Source: Paraspadella gotoi
Lineage: Eukaryota; Animalia; Chaetognatha
Assembly (NCBI GenBank): GCA_051294375.1
Contig: CM119264.1
Span: 28,999,930 to 29,063,929 of the forward strand
Direction of reading: 5' to 3'
DNA length: 64,000 nt
Shown here: positions 1 through 64,000 of the stretch, one piece after another
Layout: every line of letters begins with the position of its first letter
Numbering within the stretch: position 1 is the first letter of the stretch
Translations under genes and position numbers: made by a program
The notes under the pieces: generated by a model
Databases searched by the model: none
What the model saw: the letters and a program-made list of their open reading frames with translations, nothing else
Told to the model about the DNA's origin: nothing

Positions 1-658
1 CCTCCCCAAACAGAAATCCCCAAGGACAGTCCGTCTTCCGTCGGCAACTACGTCGACTAGACCAAAATCGGACCAACCGACTCTTGACGGGTGGTCCGTA
101 CGGGCGTACGAGACGGAGGTACGGATGAACGACGCCACGGACGGAATCGATAAACGGCAACGACGAGGTGCAGGTCGATAACCGCCTAGGATTCAGAATC
201 GGATGAAGATGACAAAGGAGACGACAAAGTAATTGAGGTTGACAAAGAAAGAGGGCGACAAAAGTGCCGAGGTTGATTTACCGACGACGAACATGGTTCA
301 TCTCTCTCGATCAAAGGAGATGAACCGATTAAGACCGAGCGACCATCGTCGACTTGTCCTCCTCCTGAGGATGAGGAGGAGGAGGAGAAAGAAACGACGA
401 CGTCACGACGACGACGACGACACAAAGGCCGCAAAGCGAAAGAAAAGACATGAATGGAAAAGAAAACTGTTCTCGCCTTTTGGTAAAATTTAAAAAAAAA
501 TTTAAAAAAAATTTTAAAAAATTTTAAGATTTTTTTTAAATTTTAAAAAATTCAAGGACATGGTTCCCCATTAGTTTTAGAGAGTTCGAGAAAAAATAAT
601 TAGGATATTAAATTCCATTCATAAAGTTTATGTCTCTTCTGTTTATATCTCCCACTTG

Positions 659-714
<56 letters not shown>

Positions 715-1364
715 TTAGCTCATTAACAAAGCCCGGAGACGAGATTTCTTGTTGTCGTTGTTGTCGTCGGGCTTCTGGACAAGGGGCGTGCACACAAAAA
801 AAAGACCTCCAGGTTAACGCCCTGCTCCTTCCTCCAATCCGGAAGGTTGGGCGATCGAGACATCTCTCTTCCCGTTCCACTAATATAAAAAGGGAAGGCT
901 GAGAGCCTTATAATAGAGAAATCAACAAACTAACGTAAAAAATTCCTAATATTTGTAAAGTATTGTTGTAAACCTCTCGTCTCAAATAAATTAACTTCTT
1001 TAAAGTTGAAACTAAAAATAGAAATAACAATATCGCAACTACCTCGTCTTGATTTGTAAAGAAAGCGAAAATTCTAAGTATACGAAATAGACAACCAGTA
1101 ACTAGCTAGCAACTAACGACGGCACCTCATTCCATCTCGAACAAAACCTCGTACGTTTTTAAAATCGGCTAATAAATAAATGATTTTCGCTTACGAAGTT
1201 TTTATTCTTACCGAATTCCGATCGAATAAAAAAAAATTTTAAAAAAAATTTTAAAAAATCGATTTTTCGTTTTTTGTTAAAGTTTTCGATCTATAATTCA
1301 TTATAATTTTATAATGAGAAAATATTTTTTTAAAATGTATATGAAATTGGTACAACTAATATAA

Positions 1365-1562
1365 AAATTATCCATTCATTTAATAATTAAGCTATCTTGC
1401 CCATTACTTTGGACAGGTTTGGTGGTTTAAGGCCTCATCACTCTTACAAGATAATGGCAGGTCTCTGCAAGCTTTTAATGAAGACTCACTCACAGTCTGG
1501 TTTATACACTCCCAGAGTACCTGCTTCCCTTATCAAGGAAGTCGAATAATGTTTCAAAGAAT
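1365..1562 (-). mobile_element. Dispersed repeat family C (possible non-LTR retroelement 3' end); other copies at 13625-13815 and 62055-62250
   Basis: Shared blocks GCTATCTTGC..TTGGACAG..GTGGTTTAA..AGCTTT..AGACTC..ACTCCCAGAG..CTTCCCTATCAA occur in the same order at three loci. Confidence 0.6.
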
Positions 1563-2159
1563 ATTTACAATTCAAATTGCACATAGATTTAAATGGTTCA
1601 TCGTTTTGCTTTGTAAGTAGCTATCATAGCTGCTATGCCTATGGTTAACATTAATTATTTTAGTACTATGGTAATGGCAAAAAAACAATTATAATTATTA
1701 GCATTTTTATCAAATTTTTTTAGCCACACTACGAATAAGTAAGACGAATAACTAAGTGAAAAAGAATCAAATTATAATGAAAAAAATATTTTTGAACAAT
1801 TTTAAATGTCAAATATCAAAAGTAAACCAGAAGCGCAGAGACAACCGCCGCCAGGAAGATCTGGCAAACGCTGCGTCTTTAGGAGTGCCGAAGAGAAAAC
1901 CGTGCAGCGGCACCAAATCCAAACAAAGAGCGAGCCAGGGTCGCCGCGCTTTACTGGACAGTGAAACGAATGAGAGGAGGCCTGAATCCAGCGAAGAGAG
2001 ACAATCTCTGAGGGCGATGGCGGAGAAAAAAGAGAGCGTTGGAACAAGAACTCGGCGAGACTGGAAGTTGTGACGAGTCGAGATGCGCAGTATGAGGCTG
2101 CAAACCAAGGAGAAAATGACCAACGTGAACCAAATTATTACTTTCTTTAAAATCTTTTT

Positions 2160-2428
2160 AAACAAGTCTTGAGCAAACAAGTGTCGGATCTGCAAGTTAA
2201 GAAAAAGATGCAAGTTAAAAAAAGATACAAAGTTGAAAAAATGACGCGAATTTTAAAATGATGCAATGAAAAAATGATATGAGTTGAAAAAATGATGTGA
2301 GTGGAAAAAATGATGCGAGTTAAAAAAAGATTTTAAAAATTGTGATTTATCATCTGAATTAGCTGATTACCGCTTAATTATCGTAAGCAGATCCGACATT
2401 GTTTGCCTGTTTGCTCAAACTTGTTTTT
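2160..2428. mobile_element. Dispersed repeat family D, two inverted ends (Helentron/HINE- or MITE-like)
   Basis: AACAAGT(C)TTGAGCAAACAA..GTCGGATCTGC at 2160 and its reverse complement ending at 2428. Confidence 0.55.
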
Positions 2429-2685
2429 TGATATCCAGTTCACTAATCGTAATTTAATCAAAAACCTAATTAAACAATGAAAGCGCAAAAAAAATTATTA
2501 TAAAGTCTTGTCGGTTAACGAGTATGAAAAACAAGTCGGGTCACTCTCAATTCCCAATATTTTACCAACTGCAATACTTTATATCTTAAAAAATGATAAT
2601 TTTTTAAACTTGTATAATTTTCCAATTTGCATAATTTTTTAAACTTGCATAATTTTTTAACTTGCAGCATTTTTTCGACTTTTAA

Positions 2686-2830
2686 CTATCTAGTTATCGA
2701 GTTTCATTAGTGAGGCAGTGAGGAAGTTGAAATGTGAGTCCATTTTCTTTGTTTCATATCGATTCAAATATTTTTTGTTTGAATTTCTATTTAATTATGA
2801 TTTACTGCAATATTCAAATTAGATTATGGT
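2686..2830. repeat. Dispersed repeat, inverted relative to 46030-46162 and partly 46945-47050
   Basis: TATCTAGTTATCGAGTTTCATTAGTGAGGCAGTGA is close to the reverse complement of 46127-46161, and adjacent blocks also match. Confidence 0.65.
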
Positions 2831-3869
2831 AATTTTCTTTGATAGTAAGGACTGGCGAGATCACTATTCTTTTAAGATTTTTTATTTTGTTTCCCTTCGG
2901 AAGTGATAAAATGTTTCATAGAATGTTTCAATTGTATAAAAGGACCACTTCGTTTTCATTTTTTAAACTCCTTTACCTTCTCAAAAGAGAAAAACAACCA
3001 TTTAACTCAAAAAGAAAAAGCGCAGAAAGACGTCGCCAGGCAACGAAACGCCTGTCAAACGTCGCCAGGCAACTTAACGCCAGTCAAACGTCTCTAGGCG
3101 ACCGAACACCTGTCGAACGTCCATCAAACTTCACTCTAGTTTGACGTAGAAATTCGTCACAATTCACGCTTGATTCTTTCACAATCACAATTCATTAGAT
3201 TCCATAATAAATTTCATTTGGACTTGTGACGCACGACGCGTCGCATGACAACCAGAGTCCGTAAAAAAGTTTCCCAAAGACCAAGTAATGATCCGATCAC
3301 GTGAATCGTGACTCTCGTACTCCATTTCGTGCGTGACTCTTGCGACTTTAGTTTCTTGATTGTTGTGAAGTGAAAAGCTTGGTTGAGTAAAAGTGCTGGG
3401 TTAAAACGGTTTTTTTTTAGAAAGTGAATGGTTTACAAATGAAAAAAATTATACCTGCCACTGGAGTGTCTAGTAATATCGAAAAGGAATCATGAAAGAG
3501 CCAATTTTGGAGGCATACCTAAATTTGATGCTTGCATAAAATCGCGTTGCTATCACGGGAGTGATTTTTTAATTACGATTTAAGGCAGAGTTACTCAGCT
3601 ACTATATATATACTGTTAAACATGTTCATGAACATTTCTAAAGTCCATTCGTGTCTTTATTGATGTTTTCTTAGCAGTTTTAACCTTTTTATTAACCTTT
3701 TCTATCAGCTACACCTTTTTCTCCAACTGCACCAGCATTGAATTTGGCGGGAAAATGAATCGTCGCATCTTTTCTCGGAAATCGATTCACATTTCGTGAA
3801 GGCGTCGACAGCGTATCGCGAAACGATCTCTTGCGGGTGAGATCGGACGAGTTCTCAATCTTTCCTACG

Positions 3870-3900
<31 letters not shown>

Positions 3901-4487
3901 TTTTTCTTTCTTTCTTTCTCTCTTACTTTCACTTTCACTTTCCGTTCTCACCTTCCCTTATACTACATTGCATTTTAAGTCATCTGTAACCAATCTTCAT
4001 TAATAATTCGGTTACATCCTGCCGTCTTTCTTTTCTTCCTGTTTTACCTTTCTTTTTCTCTACAGCTTGATAATGTTTAGTACTTTTCTTTTCTTTCTTA
4101 AGATAAGAAAGCAAGTTTGTATTTTTTTTTCTTTTTTCCCCTTCTCTTTTCTCTCATTCTATTTTTATTTCTTTCCCCGCAACTCACCAGGGGCCACTTA
4201 CCCATTGTTCCCTCGTGTCGTTTTCGCAACGCTCGCGCCGCAGACTAATTTAAATAAGAAAAGTGTTACATAAACGCGCTCTATAAATGAAGACGTTTAG
4301 ACCGGATGTACATCGAGATGAATGAAAAGTTTTATTCTTTGGAAAATTGCCTTTGCGGTTTTTCTTTTGTCGCTATTGAGAAATATGTACGGAGATGAAA
4401 AGAGAAAGTTAAAGAACGAGATACGGAAAGAGAAGAGACGAGAGAGCTGGAAGAGAAAGAAGAGAGAGAGAGAGTAGAGAGAGAGAG

Positions 4488-4522
<35 letters not shown>

Positions 4523-4548
4523 AGAGAATAAGAAAGAGAGATAAAGAA

Positions 4549-4596
<48 letters not shown>

Positions 4597-4650
4597 AAGA
4601 GAGAGAGAATAAGAAAGAAAGAGAAAGAAAGAAGAGAGAGAAGAGAGAGA

Positions 4651-4691
<41 letters not shown>

Positions 4692-4713
4692 AGAAAAGAG
4701 AGAGGAAAGAAGA

Positions 4714-4752
<39 letters not shown>

Positions 4753-6486
4753 CGAGAGCTCGTAAAAAGTTGAGTATGAATCGAGATCAGAATTTCTTTT
4801 TTCTATTCAGGATTTTTTTTCGATTCCACGATTTTACAGAATCAAAAACGTCGATGGTGAACCAGTTAATGGAATGTCGGACTGTTATAACCTTTGTCTA
4901 ACTAAACATCATATGTCTAATTCTAAGGTTTAAACGAATCATATCAAGAAGCTTTGCCCTGGTACTTTCTTTATAATATTATAAATCATCTTATTGTATA
5001 ATCTTTTAACTCTTTTATCATGACGTGCGATACGCTTAAAAAAGCTAATAAGGTTTTATATCCCTTGCCTCTCTTTATTCATGCTATGAGTTTTTTAACA
5101 TTATAACTATTCATAATATTCCTTTTTAATTTCCCCTCTTTCATATTTACCAACTCTTTAATGTTCTTCCTTCTAACTTAGTTCACAATCTCCCCACATT
5201 TTTCTCAATCTTAATTATCACAATTTCTTCACTGAATCTCGACTCATGTTTTTTCCTCCTTTTTTCTTCCGACCTCACCTTGCATCTGCCTGCATCGGCT
5301 CGCATCGGCTTGCACCTGGTAGTTTTGCTCGGCTTTTCGTGAGATTTTGAAAGTAAACCTCGGTTCATTGGGAGAAAAAACTATAAAACAAACAAAATAC
5401 TGAATTAAACTATTTTGTTATCCTTTCTCACTATTACGTTTCGATAAAAACGTTTTTCGAAACATGTCCGTCTTTATTATAACAAAGAGTGGAGGACGGA
5501 ATTTTTAGTGATAAAGAATTTGTAACCAAAGGAAAATGAAGGTGAGTCTATTTCAGTGAAACATCGAGGGGAAAATGCGCGAAGGAATAAAATTACAATG
5601 ACTTTTATATGAACTAATTTGTTTATCAAAGTAGGAATTCGAAAAGGGAATGGAATTTTAGGCTGAAAATAATATTGACATTTTTGTAATTCAAGGAATT
5701 TTCACATTCAATCTTCACTAAAGAAAAAATCATTGTTTGTAAACAATAAAAAATAAAAAATAAAAACAATAAAAACAATAGAAACTTATGTCGAAATATA
5801 TGGAAAATTTATAAATTTCTTTTTTTTGCACTGCACTCCATTATGAAATTGAACTTTTTAATCAATAAAAACTTTGTTTTCTCTAGTTAAAATCTCTCGA
5901 TATATTTATTTCCCTTTATCCTCCTTCGTTCCGAAGTGGCGTGAACAATTTTCTTAGCCACACACTACTTTGAAACAGGTCGACTTGAAAATTTCTTTTC
6001 TCTCTGTCTACAAACTGAAATAATTCACAATGTTTCTGAACATGCGAATTTTTGGCGTTAGTATTTGTTTTAAATTAAGGAATTTTATTTGTCGCTTTTC
6101 TTTTTCGCAAACTATGGACTTGGGTTCAATTCACAGGAAGTGGAAACCACATTCAAATCTTAATGTTTAAAAGAAATATCTTAGAGAGATGCAAAGCGTC
6201 TTGTTATATCCGCATCTAAAAACTCCTGACTTTTTTTCGCGCACCATAGATCATCGCGTTCCCGAGAAAAAAAAAGGGGGCGCTGGTCTGAATGCCTCGT
6301 CTGGCACCGGAGACGCGATAGCGGAACTACGCCGCCAGGGGGTAGACGGTAACGGCGGCGGCGGCGGCTGCGGCGGCGGCTGCGGTGATGGTGGTACTTT
6401 TGAAAGAGGCGCCGCGAAAAGAAATAATTTTTTTCCCCGTTGAACCCGCGGCTTCGATTTGGGTCAGAGTCTGATTTCAAAGACTG

Positions 6487-6815
6487 TGTGGGCATTGGCG
6501 GCTTGGGTATTGGCGGCGAGGGCATTGGCGGCGTGGGCATTGGCGGCGTGGGCATTGGCGGCTTGGGCATTGGCGGCGTGGGCATTGGCGACGTGGGCAT
6601 TGGCGGCGTGGGCATTGGCGCGCTTGGGTATTGGCGGCTTGGGCATTGGCGGCGTGGGCATTGGGGCGAGGGCATTGGCGGCGTGGGCATTGGCGGCTTG
6701 GGTATTGGCGGCTTGGGCATCGGCGGCGTGGGCATTGGCGGCGTGGGAATTGGCGGCTTGGGTATTGGCGGCGTGGGCATTGGCGGAGTGGGCATTGGCG
6801 GTGTTAGTATTGGCG
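6487..6815. repeat. 15-bp GC-rich minisatellite (GGCATTGGCGGCGTG)n
   Basis: About 21 units. It produces the GIGGV, PTPPM and ALAAW repeat ORFs. Confidence 0.9.
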
Positions 6816-8555
6816 ACCTGGGCGGAGTTTGTGTCATTTCCACTGTCAGCGTGGCATTTGCGGTCCGGCACAGGCATTTATATTTGTGGCGATGGTATTC
6901 CTGACGTTGGCGTTTGACTCATTGGCGTTGATTGTCAGCATCGGCATAAGCATTTGCAGTATTGGATTTCGGTGCTTTGGCGTTAGGGGCATTGACACTG
7001 GCTATGGCGCTGTAGGCATCGGGATCGGCGGCAAAGGTATTGAGATTTGTCACCTTTGACAATTGCTGTATCAGCATTTTCGGCATTAGCGGAGTTGGCA
7101 GCGTCGGCAACGTCGGCGTGAGCGACGTCGGCAACGTCGGCAACGTCGGCGTGTGCGACGTCGGCGTCTGAGGCGTCGACGGCGGCGAAAGTTTGGATGT
7201 TTGCTTCCGTCTTGAATTATGCGTCTGAGTCATGTGCTGAATGAGCCACCGCCACCGCCGCCGCTGCAGCCGACCGCCGCTGCAGCCGACCCCGCCGCCG
7301 CTGCAGCCGACCGCCAACTCTGACTCTCTGTCTCCGAAATCGGTTCTCCGTTTTCACTGCCTCACCTTAAGTAAGGAAAAACCTATCAAGTTCGTATTGA
7401 ATATTTTTTTGGTATTTTAGGATAACTGTTTATAATATGTATGTAGCAAATTAAAAAAAAAAGTAATTTTAAAGAAAGTTCAAAAGTACGTTCCGCTCAC
7501 CTCGCTCAAAATGTGGGTCTTTCTTCTTCCCAAAAAGAGTTTTATTCCACTAGTAACTGAATTCGGGACTTTATTTTCCCGCCGCTCGGTTGTCTCTCCT
7601 GAAATTAAGTCGTTACTGCAGCCGAAAGATTTGTTGTTTGCAGAATATTATACCAACGAGGCAACCTCAGACTTTATAGTTTATTTTAATTATAATTTTC
7701 GGTCAATCATCGTGACGTTGCCCTTCTCATGCTAAACTTTTCTCTTTTTTTAATTTTTTAATTCATAAACTTACTTATCATATTCATTACTCAAATATTC
7801 GTACAAAATTATCGCCATTTGTAAAATAAGTCTGAAAGCAGAGGAAACTTAAACAAATCTTTTCTAAAACCTAATTTCTCAATTCACATTTAACTATGTA
7901 TTAAAGAATTTCCGTCCTTTTCTCTACCATCCTCTCCCCTTTACTTTCCCCCCACTCTTCGTTCTTCCCCCGCCCCCCCCCGCCCCCTTCCACGGCGTTT
8001 GTAAAAAGGCATCAAAGATTCGAGTCAAAAGATCGTCGACTCGATTTTATGTTTGGAAGAAGGAAAAAGGTTAAACAAGTTTCCTCGGCGAATATTTCGG
8101 GTTTTTTTTGTCTGAAAAGATTAAAGGAAAGGAAAAATAAAGAGGTGGGGGTTGAAAAGGAAAAAAGAGAGAAAGAAAGGGAGAAAGAAAAAAGGGAGAA
8201 AGAAAGAAAGAAAGTAAGAAAGAAAGAAAAAAAGGGAAAAAGAAAGAGAGAAAAAAGTAAGAGAGAAGGAATGATATCGTCAGCGACAACAACAACCACG
8301 ATCAACAGCTGAGGAGGATGAGATGCACATAGAAGAACAGGAGGAGGAAGTGCTTGCTCCTGAGGATGAAGAGAGACGAGCAAGCGAGGAAGGAGTGGAG
8401 AGAAACTAGACAATCTGTTCATGAGCGATCTGGGACTGAACTTTACAATAATTGCCAATATTGAATTTACACGTTTTCTGTCTCTGAAATTTATGTAAAT
8501 AAGAAATAAACAAATAGTCAAGTTTAAAACGAATTATTCATGGCTCTCGTTTATG

Positions 8556-8597
8556 TGGTGGCAGCGGTGAGATTCGAACCCACGCCTCCGAAGAGAC
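8556..8597 (-). pseudogene. 3' half of tRNA-Leu with an encoded CCA (retro-copied fragment)
   Basis: Minus strand GTCTCTTCGGAGGCGTGGGTTCGAATCTCACCGCTGCCA-CCA matches the variable arm, T arm and acceptor strand of animal tRNA-Leu(AAG/TAG). The 5' half is absent. Confidence 0.85.
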
Positions 8598-8609
8598 ATG
8601 AGAGAGAAA

Positions 8610-8890
8610 GAAACAAGTTTGAGGAAACAATGTCGGATCTGCCCACGATCATTAGCGGTAAGCAGCTGATTAGATAATTAATTAATTAATTAAATAAAAT
8701 AATTTTTTAATATTAATTTTTTTCATTCGCGTAAAAAACGTTTTCCACTTTGTCTCGCCAATCAATCACAAAATTAATTAATAAATTGATTACAAAATAA
8801 TTAATTACTAATTTATCAATAATAAAGAAAAAAACATAATCAAATTGGGAAATATATTTTTTTGTTTTTTCCATTTGAACTCATTTGAAG
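8610..8890 (+). mobile_element. Family D copy
   Basis: AAACAAGTTTGAG.AAACAATGTCGGATCTGCCCACGATCATTAGCGGTAAGCAGCT.., matching 15449 onward. Confidence 0.65.
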
Positions 8891-9384
8891 TTCATTCACG
8901 CTCTCTAACTTGAGTAATGTACCATGCTTCCATGCTTAATGAATGAGTTAAAAAATAAAAAATTCTTGCCAAATCCATTTTCTCTCTATTTTCTGTAATA
9001 ATTGACAATGAATCTATTCATATAGTAATACACAATTGATAATTTGAGATATATATAACCCACAGCAATTAGTATCCCGAGCCCGGCATTCAGCAACAGT
9101 GATCATAAACTACTGCTACAACTACTGGCCTCAAATTAATATATAATGTAATATGAAACAACAACAACCCAGATAAATGGCATCAGGATAACAATGATAA
9201 CCTGAACAAACCGCTTTGACCAAGCAATAACGATAACAGACAAACAGCATCAAGCAATAAAATTATCCGAATAACTAAAATTAAGACTAATGGTTTTGTA
9301 AATAAATTACATTTAAACGATAAAGAAAAGATCTGAAACTAAAAAATGATATCTGAAATAATTGGCCCTAATCAAACGAACTTT

Positions 9385-9620
9385 AATTACTCAACCAAAT
9401 TTTCTTAAGCAAACAAATAACAAGAATTACTCAAACCAAATAGCCTCAAGCCAACAAATAACTTGAATTACTCAAACCCAATGGCCTCATGCAAACAAAT
9501 AACTACAATTACTCAAACCCAATGGCCTCATGCAAACAAATAACTACAATTACTCAAACCCAATGGCCTCAAGCATACAAATAACTACAATTACTCAAAC
9601 CCAATGGCCTCAAGCAAACC
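9385..9620. repeat. About 39-bp minisatellite abutting the predicted stop codon
   Basis: ATTACTCAAACCCAATGGCCTCA.GCAAACAAATAACTACA, about 6 units. Confidence 0.85.
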
Positions 9621-12600
9621 AACCGCAAAAGATTCCATAGAAGAGAACGAAGAGAGTGACGATGCCAAGAAAGATGAGAGGCCATCTCTCTTTCTTGGCC
9701 TCAGCCAAATCCTCTTGGCTCAGAATGCCGTTCTCTCTCTCCTTCTTTTCTCCGTTGATCAGGCGATTTTGGACTTGGCGAATGAGGATGTAAAGAAGTA
9801 GACCGACTTCGAAAATGCCGACGATGGCCACGCAAGATTCTTGCATCGGAGTCATTTCTCGTTTGCCTGGACAATAAAAATATTTTTGTTTGGTTGGTAT
9901 TTGTATGGGTTGGTCAGCGTGCTAGTTGGGTCAAAAGATGAATCAGTTTGGTCATTTGTAAGGGTTGGTCGGCGTGCTAGTTGGGTCAAAAGATGAATCA
10001 ATTTGGTCATTTGTATGGGTTGGTCGGCGTGCTAGTTGGGTCAAAAGATGAATCAGTTTGGTCATTTGTTTGATGTGTTTGCCTTAATAGGAGTTTGATT
10101 GTTTTGTTGGAGGCATTTAATCTTTACAGTCTAAAAGTCAACCAATTCCTGGCAATTTGAATTTGTTAAATCTTTTCTCGCTCAAATCATTTCCAAATTG
10201 ATCTATAAAATGTGCTATCATTCCAATAAAAAAAAAGAAATAATCAATTTTCGCTAATTTTTAATTAAATAAATCATTACCTCCTGAAGAAAACAAATAA
10301 ATGAAGCCAGAGATTAGAGCGATGATCCCCAAAAGCCAAAGACATAAACCAAATATCGCATGAACCAAGTTGAAAGTGAAGCGCAAATTACTTGAAGGAC
10401 CTAAAGGTAGAGGATAATGTTATAAGTACAGGACATATGTATATGTATTGTTTTGTCTCATATCACCATTAATGAAAAATTTCAACAACATTTCAAATTA
10501 ATATTTTTTGGTTTTGTGCTTGTTGTGCACGTCCAGTAATTGTTCCATGCCAAACATGATAAAAATCAAACAAAAAAAATTGGTGACCTGGCCTCATGAG
10601 CCCCATGATGGCTTGCACGATGACCAAGAGAAAAGTGATAAAACCGCTGACTGTGTGAAGTTTTTCCAGTTCGAGCTCCCAAGACTCATACTTCATGGAG
10701 AGAACGAAGCCGGCGACGGTGAAAAGAAGAGCTGAAGGAAATAACGAGAAAATATTTCAAATCTTGTTACGGAAGTTGGTACGAAATGGACGAGCAGCAA
10801 TTTTTAGTAAGTCACTTACCCGTGATCATCGACGCGGCGTGAGCAGCGAACCAACTGCGTTTCCCAAAGATTTTTCCGTTGCCTCCTATCAAACGGAAAG
10901 AAGTGGAAATGGTGACTCCTAGAGGCACAGCGCCGATCCAAGCGATCGACATGAATGTTCCGTGGAGTTTAATAGGCCATTTCTCTTTCGTCTTCGGTGC
11001 AGTTGTCGTTTTCATTGTTGTTGTTGCCGTTGTCTGTGGTTCCGGTGGGTTCTCCAATGGCGCGCTGAAAAAGGGAGGCATCTTGACGACCTGCTTCTAA
11101 AGTTTTAGGGTCACGTCTCTTTGTCACATATGTCTCGCTCTGTTATCCGTGTTCCAACCCTTAAATCGACCTAGAAACTCATCGTTTGGATTTTTTGTTT
11201 GCATTGAATACATTCTGGATTAACTCGGGGTAGAATTAACTTTAAAAACTCTTTAAAATTAAAAAAAGTAAAAATGAGACATAAATGATACACTGGTACA
11301 GTTACGTAAGTACTTTAAATTTTTGTAATTTCTCAATTATTATTTGTAATTAAAATAAAAATTATTTTCGAAGGCCTCTGCTTACAATCCTCGCATTCAG
11401 ATAAAAAAACTAGTTTTTCCAGTATTGTTCAGTTACTACTAAACAAATAAAATTTAAATTGCCCCATAATATAAATTAGGCCAAAATACGGATTAGTTAA
11501 AACCATCTCCAGCTATTTCTAATCATATAAGAGTAACATTTTTTGCAACTTTTAGGGAAAAAATCATGTCCATTTTTGTCCATTTTCACTTTCGTCTTCA
11601 AATTTGAATGCCAAGGAAAGTTGAGAAAATTTTTTATTTTGGAATTCCTTTCTTCCTTATCTTCTTCACCCCTGAGTAAAATATTTTCCTTATATCATTC
11701 ATAGTTCACTTATGAATTAATTTGAAAGTTGACAAGTCAAAAATTCGCAGTTTAGTTTTATTATATTTATTAAACAAAAATAGTTTTAAATTGGCTTAAA
11801 CTAACAGAAAATATAGCCCACAGAATAAGCTTTTAACATCTACAAAATTATCAAAAAAACTCATTTCGTTTTAGCCATAAATATTTTTTAAAGACGACAA
11901 TTAATTTGTGACTTTTTGTGACTTGCATTTATTTTAATAAAGATAAGATTTTAAAATTTATTTTAGTTTTAACAATTGAGGAACATACTGACGTTAATAA
12001 AACAAAAAAAACCGCATCCTTTTAAACCAATGGAAAGCGTCAGGCCTTGTTTTTTCTCAAAGATCGACAGATTTTGCGGAAATATTTTCGCAAAATCTGT
12101 CGATTTACTAAATTTGCCAGGCAACCAAAATTGAAAGAAAAATCATGAGATACCGTAAATTTCTTTTCTTATAATGGATAATAAGAAATTTCTTTGATTT
12201 GGCTCAATGTAAAGACAGAAAAGTAGTGGGAGGGAACAGGAAAGGGGAGAACAAGAAAAGGAGAAGGGGAGAATGAGAAGAGAAAGGGGAAAAGCATAAA
12301 AAAAGAAGGCAAAGGGAGAAAAAAATAAGGAGATAAAGGAAAGGCGGAAAAAGAAGGGAAAAAATGGAAAGAAAAAGAGGGGAAAAGAGGGGAAAAGAAA
12401 GAGAAGGAGAGAAGGCAATAAAAAAGGAAAAGGAAAGTGAAATATGTGGCAGAGAAAGGTAGGGTCATAGAAAAGGTAAGTTACGGCGTGAAAAGTAGGG
12501 AGGAAAAGAGGAAGATAAAAATAGAAACACAGAGAAAAAAGAGATGAAGAAAGAGAATCAGGGAAACGGTATGAAAGGGAAAAAAAATGTATCAGATAAT

Positions 12601-14674
12601 GTGGCATCTTGTCTGAAAAGTTTTGTGTAAATAAAAGCCACAAAAATTAAAAGGAGGAATTTGATCTTTAAAAGTTGTTTGTACCATAAAAAATTCATCA
12701 TACTTTCATCTCAAATTAGGTAGTTAATGAGATTAGATTGATAATCTCCGAAGAAATCATGTCTTACCGTATTTTTAACTCATAGAAATTTAACTGAACA
12801 GTACTAGGTATTAAGAATGAGATAACCATAGCAAACCGTTTTTTTAAACAAAGAAAACTTCATACAATCACTGAGATCAAAAGAGATGGTAATATTTAAG
12901 TTCAGAAATCGTTATCTAAAGGACGTCGATCGTACGTGGAGCCGAAGAATGTTTTTTATCTCACCTCAGTTTGTATTTTCGATCACTGTAAAAGTCCTTG
13001 TCATGTTTTTTAAGCCGATAATTTGTGTCAATAGTCGCAACTTCTCCATGGGCAAAGAAAATGACCTGAATTAAGAAAAGTTAAAACTAGTTTGTTCGGC
13101 AATGTTAATTTCTAACAATGTAAAAATATTTTGGTATTTTAAACTGCACCTGACACAACTCCAAACTGCTCCTGACACAACTCCAAACTGCACCTGACAA
13201 AACTCCAAACTGCACCTGACACAACTCATAAGTGTCTCTACCTGATGTTCATCAATATGATAAACTTTTGGGTCATTGACTTTCATCTCTCGGGTGAAGT
13301 TGCAGTCAATTGTAGTGTTGAAGGCGACGGCAGAGATATTGGTCAGGCCTGGGCAAGATGGATTGTAATCATGATAAAAATAATTTTAAATATACGGTTG
13401 CAATATATATATATAAAAAGCCGTTATATTCTTTAACTCTGACCAAGACTTGGATTTGACATTAGGACGTTTCCAAATGGGTTAATTGTGTTCCACGAGG
13501 CGGCCACCTCAACGCTCCCGTTCAACATCGCACAGTGGATAACGCTGTGATGAATATTTATCAATTTTATTTTTATATAATTTTGGTACAACCAATGTGA
13601 AATTCTAATTTTTTTTTATTAAACCTGCTATCTTGCGCCTGACATTGGACAATTGGACAGACTATAGTGGGTTAAGTCCTTCATCTCTCTCACAAGATAA
13701 TAACAAAGAGGAAACTCATAGCTTTTAATCAAGACTCTCTCTCTCTCTCATAGTTTATTTACTCCCACAGTGCTTGGCTTCCCTATCAATGATGTGTTAT
13801 AATGTTTTAAAGAACTTACCACTCCCTAACTATTAGATAAGGGAATACTATGGCAACAGCCGGGTTGCCTGTGATGCCCATTGGGATGGGGCATCTCACT
13901 GTTGGCTTTAGGGGCTTCCGACCCTCAGTGAGGCCTCCAGTCACTGGCGCGGTTACCCTAGGACGGTCTCGCTTTGCCAACGCAGAGGGAAGTCGTTAGG
14001 ACTGTGGATGGAACACTACGCCTGGGATGGTGTGTTCCCCCTCTGAGCCAATGGATTTGGCTGACGGATGGTGGACGTGAGGCGGTGTGAATATACCGCC
14101 ACAATACTATACTTTGATTATTATGATATTGGTACATGAAATATAAAAATGATCCATCTGAGGCGACTTATGATCGGTCTCTCTCTCTCTCTCTCAACCC
14201 TTTCTCTTTCCTGGTGGAGGACGGTAAATCCACTCGGTCGCCTCACAATGTGAGGCTTATATCCCTTCGATAACTATTTTAGTTCTCTTAGACTCACCCG
14301 TTCCTTACCTGTCCAAGCCCATCTTCGAGTCCGGTGAAAGGCCCATGGCGATATAACCGCTTCCATTGTGATTCGTTTTTCCGTGAAGTCGAAAGTCAAT
14401 CACGTCCCCGTTCGGCATCCAATCCAGTTGGTATATGCAATCGCTTCCTATCGTTTGGATTTTGGTTCGTTCATATTGGAGACACAGCAATGGACGAAGA
14501 TAGTCGAAAGGTTCGCATCGGGCATTTCGTCTTACCGCAATCATTGGGATGTTTGAGAGAGAACCAAGAGCCGAATTGCTGAAGCGTGTGACGGATTTTT
14601 GAGGCGTCGACCAATGACGTCACGCTTATCGTCACGATCATCACCCAACTCAGTGATTTGAAAGAGAGTCCCAT
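9610..14674 (-). CDS. DOMON + cytochrome b561 ferric-chelate reductase (FRRS1/SDR2-like), 9 exons, about 450 aa
   Basis: Hand-spliced GT-AG exons: 14674-14536, 14447-14309, 13544-13444, 13348-13242, 13065-12965, 11064-10820, 10731-10588, 10400-10281, 9866-9610. They sum to 1353 nt with consistent phases. The protein has a hydrophobic N-terminus, DOMON motifs (GYIAMGLSPDSKMGLDSVIHC..ASWN, IDCNFTR, FFAHG), a Thr/Pro linker and a b561 domain with four heme His (KLHG, WFAAH, KLHT, NLVHA). Intron 1 and the last exon are less certain. Confidence 0.9.
9895..10068. repeat. 55-bp intronic tandem repeat, 3 units
   Basis: TTGTA starts at 9901, 9956 and 10011. Confidence 0.9.
12062..12103. repeat. Intronic palindrome
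   Basis: ATCGACAGATTTTGCG-GAAATATTTT-CGCAAAATCTGTCGAT. Confidence 0.8.
13141..13227. repeat. 22-bp intronic tandem repeat, 4 units
   Basis: AAACTGCACCTGACACAACTCC repeated. Confidence 0.9.
13901..13981 (-). ncRNA. Twister self-cleaving ribozyme, circularly permuted type P5
   Basis: The minus strand reads GUUGGC AAA GCGA GACCG UCCUAGGG U^AA CCGC GC CAGUGA-9nt-UCACUG AGGG UCGGAAGC CCCU AAA GCCAAC. Pairings: P5 6 bp, P2 3 of 4 bp, P3 6 bp, P4 4 bp, T1 pseudoknot CGG/CCG, T2 GC/GC. The conserved UAA, GA and L4 AAGC are present. Predicted cut between 13955 and 13954. Confidence 0.8.
14006..14051 (-). promoter_or_regulatory. Pol III type-2-like A box/B box upstream of the twister in the solo LTR
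   Basis: Minus strand TGGCTCAGAGG (A-box-like) followed about 30 nt later by GTTCCATCC (B-box-like). Confidence 0.4.
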
Positions 14675-14918
14675 TATCTCACCGATGCAGAGGCTTTAAT
14701 AAAAATTCATTTAAATATCACTTTTCTTTTACGAAAATTAAATTACCGACAGATTTGTCGGTACCGACTATTAGTAAATTTTGCTAATTACTTATTTTAC
14801 TATACTAAAATTAATTTTTATTTGATTGGTTTTCAAACCGTATGGATCGAAACGCTCTGACGCTCAAATCGGGCTGGGCTTTTGTACTCGACGATGGCAC
14901 GGCCACGAGGACCTCACT

Positions 14919-14978
<60 letters not shown>

Positions 14979-15448
14979 CTCTTTCTCTCTCTCACTCGTC
15001 ATTGATTGAATCCAGTTGAGCAACTTCGATTTCAAATCGATTCAAGAAGAGAAAGAAAACAGGTAATTAAATAGATAAATTCGATTGAATCCGCACAATT
15101 AGTCGAGAACTCAGAAACTTACTTGATAAATGTATAGTTGAAAAGTTGAAATGTTTAATGTATGTATAAATATCCAATCAAACTGTACGTATGATCAGTT
15201 ACTTTCTGGCATTTGATATCAATCGTGTTTTGCATTGTAGAGATGATCAGTCTTGATCAGATGATTAGTGCAATGGTCTTTCTCTCTATCTCTCTCTCTT
15301 CATTCATCTATCTATTTATTATTAAATGTATATTAGATAAAAGAGAACAGGCTGTTAAAGAAGTTGCGGATAGCACTCTTTAGCCCCACTTAGCGCCATA
15401 TCCACATATTCTTACAGACAAAGAAAGATTTTTATTTAAATTGTTAAA

Positions 15449-15930
15449 TAACAAGTTTGAGCAAACAATGCCGGATCTGCCCACGATCATTAGCGGTAAG
15501 CAGCTAATCAGATAATTAATTAATTAATATTAATTTTTTTTATTCGTGTCAAAATCGTTTTCCACTTTGTCTCGCCTCTCAATCACAAAACAGCAATCTC
15601 GATCACAAAATTAATTAATTAATTAATTACAAATAATTAATTAATTACTTATTTATTAATAATTAATTAATGCAGCTTGAATTTACATTTAATATAAAAA
15701 TAAAAAAAGCATAATCAAATAGTGAAATAGATTGTTTTTTTAATTTTTACTCATTTCCACTTGGACGATTCCATGGAAACTTTATTTTCTGCTTAATCAC
15801 ACACTTTCCTATCAACGTACAAAATGTGAAGTCAATCGCCCCATTCACTAATGAGTAATTGGCTTGAAATATATTTTTTGGGGTTTTTTCCATTTTAACT
15901 CATTTGCACTCGGACGATTCCGGCTAAAAA
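15449..15930 (+). mobile_element. Family D copy (duplicated at about 29270-29790)
   Basis: Same start motif and AT-rich body as the 8610 copy. Confidence 0.65.
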
Positions 15931-16262
15931 CTTTTATCTTACCCGGAGTGCTTTGAGAAGTACTATACTAATGAAAGTTTCTGACACCCAATGAGAAAAA
16001 AAATGAAAACCGGATTTTTTTTCCAGGGCTTAAAATATTTTTATGAAACTTATAAAATTAAAAAAAAAAAAGATAAATAATACAAAACGTATGTATAAAT
16101 GTATTTAGATCTACTTTTTTTAACGATTTTGCTAACTTTATTAGTTGTCGAGTCATATTAAGATAATCTTTCAGTTATTTTCTTTTCAAGAGGATTATAT
16201 TAGTGACTTCGCTCTTTGAGTATCTCTCTCTCTCTCGCTCTCTTCTCTCTCTCCTCGCTCTC

Positions 16263-16307
<45 letters not shown>

Positions 16308-16314
16308 CTGCGCT

Positions 16315-16351
<37 letters not shown>

Positions 16352-16705
16352 CTCATCCTTCACTCTCACTGTCTTTGTTTGTCCGGATCTGTTTCTGGCA
16401 AGAGATTTTCCTTTTCGCGAGAAACAAGATTAATTTGAATATTCATTTGGGGTAAGTATAAATACATTTCTTGCTACAATAACAATGAATTTCAGTCTTT
16501 TTTTATTGTAAGTGAAATGTTTTTGTACTTTTAAATGTTTTCTTGTCTTATTTATATGCTTTACATTTTAATATATGTTTTTTAGGAATCTTTTTTAACT
16601 TAGGGGACCAAATGTTAAAGAGAGAAAAGTGACAATTTTGTGAAATATATTATTACAAAATGATCATCTCTTATATGAGCATATTTCTTTTATTTTTCGT
16701 TATGT

Positions 16706-16742
<37 letters not shown>

Positions 16743-17228
16743 TGTTCTTCAGATTTCGGATTTAAGGATTCGCTGACTGAGCATTTTTTTTATTAATTAA
16801 ACAATTTCGATGCTTTTGTCATCGTCGTCATCGTCGTCGTCGTCGTCATCATTACTCGGCGACCAGAATTTAAAACTATTACAAGATTACACGATTTGAT
16901 TCAACGGTACTATAGTCATAGATGTGTTAAAAAGACGAAGGATGTCAATTTTATTACCTATTTTATAATATTTATTTCCGACGACAATAAAATATATAAT
17001 TTTTTTTTTTAAACAATTGGAATTTTATAACCGTTAGTTTTTCCTCTCGCATTTATATTGCTGCCAAAATAAATTTTTAATCGGCAATAAGATGTGAAGA
17101 GTAATAATATCTTAGGGTAAAAAATCGGGCGTGACGCAATAAAATGCGATTCTTTCACATAATTTTTTCTCACTCCGACTCCTCACCATATTTTTCAAAA
17201 GCCGAAAATTTCAGCTTAAATTCAAAAT

Positions 17229-17410
17229 TAGGTTTCAAGAGTTAAGGGTGAGAGATAAGGATTAGGAATAAGGATTAGGTATAAGGATAAGGATTAGGGA
17301 TAAGGTTTAGGGACAAGGATTAGGGATAAGGATTAGGGAGAAGGATTAGGGATAAGAATTAGGATTAGGATTAAGATTAGGTTTAGGATTTGGTATAGAG
17401 TGTAAGGTTA
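17229..17410 (+). repeat. Degenerate TTAGG(G/A)-like hexamer array; similar arrays at 40575-40925 and 49255-49400
   Basis: Interspersed TTAGGG, TTAGGA and ATAAGG units. The 40.6-kb array has a higher-order period of about 60 bp. Confidence 0.75.
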
Positions 17411-17544
17411 CATCTTGGTGTGCTTAAAATTAGGTCAGGGATTAAGGACAAGTCCGGGACGCCTTTTGTAAAATAGTGCACAATAATTTCAACTACTTTT
17501 TTCTTTTCCCTCTTCATAATTAGATTTTCCACCTACGTCTTGAC

Positions 17545-18190
17545 GAGACTCAACTCGACTCGACTCTACTCGACCTGACTTGCTTGACTCGCCTCGCCTC
17601 GACTCGCCTCGACTCAACTTTTGACTTGAATCTTGACTTGAATTTTGATTTGACTCTTGACTTGACGTTATTTTAAGGTTACATCTTGGTGTTAAAATTA
17701 AGGTCAGGGATTAGGAACAGTCCGGGACACTTTTGTAAAATAGTGCAAATAATTTTAACTACTATTTTTTCTTTCCCTCTTCATAATTAGATTTTCCACC
17801 TACGTCTTGACTAGACTCAACTCGACTCGACTCTACTCGACCTGACTCGCTTGAATCGACTCGACTCGACTCGACTCGACTCGACTCGACTCGACTCGAC
17901 TCGACTCGACTCGACTCGACTTGACCTGACTTGCCTCGCCTCGCCTGACTCGACTTTTGACTTGAATCTTGACTTGACTTTTGACTTGACTTGTGATTTG
18001 ACTTTTGATTTAACTCTTGACTTGACTTTTGATATAACTCTTGACTTGACTTTTGACTTGACTTTTGATTTGACTTTTGATTTGACTTTTGACTTGACTT
18101 TTGATTTGACTCTTGACTTGACTTTTGATTTGACTCTTGACTTGAAATTTGACTTGACTTTTGACTTGACTTTTGACTTCACTTGACATT
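17545..18190. repeat. (GACTC)n and (TTTGACTTGACT)n satellite within a local duplication of about 270 bp
   Basis: Pentamer run at 17850-17920 and 12-mer run at 17955-18180. 17404-17670 is repeated from 17675. Confidence 0.85.
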
Positions 18191-18720
18191 TGATCAGACT
18201 TTACTACCCAAACTCCCGAAGATGTTCTTTTCGTGGACAAATTGACAAAGATTTCAAAGGTTGCAACGAGAAAGGGAAATTGAGGTCGGGATGAGGGAAG
18301 AAAGGAAAGGGGAAAGGAAATTGAGGTAGGGACCCACTCAGTTGTCAATGTCATAGAAAAGGATCTCGGCTCTCGGCTTTTCCTTCTCATTGTTTGGTTG
18401 AGGGTTCCGTCTCTTAGAGCATATCTTATAAGTTATAACATCCTTGTAATGTGAGGAGGGAGAGACTAACAGTTACATTTTCACTTTTCACTTCCCCCTC
18501 CTCTGCCTCTCCTCTTTACCTCCTTTATCTCTTCCTCCACCTCCTCCCATCTCCTGCATCTCCCCCTCCTCTTCCTCCCCCCATCTCCTGCTCCTCCCCC
18601 TCCTCTTCCTCCCCCATATCCTGCACACCCACCACTTCTTCCTCCGCCACCCACAACGGCGTCGATTCCGCCTTCGAGAGGCGAAGAATTTATTTCTTTC
18701 TTCCAAATCAAAATCATCTC

Positions 18721-18752
<32 letters not shown>

Positions 18753-19050
18753 TNNNNNNNNNNNNNNNNNNNNNNNNNNNNNNNNNNNNNNNNNNNNNNN
18801 NNNNNNNNNNNNNNNNNNNNNNNNNNNNNNNNNNNNNNNNNNNNNNNNNNNNGACGAACTCCGCCTTCGAGAGGCGAAGAATTTATTTCTTTCTTCCAAA
18901 TCAAGAATCATCTCTCTTCTTCTTTCTTTCTTTCTTTCTTTCTTTTCTTGTCTTCTTTTCTTTCTTTCTTTCTTTCTTTCTTATTAATTCTTTCTTTCTT
19001 TCACAGAGGAGATTTTGTACGTTATTTTCCGGATTAGATGAGAGAGAGGT

Positions 19051-19089
<39 letters not shown>

Positions 19090-19594
19090 GCGCCCTAGGC
19101 GATTAGGTCAGACAACAAGCCGCCAATCGTTTCGTCAACTTTTTATTCAATTTTTTTTCAGCCTCAGAATCAGATGGTTCTCAGTCAGATGGTTCTCTTC
19201 GGTCTTAGTCATTGCCGGTGTTACAGGAAAGAATATTCTGGCACGACGACACCACATTACCGTTCATATTAATCAATTAACCAATTAACCAATTAATAAA
19301 AAAGTTCTTGCCTTTCGTTGGAATGTCACGCTTGTACGCCGAGCGGGAACGCAACGCGAGAAAGCCAAGATAATATGCGCAAGACGAAGACGCCACGCTT
19401 TGCCACGCTTTGCCACGCTAGCCTCGCCACGCTCCCGCCACGCGATGAGGATCGTTTTTCCGTCTATGAATTNNNNNNNNNNNNNNNNNNNNNNNNNGGC
19501 GAATGTTTACTTCCTTCTTTTCGTTCGGAAGATCCCAATTTCCTCTGCCCGTGTTGATGGCGTCCTGTCGGTGAGCGTCGGGTTGATGTATGGC

Positions 19595-19955
19595 GGAGGG
19601 GTGGCAGGGATGTGGAAGGAGGTAGGTGGAGGGGTGTGGAAGGAGGGGCGTGTGAAGGAGGGCGTGGGAGGGACGCCGTGTGGAAGGAGGGATGTGGAAG
19701 GAGGGGCAGGGATGTGAAGGAGGAGGGGGGAGGGATGTGGACAGGAAGGCGGGAGGGATGTGAAGGAGAGGGCGAGCGGATGTGGAAGGAGGGGAGAGGG
19801 ATGTGGAAGTGTAGGGGGAGCGGATGTGGAAGGACGGGGGGAGGGATGTGGAAGCGAAGGGGGAGGGTGTGAAGGAAGGGGGAGGGATGCTGGAAAGGAG
19901 GGGGCTGGAGGATTGTGGCAAGGAGGGGGGGTCTATTGCGGAAGGAGGGGGTGCA
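19595..19955 (+). repeat. G-rich tandem repeat of about 20 bp (GGGATGTGGAAGGAGGGG); longer copy at 33580-34262
   Basis: Direct inspection; strongly strand-biased G tracts. Confidence 0.85.
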
Positions 19956-22429
19956 GCAGTGTTATCCACACCGTGGAAAAGTTCATGTCTCGACTTTTAG
20001 GCAATTTTCTGATTGATTTTTGGCAAATATCTTGTCTTTAAACTCCGTTTGCCATTATCTATTAAACGTTATTTCGTTTTTGTCTTAGTACGAATTATTA
20101 TTTCAGTGCAGTCTTTGCTTTTTTTGTTTTTTTTTTTTTTTTCCGATGCAAATTGTGAATTTTTTGATTGCATGGTTTGGTACCACAAATCATTATATCA
20201 CCGTCAGAAAATTAACTAATTTTTTATAAAAACCAATATATTTTTAATTTAATCAATTCAACAGCTCTTTCGCTTAAGGTTTTCTGTTGACATATATATT
20301 TGTTTATTTTAATTGATGAATGAAAGTGCCAATACAGTGTGCGATTAAGTTGGCCAGAAGTGATTTAAGAATGAAATGAAGCCTCCGAGAATTTCCTTAA
20401 GGTTCAGCTTTAAGTTGTCGGGATATTTAGGGATAATCATCGAAACTTTAACTTCAAAGAAGGCGCATTTCAAATAAAAAAGCTGGGGTTGGCTGTCGAG
20501 AGAGCATAACCCTTGTTTGCGTTTTTTTTGCTGGGTTTTTTCGTTTTAAGAAAGAAATCATGGACGCTTGCAAGTTAACTAGTTTATGTAAATCCGAAAT
20601 TTTTTATTTTCTATATAAAGTTAACTAAGAAGTTGCGGAGTCGACGAAAGAGAGATGAGAGGAGAAAAGAGAGAGAGAAAAAAGAAAAGAGAAGAAGAAG
20701 AGACTAGGAGAAGAAGAGGGAAGAAGAAAAGAGAGGCTGAACGAATCAGCGATGCTGCGTTGATAAGCTAAGAGAGAGAAAGAGAAGAGAGAGATGACGA
20801 TGAGAGAGAGAGCACGAGAAGAGGAGAAGACACGAGATGAGAAAGAGAGCAGAAAGAGAAGGGAGAGAGAAAAAAAAAAAAAAAAAGAGAGCAGAGAGAG
20901 AGAGAGCGAGAAGAGATGAGGAGAGAGAGAGAGAGCATCGTAACTAAGCCTCTGCAGCATGTGAATCATATACATACACATGTGACACTCATATCCATCT
21001 AGTGAGATAAATGCACAAAGATCGTAGATACAGTTCACTCTCTGAGAGAAAGACTATGAACGAGTCTCGTGCATACTCTCTTGATTGAACGCTCTAATGG
21101 TACTCTGCATTAACAACTCGTCTTGACAGCACACTCATCAAATCTCTTCTCCTAATTAAACGACTCACTCCTCTAGTGATACAGTAGCCTCTCCTCCTCC
21201 GTTCATATCGCATCTCTCCTTACTCTCTTTACACTCTCCTCTCTTACAACTCTCTTACAACTCTCTCTAACATCTATATTTTAAACTCTGGCTCTTTACC
21301 TCTCTTCTTATTCCATTGAACATAACTACCCTAATTGAACCCACTCTCTCTTTTTTGCCATACAACCGCTACTCTTACTACCTCCGTAATGATTTTTGAT
21401 TAACTACCGCCGTACTTTTGCTACTCCTCTAACCTAAACTAAATTTCGACTTGCCGTATCGTCTATAACCATACTATTCAAGCAATTCGAACTTCTTTTT
21501 TCTATTACCCATACTCATTAAATCAAGATTGATGCTTCGATTAAGTCATAATAAAGGGCATCGTTACGCTCATTATTGACATAGTCAGTCTTATGATGCT
21601 TCTGACTGACATCTCATTCATTTAACTTTTCTACAATCGTCTAAGCTTGATTACGACTTACTCTCTCTTCTTCATGACCTCAATTGGATAAACTCCAATT
21701 CACTTCATCACATATCTCGTAACTTACTAAAGCATAACATGCCTCTCGTCTGCTTTTCTTATACTGTGAGTGAAAGTAACGAATCGTGTTAAAGTAGCAG
21801 TCTATAAACAACTCTCTCTCTCTGAGAGAGAGACTGAGTATAATTGAACTCATCTAGACGCAAGAAGAAAGTACAAGTGTCTCTCTACTATTAAATTAAA
21901 CCCTATCGAACAATTCTCTGACGATGTTAAATCTCCTTTTCGTGATTCTTCTTGTCTATGCATACATAACATGATCGCCTCGTCCATAACTACTCTTAAT
22001 AATCGCGATATAAAATAGTAACAACAATCTGGCATACCTCCAAATACCCTACTATACATCCTACTTATAATCATCTTACTACTACATCTAACTTAATCAA
22101 CCGCCCTATACCTCCCCACTGCATCTTCGCCTATCTAAGACCGAAAAGAAAAATATTAAGGGTGATAAAAAAGGCGACGACGAAAAAGAAAATCTCTTCT
22201 CCGGTGAAATGAACAAAATAATAAATAATAAACAAACAAAATCAAAAAAAAACTATGAGCTGTGAATACAACTTTGGTTCGTTCACGAGTTGATCCCTGA
22301 TTAATTCGTGAATCATTCATCGCCTCACGAATGTGAAATCAAAGGAACAAAACAAAGACGAAATAGGGGATGCAAAAGTGTATATCGGTGACTCTTTCTC
22401 GCTCTCTCTTTCTCTCTCTCTTTTATTTT

Positions 22430-22998
22430 TGTGGATAAGGCGCTACGTGGGCTGAAGATGACTGTCCGTAACTTCTATAACCCCCTCTAGCAGCCATGGA
22501 ACGGGTCCCTGGGCTTGGAACCAGGCTTGAGGGTCACAACTGAAAGTGTCATGATTCTAGGCGGGGTGAACCTAGGCAATGCCCGACTACATGCCCCCCA
22601 GATTGTAACCCACCCTGCACTGCTTCCAGTGGAGGGAGGGGAGCAATCTTCAGCTAGACCAAGGGCCTGGAATCAGAAGGTTGGAATACGCTCGACAGGA
22701 TGGGCTCACCAGTGTGGTTAAGGCGCTACGTGGTCTGAAGATGACTGTCCGTAACTTCTATAACCCCCTCTAGCAGCCATGGAACGGGTCCCTGGGCTTG
22801 GAACCAGGCTTGAGGGTTTGCCATGCCCCCAAGGCGGCTAACGGCCGTCCTCACGCTTCCCGCAGGGTAGGTACCGGGTTGGGATTGAACCCGATACCTA
22901 GTGGTCATGAGCTGATGGCTTTACTCAATGAGCCACCGGGTCACAACTGAAAGTGACATGATTCTAGGCGGGGTGAACCTAGGCAATGCCCAACTACA
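22430..22998 (-). mobile_element. TRIM-like element, family B, with a 124-bp deletion in the 3' LTR
   Basis: 5' LTR 22998-22713 (286 bp), internal region 22712-22592 (121 bp, PBS and PPT), 3' LTR 22591-22430 (162 bp). The termini match the 63-kb copy. Flanks TTTT/TTTC form an imperfect TSD. Confidence 0.85.
22784..22863 (-). ncRNA. Twister-like (type P5) module in the 5' LTR
   Basis: GCGGG AA GCGU GAGGA CGGCCG UUA GCC GC [P3] G [CCUGG UUCCAAGC CCAGG] GA CCCGU. It has UUA rather than UAA at the expected cleavage site and a weak P2. Confidence 0.5.
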
Positions 22999-23877
22999 TT
23001 TCTCTTGTTTGTTCACAACTCACAATTTGCTTCGACGGGGATGTCACTCGGATATTTTTTATAAAATTAGTACAACCAATATCATAATTATTCATTCGTT
23101 TTTTAAATGAGTTATCTTGTCCACCATAAAACTAACTTCTCGGTAAAAAATCCTAGTAAATGAACCGGAAATTAAATAAACAAAAAAAAAAAAAAAAAAA
23201 CAATAGATAAGGAAAAATTCATTTCCTGGGCCAAGCTTGCTTCCATGCTTGCTTCCAAGCTTGCCTCCACGCTCTCGTAGTTTCTACAGTTCAAATTTCC
23301 CCTCAGCTGGCGTTTGCCACCCCTGCGACCGACAGGTTGGACTTTAATGGCGTTGCCAGTCGAGGGTGTGTCTTCCCCGCCATTTTAATGATGAACATAA
23401 ATTTTCGTCTAAATCATTGATGCTTCCCGTCCTTCGCGTTGAGGCGTAAAATCTGGGAGAGGGAACAAAAAGCGGGAAAAAGAAAACGGCGAGAGAGAGA
23501 GAGGGAGAGAGAGAGAGAAATAGAGCGAGAGGGAGAGAGGGAGAAAAAAAGAGAGAGAAAGAGAAAGACGGAGAGAGAGAGGAGAGAGAGAGAGGGAGAC
23601 GGGGGAGAGAGAAAGAGACAAAGAGAACGAGTGAAGGAGAGAGAGAGAGATAAAAAGAGAGAGAGTGAGAGAGGGAGTAAAGAAGAAGAAAAAATAAATG
23701 GGAAAACACCAAAAAAAAAAAAAAGAGATAGGAGAATAGAAAGAAAGGGAAAAATAATGGGATAAAAATAAAGAAAAAGGAAAAAAAGGAAAATTCGGGT
23801 GTGAAAAAAAAATTTTGAATTAAAATGAGGAATTTTTTTTATTGAGGTGAAGAGAGGCGGGCGGTTGGGGGGGGGGC

Positions 23878-24422
23878 ACTTGAGAAAGCCTTGTATAGAG
23901 AGACCTCCAGGTTAAACTCCCCGCTCTTCTCGCTGGGAGACCCACCAATTCGCCTAAACACTGAGAAAGGCTTGTATACGAGAGACCTCCAGGTTAAACT
24001 CCCGCTCTTCTCCGGACCCACCAATCGCCTACACTCGAGAAAGCTTGTATAGAGAGACCTCCAGGTTAAAACTCCTGCTCTTCTCGCGGACTCCACCAAT
24101 CGGCTCTACAACTGAGAAAGCTTGTAATAGAGAGACCTCCAGGTTAAACTCCCGCTCTTCTCCGGACCCACCAATCGCCTACACTGAGAAAGCTTGTATA
24201 GAGAGACCTCCAGGTTAAACTCCGCTCTTTCTCCGGACCCACCAATCGCCTACACTGAGAAAGCTTGTATAGAGAGACCTCCTAGGTTAAACTCCTGCTC
24301 TTCTCCGACGCCACCAACTTCGCTAAACTGAGAAAAGCTTGTATAAGAGAGACCTCAGTAAACCCGCTCTTCTCCGGACCCACCAATCGCTACACGAAAA
24401 GCTTGTATAGAGAGACCTCCAG
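23878..24422. repeat. 71-bp minisatellite, about 7.5 units (duplicate at 36042-36586)
   Basis: Unit AGAGACCTCCAGGTTAAACTCCCGCTCTTCTCCGGACCCACCAATCGCCTACACTGAGAAAGCTTGTATAG. Confidence 0.9.
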
Positions 24423-26030
24423 CGGGTAAGGGGGAGGCGTTGGGATCTCGGAATTTCGCTGTATTTTCAGTCCGCATCATTGAGTCATCCTGTCGTGTAG
24501 AGCTCAATCTTAGCTGCGTTGTCGAGGGCAGTAATCCTGTATCGTAGAGCGGAATTATCGCTGTATTGCGCGGCGGATTTATCACTTATATCATAGTGTT
24601 CCAATCACCCTGTATTGACAGAGGGTAGTAAAGGTAGTAATGGCTTTGCACCACTGTATCGGAAGAGGCGAGTTATGCTGTATCATGATCGCAGTAACCC
24701 TGTATTGCCAGAGTCGAGTCACCATGTATCCTAGAGCGCAAGTAACCCTAGTATCGTAGAGCCATTGTTTTTTCCCGACGCCCATTTGTTTTTCCTTGTT
24801 GTTTACCGCTTTTAAGTTCTGTGGTGACGACGGAGACGAATCGAGACACGCCCACTTTGGCGGACGTCGGACACGCCCACTTTGGACGTCTTCTTCGATA
24901 AAGAAAGTGAGGGTAAGGATGGGAAAGGTCAAGAGTTCAAGCCCTGTATCTTTAGAGTTAATGGTTTCATATTCGCGATGAAAACGGACCTAGATTTATT
25001 TCGCACAATTTTGCGAATTTTTAAATACGATTAGGTGCTAATATGTAATTAAAAAAGTGAATAAAATAAAATAAAACATTAAACATAAACTTTTTTAGGC
25101 GCTCTCTTCTTTGCTCATTTAACATTGTCGATATTGTTTAACAGCGATACATTCACAAAATTAGCATTTATGTCCGTCTATGAATTTTAAAAAATTGCCA
25201 TATTCGAACGCCGTGACGTTTGCTCATCTCTACGATATTTCCCCGAAGAAGAGCTTTTAATTGACCTTCTATTGACTTTGCGCGACATGTTAATTGACCT
25301 GTTTTTGACCCTCTTGTCATGAACAAGACATTCAAGAGTTTCCTTTTTCCCTTCGAAAAACAAAGGAAAATAGAAAATAAAAGAAAAACGGGGAGGGAGA
25401 AAGGAACAGGAGGTTTCAAAGAAAACAGAAAGCAAGTGAGCAAGTGTGGGATATACCTGAGAAATCGTTTTCAATTTTCTACCTGATACTTATATTTTAG
25501 TGAGGAGTTTAAAAGTGCAAGACAGTTCATTTGAGTATGGAAATGTAGTCTAGAACATTGAAACTTCGGCAATTGAATGTGACTATGAAATGGAAATCAG
25601 ATGTAGACAGCAGAGAATTTGGTTTGTTGATTTCCCATTTTGCCTATGAATCAATTTAAAGCGATAAAGCAAAATAAAAGCGGAAAAAAAAGCAAAACAA
25701 AAGAGTAAGAGAGGGAGAATTGAAATAAAAGACAAAAAGTAAAATGATAATAAGGGAGGGAAAAAGTGAGAGCAGAGAGATGAGAGAGAGAGAGAGAGAG
25801 GACAGAGAGAAAGAGAAGAGAGAGAAGAGAGAGAGAGAGAGAGAGAAAGTGAAGGAGAGAGGAGAGGAGAGAGGTGGTGACAGAGAGAACCAGAGAGACA
25901 GAGAAAGAAAGAGAGAGAAAAAAAGAGAGAGAAAGAGAGACAGAGAGAAAGACAGACAGAGAAAGAGAGACAGAAGAAGAGAGAGTAAGAGAGAGGAGAG
26001 AGAGAGAAGAGAGAAAAGACACGAAAAGAA

Positions 26031-26067
<37 letters not shown>

Positions 26068-26227
26068 TGAGAGACAGAAAAAATGAGAGATAGAAGAAAG
26101 AGAAAGAGAGAGAGAGAAAGAAGAGAGAGAGAGAGAGAAGAGAGAAGAGAGAGAGAGAGAGCAGAGAGAGAAAGACGAGAGAGAGGAGAGAGAGAAGAGA
26201 GAGAGGAAAAGACAGAGAAAGAAAGAA

Positions 26228-26259
<32 letters not shown>

Positions 26260-27306
26260 GAAAATGAGAGACACGAGAAAAGGAGAGAGAAAATGAGAGA
26301 CAGAAAAAGAGAGAGACGAGAGGAGATGAGAGAGAGAGAGGAGAGAGAGAGAGGAGAAGAGAGAGAGAAGAGACTGAAAACGACTCACCTGCCGCGAGAG
26401 AGGAAAAAGGGGCAAGGGCAAAACCCCCGAGGGAACAGAACCAGGTGAGACACCATTTTTTCAAGACGATCTTCTTCTGATGTTTCGTCGTTGTAGTCGT
26501 CGTACGTCATCATCATCAAAAATCATCATCATCGTCGTCGTAGTCGTCGTCCATCAATATGTATTTAATCATCATCGTCGTCATCAAAATCATCGTCATC
26601 AAATCAATCATCAGCATCATCATATTATCATCATCATCATCTTTTGTTTATTTGACATTGAGGTCTCAAGTTGTTGTTTCTGTTGTTGTTGTTGGCTAAT
26701 CTGCGTCCATACCTGAACTGGTGACCTTTGTTGTTGTGCCTCACGTCAAGGATAATGACATCGTCGCGTCGGCGTCGTCGTCGGCTCGCTCGTCGTTGTA
26801 TTTTTATCCCATTCCATCGCCATATTTGGGGCAAAATAACAAATAATGTGATTCTTTCTTAGAGAGAAGAGAGAGAGAGAGGAGGGAGAGAGAGAGAGAG
26901 GAGAGAGAAGAGCCAGAGAAGAGAGAGAGAGAAGAGAGAGAGAGAGAGGAGAGAGGAGAAGAGAAGAGGAGAGAGAAGAGAGAGGGAGATTTTTTATAGC
27001 TTTTGTTCGTGTTGCAGCCAAGACAAATGTTCCCGGTTTTTCAACAACGTGGTATAAAATATTCGAAAAAGTGGAAAAAAACGTTTATGACGAATTTAAG
27101 TCTGGCATACTTTGTTCTTTAGTTTCTCTTAGTTCGAGTTCGCAGAATTCAATTATTGAGCCCTAAAAAATTATAGACAAGAGTAAACGTTCTAAAAGAA
27201 AACTATATTATCTTATGTTGAATTAAAATCGGTGAAGGAGAGTTTCGAACGACGAACGGCGACGACAATTTCTCTTCAGATGATTGACAGTTCTTTTTTT
27301 TTTATT

Positions 27307-27359
<53 letters not shown>

Positions 27360-28005
27360 GCGACTGAAAGACTCAGTGATTCCACAAAAGAAAATAAATA
27401 AAACCGACGCCGCTCTTATCGTCGTCCTCCGCCCCCTCTCACTTCCGGCGTTCCCCGGCGTTTTCCCGCCCCTTTGCCCCCCGCACAGACCGGCGTTTTT
27501 GAAAACGGGGGCGTCGTTTCGCGCGACGGAGCACAAACAATTCTGGCGCCGGAACGTTAGATGTCGCTTTTTCGCCAATTGCCCGCGCGAGAAACAAAAG
27601 GGAAAACAAAAGGCTCCGAAACGAAGTAAACAGTCGCAGGAATTAATGATATACAGGAAANNNNNNNNNNNNNNNNNNNNNNNNNGACTGTGATGGAACA
27701 CTACGGCCTGGGATGGTGTTGTTCCCCCTCTAGCCAATGGAGTGGCTGACGGATGCCGTGGACGTGAGGCGCGTGTGAATATACCGGCCACAATACTCAT
27801 ATACTTTGATTATTATGCATTTGGTACATGAAATATAAAAATGATCCATCTGAGGCCGACTATGATCGGCTCTCTCTTCTCATCTCTCTTCAACCCTTTC
27901 TCTTTCCTGGTGTGAGGACGGTAAATCCACGCGGTCGCCTCACAATGTGAGGCTTATATCCCTCGATAACTATTTAGTTCTCTTAGCACTCACCCGTTCC
28001 TATAC

Positions 28006-28394
28006 CTGTCCAAGAGCCCATCTTCGAGTTCGGTGAAAGGCCCATGGCCGATATAACCGCTTCCATTGTGATTTCGTTTTTCCGTGAAGTCGAAAGTCAA
28101 TCACGTTCCACCGCTTCGGCATCCAATCCAGTGGTATATTGCAATCGCTTTCCTATCGTTTGGATTTTTTGGTTTCGTCATTATTGGAGGACACAGCAAT
28201 GGACGAAGATTAGTCGAAAGTTCCGCATCGCGGCATTTTCGGGGTCTTACCGCAATTCATGGGATGTTTGAGAGAGAACCAAGAGCCGAATTGCTGAAGA
28301 CCGTGTTGACGGATTTTGAGGCGTCGACAGATGACGGTCACGCTTATGACGTCACGATCATCACCCAACTCAGTGATTTGAAAGAGAGTCCCAT
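28006..28394 (-). pseudogene. Frameshifted copy of exons 1-2 of the FRRS1-like gene inside the duplicated block (probably artefactual)
   Basis: Near-identical to 14309-14674 except for many 1-3 nt indels; downstream exons are absent. Confidence 0.6.
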
Positions 28395-28712
28395 TATCTC
28401 ACCGATGCAGAGGCTTTAATAAAAATTTCATTTAAATATCACTTTTCTTTTTCTTACGAAAATTAATATTACCGACAGATTGTCGTACGACTCCAATTAG
28501 TAAAAATTTTGCTAATTACTTATTTTACCTATACTAAAGATTAATTTTTTATTTGATTGGTTTTCAAACCGTTATGCGATTCGAAAACGCTCTTGACGCT
28601 CAAATCGGGCTGGCTTTGTACTCGACGGATGGCACAGGCACGAGGACCTCACTCAATCTTCTCTCGACTTCTCTCTCTCTCTCTCTCTCTTCTCTCTTCT
28701 TCTCTCTCTCTC

Positions 28713-28764
<52 letters not shown>

Positions 28765-31700
28765 CTCGTTTCTCTCTCTCACTTCGTCATTTTGATTGAA
28801 TCCAGTGACAACTTCGACTTCCAAATCGATTCAAGAAAGACGAAAGAAAACAGGGTAATTAAATAGATAAAATTCGATGAATCCCGCACAATTAGTCGGC
28901 ACGAACTCAGAAACTTATCTTTGATAAATGTTTATAGTTGAAAAGTTGAAAATGTTTAATGTATGTTATAAATATCCAAATCAAACTGCTACGTATGATT
29001 CAGTTACTTTCTGGCATTTATGATATATCAATCGTGTTTTGCATTGTAAGAGATATGATCAGTCATTGATCCAGATGATTAGTGCCAATGCGTCTTTCTT
29101 CTCTATCTCTCTCCATCTTCATTCATTCCTATCTATTTTAATTATTAAATGTATTATTTAGATAAAGAGAACAGGCTGTTAAAGAAGTGCGGATAGCACT
29201 CTTTAGCCCCACTTAGCGCAAATCCACATATTCTACAGACAAAGAACAGATTTTTATTTAAATTGTTAAATAACAAGCTTGAGGCAAAAACAATGCCGGA
29301 TCTGCCCTACGATCATTAGCGGTAAGCAGCTAATCAGATAATTAATTAATTACATATTAATTTTTTTTATTCGTGTTCAAAATCGTTTCCACTTTGTCTC
29401 GCCCTCAATCACAAAAAAACAGCAATTCTCGATCACAAATTAATTTAATTAATCTAATTACAAATAATTAATTAATACTTATTTAATTAAATAAATTAAT
29501 TAATGCAGCTTAAATTACATTTAAATGATAAAAAATAAAAAAAGCCATATCAAATAGTGAAATAAGATTGTTTTTTTAAATTTTTACTCATTTCCCACTT
29601 GCGACGATTCCATGGAAACTTATTTTCTGCTTAATTCACCACACTTTCCTATTCAACGGTACAAAATGCTGAAAGTTTCAATCGCCCCATTCACTTAATT
29701 GAGTAATTGGCTTGAAATATATTTTTTGGGGTTTTTTTTCCATTTTAACTCAAATTTGCACTTCCGGCCCGGACGGATTCCGGCTAAAAACTTTTATCTT
29801 ACCCGGGAGTGCTTTGAAGAGAGATACTATACTAATGCAAAGTTTCTGACCACCCAATGAAGAAAAAAAAAAATGAAAACCGTAATTTTTTTTTCCAAGG
29901 GCTTTAAAATATTTTTATGAAACTATAAAATTAAAAAAAAAAAAGACTAAATAATACAAAAACGTTATGTCATTAAATGTATTTAGATCTACTTTTTTTT
30001 AACGATTTTTTGCTAACTTTATTAGTTGTCGAGTCATATTAAGATAATCTTTCAAGTTAATTTTCTTTTCCAAGAGGATTATATAGGTGCTTCGCTCTTT
30101 GAGCTATCTCTCTCTCTCTCGCTCTCTCTCATCTCTCGCTCTTCATTTTCTCCTCTCTCTCTCTCTACTCTCTCTCTCCTCTCTCCTCTCTCTCTCTCTC
30201 TACTCTCTCTCTCTCTCTTAACTCATCCTTCACTCTCACTGTCTTTGTTTGTCCGGTATTCTGTTTCTGCAAGAGATTTTCCTTTTCGCGAGGAAACAAG
30301 ATTAATTTTGAATTATTCATTCGGGTAAGTATAAATACATTTTCTTGCTTACATAACCAATGAATTTCAGTCTTTTTTATTGTTAAGTGAAATGTTTTTG
30401 TACTTCTTAAATGTTTTCTTGTACTTATTTATATGCTTTACATTAATTATGTTTTTTAGGAATCTTTTTTAACTTAGGGGGACCAAATGTTAAAGAGAGA
30501 AAAGTGACAATTTTTTGTGAAATATATTATTACAATAATGATCATCTTCTTATGTATGCAGCATATTTCTTTCTATTTTTCGTTTATGTTTCGCTCCGTC
30601 GTCGTCGTCGTCGTTCGTCGTTCGCTCTGTCGTCGTTTGTTTCTCAGATTCGCGGATTAAGGATTCGACTGGACTTGGCAGCAATGAGCATTTTTTTATT
30701 TGAATTAAACAATTTCGATGCTTTTCATCGTCGTCATCGTCGTCGTCGTTCGCATCATTACTCGGCAGACCAGATTTTAAAACTATTACAAGGATTACAC
30801 GATTTGACTTCAACGGTTACCTTGATAGTCATAGATTGTGTTAAAAAGACGAAGGATGTCAATTTTATTCCTATTTTTATAATATTTTATTTTCCGGAAC
30901 TACAATAAAAAATATAATTTTTTTTTTTTAAACAATTGGCAAATTTTATAAACCGTACGTTTTTCCTCTCGCATTTATATTGCTGCCAAAATAAATTTTT
31001 AATCGGCAATAGATGTGAAGAGTAAATAATATCTTAGGTAAAATCTGGGCGTGACGCAATAAAATGCTATTCTTTTCACATTGAATTTTTTCTTCACTCC
31101 GAACTCCTTCACCATACTTTTTTCAAAAGGCCGAAAATTCAGCTTAAATTCAAAATTAGGCTTTCAAGAGTTAAGGGTGAGAGCATAAGGATTAGGAATA
31201 AGGATAGGTATAAGGATAAGATTAGGGATAAGTTTAGGGACAAGGATAGGGAGATAAGATTAGGGAGAAGGATATAGGGATAAGAATTTAGGATCTAGGA
31301 TTAAGATTATTTTAGGATTTGTAATAGTAGATTAAGGTTACATCTTTGGTGTTTAAAATTAAGCGTCAGGGCATTAGGAACAGTCCGCGGACGCTTTTGC
31401 TAAAATAGTGCAAATAATTCAACTACTTTTTTTCTTTCCCTCTTTCATAAAATTAGATTTTTCCACCTTACGTCTTGACCGAGACTCAACTTCGACTCGA
31501 CTCTTACTCGACCTGACTTGCTTTGACTCGCCTCCGCCTCGGGACTCGCCTCGACTCAACTTTTTTTGACTTGGAATCTTAATTGACTTGAATTGTTGAT
31601 TTGACTCTTGACTTTGACGTTTATTTTTAAGGTTATCTTGGTGTTAAAATTAAGGGTTTTCAGGGGATTAGGACACAGTCCGGACACTTCTTGGTAAAAT

Positions 31701-32781
31701 AGTGCAAATAATTTTAACTACTATTTTTCTTTCCCTTCTTCTAATTAGGATTTTCCACCTACGTCTTGACTAGACCTCAACATCAGACTGACTCTACTCG
31801 ACCTGACTCGCTTGAATCGACTCGACTCCGACTCGACTCGAACTCGATCCGACTCGAGCTCGACTCGCGGACGACTCGTACTGCGACTCGAACTCGACTT
31901 GACCTGACTTGCCTCGCCTGCGCCTGACTCGACTTTTGGACTTGAATCTTGACTTGACTTTTGACTTGACTTGGATTGAACTTTTGATTTAACTCTTTGA
32001 CTTGACTTTTGATATAGACTGCTTGACTTGACTTTATTGACTATTGCACTTTTGATTTGACTTTTATTTGTACTTTTGATTTGACTTCTGATTGACATAC
32101 TGACTTTTGATTTTACTCTTGACTTGGAAATTTGTACTTGACTTTTGACTTTGACTTGTTGACTTCACTTGACATTTGATCAGACTTTACTAACCCAAAA
32201 CTCCCCGAAGATGTTCTTATTTCGGGACCAAATTGACAAAGATTTCAAAGGTTGCAAACGAGAAAGGGAAATTTGAGGTCGGGATGAGGGGAAGAAAAGG
32301 AAAGGGGAAAGGAAATTGAGGTAGGGACCCACTGCAGTTTGTCAATGTCATAGGAAAAGGATCTCGGCTCTCGGCTTTTCCTTGCTCATTGTTTGGTTGA
32401 GGGTTCTCGTCTCTTTAGAGCATATCTTATATAGTTATAACATCCTTAGTAATCCCTGTGAGGAGGGAGAGAACTAAACAGTTACCATTTTTCACTTTTC
32501 ACTTCCCCCTCCTCTGCTCTCCTCTTTACGCATGCCTTTTATCTCTGTCCTTCCACCTGCCTGCCATCTCCTGCATATCCCGCCTCTCATCTTCCTCCCC
32601 CATCTTACCTGCTCCTCCCCCTCCTCTTCCTCCCCCATATCCTGCAACACCACCACTTCTTTTTCCTCCGCCACCCACAACCGGCCGTCGATTCCGCCTT
32701 CGAGAGGCAGAGAATTGTATTTTCTTTCTTCTCGCAAAATCAAAATCATCTCTTTTTCTTCTTTCTTGATTTCTTATCTTT

Positions 32782-32825
<44 letters not shown>

Positions 32826-32992
32826 ATCTTATCTTTTCTTTCTTTCTTTTCTCTTTCTTTCTTTCTTTTCTTTTCAAATTACTTTCTCTTTCGCAAGGAG
32901 ATTTTGTTAGCGGATTTCCGGAATTAGATTGATGAGAGAGGGAGAGAGGGAGAGGAGATAGAGAAGAGCAGAGATGAGGACGAGGAGATGGG

Positions 32993-33023
<31 letters not shown>

Positions 33024-34596
33024 TGAGGAGAAAGAGAGAGAGAGGCGCACCCTAGGCGAATCTAGAGGTCAGACAACAAGCGCGCCAATCGTTTTCGTCA
33101 ACTTTTTTCATTCAATTTTTTTTTTCAGCCTTCGAGAATCAGAGATGGTTCTCAGTCAGATGGTTCTCTTACGGTCTTAGTTCATTGCCAGGTGTTACAG
33201 GAAAGAATATTCTGGCCACGTTGTAGAAAACGAGACACCACATTAACCCGTTCACATGATTAATTCAATTAACCAATTAACAATTAATTAAAAAAAGTTC
33301 TTGCCTTTCCGTTGGAATGTCACGCTTGTACGCCGAGCGGCGGAACGCAACGCGAGAAAGCCAAGATAATATGCGCAAGACGAAGACGACGCACGCCAGC
33401 TTTTGCCACGCTTTGCGACACGCTAGGCCTGCGCCACGGGACTGCCCGCCAACGCGCGATATGAGGATCGTTTTTCCGTCTATGAATTTGGCGAATGTAT
33501 TACTTTCCTTCTTTTTCGTTCGAGAGTGCGCCATTGTCCTGCTGTTGATGGCGTCCTCGTTGCGTCCGTTGATGATCGGCGGGGTGGAGGGATGTGGAAG
33601 GAGGGTGGCAGGGGGCTGTGGAAGGAGGGGGGTGTGGAAAGGAGGGGGTGGAGAGGCGGGTGTGGAAGGAGGAGGGGCTGGAAGGAGGGGAGATGTGGAA
33701 AGGAGGGGGGAGGTGAGATGTGGAAGGAAGGGGGAGGGATTGCGAAGGAAGGGTGAGGATGTGGAAGGAGGGGGGAAGGGATGTGGAAGGAGGGGGAGGG
33801 ATTGTGGAGGGAAAGGGGGGGAGGATGTGGAAGGAAGGGGAGGGATGTGGAAGGAAAAGGGGGAGGGAATGTGTAAGGGAGGGGCTTGGATGGGATGTTG
33901 GAAGGATAGGGGGGAGATGTGGAAGGAGGGGGTGGAGGGATGTGGAAGAGGGGGTGGAGGCGATGTGGGTAAGGAGGGGGTGTGGAAATAAGGGGGGGAG
34001 GGATGTGGAAGGCAGGGTGAAGGGATGTGGGAAGGAAGAGGGGAAGGATGTGGTAAGGAGGGTTGGGGAGGGGTGGGGGAGGAGGAGGGGATTGGGAAGT
34101 GGAAGGAAGGCGGGAAGGGATGTGGAAGAGGGGGAGGATGTTGGAAAGGAAGGCGGGAGGGATGTTGGAAGGAGGGGTGCTGGAAGGAGGGGGGGAGGGA
34201 TTGTGGAAGGAGGGGGTTGGAGGGTGTGGAAGGAGGAGGGGATTGTGGAAGGAGGAGGGGTGAAGAATGATGATAGAAAAGTAAAGAAAAATTAAAGGGT
34301 GATAAAAAAAGGCGACGACCGGAAAAGAAAATCTCTTTTTCTCCGCGTGAACTATGAAACAAAATAATAAATAATAAACAAACAAATCAACAAAAAAAAA
34401 CTATGAGCTGTGAATACAACTTTGGTTGTTAGCACGAGTTGATACCTGATTAATTTCGTGAATCAATTCATCGCACTCACGAATGTGAAATCAAAGGAAC
34501 AAAACAAAGGACGAAATACGGGGATGCAAAAGTGCGTATATCGGGGTGACCTCTCGTCTCCCCTCGCTCTTCTCTTCTCACTCTCTTTTAATTTTT

Positions 34597-35182
34597 TGTG
34601 AGATAAGGCGCTACGGTGGGCTGAAGATGACTGTCCGTAACTTCTATATACCCCCTCTTAAGCAGCCATGGAACGGGGTACCCTGGGCTTGGAACCAGGC
34701 TTGAGGGTCACAACTGAAAGTGTCATGATTCTAGGCGGGGGAACCGTAAGGCAATGCCCGACTTACATGCCCCCCTAGATTGCTAACCCACCCTGCACTG
34801 CCCTTCCAGTGGAGGGAGGGGAGCAATCTTCAGCTAGACCGAAGGGCCTGGAATCAGAAGGTTGGAATACGGCTCGACAGGATGGGCTCACCAGTGTGGT
34901 TAAGGCGCTACGTGGTCTGAAATGACTGTCCTTTAACTTCTATAACCCCCTCTAGCAGCCATTGAACGGGTCCCTGGGCTTGGAACCAGGCTTGAGCGGT
35001 TTGCCATGCCCCAAGGCGGCTAAGCGCCGTCCTCACGCTTCCCGCCAGGGGTAGATACCCCGGTTGGGATTGAACCCGCATACCTAGTGGTCATGAGCTG
35101 ATGGCTTTACTCAATGAGCCACGGGTCACAACTGAAGTGACATGATTCTAGGCGGGTGAACCTAGGCAAGTGCCCAACTACA
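34597..35182 (-). mobile_element. Copy of the 22.4-kb family B element inside the duplicated block
   Basis: Same flanks and same LTR deletion; differs mainly by indels. Confidence 0.7.
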
Positions 35183-37899
35183 TTTCTCTTGTTTGTTCAC
35201 AACTCACAATTTGCTTCGACGGGATGTCACTCGGATATTTTTATAAAATTAGTACAACCAATATCATAATTATTCAATTCGTTTTTTAAAGTGAGTTATC
35301 TTGTCCACCATAAAACTAACTTCTCGGTAAAAAATCCAGTAAATGAACCGGAAATTAAATAAACAAAAAAAAAAAAAAAAAAACAATAGATAAGGAAAAA
35401 TTCATTTCCTGGGCCAAGCTTGCTTCCATGCTTGCTTCCAAAGCTTGCTCCACGCTCTTCGTAGTTTCTACAGTTCAAATTTCCCCTCAGCTGGCGTTTG
35501 CCACCCCTGCGACCGACAGGTTGGACTTTTAATGCGTTGCCAGTCGAGGGTGTCTTTCCCCGCATTTTTAATGATGAACATAAATTTTCGTCTAAATCAT
35601 TGATGCTTCCCGTCCTTCGCAGTTGAGGCGTAAAATCTGGAGAGGGAACAAAAAAGCGGAAAAAGAAAACGGCAGAGAGAGAGAGAGAGAGAGAGAGCGG
35701 AGAAAAAAAGAGAGAGAAAGAGAAAGACGGAGAGAGAGAGAGGAGAGAGAGAGAGGAGACGGGAGGAGAGAGAAAGAGACAAAGAGAACGAGTGAAGGAG
35801 AGAGAGAGAGAGATTTAAAAAAGAGAGAGTGAGAGAGGAGTAAAGAGAAGAAAGAAAAAATAAATGGGAAAACACCAAAAAAAAAAAAAGAGATAGGAAA
35901 TAGAAAAGAAAGGGAAAAAATAATGGGGATAAAATAAAGAAAAAGGAAAAAAAAGGAAAATCGGGGTGTGAAAAAAAAAATTTTGAATTAAAATGAGGAA
36001 TTTTTTTTATTGAGGGTGAAGAGAGGGGGTTGTGGGGGGGGCACTTGAGAAAGCCTTGTATAGAGAAGACCTCCAGGTTAAACTCCCGCTCTTCTCCGGA
36101 CCCACCAATCGCCTACAACTGAGAAAGGCTTGTATAGCAGAGACCTCCATGGTTAAACTCCCGCTCTTCTCCGGACCCACCAATCGCCTACACTGAGAAA
36201 GCTTGTATAGAGAGACCTCCAGGTTAAAACTCCTGCTCTTCTCCGGACTCACCAATCGCGCCTACACTGAGAAAGCTTGTATATAGAGAGACCTCCAGGT
36301 TAAACTCCCGCTCATTCTCCGGACCCACCAATCGCCTACACTGAGAAAGCTTGTATAAGAGAGACCTCCAGGTTAAACTCCGCTCGTTCTCCGGACCCAC
36401 CAATCGCCTACACTGAGAAAGCTTGTATAGAGAGACCTCCAGGTTAAACTCCTGCTCTTCTCCGGACCCACCAACTGCCTACAACTGAGAAAGCTTGTAT
36501 AGAGAGACCTCCAGGTTAAACTCCCGCTCTTCTCCGGACCCACCAATCGCCTACACTGAAAAAGCTTGTATAGAGAGACCTCCAGGCGGGTAAGGGGGGA
36601 GCGTTGGATCTCGGAATTTCGCTGTATTTCAGTCCGCATCATGGAGTCATCCTGTCGTGTAGAGCTCAGTCTTAGCTGCGTTGTCGAGGGCAGTAATCCT
36701 GTATCGTAGAGCGGAATTATCGCTGTATTGCGCGGCGGATTTATCACTTTATCATAGTGTCCAATCACCCTGTATTGACAGAGGGTAGTAAAGGTAGTAA
36801 TGGCTTTGCACCCTGTATCGGAAGAGGCGAGTTATGCTGTATCATAGATCGCAGTAACCCTGTATTGCCAGAGTCGAGTCACCATGTATCCTAGAGCGCA
36901 GTAACCCTGTATCGGTAGAGCCATTGTTTTTCCCGACGCCCATTTGTTTTTCCTTCGTTGTTTACCGCTTTTAAGTTCTGTGGTGACGACGGAGACGAAT
37001 CGAGACACGCCCACTTTGGCGACGTCGGACACGCCCACTTTGGCGTCTTCTTCGGTAAAGAAAATGAGGGGTAAGGATGGGAAAGGTCAAGAGTTCAAGC
37101 CCTGTATCTTTGAGTTAATGGTTTCATATTCCGCGATGAAAACGGACCAGATTTATTTTTTCGCCAATTTTGCGAATTTTTAAATACGATTAGGTGCTAT
37201 ATGTAATTAAAAAAAGTGAATAAATAAAATAAAACATTAACATAAACTTTTTTAGGCGCTTCTCTTTTTGTCATTTAACATTGTCGATATTGTTAACCGA
37301 TCATGTCACAAATTAGCATTTATTCGTCTATGAATTTAAAAAATTGCCATATTCGAACGCCGTGACGTTGCTCATCCGATATTTACCCGAAGAAGAGCTT
37401 TTATTGACCTTCTATTGACCTGTTGCTGACATGTTATTGACCTGTTTTTGACCCCTTGTCATGAACAGACATTCAGAGTTTCCTTTTTCCCTTCGACCAA
37501 AACAAAGGAAAAATAGAAAATAAAAGAAAACGGGGGGAGAAAGGAAACAGGAGGTTGTCAAGAAAACAGAAAGCAAGTGAGCAAGTGTGGGATAACCTGA
37601 GAATCGTTTTCATTTCTCTGTACTTATATTTTAGTTGAGGAGTTTAAAGTGCAAGACGTTCATTTGAAGTATGGAAATGTAGTCTAGAACAATTGAAACT
37701 CGAGCAATTGAATGTGACTATGAAATGGAATCAGATGTAGACAGCAGAGAATTTGGTTTGTTGATTTTCCCAGTTTTGCTTGAATCAATTTAAAGCGATA
37801 AAGCAAATAAAAGCGAAAAAAAAGCAAAACAAAAAGAGTAAAGAGAGAGGAGAATTGAAATAACAAAGACAAAAAGTAAATATGAAATAAGGGAGGGAA

Positions 37900-37930
<31 letters not shown>

Positions 37931-39064
37931 CGAGGAGCGAGAGGAGAGGAAGATGAGAGGGAACAAGAGAGAGGAGGAGACGAGGAGGGAGTGAGGAGAC
38001 AGGAGAGAGAGAGAGTGCGTGTACGAGAGACAGAGAGACAGAGAAAGAAAGACAGAGAAAAGAGAAGGAGCAGAAGAGAGACAGAGAGAAAGAGCAGACA
38101 GAGAAAGAGAGCAGAAGAAGAGAGAGAGAGAGGAGGAGAGAGAGAGAGAGGACGACGAAAAGAAGAAAAAGAGAGAGAGGAGAGAGAGAGAGGGAGACGA
38201 GAGAGAGGGACAAAGAACAAAGAGAGATACGAAAGAAAGGAAGAGAGAGAGAGAGGAGAGGGGGGTAGAGAAAAGGGAGAGAAAGAGAGAGAGAGAGAGG
38301 CGGAGAGAAGGAGGAGAGGAGAGAGAGGAGAGAGAGGAGAGAAGACAGAGAGAAGAAAAGAGAGAGGCGGGTGTCATGTGAGGAGAGGGCAGGAGACGAG
38401 AGAATTTGAGAGAGGCGAAAAGTAGGAGACGGGATAAATGGATGGACAGAAAAAGAGGGAGATGAGAGAGAGAGATGAGACGAGAGATGAGAGAGACGAG
38501 ACGAGAGGAGAGACTGGAACCGTCACTGCCGCGAGAGAGGAAAAAGGGGCAAGGGGCAAAACCCCTGAGGGAACAGAACCAGGTGAGACACCATTTTTTC
38601 AGAGACGATCTTCTTCTGATGTTTCGTCGTTGTAGTCGTCGTCGTCATCATCATAAAAATCATCATCATCGTCGTCGTAGTCGTCGTCATCATATGTATT
38701 AATCATCATCGTCGTCATCATCATCATCGTCATCATCATCATCAGCATCATCATCATTATCATCATCATCATCTTTGTTTTTGACATTGAGGTCTCAAGT
38801 TGTTGTTTCTGTTGTTGTTGTTGTTGCTATCTGCGTCATAACTGAAGTGACCTTGTTGTTTGCTCACGTCAAGGATAATGACATCGTCGCCGTCGCCGTC
38901 GTCGTCGTCGTCGTCGTTGTGATTTCCATTCTCGCCATTTTTGGGCAAGAATAACAAATGTGATTCTTCTTTAGAGAGAGAGAGAGAGGAGAAGAATTAG
39001 AGAGAGAGAGAAGAGAGAGAGAGAGAGATGAGAGAGAGAAGAGAGACAGACGAGAGAGAGAGAG

Positions 39065-39103
<39 letters not shown>

Positions 39104-41665
39104 ATAGCTTTTGTTCGTGTTGCAGCCAAAAATGTTCCCGGTTTTTCAACAAACGTGGTAAATATTCGAAGTGGAAAAACGTTTATTGGACAGAATTAGT
39201 CTGCATCACTTTGTCTTTAGTTTCTCTTAGTTCGAGGTTGCGAGAATTCAATTTATTGAGCCCAAAATTATAGACAAGAGTAACACGTTTCTAAAGAAAA
39301 CTATATTACTTTGAATTAAAATCGGTGAAGGAGAGTTTCGACGACGACGGCGACGACAACTTCTCTTCAGATGATTGACAGTCTTTTTTTTTATTATTTG
39401 AGAGAGAGAGAGAGAGAGAGAGAGGAGCAGAGAGAGAAGAGCAGAGAGATTGAGAGTAGAGAGATACGAGAGAGGAAGAGAGAGAGACGGCGACTGAAAG
39501 ACTCAGTGATTCCACAAAAGAAAATAAATAAAACCGACGCCGCTCTTTCGTCGTCCTCCGCCCCCCTCTCACTTCCGGCGTTCCCGGCGTTCCCGCCCCT
39601 TTGCCCCCCCGCACAGACCGGCGTCGTTTTGAAAACGGCGGCGTCGTTTCGCGCCGACGGAGCACAACAATTCGGCGCCGGAACGTTAGATGTCGCTTTT
39701 TCGCCAATTGCCCGCGCGAGAAACAAAAGGGAAAACAAAAGGCTCCCGAAGCGAAGTAAACAGTCGCAGGAATTAATGATATACAGGAAATGTGGTTTGT
39801 GGACAGTGTGGGTATGTGTGGGTGTGTGTGGGTATGTGTGGGTAGATGTTGGTATGTGGGGAGTTGTTGGATGTGTGGAAGGAATGTGGTGAGGAAGTGT
39901 AGAGTGGATTAACTGAATTGATTAAGTGTTTCACAAAATAAGCCGAATTTCGACGTGGACACGTGACTACTCAAGTGTGAAAAGTACGTATGCACGTAGT
40001 ACATAAACTTTTTAAACATTATAAAGTCTATACACATCACAAAATTATAAACTAAAAAAAATTAGTGTTATTCGTCGTTAGTCGTACGGACATACCGATT
40101 GATCGAAAACTGACGGACAGAGTTTGCTCCGCGAGTACTCGCGAGTACTCGCGGCGCAATTTAAAAAACAGGAGAGAATGAGAATTATTTATCCTTTAAT
40201 TAAAAAAAAAACAAACAAACAAAAAACCAAAAACCACGAATTTGAAAATAAAAAATAAAATTTGGCCAAATTAAATCGTCGTCATTTCGCTTCGCAGAAG
40301 AATTTTCTCAATTTCTATCGGATTTCTTTCCTTTTTTTTTTCTTCTTTTTTAATTTTTTTTCATTAATTTTTTCTCTCCCGATTGTTAAGAATTTAAAAA
40401 AAAATTATAGCGATATTTCAATGAATTTCGATATCATATGTGAAGTTAGACAAAAAAAAAACATACAAAAATATATTTATATATATACATATATTCGATT
40501 ATTTTTTTTAAGCAAAACTAAATCTCCTTATTTTCCTTAATCGCCCCAAATTATATTAAATTCGGAAATAAGTTAGTTTTAGGTTTAAAGAATAGGTAAG
40601 AGGTTAGGGTTTACCTAGTTGGTTAGGGATTAGGTTAAGGAATAGAGTTAGGAATTAGGATTAAGATTAGCATTTAAGGGTTAGGGTTAAGGATTAGGCG
40701 AGGTTAAGGATTAGAGTTAGGAATTAGGATTAAGAACAGCGTTTAAGGGTTGGGGTTAAGGATTAGGTGAGGTTAAGGATTAGAGTTAGGAATTAGGATT
40801 AAGATTAAGCATTTAAGGGTTAGGGTTAAGGATTAGGTGAGGTTAAGGATTAGAGTTAGGAATTAGGATTAAGATTAGCGTTTAAGGGTTGGGGTTAAGG
40901 ATTAGGCGAGGTTAAGGATTAGAGCTTTGGATTGGTTTCATTGGTTTAGAAATAGATTTGGGTAAAATATTAGGGTTAAAGTAGAGAACAGAATTTGGGC
41001 TTTTTTTGGAAAAGAGAGTCAAACGAAATAGTCATTGGATTTAGTTGTTGTTGTCGCATTTTCCGTCGTCCTCATCGTCGTCGTCAACATCGTCGTCGTC
41101 GTCGTCGTTTTCGTCGTCGTCATCATTGTTTTCGTCGACGTCGTCGTCATCATCGTTTTCATCGTCGTCGTCATCATCGTTTTCGTCGTCTTCGTCGTCG
41201 TCGTCATCGTCGTCAGCGTCCTAATCGTCGTCGTCATCATCGTTTACGTCGTCATCTGTTTCTACGATAAATTTAAAAAACAAAACAAAACAAAACAAAC
41301 GCATATTTTCGCAGGAAATATTAATTTGTTTAGAAAAGTCGCTCGTCAAATGAAATTGATTTATTTTTTCTTTTCCATCGATGAATGAATGAATGAATGA
41401 ACGAATGAATGAATGAATGAATGATCATCGATACGTTTATGAGTTATGGTTCGCGGATGATCTCATGAGGAAAAAAGCAGAGCGAAGTTTGACTCAACTC
41501 CCTTAGCTACTTAAGGGTCTTCGGCGCCAGGGAATCGTCGTTGTTGTTGTCGTTGTTGTTGTTGTTGTTTAGAGGCTGCTGTTGTGTTTTTTTTTGTTCG
41601 TTATTGTTTGCACGCTCTATGAAACAATAGAGTCAATTTTTATTTACGAAAACCTCTTTTCAACT

Positions 41666-41849
41666 TGTAGTCTTTCGTGACCCGGTGGCTCATTTATTAA
41701 TACCCTCAGCTCATGACCATCAGGTACTGGGATCGTTCCCCAATGTACCTAGTACCTAGTAGTAGTGAGGACGACCGTAAACCGCCTTGAGGGCGTGGAA
41801 AATCCTTCAAGTCTGGTTCCAAGCCCAGGACCCGTTCCTTGGCTGCGAG
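41666..41849 (+). mobile_element. Diverged, truncated family B LTR relic
   Basis: Starts TGTAGTC, then GTGACCCGGTGGCTCATT...GTGAGGACGACCGTAAACCGCCTTGAGGG...CTGGTTCCAAGCCCAGGACCCGTTCC. Confidence 0.8.
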
Positions 41850-42548
41850 ATAAAAGATCGAGAAAATAACCAGAAAACTTTGGCCGAACGCGTGAGGACA
41901 GATAACGTACGGTCAAAAATAAAAGTTCGGTTGAGACAAGAAAAAGACAAAATGGCTGAGGCGAGGCATAATATTTTACATGTACAGTTGATACCTAATC
42001 CTCAGCTAACATATACGAATAATGTTCGCCTAAAAGTGAACGAGCGAAACTTTTTCTTCGTTGTCACAAGTAAATTTTATCCAGCACAATTTTATCCAGC
42101 ACAATCCTTTTTGCCTCAAAAAAACAAAATAACAAACAGAAAAATAAAAACACGAAAAGAAAGAAAACTCTCCCTCCAAAATATAAAAGGAAAAAAAATG
42201 AAATAAAAATGAAATAAAAAGGAAAAAAAATGAAATAAAAAGAAAAAAAAATGAAATAAAAAGAGTTTCTAAAAAAAGTCTCTTCGTCAAGTTTGTGACG
42301 ATAAATTATTTTTTTTAAAGCTGCGTCCATTAAGACGAATTTCACGCCTTTCGATTTAAACGTGGACGAGCAGACAACAACAAAAAAGACGACGACGACG
42401 ACGACGATGACGACGAAGAGGACTTAGAGGAGAGAAAGATACACATTACACAGATAGANNNNNNNNNNACACATTACACAGATAGCGAGAGAGAGAGATA
42501 AGAAAATCTAGAAAGAAAAGAGAGAGAAACTGAGATACAGATAGACAG

Positions 42549-42582
<34 letters not shown>

Positions 42583-42769
42583 NNNNNNNNNNNNNNNNNN
42601 NNNNNNNATAAAGGAAACAAGAAAGAAAGAAAAAAGAGTGACTACATCAAAGGCCGACATCATTGACTACGACACACCCCGCCGCCCTCCGCCCCCCACG
42701 CCCCCACGCCCCCGGGGCTTCGAGACTTCCACTGTGAGAGTCAGAGGCGACGTCTTTCGCTAACGTCGG

Positions 42770-44935
42770 TCGTCGTCTCGTCGTCGTCGCGTCGTACGTT
42801 GTCTATCATTATCTCTCTCATCAATGTACAACGTAATTTTATTTGTATATCGTCCAAGGCATAAGAGAAGCAACTTGCCGATCATTGTGTGTGCATATAT
42901 CATAAATTATTCTTCATCGTCTTCGTCAATCGTCGTCATCGTTGTCTTTGTCGTCGTCGTCTCGTAAATCGATTTTCATCATCGTAACTTCGTCTCTATC
43001 ATCGTCGTCATCCTGTTGTCATCATTATCATTGTCGTCGTCATCATCATCGTCGTCATCATCGTCGTCCTCGTAATCGTCGTTCATCGATCGTAGTCAAT
43101 CATTCTTCATCATCGTAATCGTCGTCGTCGTCGTCATCATCGTCATCATCGTCGTCATCATCGTCGTCATCTCGTCGTCCTTCGTAATCTCGTCGTCGTC
43201 CGTCTGGTCTCGGATTCGTCAGTGATGATTCGATTTTTTTTTTCCCATTAACGATTGAAGCATTCACTTTTTTCTATCAGGCAGTTCGACGGCGGGGGGG
43301 TAGTGGTTAGCGCCGCTAGCCAGTAGGTGAAGACAGGTGCTAAGCAGTCCTAAGCGGACGGGTCTGTAGCATCGAAAGGCCCCGGATAGGCATGAGCCTC
43401 TCAGTCCATCCATTGCCAATAAGTTGTCCGTCTTCCCGATCATCGTCTTTCATTGTTTCTCAAATCCATCATTTTCTTTTCTTCTTTTATTTTTTCCAAA
43501 GACGCCTACTCCGCGCCAGCCCCGCTCCTCCCTCGCGGCAGCAGCGACCCCCCCCCGCGACTCTCTCCCAACACCCCCATCACCCCTCCCAGCCAACCCT
43601 CCGTTTCTGAACACCCCACTTGCGAAAAAAGCGACGCCATTCCTTTCGTTCCATCAACATTAAACGAAATTCGTAACAAAAAACTCGGAAAAAAAAAATC
43701 TGTAAGAAGCAATAGGGCATCGAGTCCGCTTTCGATCGGTAACCAAATAGTTGATGCGATGATAACCAAATATATGCTGACGCGATGAATAACCAATAAT
43801 TGATGCGGATGATAACAAAATGACTGTTTGATGATATATCAAGATGCATTTTTTTGCGATGATAGTCATTCATTGATATGATGATAATCATTCATTTTGA
43901 TTAGATGATAGTCATTCATTGATGCGATATTAGTAATTCACTGACGCCGATGAAATCTCCTCTCTTGTCGTCGTCGTCGTCGTCGTCGTCGTCGTTGTCA
44001 TCATTATCTCTCTCATCAATGTCATCGTAATTTTAATTTGTAAATATCGTCCAAGGCATAAGGAGCAACTTTGCCATCATTGTGGTCATAATCATAATAT
44101 TCTTCATCGTCTTCGTCATCGTCGTCATCGTTGTCTTTGTCGTCGTCGTCATCGTAATCGTTTTCATCATCGTTAACTTCGTCATCTTCATCGTCGTCAT
44201 CCTTGTTGTCATCATTATCATTGTCGTCGTCATCATCATCGTCGTCATCATCGTCGTCCTCGTAATCGTCGTTCGTCCGTCATCTTCGTCAGTGATGATT
44301 CGATTTTTTTTCCCATTAACGATGAAGCATCACTTTTTCTATCAGCGTCGACGGGGGGGGGAGGTAGCAGGCGTAGCAGTAGGGTAGACAGGCTAAGCAG
44401 CCAGGCGGACGGGTGTAGATCGGAAAGGCCCGATAGGATGCTCCATCCATCCATCCATCAGTATGTCCGTCTCCCATCATCGTCTTCATGTTTCTCAATC
44501 ATCATTTTCTTTTCTCTTTTTTTTTTCCAAAGACGCTACTCGCCGCCCCGCTCCTCCCTCGCGGCAGAGCGACCCCCCCCGGACCTCTCCACACCAGCCT
44601 CCCACCACCCTCCTTCGAACACCCCACTTGCGAAAAGCGACGCCATTCCTTTCGTTCATCAACATTAACGAAATTCGTAACAAAAACTCGAAAAAAAAAT
44701 CTTAAAAGCAATAGGGATCGAGCCGCTTTCGATGGTAACCAAATATTGATGCGATGATAACCAAATATTGACGCGATGATAACCAATAATTGATGCGATG
44801 ATAACAAAATGACTGTGATGATAATCAAATGATTTTTTGCGATGATAGTCATTCATTGATATGATGATAATCATTCATTGATACGATGATAGTCATTCAT
44901 TGATGCGATATTAGTAATTCACTGACGCGATGAAT
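42770..44935 (+). repeat. About 1.1-kb tandem duplication (noisy copy then clean copy)
   Basis: 42770-43950 parallels 43960-44935 with insertion-rich differences and lies close to a 25-N gap. Confidence 0.75.
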
Positions 44936-45059
44936 CATTCATCGTAAATAAAACAAACAAATGCGTGTATGAGTGAAAGAGAGAGAGAGAGAGAGAGAGA
45001 GGCTGGACAGTTTTCCCGCCAACGAAACGCATTATTAGGTCTCTCTCGTTTATATAAAG

Positions 45060-45172
45060 AATAATCAGAATTTTTAGGAAAAACATCCACGAAAATCTCG
45101 GATGTAAATTTGGGATTTTGTATTGAGAAAAAAGCGCGGAATAAATGGCGATAATAAAAGTTTTTAGAAGGA

Positions 45173-45238
<66 letters not shown>

Positions 45239-46555
45239 AGAGAGAGAGAGAAGAGAGAAAGAGAGAGAGAGGAAAAAGAAGCCATATAAGAAATTTTTTT
45301 GTACATTGAAAAATTATAATCCTATTAACAAAATATATAGTTGAAAACTACTCAGTTAACGACTATGATATTTTTGACTTCCAAATAATAATAATAATAT
45401 CGCGTTATCGCGTGTATTAGGTCATGTTCCTTGACATTGTTTACTCGTTTCTTCGCAACGGCCACGAAAACCAGGTAAAGAGAAAAAGCGCGGAATAAAT
45501 GGTGATAATAAAAGTTTTTAGAAGGAAAAAAAATAATCAGAGAGAGACAGAGGAGAGAGACAATCAAAAGAAAAACCGTATTTCTTTTCCAATTATATCG
45601 GTTATCCGTTGCCTCGCAACGGCGGGCGTGATCTCGGTCAAGTTTGATCTATTATAACACGTAACGGTAAGTAAAGTATTCTCTCACATTTTCTCAAAAA
45701 AATCCAACGAAAATCTCAGATATAAAGCTGGGATTTTGTATTGAAAAAAAAAAGCGGCGGAATAAATGGCGATAATAAAAGTTTTTAGAAGGAAAAAAAT
45801 AATCAGAATTTTACAAAAAAACGAACGATCACGGCAAGAGATCGTAAAGAGAGAAAGAGACAGAAAGAGAGAGAGAGAGCAGAGAGAGAGAGAGAGAGAG
45901 CGAGAAGAGAGAGGGAGAGAGAGGAGAAAAAGCTGAACAGACGCTGCATAGGCGGAACTCTTTACTCGTCGCCAAATTAAATATAGTTTTACTATATACT
46001 AATTTGATATTGCAGTAAGTACTATATCTAATTAGCATATTGCAGTAAATTATAATGAAGTGGAAATTCAAACAAAAAATACTGAATCGATATGAAACAA
46101 AAAATGGACACAGCATTTCAAATTCATCACTGCCTCACTAATGGAACTTGATAACTAGATACATTGTTTGGTAGTTAAACCATAAACCGGCAAATATAGG
46201 CAGTAAAAAAATGATCGGCATATAGCATACAATCCGGCATATTCAAATTGTGAAAAAATTTAAGGTTTTTCGCTCAACAACATTGGACAGAGTATGAAAA
46301 GATTTCCTCTGGCAATGTAAATCTGTATTAAATATGCTATTTGCTTATTATATATTTTTTTCTTTAATAACAATCATGTTAGAGACGGAGAGAAATGGAG
46401 AGAAGCGTAAAATTTCTGCATATGAGTTATTCTTCACTTTTTCTAAAATAAATCCACGAAAATCTCGGATGTAAATTTGGGATAATGGTGATAAAAAAAG
46501 TTTTTAGAAAGAAAAAAATAATCAGAATTTTTCAAAAAACGAACGATCACGCAAA
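45060..46555 (+). repeat. Four dispersed local copies of a block of about 60-120 bp
   Basis: AAATCTCGGATGTAAATTTGGGA../GCGGAATAAATGGCGATAATAAAAGTTTTTAGAAGG at about 45090, 45485, 45710 and 46460. Confidence 0.7.
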
Positions 46556-46575
46556 AAATCGTACACACAGAGAAC

Positions 46576-46610
<35 letters not shown>

Positions 46611-47348
46611 GAGAGGCAGGACAGAGAGAAACAAAGCTGGACAGCTGCTGGAAGGGCGCTGTACAGTCATTGGGCAGAACAAAGAAAATATATATATGTT
46701 AATTTAAAGAAATAAAAGAAAGGCAAAAATATGTTACACATTGTTTACAATTGGAAATTTTTTCCAATTTTTTCCAATCGCAGCTTGTAAAAGATTTTAT
46801 TTTTATTTGTTATTAAAATTAAGATATAGCTTCTCATTAAAAAGATATTTTGAGTTCCCATTTTTATTATATTTTTAAAAAAAATTTTTGAATTTCATCT
46901 TCAATATTATATACTGCAATATGTAAATTAGATTAAAGCATTTCTATATACTAATTTGGATGTTATAATGAGTACTTTAATCTCATTTGCATATTGCAGT
47001 AAATCATAATGAAGTGGAAATTCAAACAAAAAATACTTAAATCCAAATGTAATATGAAATATCACAGCTATTTCAAGATGAAAAGCCATATCTAAATTTT
47101 TAACTTACTATGATCGCACACTTTTGTAAACTTTATCATAATTTCATAATAATTTTTATTTAAAAAAAACGGTAAGTTACAGCCAAACCTATAAAAGCGT
47201 AGTAGTTTTTATATAAAAACAGCGTGACGCCGACGAACGACGACGACGACGTCACAAAGAAGCAAACCTAAAACATTATGAGCCTGAACCGGCTTCGCCG
47301 GTCATGGCTCGATAAAAAAATCTTACGATTCTCTGCCGACGGGATGAT

Positions 47349-47520
47349 ATACAGGGTGTTCCGAATGAAGTCCGGCTCTATTATATGTAGGAACCAATTT
47401 GAAGTTGAACCAAAACTTTATCAATTATGACGCCGTTTATGGGGCTTCGACGACCCTCTCCGACGCCTCTCCTTCATCGACGACGCCTCTAAAAAGTTGG
47501 CGAAGCTGGCCGTCAACCTC
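47349..47520 (-). mobile_element. Possible Tc1/mariner (maT-like) end remnant
   Basis: TA|CAGGGTGTTCC resembles a TIR start. The minus strand has a decayed ..VVEA..NG..stop resembling the mariner C-terminus. No partner TIR was found. Confidence 0.3.
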
Positions 47521-47834
47521 ACGATCCGTTTAACGCCCCACGGACAATTCGCCAGGTATACACCGGCTGATTTGATAAAAATGAAAATTGTTCGCGAACG
47601 GGATCGGGAAGTTCAAAAGTAATTAAATAATATTAAACCAGTGGCTACGCCAATACATGTAAATCACTTTCAAGGGCTTAAAGTGAACTGTTATTTACAA
47701 TATTTGAACCGTTTTGAGAAATATTAAAGCTCCATTGTGCGCTGCCGCCAATCGGGAACCCAGATCACATTGCGACCAAGCAAGGTTCGCGGCCATTCGT
47801 CAAAACTCAGCTCATCCTACGAAATCCGCGCTCT

Positions 47835-48245
47835 GACCAAGGATCAGCCGATATCTGGTGATCCCTTTCCAAGCATCGGCTGATATCCGGCACTTACTCT
47901 CCAATCATCCGCCGATATCCGACATTCCCTTTCCAAGCATCGGCCGATATCCGGCGGTCCCTGCCCAAGCAACGGCCAATATCCCACCCTCCCTTTTTAA
48001 GCATTGGCTGATATTTGGCGGTCGCTTTCTAAGCTGCACCCGATATCCTCAATCTTTCGCCAATATCCAACATTTCCAAGCAACGGCTGATAATCCGCCT
48101 TCTCTCTCCAAGCATCGGCCGATATCTGCTGGTCCCTGCCCAAGCATCCGACAATATCTCGCCCTCCCTCCCCAAGCAACGGTCGATATCCGACACACCC
48201 TTTCCAAGCATCGGCCGACACCCGCGGCGCTCCTTGCCCAAGAAT
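47835..48245. repeat. Degenerate tandem repeat of about 30 bp (CCAAGCATCGGCCGATATCC..)
   Basis: About 12 recurrences of CCAAGCA(T/A)CGG..GATATC. Confidence 0.8.
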
Positions 48246-48379
48246 CGTCGGAGACCGGTGGCGCTCCCTTGCCCACCATTTCGAGCTTCGGCGCCATCAT
48301 CGTCCCTTTTGAATTCTTATCAAAACAAGACGATCGAAATGCGACATAGTATAGCAGAGAGAGAGAGAGAAGAGAGAGA

Positions 48380-48410
<31 letters not shown>

Positions 48411-48752
48411 AGGAGAGGAAGAGAGAGAGAGAGAAAGACGAAAGAGAGAGAGAAACACACCAGGGCGAATGGAAAGGAGAGCACTGGCAACGACTTAAAA
48501 GTTGTTGTTTATGCCATTTTCTTTGGCCTTTCGGTCATCTTCGTCATCTTCATCGTCGCCGTCTTTGTTGCTATCGTAGAATCTTCGTCGTTGTCGTCGT
48601 CGTCGTCGTCTTTGTATTCGTTGTTGCAGTCGTCATCATTGTCGACGCCATCGTCATCTTTCCATTTGTCATTGGCATCGTCGTCGTCGTCGTCGTCATC
48701 GTCCTTTTTCAATATGTCCTGGCTCTCGTCTCTAACTTTGTTGTTTGCGTCT

Positions 48753-48786
<34 letters not shown>

Positions 48787-51700
48787 CGTCGTTTTGAAGG
48801 AACTCGCCAAAAGGAGTCGAGAAGCGGAGATTTTATCGACGTCGTCACGCGAAAAAAAAAAGAGCAACGGGAAAAGATTATGAGCGGTTGTGAACTGTGG
48901 AAGTGGGAGTGATGTGCGAAGGAGGCGGTGGTGATAAAGTGGTGAAAAGGTAAAAGGTTTGAATTACGTTGTGGTGTTGATTAAATACGGTAAAAAACTG
49001 TGAAAGTTGGAATGATGAAAGAGTGAAAAGAAAGAAAGAGTGAAAGTGATGATTAATAGCGACAGGAGAGTAAAAACGCCAAAAAGAAAAGTGCGATGTG
49101 AATCACCACTGATGATTGTGTGAATGTTGTTGTTCGGCGTCGGCGAGTCAAGGAAAAAAGGTCAACGAAGGTAAACAAATTCGTTTGACTGTGAGAATAA
49201 AATTATACGACTTTGGCTCACATAGCGAAGAAGAGGCGTGGCATAGGTGAGGTAAATAAGCTTAGGTTAAGGCTAAAGTTTAGGCTAAGGCCAAGGCTAA
49301 GGCTTAGGCTAAATCTAAGTTGGAGGCCAAAGCGAAGGCTAAGGCCAAAGCTAAGGTTAAGGCCAAAGCTAAGGCTAAGGCTAAGGCCAAAGCTAAGGCT
49401 GAGGGAGAGCGAGAGCGAGAGCGAGAGGGCTTCGGAGAATTCAAGCTTCTTCGTCGAGAGGAAAAGCGACAGAGAATAATCGTTAAAAATGGAAGGAGTT
49501 TTTATGGAGACTCGTGGGATGGGAAAAAAGGNNNNNNNNNNNNNNNNNNNNNNNNNNNNNNNNNNNNNNNNNNNNNNNNNNNNNNNNNNNNNNNNNNNNN
49601 NNNNNNNNNNNNNNNNNNNNNNNNNNNNNNNNNNNNNNNNNNNNNNNNNNNNNNNNNNNNNNNNNNNNNNNNNNNNNNNNNNNNNNNNNNNNNNNNNNNN
49701 NNNNNNNNNNNNNNNNNNNNNNNNNNNNNNNNNNNNNNNNNNNNNNNNNNNNNNNNNNNNNNNNNNNNNNNNNNNNNNNNNNNNNNNNNNNNNNNNNNNN
49801 NNNNNNNNNNNNNNNNNNNNNNNNNNNNNNNNNNNNNNNNNNNNNNNNNNNNNNNNNNNNNNNNNNNNNNNNNNNNNNNNNNNNNNNNNNNNNNNNNNNN
49901 NNNNNNNNNNNNNNNNNNNNNNNNNNNNNNNNNNNNNNNNNNNNNNNNNNNNNNNNNNNNNNNNNNNNNNNNNNNNNNNNNNNNNNNNNNNNNNNNNNNN
50001 NNNNNNNNNNNNNNNNNNNNNNNNNNNNNNNNNNNNNNNNNNNNNNNNNNNNNNNNNNNNNNNNNNNNNNNNNNNNNNNGAGAGAGAGAGAGAGAAAATA
50101 ATAAAAATTTTTTCGACTTTCATGTCGAAGCTTGAATTTAATATTTTTTTTTAAATAGATGAGAATCAGGAGAATCCATTAGCAAGCGCGGAATTTTATG
50201 AATAATGTATATCAAAGGAAATAAAAAAAATAGTGATAGATAAGAAATGTAGCATGAACGACCCATAAATTATGAACAGTTATTAGAAGTGTTTCGTGTG
50301 ATGTGTGAGAACTAAGTAAAAAAGTAAATATTGCAACATTAAAAACATAATTCGTAAAAAATAAACTAAAAATGTTCCTTAACAAAGGTTTTAAAATGAT
50401 CGTTTTTAAACTTACATTTTTTGAGACACTTTTCATGGCCTACTGGGTACCAAACTAAACAAGATTTGAACGGAATCTACGCCAATGAATAAGGAATGAA
50501 ATCNNNNNNNNNNNNNNNNNNNNNNNNNNNNNNNNNNNNNNNNNNNNNNNNNNNNNNNNNNNNNNNNNNNNNNNNNNNNNNNNNNNNNNNNNNNNNNNNN
50601 NNNNNNNNNNNNNNNNNNNNNNNNNNNNNNNNNNNNNNNNNNNNNNNNNNNNNNNNNNNNNNNNGGGAAGAAAACTTTTTGGTAGAAATATGAAAGAAAG
50701 AGAAAAAAGAAAATAGGATCTGAGAGAAAAGAAAGAAGGAGAATAAAGCCTTTCTAACGTTTTTTTCTTTTTCTTACAAAATTATTTTAAAATTTTTTTT
50801 GGTCGTTTTTCACGAAAGCAAAACTTTATTCACTTCCAAAATTATCCTTTTTTTATATTTATTTTTTTAATAAGCTTACTTTTTATAATGATATGTTTAA
50901 AAAAGACAATAGATTGACAGACGGACCGACCAATCAAGTCTCCCGCAAAAGTCCAACTTTTGAGTTTTTCCAATCGTCATCCCGTCGCGTTTCTCTCTTT
51001 CGATCCCGACGGGGAAAAAAAAACCCACTCGACGTCGTTTAGCGCCGCTTCCGCCCCCCCTTTAGTGCCGAAGCGCGCCGGAGGGCGCCGCCATTTCGGC
51101 CGCAGCCCGCTCCGTCCGCCCCGTTAGCGTCGCCATATCGATCGCCGCGCCCTCAAGCGGAGAAAAGGCTCGTAAAATTCTTTTCATGCTTCGAANNNNN
51201 NNNNNNNNNNNNNNNNNNNNNNNNNNNNNNNNNNNNNNNNNNNNNNNNNNNNNNNNNNNNNNNNNNNNNNNNNNNNNNNNNNNNNNNNNNNNNNNNNNNN
51301 NNNNNNNNNNNNNNNNNNNNNNNNNNNNNNNNNNNNNNNNNNNNNNNNNNNNNNNNNNNNNNNNNNNNNNNNNNNNNNNNTAATACGATTGAGAAAAATA
51401 ATCATTTAGCAAATTTATTAAATTCACATCAATTTTAGCTTCTTGTGTTTTCCTCGGTGTTTTCTAGTAATATGCGCAAAATATATATACATATATATAT
51501 ATTAATATGCGTAGCGGTAATTAATTTAAATATACATACAGGTCAAGGGATTTTCTCCCATTAATATTTATTTCTGTGCAAATTTTTGATTTCCTTCTAA
51601 ATTTTGCTCTTATCCATATATAATAATTATATATATATCCTCTTAAATAACAAGCTGCAATTTAGTTTATAATTTTCTTTATTTTCCAATTGATTCAATT

Positions 51701-53844
51701 TTATACGAAGCTAATACTTTCTCGCTCGTCGTCATTGTTGTTGTTGTCGTTGTTGTTGTGGGCGAGGTCGCCATGAGCGTCGCTCTAGGATCCGTTAATG
51801 GCGCAACCCATCAAAAGAGAGAGAGAGAGAAAAGAAAANNNNNNNNNNNNNNNNNNNNNNNNNNNNNNNNNNNNNNNNNNNNNNNNNNNNNNNNNNNNNN
51901 NNNNNNNNNNNNNNNNNNNNNNNNNNNNNNNNNNNNNNNNNNNNNNNNNNNNNNNNNNNNNNNNNNNNNNNNNNNNNNNNNNNNNNNNNNNNNNNNNNNN
52001 NNNNNNNNNNNNNNNNNNNNNNNNNNNNNNNNNNNNNNNNNNNNNNNNNNNNNNNNNNNNNNNNNNNNNNNNNNNNNNNNNNNNNNNNNNNNNNNNNNNN
52101 NNNNNNNNNNNNNNNNNNNNNNNNNNNNNNNNNNNNNNNNNNNNNNNNNNNNNNNNNNNNNNNNNNNNNNNNNNNNNNNNNNNNNNNNNNNNNNNNNNNN
52201 NNNNNNNNNNNNNNNNNNNNNNNNNNNNNNNNNNNNNNNNNNNNNNNNNNNNNNNNNNNNNNNNNNNNNNNNNNNNNNNNNNNNNNNNNNNNNNNNNNNN
52301 NNNNNNNNNNNNNNNNNNNNNNNNNNNNNNNNNNNNNNNNNNNNNNNNNNNNNNNNNNNNNNNNNNNNNNNNNNNNNNNNNNNNNNNNNNNNNNNNNNNN
52401 NNNNNNNNNNNNGAGAGAGAGAGAGAGAGAGAGACGTTGATTTTTTCTCCCGGTTTTTGACCTTCAGGTGTCGTCGACGATACTTGGAATTCTTATTCTC
52501 TCTCGCCCACTTGGGTTGGCACCAGGCCAATACTTCTCTTCTCTTTTCTTTTCTTTTCTTTTCTTTTCTTTTCTTTTCTTTTCTTTTCTTTTCTTTTCTT
52601 TTCTTTTCTTTTCTTTTCTTTTCTTTTCTTTTTTTTATTTTATTTTCTTTTCTTCACTTTTTTCTTTTCTTTTCTTTTCTTTTCTTTTTTTCTTTCACTT
52701 CCTTTTTTTCTCTCTCCCAGCTTCCATCTCCGAACACCTGGTTTAGCCCCTCTAAGCTTTTCTGCTCCTCCTCCTCATCCTCCTCCTCCTCCTCCTCTTT
52801 CTCCTCCTCTTCTTCCCCTCAGCCTTTAACTCATTTCTTTTCGTCTTAACTTTTCAACGCATTGAATCTCAGACTTTTTTCTCTTTCAAAGTAGCCATTT
52901 GTCCGCGCAACCAACCACGAATCCTACCACTAATTCTATCACTAATCCTATCACTAATCCTACCACTAATCCTATCTCTAATCAACCACCAGCCAACCAC
53001 GAATCCTACCATCCTTTGTTTCATTATTACTTTAGTTCAAATTCATACTTACTTTTCTTGCTTAATTCAACATCACTTTGTCAATCTATCATCTCAACTC
53101 CATCAAATCATCAGTACTCCATCAAAACTCCGTCCCAACTCCATTTCAACTTTATTTAAACGAAATCATCACAACTANNNNNNNNNNNNNNNNNNNNNNN
53201 NNNNNNNNNNNNNNNNNNNNNNNNNNNNNNNNNNNNNNNNNNNNNNNNNNNNNNNNNNNNNNNNNNNNNNNNNNNNNNNNNNNNNNNNNNNNNNNNNNNN
53301 NNNNNNNNNNNNNNNNNNNNNNNNNNNNNNNNNNNNNNNNNNNNNNNNNNNNNNNNNNNNNNNNNNNNNNNNNNNNNNNNNNNTCTCTTTCTCTCAGTCT
53401 TTCTGCCTTCCAATGCATTCCCATTCTACCTTTTTTTTTCTCATTAAATGTAATAATGTCATATATTTTCAGTTTGACATAAACAACGAACAAAAATATT
53501 TAATTGAATCCACTGAAGTATTGATATCGTCTACATAAAACATTATTGTTAAAGGTATCCTGAGCTCTTATAAACGTAAATATAGCAGAATAAATTGAGG
53601 GGTCTTTATGTAATTGATATTGAGTTCCTTAGTCTCATTTATGTACATATTGTAAAATATATAAAAATAGTTAAAATTTTGCCATTCTATGACTGACAAC
53701 AAACCTCTTTTGGCCAATTTAAAAAACTCTTGTCTTTTCTCCATATTTTTTTTTATCCTCTTTCATTTTTTTCTCCCACTTCTCTCCTCTCTCCCTTCTC
53801 TTCCTCATCCCTCTCTCTCCCTTTCTCTCTCCCTCTCTCTCTCT

Positions 53845-54382
53845 CCCACTCGTTAACAAGTTTCTTTGGTCAGTTTCTCCCTGAAAGCCTCTCCTTCTCT
53901 CTCCCTCTCTCTTTCTCTCTCCCTCTCCTTAATAAGTTTCTTTGGTCATTTTCTTCCTGATAGCCTCTCCTTCTCTCTCCATCTCTCTCTCCCTCTCGTT
54001 AACGAGTTTCTTTGGTCAGTTTCTCCCTGAANNNNNNNNNNNNNNNNNNNNNNNNNNNNNNNNNNNNNNNNNNNNNNNNNNNNNNNNNNNNNNNNNNNNN
54101 NNNNNNNNNNNNNNNNNNNNNNNNNNNNNNNNNNNNNNNNNNNNNNNNNNNNNNNNNNNNNNNNNNNNNNNNNNNNNNNNNNNNNNNNNNNNNNNNNNNN
54201 NNNNNNNNNNNNNNNNNNNNNNNNNNNNNNNNNNNNNNNNNNNNNNNNNNNNNNNNNNNNNNNNNNNNNNNNNNNNNNNNNNNNNNNNNNNNTCGTTAAC
54301 AAGTTTCTTTGGTCAGTTTCTCCCTGAAAGCCGCTCCTTCTTTCTCCCTCTCTCTCTCCCTCTCGTTAACAAGTTTCTTTGG
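53845..54382. repeat. Tandem repeat of about 75 bp spanning gaps
   Basis: TCGTTAACAAGTTTCTTTGGTCAGTTTCTCCCTGAAAGCC recurs on both sides of N runs. Confidence 0.75.
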
Positions 54383-57300
54383 NNNNNNNNNNNNNNNNNN
54401 NNNNNNNNNNNNNNNNNNNNNNNNNNNNNNNNNNNNNNNNNNNNNNNNNNNNNNNNNNNNNNNNNNNNNNNNNNNNNNNNNNNNNNNNNNNNNNNNNNNN
54501 NNNNNNNNNNNNNNNNNNNNNNNNNNNNNNNNNNNNNNNNNNNNNNNNNNNNNNNNNNNNNNNNNNNNNNNNNNNNNNNNNNNNNNNNNNNNNNNNNNNN
54601 NNNNNNNNNNNNNNNNNNNNNNNNNNNNNNNNNNNNNNNNNNNNNNNGGGGGAGGGGGAGAAGTGAAAGAGGGAAAACAGAATTGCTTCTTTATATTCCT
54701 GACATTTTGCTTAAAGGCCGCAAAGGATGTCGCCGAATTCGGTGGGGGGAAAAAAGGAGGAAAGAAAAGAATTCATTCATTAATACAATTATTCATTCAC
54801 TCATTCATTCATTCATTCATTCATTCATTCATTCATTCATTCATTCATTCATTCAAAGATTGATTGATTTACTCATTCATTCATTCGTTCAAAAAAAAAT
54901 CTTTATTCTTTAGTTTAGTCCTATATTTTTTTATTCTTTCATTCAGAGAGAGCAAGAGAGAGAGACAGAGACAAAGAGAAAACCAAAAAAAAAATTATAT
55001 ATATCACGCTTTTTAAACCAGGAAAAACTACAAGAGAAACAAAAAGGCTATTTGATGGCAAAATGATAAAAAATGAAAAAAAAAAAAAATAAAAAAAGTT
55101 TCCGCAGGAGAAAGAAATTGAGATATCAGGTTTTCTATTCCATTTCCCCATTTCTGTTTCCCCATTTCCGTTTCCCCCATTTCCACTCACTCTTCCACAT
55201 CCCTGCACCCGACTCCTCCAACCACCCAATCCCACCTCGTCTATGTGGTGGAAGATTTCAGAAACAGCCCTCTGGAGGGAATGGATTCAACCACTAATCT
55301 ACAAAAGAAAAAAAAGGGACATTGGGGAACAGAGGCGGATCTGAGGGGGGAGAGAGAGAGAGAGGGGGAGAAGGGTGATAGAGAGAGGGAGAAGAGAGAG
55401 GAAGAGAGGGGAAGAAATGGGGGAGAGAGGGAGGGAAAGAAAGAAGAGAGAAAGGATAGAAGGAGAAGTGAACGAGGAAAGTGGAGGTCAAAGTTTCAGT
55501 CGTGAATCAGACTGTGGGGGTTGAGCTCTTAAATAATCAATTTTATAATCATAATTATATCAAACAATATCGAGCCTGGACCGGCTTTGCCGGCAGGCTC
55601 GATAAAACGTCTATACCCGTGACTTTTCTGTGATAATTGAATTGTAAAAAAAGCATTTAATATGTTATTACATAGTCAGATAGAAAATATACAAAATCAT
55701 GAATTGTAGAATATCTAACCCATTGATTCACAAAGATGGAAAAAGAGGATTTTAAAAAAAGAAAGAAAAGAAAAGAAAAGAAAAGAAAAGAAAAGAAAAG
55801 AAAGAAAAGAAAGGAAAAGAAAAGAAGTAAAAAGAGTTAACGTTTGACATTGATCGTAGTTTTTCTCTCGCTTTCGCCTTCAAACTGTCATCGCGGGAAA
55901 ACGAAAACCAGGAAAATTTGCCAGAAGCTTCAACCGAAAAGGGATCATTGTTGATTGTAGCTTTGACCAATCAGGATCATTTTTGACGGTAGCTTTCACC
56001 AATCGGGATCAATGTCGCCTTCTCTGTCTGCTTCCTATGACCACCGCCTCCGACCGCCATCTCCGACCACCGCCTCNNNNNNNNNNNNNNNNNNNNNNNN
56101 NNNNNNNNNNNNNNNNNNNNNNNNNNNNNNNNNNNNNNNNNNNNNNNNNNNNNNNNNNNNNNNNNNNNNNNNNNNNNNNNNNNNNNNNNNNNNNNNNNNN
56201 NNNNNNNNNNNNNNNNNNNNNNNNNNNNNNNNNNNNNNNNNNNNNNNNNNNNNNNNNNNNNNNNNNNNNNNNNNNNNNNNNNNNNNNNNNNNNNNNNNNN
56301 NNNNNNNNNNNNNNNNNNNNNNNNNNNNNNNNNNNNNNNNNNCGCCTCCGACCGCCATCTGCGACCGCCATCTCCGAAAACCGCCTCCGACTGCTGCATC
56401 GTTTTCACCTCAGAGTTCGCAGTTGTAGTCAGGCGGAAAAATGCAAAACGCGTTGGCCATAAAACGAGTCTCGGGGCACGAGAGGTATCGTCGTCGTCGT
56501 CGTCGTTTTTGTCGTCGTCATCAGCCTTGTCATTGTTGTCATCGTCGTAGTTTTCGTCGTCGTTATCGTCATCGTCGATATCGTCGTCTTTGTCGTTTTC
56601 GTCTTCATCGTCGTCTTCGTCATCATCAACTTTTGTCGATGTCGTCATCGTTGTCTTCTTTGTCCTCAACGACTTTGTCATTTTCGTCGTCGTCATCATC
56701 GACTTTTGTCGTCTTCGTCCTCAACAACTTTGTCATTTTCATTGTCGTCATCTTTCTCATCGACTTTTGTCCTCATCGTTGTCGTCTTCGTCCTAAAACA
56801 ACTGTCGTTTTCATCTTCGTCGTCATCGTCGTCTTCTTTATCATCGACTTCGGTCGTCGTCGTCATCGTTGTCTTCGTCCTCAACGACTTTGTCGTTGTC
56901 GTCGTCGTCATCGTCCTCAACATTTTTGTCGTCGTCGTCATCGTCGTAGTCTTCGTCCTCAACGAGTTTTTCGTCGTCGCTATCGTCGTCATCGTCGTCG
57001 AGTGCGAGGAGCGCGAGGGCAGCGAAAGTGTATTGCTGATGGAATGATACATCAAGGCGTCAGGATACAATAAAGGCTCACATCAAGAAAATTTCACTTA
57101 GCCTTCTCGATGTAGTTAATGCATCACCATCACAAGCGCTATTTCTTTTTGATTCAACCTCACAAACTCTCACGACCAAAGCGTTCACAAATTACTCTTG
57201 CTTTCCTTTTCTTTTGCCCTCTTCTCTTTTTCACAATTTTCTTTCACCTCTGATTCTTTTGTGCTCCAATACTTCACCCTTTCTCCATTTATTCACGTTC

Positions 57301-58969
57301 ACTCGCGAACTCCCGTCTGACTCGATCAAACTTTCACAGTCTCTCTCCTCACGAATCCTTCTTCTCTCCTCTTCATGCGAAGGTAAATCATTTTGCGTAA
57401 CGATCGCGACTCACGGAGTTGAAAGGTGAACGGTTTCGTTGGAGGCTGAATTAGAGAGAGAGAGAGGAGGTGAGATCGGAGGAAGAGTAGAACGGAGAGT
57501 AGTGAGAGTGATGAGATGAGAGATAGAGTGAAGACGGGAGAGAGTGAGAGATCAGAATGAGAAGACGAGAGAGAGATTCTCCCATGTAGAACATCTTCCC
57601 GAGTTTCGTCTTACGCGGGATTTTTCACTTTTTGCAAAACTTTGAATTTCTTACCTTCGGCGCCGTTCGATGTTGTTTACGAATTCTCACGTTAGCTTTT
57701 CAAATTGTGTTTCGGACACGCCACCTTACGCGCCCCCCTACAGCCCCCCTACCCCTCAACCCTCACATCAGGAAACACCATTAATAGAACTTTTCCGAGG
57801 TTGAGGGATATAAGCGGTAGACGGAGGGTGGGGGGGTTTGAAAAGCGGGAGAATCATCCCGTTGAAATTGGCTTCGCAGTTTTGAGGGAAAATGTGAAAA
57901 AACGCAGAGTTAACAGGCGCGAGTTCTTATTTCGTAACAGATTATCTGGGCGGCAGAGAGTAGGAGAGGAAGAGAGAGAGAGAGGGAGAGAGAGAGGAGA
58001 GAGAGAGAGAGAGAGAAGAATAAGGAGCGAGAGAGAGGAGATAGAGGGGGAGGAATTAGGGTGAGCGTTGGGAAAGGAGCATTAAGGGCTTAAGCGTAAG
58101 TATGGGCTAAATTGGGTAATGATAGGACTAAGACGAAAAGTACGCGATAATTGTTTTTTAGTTTTATTGTTTATAATTGAATATATCTGTCTCTCTGCTT
58201 TCTACTCTCTCTCTCTCTCTTTATCTCTCCTCGTGCTCTCTCCTCTCTTCTCTCTCTCTCTCTCTCTACTTCTCTCCTCTCTCCTTCTCTCTCTCTCTCT
58301 CTCTCGTCTCTCTCAAATTTTACCTAAAACCGAACAATACTGCAGCTTCAACTTGCGAAACTTCCGATCTTTGTTCAAAACAACAATAAAACTTTTCTTT
58401 CCCTTTCGTGATTTCTTTATTCCGTGCCCGCCTTTTGCCCCAAGTAGCATCATCAGCGTAGAATCCAGGCTTAGATGGAAGCCCTTGGACCCGATAGTGG
58501 ACATTGGAGCCACATGCGGCTGAACAGGCCCAGGCTAGAGAGGCCATAGGCGGCTGGAGTGACTGGAGAGCCGGTGTCTGACCAGCAGGCCAGTCGGGCC
58601 AGCCGGGGCAAAAGACGCTAGGCGAGGCCGCCGGGCCAAAGAGGGAGCTGGTAGGCTTGCCCGGGCCAGGGAGGCCAGGGACGGGGTTAGACAGGCCAGA
58701 AAAGGCCAGGAGCGGACGAGAGGAGTCTGATGTCTATCTGATTTCTCATGCCAATCTTACTTTCTTTTCAGGAAGAAGCCATTTTTCATTCTTCAACTCA
58801 GAATATTGTGTCTGACCCTGTTGATAAGTGGTTCAGTAATTAATGGTAAATTGGTTGGGGTCAGTGGTCAGAGATCGAGTGGTCAGTAAAATTAAATGGT
58901 AAATGGGTCTGTGGTCAGTGTTCAAGTCAGTAAATTAATGGTAATTGGGGTCATTGGTGAATCCTCCAT

Positions 58970-59470
58970 TCCCTGATCACTCTCCTCTCCCTCTTTCTCT
59001 TATCTACTTCCTCCTCGGCTGTCATCCCCCCTAATCACTTTCCTCCTTCTCGCCATCCCCCTATCAAGCTTCTTCCTTCCCTCACTTCCCTCTCACTTCT
59101 CTCCTCTCCCCTCCCCTATCACTTCTCCTCTCCAATATCACTTCCTCTTCTCATATCTCCTATCACTCCTGCTTCGCTTATCGCCCCTTATCACTTCCTT
59201 CCTAACCTCCTATCACTTCCTCCCTTCCCCTTCCCCAATAACTTCCTCCTCCTCTCATCCCCTAATCACTCCTCCTCTCCCCTCCCCCTATCACCTTCCT
59301 TCTCTCCCATCTCCCTATCACTTCCTGGGCTTCCTCATCCCCTTATCACTTCCTGCTCCCCTCAATCCTTTATCACTTCCTCCTTCTCCTTCCCTATCAT
59401 TTCCTCCCTCTACCATCCCCCGTACCACTTCGTCTCCTCATCCCTATCACTTCCTCCTCCCCTCCCCCTT
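58970..59470. repeat. Pyrimidine-rich tandem repeat of about 20 bp (CCCTATCACTTCCTCCTCTC)
   Basis: Recurrent TATCACTTCCT core with indel noise. Confidence 0.8.
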
Positions 59471-59562
59471 AGTGCACTNNNNNNNNNNNNNNNNNNNNNN
59501 NNNAGAAGTAAAAAAAAAAAAAAAAAAGAAAAAAAAAGAAAACAAAAAAAAAAAAACAAAAA

Positions 59563-60780
59563 AAAGACCGGAAAGGAAGAGGCGCCTTGAAGAAGGGATT
59601 GCTGGAAAAAGAGGAGGCCGGTAAGAAGACCGAAAGGAGGCCGGGAAGAGGCCGGGAAGAAGAACCGGAAAGGAGCCGAGAAGGAACCGGAAAGGAAGAA
59701 GGCGTGGAGAGGATGCTGGAAAATAAGGAGGCCGGAGAAGCGGAAGGACCGAGACCCGACAACAGGAGGCCGGTAAGAGGCAGGGGGGAAGACCGAGAAA
59801 GGAGGCCGAGAAGCAAGACCGGAAAGGAAAAGGCCGCGGAAGGAAGAGATGCTGGAAGAGGGAGGCCGGAAGAAGTACCGAAAGGAGGCCTGGGACGAAG
59901 AGGCCGGGATAAGACCGAAAGGAGGGCCGAGAAGGAAGCCGGAAGAAGGAGCTGGGAAGGAGGATGCTGGAAAAGAGGAGGCCGAAGAAGACCGGAAAGG
60001 AGGCCGGGAAGAGGCCGGGAAGAAGACCCGGAAGGAGGCCCGAGAAGGAAGCGGCGGAAGAAGAAGGATGCTGGAAAAGAGGAGCCCGAAGAAGACCGGA
60101 AAGATGAGGCCGGGAAGAGGCCGGGAAGAAGACCGGAAAGGAGGCGAGAAGGAAGCCGGGAAAGGAAAAGAGGCTGGGAAGGAGGATCTGGAAAAGAGGA
60201 GGCCGGAAGAAACCGAAAAGAGCAAGGCCGTAAGGCAGGGAGAAGACGAAAAGGAGGCGGGAAGAAGAAACCGGAAAGGAAAGGCCGGAAGAAGATGCTG
60301 GAAAAGAGGAGGCCCGGAGAGACCGGAAAGGAGGCGGTAAGGGCCGGAAGAAGACCGGAAAGGGAGGCCGAGAAGGAAGCCGGAAAGGGAAGAGGCTGGG
60401 AAGGAGGGAATGCTGGAAAAGAGGAGCCGGAAGAAGCACCGGAAAAGGAGGCCGGGAAGAGGCCGGGAAGAAGACCGAAGGAGCCGAGAAGGAAGCGGGA
60501 AGCGAGGAATGCTGGAAAAAGAGGAGGCCGGAAGAAGACCGGAATGGAGGCCAGAAATAAGGACCGGAAAGGAGGCCGGGTAAGAGGCCGGGAAGAAAGA
60601 TCGGAAAGGAGGCGAGAAGGAGCCGGAAAGGAAAATGAGCCGCGGAAGGAGGATGCTGGAAAAGAGGAGGCCGGTAAGAATACCGGAAAGGAGGCCGGGA
60701 AGAAGACCGGAAAGGAGGCCGGGAAGAAGACCGGAAAGGAGGCCGAGAAGGAAGCTGGAAAAGAGTAGGCCGGAAAGGAG
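59563..60780 (+). repeat. Purine-rich 12/24-bp higher-order tandem repeat
   Basis: Units GGAGGCCGGGAAGAAGACCGGAAA, with a periodic GATGCTGGAAAAG. Confidence 0.85.
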
Positions 60781-61554
60781 ACTCTCAGGGATCACTCTTT
60801 TCTCAGAAAAGCCTTTTCTCTGTCCAATAATCTTCGTCTTCCTTCTCAACCAAAATACGAGTCAAGCTTAATCTTTTCGCTTTTTCTCCGCACCAAGCAT
60901 TCTTGTATTACAACAACAACAACAACAAAACAACAACAATAACAACAACCAATACAACAACAGCAACAATAAAAACAACAGCAGCCGCATCAGCAGGAAC
61001 AACAACAGTAATGAAATATCTTCCTCATTTACCCCATTCTGTATCATAAATAAATATCATCCATCAAACTCATTAACCAATAAACCTGTTATTCTACATC
61101 ACCCCTTTTCCCCATCACCATTTTTCTATATCACCATTTTTCTCCATCACCATTTTTCTACATCACCCTTTTTTCCCATCAAGCAGCACACCCGTTTTGC
61201 ATCAACACCCGCTCTCCAACATCAAACCCCGTTCTCCATCAATCCCTTTTCCAAATCAATTCCATCTCCTTTTCTCCATCTCTTTCACTTCGACATGGGC
61301 GAGTCGCCGGGGCGAGCGGGGGGGCGAGGGGCGGCGGTGAAGTAGTGAGGCTCGTGATTCTCGTCGCTCCATTGGCTTCACGATCGGTGATTGGTCGATC
61401 TTGGTGGAAGTTGTGGCGTGCGACGGCGGCGGCAGCGGGGAGGCAGCGGCGTGGGCGCGGTGGCGGCGTCTGGGTGACATAAATGGGCGCCGATAGGCCG
61501 ACGCGACGAGCGGGTCTTCGAATCAACGCACGTTTTTCGAAGGTCCTTCACTCT

Positions 61555-61585
<31 letters not shown>

Positions 61586-62054
61586 GCTCTCCTCTCTCTC
61601 TACTCTCATTCTCTCTCCTCTCTCTCTCTCTCATTCTCTCTCTCATCTCTCGCCCCAACAAAATCGCAACAAACACTCGCCGGAGCTGATTTTCAGTCTC
61701 ATTCGTCGAGTTAGACTTTCATGAGTTTTGTCGTTGTCGTCGTCGTTGTTGTTGTTGTTATCGATTTCAACCCTTAAAGACTGAAAAGTTCCCCCTTTTT
61801 CCTATTTCTCCAAAAGTTCAAACAAAAGGCGTGACTCGATTTTTAAAATATACTTTTTTGTCCCATTTTACGAAGTGCACCGGGCCATTCCATGGCAGCA
61901 ACAATCCGTCCAATGTTCATTTAGCTCAATGACGTTCACCTCTTTCTGTGAACCTGTAATAATAACTTTACAACGTAAGTACTTTCATTACGTTAAAAAG
62001 AAAACGGAAAGAACTATCAAGATATTTGATATGAAACTGGTTAAAGCAGTATAA

Positions 62055-62585
62055 AATTATCCATTCATTTTATAAACAAGCTATCTTGCCTCCTAACTTT
62101 GGACAGATTAAGGTGGTTTAACTTAACTTAACTTAACTTAACTTTAAGACCCCCTTCCATTTGGAAAGCTTTCAAACGAGACTCGTTTACTTACTCCCAG
62201 AGATCCTAGCTTTCCTATCAATGAAGTGATAAAATGTTATAAGAACTGTTTCGATTGTAATATGAATGAAAATTTTTATTTCTGTTTTGTATTAAATTAA
62301 AAAATCTCTGTTCGTCAATCTCCTTCAAAACTCCTATGGGGTTGCCCGCCTGGGAGCCCGCCTGGGTGCCCGGCAGGGAGCCCGCCTGGCGCTCCGCCAT
62401 CGAATAGAGTCCTTTGGAAGCGAAGGTCAAAGGTTCAACTCCGAAACTTGTAGCGGCGCGATGAATCGTCCTCGCCGCGGTCGCCGGCGTCGTGACCGGA
62501 AAGAGTAATCGAGATCGAGGCGGAGAAAGAGATGATGGGCGTGGCTCTCTGGCGAAAAAAAAGGAAATTGAGCGAAGCAGTGACT
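62055..62585 (-). mobile_element. Family C copy with a GC-rich upstream segment and a short ORF (possible internally deleted LINE)
   Basis: The minus strand starts TCAGTC, continues with a GC-rich leader and ATG GCG GAG.. (MAERQAGSLPGTQAG..), then joins the family C 3' block. Confidence 0.35.
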
Positions 62586-63019
62586 GAATTTGTCCCATCG
62601 ACTGCTTGTCTATCTTTCTGTCTGTCCGTCGGACTGTCTGTCGTTCCTCAGCAAATTAATACATGAATAAGGTAAGAATAAAAAGTAAAATTCGTTACGA
62701 AAAAAGTTTCTATCGTCTAAATCACTGGTTTTGGGAAATCCAATGAGAAACGAGAAAGATGAATCTCCTCCAATTAGAAAGAGGCAAGGATGAGGAGGAG
62801 GAGGGGGAGGAGGAGAAGGAGGAGGAGGAGGAGGGTGAATCAGGAAATAGTTTTGTTGGAGACAAATTCAAGTTGAGACAAATCCTTATATTTTGAATTT
62901 AATTTTATGACAAAAAAGTATATAAAACAAAATACAGTACAGTTCCAAGTTGGGAAAACCCTTGTAGTCGGGCATTGCCTAAGGTTCACCCCGCCTATAA
63001 GCATGACACCTTCAGTCCT

Positions 63020-63092
63020 GACCCGGTGGCTCATTGAGTAAAGCCATCAGCTCATGACCACTCAGGTACCGGTTCAATCCCAACCCGGTACC
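63020..63092 (+). promoter_or_regulatory. tRNA-like segment with Pol III A and B boxes inside the family B LTR
   Basis: TGGCTCATTGA (A-box-like, 63027-63037), an anticodon-loop-like CTCATGA, and GGTTCAATCCC (B-box-like, 63071-63081). The segment recurs in the other full LTR copies. Confidence 0.6.
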
Positions 63093-63481
63093 TATCCTGT
63101 GGGAAGCGTGAGGACGGCCGTAAGCCTTTGGGGGCGTGGCAACCCTCAAGCCTGGTTCCAAGCCAGGACCCGTTCCATTGCTACTAAAGGGGGTTTATAG
63201 AAGTTACGGATAGTCATCTTCAGCCACTTAGCGCCTTATCCACACTGGTGAGCCCATCCTGTCGAGCGTATTCCAACTTTCTGATTCCAGGCCATGGACG
63301 TGCTGAAGATTGCTCCCCTCCTCCGGGTTACATCTGGGGGGCATGTATCGGGCATTGCCTAGGTTCACTCCGCTATAAGGCATGACACCTTCAGTCCTGA
63401 CTGCCGGTGGCTCATTGAGTAAAGCCATCAGCTCATGACCACTAGATACCGGGCTTCAATCCCAACTCCGATACCTACCCT

Positions 63482-63561
63482 GTGGGAAGCGTGAGGACGG
63501 CCGTAAGCCGACCTTGGGGGCGTGGCAAACCCTCAAGCCTGGTTCCAAGCCCAGGACCCGT
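63482..63561 (+). ncRNA. Twister-like (type P5) module in the 3' LTR of family B; a second copy at 63099-63173
   Basis: GUGGG AA GCGU GAGGA CGGCCG UAA GCC GAC [CUUGGGGG..CCCUCAAG] G [CCUGG UUCCAAGC CCAGG] A CCCGU. T1 is UCC/GGA. P2 and T2 are imperfect in this copy. Confidence 0.5.
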
Positions 63562-64000
63562 TCCATTGCTACTAAAGGGGGTTATAGAAGTTACGGATAG
63601 TCATCTTCCAGCCACTTAGCGCCTTATTCCACACCCTTGGATTTTAAGATATATTTAATTAATTTTAAACAAAGCAGTATTTTAAACATAACTGTGACTT
63701 AACAGCTCAAATACCAAAAAAAAATTCAATCTCCCAACCGATTTTGACCCTCGAACAAAAAAAAAAAAAGAAAAAAAGAAAAAAAAAGGGAAAAAAGAAA
63801 AACCTTGAAAAATGGGCGTAAAAGGAGGAGGAGGAGGAGAAGGAGGAGGAGGAGGAAGGAGGGATTTCGGGTAATCTTTCGGAGGTGGACATTTTGTTTG
63901 CAGGTCAACCGTGAAATCGGCCCACGGACAAGATCCATCCAGGATGCGAGATTAAAGACAAGCTTGGGATCTCGCGGGATTTGGGAGGGATTCGTGGCGG

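What the first reader, a model, noticed from the sequence alone, without database searches (positions are those of the whole stretch)
13901..13981. Type-P5 twister ribozyme inside a solo LTR
Seen: the minus strand folds into every twister element in P5-permuted order: P5a, AAA, P2b, GA+CCG, short P1, U^AA, P2a, GC, P3, P4 with loop UCGGAAGC, P5b. The T1 pseudoknot is CGG/CCG instead of the common CCC/GGG, so both partner strands changed together, which is unlikely by chance. The only defects are a C-A mismatch in P2 and a very short P1. Known: eukaryotic twisters are best described as type P1 motifs linked to non-LTR elements such as Schistosoma Perere-3. Inference: a P5 twister carried by an LTR is an unusual context.
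Basis: partly seen in the sequence, partly recalled or inferred. Interest (0 to 1): 0.92.

Follow-up and report, generated by a model that had tools for sequence, protein, structure and literature searches.

The report
Twister ribozyme in high-copy LTR
A 255-base jumping-gene end-repeat (LTR), repeated at very many sites in this genome, carries every core part of a twister self-cutting RNA, so it is likely the remnant of a retrozyme-type element, a design so far described in plants and only with a different ribozyme; whether it cuts is untested.

Summary
The motif is real. Minus strand 13981-13901 holds every twister element in P5 order, with predicted cleavage at U13955^A13954. A structural descriptor finds it once in the window and never in 1500 shuffled windows, and it aligns in register with 12 phage P5-order twisters, leaving one unpaired cell. 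It fails Rfam's thresholds and scores weakly on my own model.

Contigs from public runs show a very high-copy 255-bp element, 13849-14103, with sharp ends, TG..TA termini and a 4-bp target duplication. One contig continues into a tRNA-Trp-type primer-binding site, which supports 'solo LTR'. The P2 mismatch and the 8-nt P1 are family-wide, not decay; P1 is self-complementary and could pair between two copies. Family variants avoid paired and core sites.

Best reading: the solo LTR of a Gypsy-dependent, retrozyme-like element whose twister cuts out a unit-length RNA. The paired-LTR form, cleavage, circles and the host taxon are not shown. I found no paper with a twister in an LTR. This scan has noted a variant P5 twister in an animal repeat, and hammerheads in solo LTRs, on other DNA.

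The parts
13849..14103 (-). 255-bp LTR-like element, TG..TA ends, solo (no internal region at this site)
   Evidence: Depth rises from about 40 in the flank to 0.8-1.0 million (run X1); the best-supported loose ends are at 13849 and 14103 with unrelated flanks
13845..13848 (+). left copy of the 4-bp target-site duplication (ATAC)
   Evidence: boundary at 13849
14104..14107 (+). right copy of the 4-bp target-site duplication (ATAC)
   Evidence: boundary at 14103
13901..13981 (-). twister ribozyme motif, P5 topology, closed by a 6-bp P5
13969..13972 (-). P2b; pairs with P2a 13952-13949 in 3 of 4 positions (C.A next to loop L1)
   Evidence: no other letter listed at 13969 or 13952
13964..13968 (-). 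GA (G13968 is the predicted general base) and the T1 3' strand CCG
   Evidence: in register with phage P5-order twisters; role of the G from PMC5408937 and PMC6765202 passages
13956..13963 (-). 8-nt P1 segment, too short for a stable hairpin, self-complementary
   Evidence: hairpin 0.0, self-duplex -11.0 kcal/mol; about 1% of random 8-mers are self-complementary
13953..13955 (-). U^AA; predicted cut between 13955 and 13954, leaving 149 nt of LTR upstream and 106 nt downstream
   Evidence: cut-site rule from PMC8501958 passage
13947..13952 (-). P2a and the T2 GC
13926..13946 (-). P3 hairpin; its loop holds most family variation inside the motif
   Evidence: pair probabilities 0.9-0.99; variants at 13932, 13933, 13935, 13939
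13910..13925 (-). P4 and loop L4 (UCGGAAGC) with the T1 5' strand CGG and the T2 GC
14006..14050 (-). weak polymerase III box A-like (from 14050) and box B-like (from 14014) motifs, one mismatch each; may be chance
   Evidence: no tRNA called
14309..14442 (-). host exon (DOMON domain); its splice donor at 14308 opens the intron that holds the element in the sense direction
   Evidence: Pfam DOMON E 1.7e-6, donor GTAAG
10496..10756 (-). downstream host exon region (cytochrome b561 domain), likely of the same gene
   Evidence: Pfam PF03188 E 7.9e-5; second piece 10282-10398 E 0.0078

Best explanation
The stretch is a twister motif built into a very high-copy 255-bp LTR-like element with a 4-bp target duplication, and it is most likely the solo LTR of a non-coding, Gypsy-dependent element that works like a plant LTR retrozyme. 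Inferred cycle: a transcript running through LTR, inner region and LTR is cut at U13955^A13954 in both LTRs; this leaves a unit-length RNA without the terminal repeat that normal strand transfer needs; a host ligase would close it into a circle; tRNA-Trp primes at the site just behind the LTR; a Gypsy reverse transcriptase and integrase act in trans and give the 4-bp duplication; solo LTRs come from short cDNAs or LTR-LTR recombination. The motif is predicted to be damped (P2 mismatch, no P1 hairpin, a competing fold) and may cut best when the self-complementary P1 segments of two copies pair. Shown: motif anatomy, element ends, duplication, high copy number, one primer-site junction. Inferred: two-LTR parent, transcription, cleavage, circles, dimer, helper, animal host.
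For: Ends and duplication: tables 2 and 7 (loose ends at 13849 in 133, 154 and 32 contigs of X1, X2, X9; at 14103 in 75, 75 and 17; only the best-supported rows are shown, 721 not). Further loose-end groups at 13845, 14104 and 14106 and the flank majority letters point to a preferred palindromic RTAY-like target, as integrases show (inference). The 1 contig laid from run X10 leaves the LTR 3' end and reads TGG two bases later; by eye, 9 of its next 10 bases complement the 3' end of tRNA-Trp and 13 of 13 further bases complement its T-arm side (compared with the tRNA-Trp fragment in PMC6903752). The twister lies in the same sense as this site. No group of copies begins or ends at the cut site (table 6: none), unlike the Perere-3 use. 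No AATAAA/ATTAAA signal in the LTR. Family variants seen at 2% or more in both X1 and X2 fall at 3 of 161 paired or core sites and 13 of 94 free sites (Fisher p 2e-4), inside the motif at 1 of 63 and 3 of 18. Whole-LTR fold z -2.6. Plant retrozymes have the same layout and solo LTRs (PMC4918200). P1 is dispensable (PMC5408937); T1 swaps and many helix mismatches are tolerated (PMC5113685).
Against: No contig shows LTR-inner region-LTR; the primer-site junction rests on one contig of depth 6 in a run of another organism, and no polypurine tract was established. No run on record as RNA holds the stretch, so transcription, cleavage and circles are untested. Covariance models fail. All 26 phage P5-order twisters have 4 of 4 P2 pairs and P1 segments of 14-24 nt. 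The common family letter at 13910 breaks the outer P4 pair that this copy has. The predicted lowest-energy folds, monomer (-28.5) and dimer (-64.7), are not twister folds; the swapped twister dimer (-54.0) beats two twister monomers (-40.6) but not two blocked monomers (-57.0). The plus strand folds almost as well (z -2.15), and the variant test uses a structure predicted from this copy and contig-weighted depths. The host taxon was not fixed.
Confidence: 0.5

Rival explanations
1. It is the solo LTR of an autonomous Gypsy retrotransposon, and the twister sets an end of its RNA or limits its expression without a circular stage.
For: 4-bp duplication and tRNA-Trp-type primer site fit Gypsy (Gypsy use of tRNA-Trp and 4-bp duplications in PMC10886601). 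The inner region is unseen beyond 30 bases.
Against: A cut 106 nt before the LTR end would separate the terminal repeat from the primer site, which blocks the usual strand transfer (argument as in PMC4918200 Discussion). Very high copy number with a folded 255-nt LTR is more like non-coding elements. No reverse transcriptase or integrase among the 40 and 5 reading frames of the window scanned.
Confidence: 0.2
2. The LTR family once captured a twister that is now silent or nearly so; it is copied as a passenger and the element moves as an ordinary TRIM.
For: P2 mismatch, no P1 hairpin, competing fold in which P2a pairs with the T1 strand; weak model scores; conservation may reflect the youth of the family (the 52 nt after the motif vary as little); this copy sits sense in an intron, where fast cutting should be costly.
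Against: All catalytic and pseudoknot bases are intact and the common variants avoid them, while the upstream 122 nt carry 12 variable sites at the same threshold; P1-less and mismatched twisters cut.
Confidence: 0.17
3. The 255 bp are the whole element (SINE- or MITE-like, perhaps polymerase III driven), not an LTR, and the tRNA-like flank is a chance insertion into a tRNA-derived repeat.
For: Most flanks are unrelated; short imperfect terminal inversion (5 of 6); weak box A and B motifs; only one primer-site junction seen.
Against: Both ends are sharp, with no tail, no 5' truncation series and no ends at the cut site; the tRNA complement starts with TGG two bases from the end and includes the CCA of mature tRNA, which is the geometry of a primer-binding site.
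Confidence: 0.1
4. The resemblance to a twister is chance within a GC-rich repeat.
For: No significant covariance-model hit; fold z of the 81-mer only -1.0.
Against: 0 of 1500 shuffled windows and 0 of 71 letter-matched public loci reproduce it; its P2 and T1 use pair types that differ on both sides from those of phage twisters yet pair.
Confidence: 0.03

Closest known systems
Plant LTR retrozymes (Cervera, Urbina, de la Pena 2016, PMC4918200; passages and Discussion read)
   Same: Self-cleaving ribozyme inside a roughly 300-bp LTR, 4-bp target duplication, primer site behind the LTR, solo LTRs, ribozyme in a blocked predicted fold, Gypsy-type features.
   Different: Twister instead of type III hammerhead; tRNA-Trp-type instead of tRNA-Met primer; TG..TA ends; 255 bp; host probably an animal; two-LTR form and circular RNA not shown here.
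Type-P5 twister ribozyme (Rfam RF02684; phage examples L104, L152, L141, L138, L145, L135, L171, L179, L188, L178, L189)
   Same: Strand order, GA, UAA, GC, L4 core, both pseudoknots, spacing.
   Different: 8-nt P1 segment instead of a 14-24-nt hairpin, C.A in P2, a full P3 plus a real 6-bp P5, T1 CGG/CCG not among the 5 types in 26 phage loci; below the Rfam threshold.
T-variant twisters of Perere-3 in Schistosoma mansoni (Liu et al. 2021, PMC8501958; passages read)
   Same: Twister with weak P1 in a high-copy eukaryotic retroelement.
   Different: There the ribozyme is at the 5' end of a non-LTR element and the cut marks the insertion end; here it is internal to an LTR-like repeat, P1 is internal, and no copy ends are seen at the cut site.
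Dimeric minimal hammerheads of Penelope-like elements and amphibian non-LTR retrozymes (PMC6765202, PMC7761336; passages read)
   Same: A closing stem reduced to a short palindrome that can pair between two copies.
   Different: Different ribozyme class; those elements lack LTR, primer site and 4-bp duplication; a dimer is only predicted here.
Animal TRIMs of the Helenus group (Kojima 2024, PMC10886601; parts 1-3 of 6 read, supplement searched)
   Same: Short LTRs, 4-bp duplication, Gypsy dependence, tRNA-Trp primer in some wasp families, solo LTRs.
   Different: Helenus LTRs carry a clear tRNA-derived promoter; here only weak box-like motifs and no tRNA call; no ribozyme is reported for Helenus and two motif strings of this twister were absent from its supplement.

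Membership tests
Twister ribozyme | Conserved core bases: U^AA, GA, GC, GUC..AAGCC loop | tested here: met
Twister ribozyme | Pseudoknots T1 (3 bp) and T2 (2 bp) | tested here: met
   T1 CGG/CCG, T2 GC/GC; 100% of cells paired in alignment A2 (the phage rows were chosen for pairing)
Twister ribozyme | Stems P2 and P4 | tested here: met
   P2 3 of 4, P4 4 of 4 in this copy, outer P4 pair broken by the common family letter; 2 of 12 phage rows also lack that pair
Twister ribozyme | Stem P1 | tested here: not met
   No stable hairpin; could form only between two copies. P1 is dispensable for cleavage (PMC5408937)
Twister ribozyme | Self-cleavage at U^A | not testable with these tools
   needs an in vitro assay
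Rfam Twister-P5 (RF02684) | Score at or above the gathering threshold 37.6 | tested here: not met
   No hit; not listed (only the best of a clan is kept). The model has a long P1 and no P3
Type-P5 topology | Termini at P5, order P2b-T1-P1-UAA-P2a-T2-P4 | tested here: met
   6-bp P5 with pair probability 0.95-1.0 in the 81-mer
LTR (Gypsy-type) solo repeat | Sharp ends and short target duplication | tested here: met
   4-bp ATAC
LTR (Gypsy-type) solo repeat | TG..CA termini | tested here: not met
   TG..TA; the alternative TG..CA reading with a 6-bp duplication is disfavoured because contigs, the primer-site contig included, match through 13849
LTR (Gypsy-type) solo repeat | Primer-binding site behind the LTR in parent copies | tested here: met
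   1 contig (X10), compared by eye with tRNA-Trp in PMC6903752; single observation
LTR (Gypsy-type) solo repeat | Polypurine tract and two LTRs in direct repeat | tested here: inconclusive
   No contig with both ends listed (80 joints and 721 loose ends not shown); no genome held
LTR retrozyme | Ribozyme in the LTR, sense to the primer site | tested here: met
LTR retrozyme | Ribozyme is a type III hammerhead | tested here: not met
   twister; no hammerhead hit
LTR retrozyme | Short non-coding inner region | not testable with these tools
   only 30 bases of one flank were visible
LTR retrozyme | Unit-length linear and circular RNA in cells | not testable with these tools
   only contigs available; they cannot show RNA ends or strand
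Helenus TRIM | tRNA-derived sequence with boxes A and B in the LTR | tested here: inconclusive
   one-mismatch box-like motifs 36 nt apart; no tRNA by ARAGORN

The most novel reading that the evidence does not exclude
This is the first LTR retrozyme of an animal and the first to use a twister: a tRNA-Trp-primed, Gypsy-dependent element with thousands of copies whose two LTR twisters cut as a strand-swapped dimer through a palindromic P1, the twister counterpart of the double hammerhead, and whose sense intronic copies can cut host pre-mRNA.
Probability: 0.2. Interest if true: 0.88.

Novelty: new variant of a known kind. Interest (0 to 1): 0.7.

Why it matters
The papers I read place LTR retrozymes in plants with type III hammerheads and animal retrozymes without LTRs or primer sites, and tie eukaryotic twisters to a non-LTR element. 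A twister in a primer-site-bearing LTR would show that the retrozyme strategy does not depend on the ribozyme class or the kingdom, and gives the long-open question of what genomic twisters do a direct test. The motif escapes Rfam, so such families are probably under-counted. A natural dimeric twister was not found in my searches and is testable with two short RNAs. Thousands of copies, here sense in an intron, could affect host transcripts.

Tried and rejected
Rfam at gathering score: nothing; own covariance model: not significant. No whole genome is held, so copies could not be collected or aligned. Collection scans for relatives of the element: the core-letter pattern gave 1 viral and 70 metagenome loci, all without stems and without similarity to the element; element-specific patterns gave 0 in viral contigs and 0 in prokaryote genomes. 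No RNA holder listed; runs X9 and X10 are only guessed to be RNA, so the twofold higher depth over 13863-13904 than over 13947-13988 in X9 is not used. A pyrimidine run in the X9 majority line behind 14103 (agreement 0.47) is too weak to call a purine tract. The zero depth of X2 at 13821-13834 is not read as an empty site. The second LTR piece at 27686 is not an independent copy: 14000-27660 recurs at 27686-39790 at 87-89% with many indels right after a run of N, and it lacks the twister half. No empty site in the window. A 6-bp duplication with TG..CA ends was considered and rejected. Helenus membership not supported. Host taxon: exon searches gave no named relative. Depth ratios (about 21,700 in X1, 5,400 in X2) are not copy numbers by the tool's own warning; I use them only as 'thousands or more'. 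Roth et al. 2014 could not be read, and Repbase cannot be searched here.

Full report
Observation. On the minus strand, 13981-13901 reads as a twister ribozyme in P5 order: a 6-bp P5, AAA, P2b, GA, CCG, an 8-nt P1 segment, U^AA (cut predicted between 13955 and 13954), P2a, GC, a 6-bp P3, P4 with loop UCGGAAGC, AAA and P5b. T1 and T2 pair fully; P2 has three pairs and a C.A mismatch. The core pattern occurs once in the window and in 0 of 100 shuffles. A descriptor with free T1 and required stems gave 1 hit in the window and 0 in 1500 dinucleotide-shuffled windows; it was written after seeing the motif. Seventy metagenome loci and one viral locus match the same core letters; 0 of these 71 have both three P2 pairs and two P4 pairs.

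Comparison with real twisters. A looser pattern returned 120 viral loci, a partial scan; 26 of 120 pass T1, P2 and P4 tests. Of the 12 I aligned, 11 were run against Rfam and all 11 reach the Twister-P5 gathering score; the other 9 of the 20 loci in that call matched twister-P1 below its threshold. The window motif aligns in register with the 12; of its 13 pairs only the C.A is unpaired, and it uses pair types in P2 and T1 that no phage row has (the phage rows were chosen for pairing, so the 98% paired is partly by construction). The 26 loci show five T1 types, none CGG/CCG, always 4 of 4 P2 pairs, and P1 segments of 14-24 nt. So T1 swapping is normal for the class, while the short P1 and P2 mismatch are peculiar to this family. 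They explain why models fail: no Rfam hit at gathering score, a truncated twister-P1 match of 17.9-18.9 bits, and 11.5 bits, E 0.43, best of 10 hits, with a model from 10 phage sequences. The lowest-energy fold is a competing one in which P2a pairs with the T1 strand. P1 is dispensable in vitro (PMC5408937, passages); T1 pair swaps and 33 of 69 single changes in P1, P2 and P4 keep high activity in the rice twister (PMC5113685, main text read, supplement not).

The element. Twelve of 14 listed public runs hold the stretch; four were laid. Depth rises from about 40 in unique flank to 0.8-1.0 million in X1, from 13849 to 14103, and the best-supported loose ends are at these places with unrelated AT-rich flanks. 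The element reads TG..TA on the minus strand between two ATAC copies. Extra loose-end groups at 13845, 14104 and 14106 suggest a preferred target (inference). No place where many molecules begin or end was listed, the cut site included. The family is young: in X1, 5,516 of 8,204 laid contigs are 95% or more alike. No other letter is listed at the P2 mismatch, and only 2-3% variants in X2 at the two central bases of P1, so both are family features. This copy differs from most at 13910, 13932 and 14065; the common letter at 13910 breaks the outer P4 pair and that at 13932 would add a P3 pair (by inspection). Sites variable at 2% or more in both X1 and X2 are 3 of 161 paired or core positions and 13 of 94 free ones (p 2e-4); for all 27 listed sites, 9 of 161 and 18 of 94 (p 1e-3); inside the motif 1 of 63 and 3 of 18. 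This points to selection on a fold, but the structure comes from this copy, depths are contig-weighted, and no compensatory pair is seen inside the twister.

LTR identity. The one contig laid from run X10 (organism B, depth 6, 3 differences) covers 14039-13849 and goes on for 85 bases. Two bases after the LTR end it reads TGG; by eye 9 of 10 bases complement the 3' end of tRNA-Trp with its CCA, and 13 of 13 further bases complement the T-arm side (table 7; tRNA-Trp fragments in PMC6903752 and PMC8722339, one passage each). That is the geometry of an extended primer-binding site and fixes the minus strand as sense, the strand of the twister. It is a single contig. No two-LTR copy and no purine tract were seen; the tool showed only part of its joints and loose ends. 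The LTR has no poly(A) signal and only weak polymerase III boxes.

Setting. The element lies in an intron of a minus-strand gene with DOMON and cytochrome b561 domains, the predicted cut 354 nt after the donor at 14308. Large introns and GA microsatellites suggest an invertebrate animal, but exon searches named no relative, so 'animal' is inferred.

Mechanism. An active ribozyme 106 nt from the LTR end would cut the terminal repeat away from the primer site and block ordinary LTR replication. Plant retrozymes solve this by circularising the cut RNA, which Gypsy enzymes then copy, giving full and solo-LTR products with 4-bp duplications (PMC4918200, passages and Discussion). The same layout here makes that cycle the best explanation (0.5). 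The P1 segment cannot hairpin but pairs with itself (-11.0 kcal/mol; about 1% of random 8-mers are self-complementary), as the short stem III of dimeric hammerheads does (PMC6765202, PMC7761336, passages). A strand-swapped dimer scores -54.0 against -40.6 for two twister monomers, but two blocked monomers (-57.0) and a non-twister dimer (-64.7) score lower still, pseudoknots unscored. The dimer is therefore a lead, not a result. Rivals: LTR of an autonomous Gypsy (0.2), silent passenger in an ordinary TRIM (0.17), stand-alone SINE- or MITE-like unit (0.1), chance (0.03).

What is known. Seven paper searches listed no paper on a twister in an LTR; the library lacks most subscription papers, Roth et al. 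2014 and Repbase, and I read only passages of most hits. PMC8501958 ties twisters to non-LTR Perere-3; PMC7229834 and bioRxiv 10.64898/2026.07.22.740005 (supplements closed) state that animal retrozymes lack LTR and primer site and use type I hammerheads; bioRxiv 10.1101/2022.07.19.500677 reports twisters in viroid-like circles; PMC13725137 and PMC5680766 (passages) add nothing on LTRs. Helenus TRIMs share the 4-bp duplication and Gypsy dependence but are defined by a tRNA-derived promoter (PMC10886601, parts 1-3 of 6). Unchecked notes of this scan describe a variant P5 twister in an animal repeat and hammerheads in solo LTRs on other DNA; no look-alike of this sequence was noted.

Verdict. 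It is a twister by anatomy, not a member of the Rfam P5 family by score, and works most likely like an LTR retrozyme without meeting that group's hammerhead criterion. New variant of a known kind; interest 0.70.

Noticed in passing
window 14000-27660 and 27686-39790: About 13 kb recur at 87-89% identity with many small indels right after a run of N; likely an error-rich duplicate in the assembly, not a real tandem copy.
   Followed up: partly
window 10282-14442, minus strand: Exons of a DOMON plus cytochrome b561 gene (ferric-chelate reductase-like); the LTR is sense in one of its introns.
   Followed up: partly
window 13574-13814: A second high-copy repeat ends 35 bp from the LTR (depth about 120,000 in X1, loose ends at 13814; older copies at 1338-1561 and 62025-62247); its start recurs at 14122-14157.
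   Followed up: partly
window 14015 and 14033: Two family variants lie across one pair of a hairpin upstream of the twister and would be compensatory if they occur together; phase unknown.
   Followed up: no
window 13849-14103: 8 of the 30 listed variants are CpG transitions, which suggests methylation of genomic copies.
   Followed up: no
L082, L115, L125, L128, L130, L137, L143, L144, L146, L151, L155, L168, L178, L187, L189: A phage family of P5-order twisters with T1 CCG/CGG and UGA instead of the usual RGA context; the two tested reach the Rfam threshold.
   Followed up: partly
window 23881-24422 and 36046-36586: 71-72-bp tandem repeat array, present in both halves of the duplicate.
   Followed up: no
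window 22533-22998, 41675-41850, 62963-63634: A dispersed repeat with several copies in both orientations.
   Followed up: no

What the first reader, a model, noticed from the sequence alone, without database searches (positions are those of the whole stretch)
13849..14103. Two LTR families with dissimilar sequence share one architecture (A box, B box, P5 twister)
Family A (this solo LTR) and family B (22, 41 and 63 kb) are not alignable by eye. Both are 255-290 bp with 4-bp TSDs, and both place TGGCTCA..GTTC.ATCC upstream of AA-GCG(A/U)-GA-xxx-palindrome-UAA..GC-P3-P4(UxxxAAGC)-P5. T1 covaries between them (CGG/CCG versus UCC/GGA). This implies an old, diversified class under selection for RNA structure rather than a one-off insertion.
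Basis: partly seen in the sequence, partly recalled or inferred. Interest (0 to 1): 0.85.

Follow-up and report, generated by a model that had tools for sequence, protein, structure and literature searches.

The report
Twister ribozymes inside tiny LTR retrotransposons
Two unalignable families of miniature LTR retrotransposons in what is likely an invertebrate genome share a tRNA-type promoter motif followed by a predicted self-cleaving twister ribozyme in their terminal repeats, a combination not found in the papers searched that would likely let them cut, and perhaps circularise, their own RNA.

Summary
Window 13849-14103 is a solo LTR on the minus strand (TG…TA, ATAC duplicated). Many contigs share its exact ends, and two contigs from other runs continue into the same primer-binding site (TGGTGAGCCC) as family B. 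Family B elements are two-LTR TRIMs of 570-670 bp. Both families carry A and B boxes, then a P5-permuted twister core, and no T4 run. A generic descriptor recovers 4 of 4 Rfam-positive phage twisters, hits family A and the 41.8-kb B copy, and hits 0 of 50,000 family A shuffles. All three T1 pairs and two P4 pairs differ on both sides between A and B. The class is partly known: Helenus (TRIMp3; Kojima 2024) has tRNA-type boxes, a PBS and 4-bp TSDs, but no ribozyme is mentioned, and plant retrozymes use hammerheads. The new part is a twister in a Pol III-type TRIM LTR with a loop-less palindromic P1, possibly dimer-gated. Against: Rfam scores are below threshold, a B-trained model misses A, formal covariation is untestable here, and activity, expression and age are not shown.

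The parts
13849..14103 (-). Family A solo LTR, 255 bp, TG...TA, no T4 run on the sense strand
   Evidence: shared termini in 129 and 72 contigs of run X1
13845..13848 (+). 4-bp target-site duplication ATAC (left copy; right copy at 14104-14107)
14040..14050 (-). A box-like motif TGGCTCAGAGG
   Evidence: fits the TRGCY box A pattern given for Helenus
14006..14014 (-). B box-like motif GTTCCATCC, 36 nt downstream of the A box start; non-canonical at the purine after GTTC
   Evidence: no tRNA called by ARAGORN
13901..13981 (-). Predicted type-P5 twister with P3: P5 GUUGGC/GCCAAC, P2 3 bp plus C.A, T1 CCG/CGG, T2 GC/GC, P3 6 bp, P4 4 bp; predicted cut between 13955 and 13954
   Evidence: descriptor hits; weak Rfam twister-P1 hit at 13906-13949
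13956..13963 (-). Loop-less palindromic P1 (UCCUAGGG): no monomer hairpin, homodimer duplex -11.0 kcal/mol
13544..14308 (-). Intron of a DOMON/cytochrome b561 host gene that holds the solo LTR in sense orientation
   Evidence: Pfam DOMON E 7e-6 and Cytochrom_B561 E 8e-5; GT donor, AG acceptor and open exon frames
62963..63633 (+). Family B whole element, 671 bp: 5' LTR 62963-63244, internal 63245-63343, 3' LTR 63344-63633; TSD CCCT; predicted cuts after 63121 and 63504 (383-nt unit)
63246..63255 (+). PBS TGGTGAGCCC, tRNA-Trp-like with one extra G
   Evidence: compared with the tRNA-Trp PBS of GyRex2 printed in PMC3587641
63335..63343 (+). PPT-like run of six G just before the 3' LTR
22430..22998 (-). 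Family B whole element, 569 bp: 5' LTR 22713-22998 (A+1 replaced by U at 22840), internal 22592-22712 with PBS at 22702-22711, 3' LTR 22430-22591 with a deletion of about 124 nt; TSD imperfect
34598..35182 (-). Noisy duplicate of the 22-kb family B locus, inside an 89% identical 5.5-kb duplication
41675..41850 (+). Diverged, truncated family B LTR with an intact twister core (41763-41828); its P1 is no longer a perfect palindrome
27686..27790 (-). Noisy partial duplicate of the family A LTR 5' end, same locus, next to an N gap

Best explanation
These are two families of non-coding miniature LTR retrotransposons of the Helenus/TRIMp3 type whose LTRs carry tRNA-type A and B boxes followed by a predicted P5 twister ribozyme, so they likely work as twister 'retrozymes'. 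Shown in sequence: LTRs, 4-bp TSDs, PBS, PPT (family B), A/B boxes, the twister core, and no T4 terminator. Inferred: RNA polymerase III starts just upstream of the A box in the 5' LTR and reads through to the 3' LTR. [quoted passage not shown] A host RtcB-type ligase would close it into a circle. A tRNA-Trp-primed Gypsy helper, likely of the CsRn1 clade, would reverse-transcribe it across the junction, rebuild both LTRs and integrate it. P1 is a loop-less palindrome in both families, so cutting would likely be efficient mainly when two twisters swap P1 strands, as on a two-LTR transcript; solo LTRs such as this one in a sense-strand intron would then be weakly active.
For: TRIM anatomy. Shared termini across many insertions, and the PBS after the family A LTR in one contig each of runs X10 and X11. 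Three exact PBS matches in the window, all directly after B LTRs. A/B box pattern 4 matches against 0.00 expected. Generic twister descriptor: 4 of 4 Rfam-positive phage loci found and 0 of 5 Rfam-negative loci; hits A and B41; 0 of 50,000 A shuffles, 3 of 50,000 B shuffles, 0 hits in 100 window shuffles. B's 18-nt P4/L4 found 6 viral contigs, of which 4 are Twister-P5 above gathering (49.6-53.2 bits) and share GAGGACG...CGUAA with B. Within B, 97% of cells are paired, with six one-sided changes that keep pairing. Twisters tolerate P1, P2 and outer-P4 defects but not loss of the catalytic A or G or of the pseudoknots (PMC11662667 section 32), and the defects in A and in most B copies fall in the tolerated parts. 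P1 hairpin 0.0 against duplex about -11 kcal/mol. Precedents: dimer-dependent hammerheads with a palindromic helix III and RtcB circularisation (PMC7229834); plant LTR retrozymes with 4-bp TSDs (PMC4918200); the CsRn1 clade defined by a Trp PBS and 4-bp TSD (PMC3630058).
Against: No copy reaches an Rfam gathering score. Minimum-energy folds of the cores do not give the twister nesting beyond P4/P5 and are no more stable than shuffles (z -1.0 to +0.2; pseudoknots are not modelled). The predicted 383-nt circle is not more stable than shuffles (z +0.8), unlike the highly paired retrozyme circles; this copy is noisy. P2 is imperfect in both families. The two 63-kb cores miss the descriptor because of indels near T2. 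The family A majority letter leaves A.C at the outer P4 pair. No prokaryotic or viral twister with A's T1 variant stood out among 125 pattern matches (best score 8 against 10 for A). P1 is dispensable in vitro, which weakens the dimer gate. No helper RT was found among 132 window ORFs scanned.
Confidence: 0.55

Rival explanations
1. The twister replaces the Pol III terminator. It is leaky, so the copy in the 5' LTR is often skipped and the copy in the 3' LTR makes the 3' end. This gives a linear RNA with a terminal repeat of about 100 nt (start site to cut) that replicates by ordinary strand transfer, with no circle.
For: No T4 run in any element, whereas many published Helenus LTRs have a T-run soon after the B box (seen in DataS1 parts 5-9). 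Weak P1 and P2 suit leaky cleavage. The predicted circle is unremarkable in stability. Cassandra transcripts start in the 5' LTR and end in the 3' LTR.
Against: Identical ribozymes sit in both LTRs, and wherever two cuts occur the product is a known RtcB substrate. The absence of T4 over 255-670 nt is not rare by chance.
Confidence: 0.25
2. The twister is a real but inactive relic carried passively. The elements behave as ordinary Pol III TRIMs.
For: Rfam scores are sub-threshold. P2 is imperfect and P1 cannot form in a monomer. The 22-kb copy lacks the catalytic A. The family A copy sits in a sense intron of a host gene without evident cost.
Against: Catalytic G, A+1, A+2 and both pseudoknots are intact in family A, with no variant of 5% or more at those positions in run X1. 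T1 is fully compensated in two different ways. B's P4/L4 is identical to that of curated-score phage twisters.
Confidence: 0.12
3. A and B are not one old lineage. Separate Helenus-like TRIMs captured ribozymes independently, B's perhaps from a phage-like P5 twister. This concerns origin only and is compatible with the best explanation.
For: No alignable sequence. A B-trained covariance model misses A. B's core resembles phage twisters more than it resembles A. Two wasp Helenus LTRs appear by eye to carry a hammerhead at the same position. Kojima argues for multiple origins of Helenus.
Against: Both families have the same permutation, an added P3, a loop-less P1, the same order of parts, similar spacing (cut after LTR nt 149 and 158) and the same unusual PBS decamer. 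The phage hits were selected by an exact 18-mer from B.
Confidence: 0.3

Closest known systems
Helenus (TRIMp3; Kojima 2024, PMC10886601)
   Same: Short non-coding two-LTR elements; A and B boxes in the LTR; tRNA PBS and PPT; 4-bp TSD as in animal Helenus; length inside the 311-1263 bp range; solo LTRs; some published LTRs also end in TA.
   Different: Here 130-170 nt follow the B box and hold a predicted twister, with no T-run. The paper never mentions twisters, and 'ribozyme' occurs only in a reference. No twister was seen by eye in the animal LTRs (DataS1 parts 5-9). The PBS decamer has 0 matches in the supplement. ARAGORN calls no tRNA here.
Plant LTR retrozymes (Cervera et al. 2016, PMC4918200)
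   Same: A self-cleaving ribozyme in each LTR, non-coding interior, PBS and PPT, 4-bp TSD, solo LTRs, presumed Gypsy helper.
   Different: Twister instead of a type III hammerhead; tRNA-type A/B boxes; Trp-like instead of Met PBS; unit about 390 nt instead of 600-1000; likely an animal host, where described retrozymes lack LTR, PBS and PPT; circles not shown.
Type-P5 twister ribozyme (Rfam RF02684)
   Same: Order P2'-GA-T1-P1-UAA-P2-GC-P4/L4; catalytic G and A positions; both pseudoknots; family B shares an 18-nt P4/L4 and the GAGGACG...CGUAA frame with phage members.
   Different: A P3 stem of 6-8 bp is added; P1 has no loop; P2 has a mismatch or bulge; T1 of family A is swapped to CGG/CCG; scores are below gathering.
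Twister variants of Perere-3 in Schistosoma mansoni (PMC8501958)
   Same: Twister with a weak or absent P1 tied to a retrotransposon of an invertebrate.
   Different: Those lie at the 5' end of an autonomous non-LTR element, with P1 formed from the target site. Here the twister is internal to the LTRs of a non-autonomous LTR element.
Helenus-2_SyJa and Helenus-2_SyUm (Synergus wasps; DataS1 of PMC10886601)
   Same: Read by eye: A/B boxes, then a ribozyme motif downstream in the LTR, no T4 run after the B box, tRNA-Trp PBS, 4-bp TSD family.
   Different: The motif is a hammerhead core, not a twister. It is not remarked in the paper and was not run through any tool here.

Membership tests
Helenus / TRIMp3 | Two LTRs, under 1000 bp, non-coding interior | tested here: met
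   Family B elements are 671 and 569 bp with 99-121 nt interiors. For family A only a solo LTR and an LTR-PBS junction were seen.
Helenus / TRIMp3 | PBS after the 5' LTR and PPT before the 3' LTR | tested here: met
   B has both. A has the PBS in 2 contigs of runs X10 and X11; its PPT is only hinted at by a low-agreement loose-end consensus in X9.
Helenus / TRIMp3 | 4-bp TSD (animal Helenus) | tested here: met
   ATAC/ATAC for A and CCCT/CCCT for B63; 3 of 4 bases for B22.
Helenus / TRIMp3 | tRNA-like sequence with box A (TRGCY...) and box B (GGTTC) in the LTR | tested here: met
   B has TGGCTCA and GGTTCAATCC 45 nt apart. A has TGGCTCAGAGG and a variant box TGTTCCATCC 36 nt apart. No cloverleaf was called; Kojima also finds most Helenus unlikely to encode a tRNA.
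Helenus / TRIMp3 | Transcription by RNA polymerase III | not testable with these tools
   Only contigs were available; also unvalidated for Helenus itself.
Twister ribozyme (type P5) | Catalytic G (GA before T1) and A+1/A+2 at U^AA | tested here: met
   Met in A, B41 and both B63 LTRs; not met in the 22-kb copy and its 35-kb duplicate.
Twister ribozyme (type P5) | Two pseudoknots T1 and T2 fully paired | tested here: met
   Met in A, B22 and B41. In the two B63 LTRs T1 is paired but indels disturb T2.
Twister ribozyme (type P5) | Stems P1, P2, P4 | tested here: inconclusive
   P4 is 4-5 bp; P2 is 3 bp with a mismatch or bulge; P1 forms only 1-2 bp in a monomer. Such defects were tolerated in CHiTA.
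Twister ribozyme (type P5) | Rfam gathering score | tested here: not met
   15.5 against 37.6 bits for B; 17.9 against 67.2 bits (twister-P1) for A. The P5 model shown has no P3 stem and a long P1.
Twister ribozyme (type P5) | Site-specific self-cleavage | not testable with these tools
   Needs an in vitro assay.
LTR retrozyme | Self-cleaving ribozyme in both LTRs of a non-coding LTR element with PBS, PPT and 4-bp TSD | tested here: met
   B63 has a predicted twister in both LTRs.
LTR retrozyme | The ribozyme is a type III hammerhead | tested here: not met
   No hammerhead hit in the window or the LTR regions. It works like a retrozyme but is not filed as a member in the strict sense.
LTR retrozyme | Abundant, highly self-paired circular RNA | tested here: inconclusive
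   The predicted 383-nt circle has 67% paired bases, z +0.8 against 60 shuffles, on a noisy copy. No RNA reads were available.
Passenger of CsRn1-clade Gypsy | PBS complementary to host tRNA-Trp, and a helper element in the genome | tested here: inconclusive
   The PBS matches the printed Trp PBS TGGTGACCC with one extra G. Host tRNAs and the genome are not held.

The most novel reading that the evidence does not exclude
An undescribed class of animal LTR retrozymes: Pol III-driven TRIMs whose LTR has an exchangeable ribozyme slot (twister here, hammerhead in two wasp Helenus families). The twister's P1 has collapsed to a palindrome, so that only a two-LTR transcript forms a strand-swapped double twister, cuts at both ends and circularises, while the many solo LTRs in host introns stay quiet. 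Family B's twister may derive from a phage-type P5 twister.
Probability: 0.3. Interest if true: 0.88.

Novelty: new variant of a known kind. Interest (0 to 1): 0.72.

Why it matters
It would join two separately described groups, Pol III TRIMs (Helenus) and LTR retrozymes, and give twister ribozymes a second defined job in eukaryotes beyond Perere-3. It would extend LTR-type retrozymes to animals, where the papers read say ribozyme repeats lack LTR, PBS and PPT. It suggests how a Pol III TRIM can define its RNA ends without a terminator. It offers a cheap test of whether twisters can act as strand-swapped dimers, as weak hammerheads do. These motifs fall below Rfam thresholds, so more such families are probably being missed.

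Tried and rejected
No whole genome is held, so copy number, full-length A elements and the helper could not be searched in the assembly. Read-level support for family B termini and variants was not obtained; B rests on the window's own noisy copies. The run search listed no holder on record as RNA, which says nothing about expression. X9 is only guessed to be RNA and contig depth cannot rank parts, so its uneven depth over the LTR was not used. Family A patterns found nothing in JGI metagenomes or GTDB genomes. Three viral matches to A's 16-mer are not twisters. A degenerate search for prokaryotic twisters with A's T1 gave 125 loci, none with a convincing full fold. A first B model had a misregistered structure string and was not used. 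The corrected model found 7 B-derived stretches at E<0.001 and not A. The idea that known zebrafish or Nasonia twisters sit in published Helenus LTRs was not borne out by eye in DataS1 parts 5-9, nor by three L4 motif searches. The host phylum could not be fixed: one protein search gave no hit and the Atlas gave mixed clusters. A full-text search for the PBS decamer gave only unrelated papers among the 30 of 43 listed. Variant density inside versus outside the ribozyme (one loop site against several upstream sites) is too sparse to test. Three look-ups of earlier findings returned nothing. The CHiTA supplement was too large to read and bioRxiv supplements are closed; the CHiTA lists of about 1000 new candidates could contain relatives of these twisters.
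Full report
Setting. The window is eukaryotic, repeat-rich and noisily assembled: 14000-18753 recurs at 27686-32786 and 22145-27660 at 34283-39790, at 88-89% identity with indels. No genome is held. The finding lies in a GT-AG intron (13544-14308) of a minus-strand gene with DOMON and cytochrome b561 exons. I infer an animal FRRS1-like gene from my own knowledge of the family; the phylum was not determined.

Family A. 13849-14103 reads TG...TA on the minus strand and is flanked by ATAC on both sides. Laid on four public runs, 8,597 contigs of run X1 matched the 855-bp stretch. Of the loose ends shown, 129 leave at 13849 and 72 at 14103 into mutually unrelated flanks, so the termini are family-wide (552 further loose-end rows were not shown). 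One contig each in X10 (organism B) and X11 (a biofilm metagenome) continues past the LTR's 3' end through AG into TGGTGAGCCC. That decamer is the PBS of family B: its three exact window matches all follow a B LTR. So elements with an internal region exist for A, though no whole two-LTR A copy was seen and the PBS was not seen in organism A's own runs.

Family B. 62963-63633 (+) is LTR, 99-nt interior with PBS and a G-run PPT, LTR, with a CCCT duplication. 22430-22998 (-) has the same plan, an imperfect TSD, a 3' LTR lacking about 124 nt, and U in place of the catalytic A+1 in its 5' LTR. 34598-35182 duplicates that locus. 41675-41850 is a diverged fragment. A and B do not align (local score reached by 113 of 1000 shuffles).

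Promoter motifs. TGGCTCA-N25-55-GTTCNATCC occurs 4 times, all in these LTRs, against 0.00 in shuffles. The A-to-B spacing is 45 nt in B and 36 nt in A, whose B box is a variant. ARAGORN finds no tRNA. None of the elements has a T4 run on the sense strand; this fits read-through but is not rare by chance.

The ribozyme. Rfam finds nothing at gathering level, but in each family a twister model appears weakly at the predicted place: twister-P1 at 17.9 bits for A, Twister-P5 at 15.5 bits for B. A first descriptor, written after seeing the sequences, hit A, B41 and (when relaxed at the cut site) B22, and 0 of 20,000 shuffles of each of three LTRs. A looser descriptor without the P3 requirement was then checked on controls. 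It found 4 of 4 Rfam-positive phage loci and 0 of 5 Rfam-negative loci. It hit A, B41 and an off-register match in the noisy 35-kb copy, and gave 0 of 50,000 A shuffles, 3 of 50,000 B shuffles and 0 hits in 100 window shuffles. The two 63-kb cores miss both descriptors because of indels next to T2, which may be assembly noise. The strongest outside support is for B: its 18-nt P4/L4, scanned against viral contigs, gave 6 loci, of which 4 are Twister-P5 at 49.6-53.2 bits. They use the same UCC/GGA T1, and three of them (two near-identical) have a P1 that begins CGGCC and ends GGCCG where B has CGGCCG. For A no such natural relative was found among 125 pattern matches. Between A and B, all three T1 pairs and the two outer P4 pairs differ on both sides, while GA, UAA, GC and GU...AAGCC are constant. 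That is one comparison, not a covariation statistic. Within B, 4 sequences give 97% paired cells, six one-sided changes and no two-sided change. A model built from B did not detect A. In run X1 the variants of 5% or more inside A's ribozyme are one L3 loop site and two positions where the window's copy is the minority; the majority letters lengthen P3 by one pair and leave A.C at the outer P4 pair. In the CHiTA study (PMC11662667; abstract, sections 32 and 35 and a term search read; supplement unreadable) defects in P1, P2 and outer P4 were tolerated, while loss of the general acid A abolished activity. That predicts A and B41 active and B22 dead. Energy folds do not favour the twister nesting, as expected without pseudoknots but not supportive.

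P1. In both families P1 is a palindrome with no loop. ViennaRNA gives no hairpin and a homodimer of about -11 kcal/mol. Axolotl retrozyme hammerheads with a one-pair helix III and palindromic tetraloop cut efficiently only as dimers, and RtcB circularises the product (PMC7229834, passages). By analogy the two twisters of a two-LTR transcript could swap P1 strands. That would spare a host gene such as this one, whose pre-mRNA carries the solo LTR in sense. This is inference: P1 is dispensable in vitro, and B41 has lost the palindrome.

What is known. Helenus (PMC10886601; parts 1-4 of 6 of the text, a term search, and DataS1 parts 1 and 5-9 read) is defined by the promoter-in-LTR TRIM anatomy with 4-bp TSDs in animals and a Gypsy helper. 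Family B meets every sequence criterion, and A meets those that could be tested. The paper has no mention of twisters or crustaceans. Most animal Helenus LTRs end shortly after the B box, and by eye none showed a twister. Two wasp families, Helenus-2_SyJa and Helenus-2_SyUm, show a hammerhead core downstream of the B box and a tRNA-Trp PBS, read by eye only. Plant LTR retrozymes have a type III hammerhead in each LTR and 4-bp TSDs (PMC4918200, passages). Animal retrozymes are described as lacking LTR, PBS and PPT (passages of PMC7761336, PMC7229834 and bioRxiv 10.64898/2026.07.22.740005). The only twister-retrotransposon link found is Perere-3, a non-LTR element (PMC8501958, passages). The PBS resembles the tRNA-Trp site of CsRn1-clade Gypsy elements, which have 4-bp TSDs (passages of PMC3587641 and PMC3630058), with one extra G. 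Six searches of the open-access library for a twister in an LTR or TRIM, with passages of PMC6765202 and PMC5680766, found no such report. Subscription papers, Repbase and Dfam were not searched.

Verdict. The feature is real. I put the Helenus-type TRIM identity at about 0.95 and a genuine twister fold at about 0.9. The full mechanism (Pol III read-through, two cuts, circle, Gypsy helper) is about 0.55; a leaky twister serving as terminator for a linear RNA is 0.25; an inactive relic is 0.12. The predicted circle's ordinary stability (z +0.8) counts against the circular step. Common descent of A and B is likely but unproven, and age is untested. It is a new variant that joins two known kinds; interest 0.72.

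Noticed in passing
PMC10886601 DataS1: Helenus-2_SyJa-LTR and Helenus-2_SyUm-LTR: Both published wasp LTR sequences show, by eye, a hammerhead core (CUGAUGA...GAAAC, two closed helices with complementary loops) downstream of the B box, and a tRNA-Trp PBS. The paper does not remark on it. Their 3' part also shares short words (AGAAGTTA, ACGTAG) with the 3' part of family B.
   Followed up: partly
window 10496-14619, minus strand: Exons of a DOMON plus cytochrome b561 (FRRS1-like) gene; the family A solo LTR is in the sense strand of one intron.
   Followed up: partly
L002:763-817, L003:764-817, L005:802-856, L006:802-855: Type-P5 twisters in viral contigs, each just upstream of a ribosome-binding-like site and start codon; their core is nearly identical to family B's.
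   Followed up: partly
window 13753-13814: A separate short repeat of about 60 bp, 35 bp from the LTR, with high summed contig depth and sharp shared ends in runs X1, X9 and X11.
   Followed up: no
window 14104 onward, loose ends in run X9: The consensus of 17 loose ends (agreement 0.47) reads as a purine run just upstream of the family A LTR on the minus strand, a weak hint of its PPT.
   Followed up: no
window 22866-22945, minus strand: The A-box/B-box region of family B folds into two long hairpins (z -3.9 against 200 shuffles), the second extending the T-arm to 12-13 bp; it holds a CUCAUGA word like a CAU anticodon loop.
   Followed up: partly
window 23880-24420 and 36046-36586: Tandem array with a unit of 71-72 bp, present in both copies of the duplicated segment.
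   Followed up: no
window 14000-18753 vs 27686-32786; 22145-27660 vs 34283-39790: Kilobase duplicates at 88-89% identity with many indels next to N gaps; probably the same loci assembled twice from noisy long reads.
   Followed up: partly
run X10, contig over window 13849-14039: A run labelled as another organism holds a family A copy with 3 differences in 191 nt, two of them the majority letters of organism A; a close relative, contamination or transfer cannot be told apart.
   Followed up: no

What the first reader, a model, noticed from the sequence alone, without database searches (positions are those of the whole stretch)
62963..63633. Candidate animal LTR retrozyme: TRIM whose LTRs hold a tRNA-like Pol III promoter and a twister-like module
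Seen: two TG..CA LTRs of about 285 bp, a 99-bp non-coding interior with PBS and PPT, and a 4-bp TSD (CCCT). Each LTR has A/B boxes followed by a twister-like fold, and the sense strand has no TTTT terminator. Known: plant LTR retrozymes carry hammerheads in their LTRs, make circRNA and are thought to be moved by Ty3/gypsy machinery; Cassandra TRIMs carry 5S Pol III promoters; described metazoan retrozymes are non-LTR hammerhead repeats. Inference: Pol III transcription plus cleavage in both LTRs would release a monomer of about 381 nt (407 nt for the 22-kb subtype) that could circularise and be reverse-transcribed in trans. I know of no description of this combination but cannot search.
Basis: partly seen in the sequence, partly recalled or inferred. 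Interest (0 to 1): 0.9.

Follow-up and report, generated by a model that had tools for sequence, protein, structure and literature searches.

The report
Animal mini-retrotransposon with paired twister ribozymes
A small, protein-less jumping gene repeated in what is likely an animal genome carries in each end-repeat a tRNA-like probable promoter followed by a twister-type RNA fold that is predicted to cut itself, likely only when the two ends pair, which would give animals a design so far described for plant elements with a different ribozyme.

Summary
The anatomy is real: LTR 282 bp, 99-bp interior with PBS and PPT, LTR 290 bp, 4-bp TSD CCCT, in a highly repeated family of a likely animal host. 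A TRIM with tRNA-like LTRs and 4-bp TSD is known: Helenus (Kojima 2024). The extra is a twister core 3' of the B box, in type-P5 order. It is non-random (0 of 40,000 shuffles), cmscan aligns a sister copy to Twister-P5 in the same register (17.5 bits, below the 37.6 threshold), and its 26 core bases are unchanged in that diverged copy (p 0.0007). It deviates: P2 is weak and P1 shrinks to one pair capped by the palindrome GGCC, as in dimer-dependent amphibian hammerheads, so the two LTRs likely form a double twister. Read by eye, two published wasp Helenus LTRs hold an unreported type III hammerhead in the same slot. Against: both LTRs of this copy carry 1-2-base indels in the core (noisy assembly), one sister locus lacks the catalytic A, the monomer is no more stable than shuffles, and cleavage, Pol III use and circles are untested. 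New variant of a known kind.

The parts
62959..62962 (+). left target-site duplication CCCT
62963..63244 (+). 5' LTR (282 bp, TG..CA)
63020..63093 (+). degenerate tRNA-like segment; A box 63027-63038, anticodon-loop-like CTCATGA 63051-63057, B box 63071-63081; not called by ARAGORN
   Evidence: box motifs as in PMC10886601 section 3.5
63107..63167 (+). twister-like module, type-P5 order, 5' LTR copy: GA-GGA 63110-63114, palindrome CGGCCG 63115-63120, predicted cut after U63121, P3, P4/L4 63152-63167; T2 and P4 carry small deletions as assembled
63246..63255 (+). PBS-like TGGTGAGCCC; 9 of 10 bases pair with the honeybee tRNA-Trp 3' end printed in Kojima Fig. S2 (by eye)
63245..63343 (+). 99-bp non-coding interior
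   Evidence: the one 75-codon frame across it has no Pfam match
63336..63343 (+). PPT-like GGGGGGCA
63344..63633 (+). 3' LTR (290 bp, TG..CA)
63408..63463 (+). A box 63408-63419 and B box (one extra base) of the 3' LTR
63490..63555 (+). twister-like module, 3' LTR copy: GA-GGA 63493-63497, palindrome 63498-63503, predicted cut after U63504, P3 63513-63537, P4/L4 63538-63555; extra A at 63511 inside T2
63634..63637 (+). right target-site duplication CCCT; first TTTT at 63642
22430..22998 (-). second family member (interior 121 bp; UAA read as UUA; 3' LTR deleted for about positions 60-180; flanks GAAA/AAAA)
34597..35182 (-). duplicate of the 22-kb locus with the same flanks (one insertion event, not two)
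41675..41846 (+). diverged LTR fragment (77% identity) with an intact twister core 41764-41828; linker CGACCG is not palindromic
15354..15406 (+). LTR 3'-end remnant

Best explanation
This is a copy of a repeated, non-coding Helenus-type miniature LTR retrotransposon whose LTRs each hold a twister-derived RNA module that likely self-cleaves, likely as a double ribozyme formed when the palindromes of the two LTRs pair, and would thereby release a unit-length RNA of about 380 nt. Steps: (1) shown in sequence: LTR-PBS-interior-PPT-LTR with 4-bp TSD and A/B boxes. (2) Inferred: Pol III starts at the tRNA-like segment of the 5' LTR and, meeting no T4, runs through both modules. (3) Predicted: CGGCCG of one LTR pairs with CGGCCG of the other, giving both cores a shared 6-8-bp P1; the 5' LTR's UAA, P3 and P4 work with the 3' LTR's GA-GGA arm and vice versa; cuts fall after U63121 and U63504. 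(4) Inferred by analogy with plant retrozymes: the monomer is ligated into a circle, in which the lone module has a one-pair P1 and would be nearly silent, and is reverse-transcribed from a tRNA (Trp-like) primer by Gypsy proteins in trans. The copy at hand is damaged or mis-assembled in both cores.
For: Descriptor from the published twister layout (Table 1, consensus): 0 of 40,000 dinucleotide shuffles, both strands, for each of two copies. cmscan aligns 41764-41828 to Twister-P5 model positions 1-58 in the same register. T1 is Watson-Crick GGA/UCC, the combination seen in all 4 Rfam-passing P5 twisters of L005 and L016; L016 has the same CUGG/CCAG P4; one L005 copy and L016 have a 3-nt P2 strand. 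Core 26 of 26 identical between the 63-kb 3' LTR and the diverged fragment against 98 of 134 elsewhere (Fisher p 0.0007). P3 and P4 form with probability 0.63-0.86 and the inter-LTR 8-bp helix is in the minimum-energy fold of the two-LTR precursor (0.44); duplex -10.7 (6 bp) against +4.1 kcal/mol for the lone C(GGCC)G hairpin. [quoted passage not shown] Natural twisters tolerate P1 and P2 imperfections (PMC11662667). By eye, Helenus-2_SyJa and Helenus-2_SyUm LTRs hold a full type III hammerhead in the same slot, lack the T run and use a Trp PBS. Host: all 5 species-named clusters among 10 looked up are animals.
Against: Below Rfam's threshold in all three stretches tested (15.5, 15.5, 17.5 bits against 37.6). 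P2 is two pairs plus a mismatch, with 3 bases where the consensus has 4. Neither LTR of the focal copy passes the strict descriptor; the 22/35-kb locus has the general-acid A replaced by U, which abolished activity in 5 of 5 natural twisters, and against that copy the conservation test gives only p 0.05. The diverged fragment keeps the core but breaks the palindrome (CGACCG). A palindromic 4-base loop arises by chance with p about 0.06 once the outer C-G is fixed, and any palindrome in a direct repeat pairs between copies. The monomer folds no better than shuffles (124 and 131 of 150 fold as well). The descriptor was written after seeing the element and relaxed for P1 and P2. Only three independent loci with the module could be compared; covariation could not be measured. 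Cleavage, transcription and circles are untested.
Confidence: 0.5

Rival explanations
1. The twister cleaves as a monomer (P1 dispensable) and mainly replaces the Pol III terminator: a cut in the 3' LTR makes the RNA 3' end, incomplete cutting in the 5' LTR leaves a terminal redundancy of about 100 nt, and the element transposes by the ordinary LTR route without a circle.
For: P1 imperfections are tolerated and inefficient cleavage without P1 is reported. 51 of 56 Helenus LTRs read by eye in supplement parts 7-9 have a run of 4 or more T 3' of the B box; the two hammerhead-bearing ones and this element do not. The monomer lacks retrozyme-like stability. The 41.7-kb fragment keeps the core without the palindrome.
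Against: The lone C(GGCC)G hairpin is unfavourable (+4.1 kcal/mol) and P2 is weak too; the palindrome is intact in both 63-kb LTRs, the 22-kb LTR and the read consensus ends printed for X1, X3, X5 and X9.
Confidence: 0.22
2. Ordinary Helenus TRIM with a captured but now inactive twister relic (for instance from a Penelope-like or RTE element); the family moves without cleavage.
For: Sub-threshold Rfam scores; weak P1 and P2; one of three loci lacks the catalytic A; focal copy imperfect. An active ribozyme in the 5' LTR would destroy the terminal redundancy that ordinary LTR reverse transcription needs (established mechanism).
Against: Core unchanged across about 25% divergence; of the 40 best-supported family variants shown (of 140), none falls on GA-GGA, UAA, P4 or L4; a second ribozyme class sits in the same slot of other Helenus LTRs (by eye).
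Confidence: 0.2
3. The module is a type-P1 twister that uses the downstream GAGGG found about 20 nt after P4 in the majority subtype, not the upstream GAGGA.
For: The 22-kb subtype and most reads have GAGGG there; UCC can pair with GGG through a wobble, as in Sma-1-119.
Against: No P2 forms in register; both LTRs of the 63-kb subtype read AAGGG and the 41.7-kb fragment ends before it; the upstream GAGGA is present in all three subtypes and gives Watson-Crick T1; cmscan picks the P5 register.
Confidence: 0.05
4. The twister likeness is chance.
For: Rfam E-values 0.17-1.8 only; descriptor tuned after seeing the sequence.
Against: 0 of 40,000 shuffles per copy although 229 and 83 held the L4 motif alone; a pattern taken from the element retrieved Rfam-passing twisters in 2 of 16 metagenome loci.
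Confidence: 0.03

Closest known systems
Helenus (TRIMp3), animal type; Kojima 2024, PMC10886601; nearest by eye Helenus-2_SyJa and Helenus-2_SyUm of Synergus wasps
   Same: Short non-coding TRIM, tRNA-like A/B boxes in both LTRs, PBS, PPT, 4-bp TSD; with the two Synergus families also a long LTR extension 3' of the B box, no T run, a Trp-type PBS and short shared motifs near the LTR 3' end.
   Different: No ribozyme is described for any Helenus (main text: 'twister' 0, 'self-cleav' 0). The twister loop motif GGTTCCAAGCC is absent from the supplement (70-letter line breaks could hide it). The Synergus slot holds a hammerhead, this one a twister. A box ends TGAG, not YGG.
Plant LTR retrozymes; Cervera et al. 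2016, PMC4918200
   Same: Ribozyme motif in each LTR of a non-coding element with PBS, PPT and 4-bp TSD; predicted double cleavage to a unit-length RNA.
   Different: Type III hammerhead, tRNA-Met PBS, 600-1000-nt highly paired circles, plants; here twister-like, Trp-like PBS, about 380 nt, no excess stability, tRNA-type promoter, likely animal; circles not shown.
Type-P5 twister ribozyme, Rfam RF02684
   Same: Strand order, GA-GGA/UCC T1, UAA, GC T2, P4 with U-UCC-AAGC loop.
   Different: P1 reduced to one pair with a palindromic tetraloop, P2 two pairs plus mismatch, P3 present (absent from the Rfam model); scores below threshold.
Dimeric type I hammerheads of amphibian non-LTR retrozymes and Penelope-like elements (PMC7229834, PMC6765202)
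   Same: One-pair stem with palindromic tetraloop that becomes stable when two copies pair.
   Different: Hammerhead, tandem non-LTR repeats without PBS or PPT; activity measured there, predicted here.
Schistosoma twister T-variants of Perere-3 (PMC8501958) and Schistosoma SINE-like promoter-plus-hammerhead repeats (PMC6765202)
   Same: Twister with weak P1 in an animal retroelement; internal promoter followed by a ribozyme.
   Different: Non-LTR elements; type-P1 twister at the 5' end with P1 completed by the target site.

Membership tests
Helenus (animal) | Non-coding TRIM under about 1 kb with two LTRs | tested here: met
   671 bp, LTRs 282 and 290 bp; no Pfam match for the frame across the interior
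Helenus (animal) | tRNA-like sequence in the LTR: TRGCY in box A, GGTTC in box B | tested here: met
   TGGCT and GGTTC; 3' LTR B box has one extra base; YGG, which 'most' Helenus have, is absent; ARAGORN calls no tRNA
Helenus (animal) | PBS complementary to a tRNA 3' end | tested here: met
   9 of 10 bases against honeybee tRNA-Trp in Fig. S2, by eye; the host's own tRNA was not available
Helenus (animal) | PPT before the 3' LTR | tested here: met
   GGGGGGCA in both subtypes
Helenus (animal) | 4-bp TSD | tested here: met
   CCCT/CCCT at the focal locus; 3 of 4 at the only other full locus
Helenus (animal) | Animal host | tested here: inconclusive
   A neighbouring ferric-chelate-reductase-like exon hits beetle, mite, midge, crinoid and snail proteins at 36-50% identity, E 1e-4 to 9e-4; no non-animal species name among 10 looked up; weak scores
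Helenus (animal) | Pol III transcription and Gypsy partner | not testable with these tools
   No genome held; also unproven for Helenus itself
Twister type-P5 (RF02684) | General base G-A and 3-bp T1 with L4 | tested here: met
   GA-GGA with UCC in all 5 LTR copies that contain this part
Twister type-P5 (RF02684) | P4 stem with U-NNN-AAGC loop | tested here: met
   one base missing in the focal 5' LTR
Twister type-P5 (RF02684) | U-A-A cleavage site | tested here: inconclusive
   Present in 63-kb LTRs, 41.7-kb fragment and read consensus ends; UUA at the 22/35-kb locus
Twister type-P5 (RF02684) | GC for T2 after P2 | tested here: inconclusive
   Intact at 22, 35 and 41.7 kb and in most reads; disturbed by indels in both focal LTRs
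Twister type-P5 (RF02684) | 4-bp P2 | tested here: not met
   3-base strand, two pairs plus a mismatch
Twister type-P5 (RF02684) | P1 stem-loop of two or more pairs | tested here: not met
   C(GGCC)G in cis; 6-8 bp only between two copies
Twister type-P5 (RF02684) | Rfam gathering score 37.6 | tested here: not met
   15.5, 15.5, 17.5 bits
Twister type-P5 (RF02684) | Site-specific self-cleavage | not testable with these tools
   bench assay needed
LTR retrozyme (plant) | Type III hammerhead in each LTR | tested here: not met
   No hammerhead family matched
LTR retrozyme (plant) | tRNA-Met PBS | tested here: not met
   PBS is Trp-like (definition)
LTR retrozyme (plant) | 4-bp TSD, PBS, PPT, non-coding interior | tested here: met
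LTR retrozyme (plant) | Highly self-paired monomer (over 70% paired) | tested here: not met
   66% paired, z +0.9 and +1.2 on the indel-bearing focal copy
LTR retrozyme (plant) | Abundant circular RNA | not testable with these tools
   only assembled contigs were available

The most novel reading that the evidence does not exclude
Animals have their own LTR retrozymes: Pol III-driven Helenus TRIMs with an exchangeable ribozyme slot behind the tRNA-like promoter, filled by a type III hammerhead in Synergus wasps and here by an obligate double twister that cuts only when both LTRs are in one transcript, releasing a 380-nt monomer that persists as a circle and is reverse-transcribed by Gypsy proteins.
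Probability: 0.33. Interest if true: 0.85.

Novelty: new variant of a known kind. Interest (0 to 1): 0.72.

Why it matters
Passages I read place LTR retrozymes in plants with type III hammerheads and say metazoan retrozymes lack LTRs, PBS and PPT. An animal LTR element with a ribozyme in each LTR, of another class and behind a tRNA-type promoter, would show that the design arose independently and that the ribozyme class is exchangeable. A twister that needs two LTRs would be a natural device that processes only full-length transcripts and spares solo LTRs and the circle. It gives twister, for which few natural functions are known, a second retroelement role. Both claims are cheap to test in vitro, and the hammerhead in the published wasp consensus sequences can be tested at once by anyone.

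Tried and rejected
No genome is held, so copy number, TSD statistics, tandem arrays and a Gypsy partner could not be searched. No RNA holder listed; run X9 is only guessed to be RNA and its 483 laid contigs say nothing on transcription. Family-wide variation in the core is seen only through 40 of 140 rows. Rfam at gathering threshold: 0 hits in the window. Homologues of the element outside the host: none in viral contigs, genome contigs (the one hit, L032, is a chance match without P4/L4) or among 16 metagenome loci. Natural P5 twisters with a short palindromic P1: none among 7 genome and 8 viral loci. A P5 stem GUGGG/CCCGU and an inhibitory pairing CCGUAA/UUACGG that I first proposed have probability 0.0 in the precursor ensemble (the same values were off register for the 3' LTR and were redone). 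Absence of TTTT as evidence: not significant by shuffle. Word-index protein searches for the host gene found nothing. 150 of 231 window frames scanned and 11 gave no retroelement domain. No earlier scan finding resembles the LTR by sequence or lies in this genome.

Full report
Observation. The element spans 62963-63633: 5' LTR 282 bp, interior 99 bp, 3' LTR 290 bp, both LTRs TG..CA, flanked by CCCT on both sides. The LTRs differ by 5 mismatches and 18 gap columns. The window is indel-noisy: kilobase blocks that occur twice (22.1-27.4 kb and 34.3-39.4 kb; 14.9-18.8 kb and 28.7-32.8 kb) differ by about 10%, most of it gaps (435 gap columns in 5407), and 300 bp of duplicated flank show 0 mismatches and 8 gaps. 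One- or two-base indels in any single copy are therefore weak evidence. Other family members in the window: 22430-22998 and 34597-35182 (minus strand, same flanks, so one insertion), a diverged fragment at 41675-41846 and an LTR end at 15354-15406. The family is highly repeated in the host: 913, 6130, 2391 and 483 contigs of four runs from three studies were laid on the 801 bases, with almost no cover on the flanks (depth is not a copy number, and X1/X3 may be the source sample). No genome is held.

Host. A broken ferric-chelate-reductase-like gene (DOMON and cytochrome b561 pieces) lies at about 9.5-14.7 kb. A 66-residue piece gave 15 weak hits; of 10 looked up, the 5 clusters with species names are a beetle, a mite, a midge, a crinoid and a snail, at 36-50% identity. 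An animal host is likely; the phylum is unknown.

The TRIM part is known. Kojima 2024 (PMC10886601; I read parts 1-4 of 6 of the main text, searched all of it, and read supplement parts 6-10 of 11 plus motif searches of the whole file) defines Helenus: short non-coding TRIMs with tRNA-like LTRs, PBS, PPT and, in animals, 4-bp TSDs, inferred to use Pol III and Gypsy proteins. This element has TGGCT in box A, GGTTC in box B, a PBS that pairs at 9 of 10 bases with the honeybee tRNA-Trp end printed in Fig. S2 (by eye), a G-rich PPT and a 4-bp TSD. I file it as a Helenus-type TRIM. The paper's main text has no 'twister' or 'self-cleav', and 'ribozyme' only in a reference.

The twister part. Reading 5' to 3' after the B box: P2 3' strand CGU, G-A, GGA, CGGCCG, U-A-A, RCC, GC, P3 (CUUGGGGG/CCCUCAAG), P4 (CCUGG/CCAGG) with loop U-UCC-AA-GC. 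This is the type-P5 order, with GGA pairing with UCC (T1) and GC with GC (T2). A descriptor based on the published layout (PMC8501958 Table 1, passages; Rfam consensus), relaxed to allow a 3- or 4-base P2 with two or more pairs and any 2-30 bases for P1, matched none of 40,000 dinucleotide shuffles of either the 22-kb LTR or the 41.7-kb fragment, though 229 and 83 shuffles held the L4 motif. I wrote it after seeing the element; as controls it finds 2 of the 3 twisters in L005 and the one in L016, and it also gives one off-register match in the 35-kb copy. Independently, cmscan aligns 41764-41828 to Twister-P5 positions 1-58 in this register at 17.5 bits, E 0.17, below the 37.6 threshold; the 63-kb and 22-kb copies score 15.5 on partial alignments. 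A gapped pattern from the element found 16 metagenome loci, 2 of which hold 4 Rfam-passing P5 twisters; all 4 have GAGGA with UUCC, L016 has the same CUGG/CCAG, and two have a 3-base P2 strand. Between the 63-kb 3' LTR and the diverged fragment 26 of 26 core bases are identical against 98 of 134 elsewhere (p 0.0007); P3 keeps its pairs through two changes; with the 22-kb LTR as reference the count is 24 of 26 against 100 of 131 (p 0.05). Among the 40 best-supported family variants shown (of 140), those in the 3' module are two, both in the P3 loop; six rows fall in the 5' module at low depth beside its deletion, including G to A (pair kept) and G to C (pair lost) at the first P2 base; none touches GA-GGA, UAA, P4 or L4.

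Defects. Neither focal LTR passes the strict descriptor: the 5' copy lacks about two bases at T2 and one at P4; the 3' copy has an extra A at 63511 that most reads lack (123,295 of 139,331 depth units in X3). I cannot tell assembly error from decay. The 22/35-kb locus reads UUA; A-to-U or A-to-C at the general acid abolished activity in 5 of 5 natural twisters, whereas P1, P2 and P4 imperfections were tolerated (PMC11662667, abstract and section 32 read). Its 3' LTR has also lost the promoter and the 5' half of the module. P2 is two pairs and a mismatch in every copy.

Mechanism. P1 cannot form normally: CGG and CCG abut, leaving one C-G pair around GGCC (+4.1 kcal/mol in isolation), but CGGCCG is a palindrome (duplex -10.7; -14.1 for ACGGCCGU). 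In the two-LTR precursor (63019-63645) the inter-LTR helix is in the minimum-energy fold with probability about 0.44, P3 and P4 of the 3' LTR at 0.63-0.86; pseudoknots are not modelled. Amphibian hammerheads with one pair capped by a palindromic tetraloop cleave poorly alone and well as dimers (PMC7229834, passages; PMC6765202, passages). I therefore predict a double twister: the 5' LTR's UAA-P3-P4 with the 3' LTR's GA-GGA arm, and the reverse, sharing one P1. Cuts after U63121 and U63504 would free 383 nt. Once ligated, the single module would be nearly silent, keeping a circle closed. Ligation, circle, Trp priming and Gypsy help are inferred from plant retrozymes (PMC4918200, passages; PMC7761336, passages). 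Caveats: the palindrome has a chance of about 0.06 given the outer pair; the diverged fragment breaks it; the monomer is 66% paired and no more stable than shuffles.

An independent pointer. In Kojima's supplement, Helenus-2_SyJa-LTR and Helenus-2_SyUm-LTR (Synergus wasps) carry, read by eye, a complete type III hammerhead just 3' of the B box: GUC triplet, 7-bp stem I, CUGAUGA, 4-bp stem II, GAAAC, 6-bp stem III and 12 complementary bases between loops I and II. Of 8 CTGATGA hits in the file only these two have that context. Both use a Trp PBS, have a long LTR tail and lack the T run that 51 of the 56 LTRs in parts 7-9 show 3' of the B box (by-eye count; the other three without it are scallop families); this element lacks it too. 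Short motifs near their LTR 3' end resemble ours. None of this was computed, so homology is open. Two ribozyme classes in one slot is the usual sign that cleavage itself is selected. A 2020 review mentions insect elements with type III hammerheads as work in preparation, so that half may be known to specialists.

Novelty. Searches of the held library returned no paper on a ribozyme in Helenus or any animal TRIM, or on a natural dimeric twister. Passages of 10.64898/2026.07.22.740005 (its supplements not seen), PMC7936874 and PMC7229834 assign LTR retrozymes to plants; PMC13570524 lists Helenus and retrozymes apart; PMC10085705 reports only P1, P3 and P5 twisters. Subscription journals, Repbase and Dfam were not searchable, and Roth et al. 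2014 was not read. Earlier AI notes of this scan describe palindrome-armed P5 twisters in Naiad elements of other genomes; I had noted the dimer idea before, did not test theirs and do not count it as support, but it suggests a possible donor of the module.

Verdict. It is a Helenus-type TRIM (about 0.9). It carries a twister-derived module (about 0.9) that fails three formal membership tests and is predicted to work like one (about 0.7 in the founders of the family). Dimer-dependent double cleavage is the best single mechanism (0.5); the full retrozyme cycle with a circle about 0.33. New variant of a known kind; interest 0.72.

Noticed in passing
PMC10886601 supplement, Helenus-2_SyJa-LTR and Helenus-2_SyUm-LTR: Complete type III hammerhead with a 12-base loop-loop pairing just 3' of the B box, not mentioned in the paper; read by eye only.
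   Followed up: partly
window 9544-14695 (-), partial inverted duplicate at 27686-28739 (+): Frameshifted ferric-chelate-reductase-like gene (DOMON and cytochrome b561 pieces); best hits are animal proteins at 36-50% identity.
   Followed up: partly
window 22145-27356 and 34283-39449; 14922-18753 and 28707-32786; 43033-43954 and 44115-44934: Kilobase duplicated blocks differing mostly by gaps: unpolished long-read sequence, possibly assembly duplication.
   Followed up: partly
window 23877-24422 and 36042-36586: Tandem repeat of a 71-72-base unit inside the duplicated block.
   Followed up: no
window 6428-6882: 15-base tandem repeat that reads as a Gly-rich or Pro-rich peptide repeat, with a similar repeat up to about 7350; possibly a structural-protein exon.
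   Followed up: no
L005 173-226, 699-753, 1262-1314 (-): Three type-P5 twisters about 530-560 bases apart on one metagenome contig.
   Followed up: no
L016 699-772 (-); L027 479-543; L026 507-567; L028 510-567; L031 248-305: Further twisters (P5 in L016 and L027; P1-type below Rfam's threshold in L026, L028, L031) in metagenome and viral contigs.
   Followed up: no
window 63200-63209 and 63587-63596: UUACGG downstream of the module is complementary to the cleavage-site CCGUAA, but the pairing has probability 0.0 in the predicted ensembles.
   Followed up: yes
window 63567-63575 (and 63179-63187): The 63-kb subtype differs from most reads at three bases shared by both LTRs, removing a downstream GAGGG, and has a 22-base shorter interior: a distinct subfamily.
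   Followed up: partly
window 22532-22534 (-) and 34705-34708 (-): The 3' LTR deletion of the 22/35-kb locus joins two short similar motifs and removes the promoter and the 5' half of the twister.
   Followed up: no
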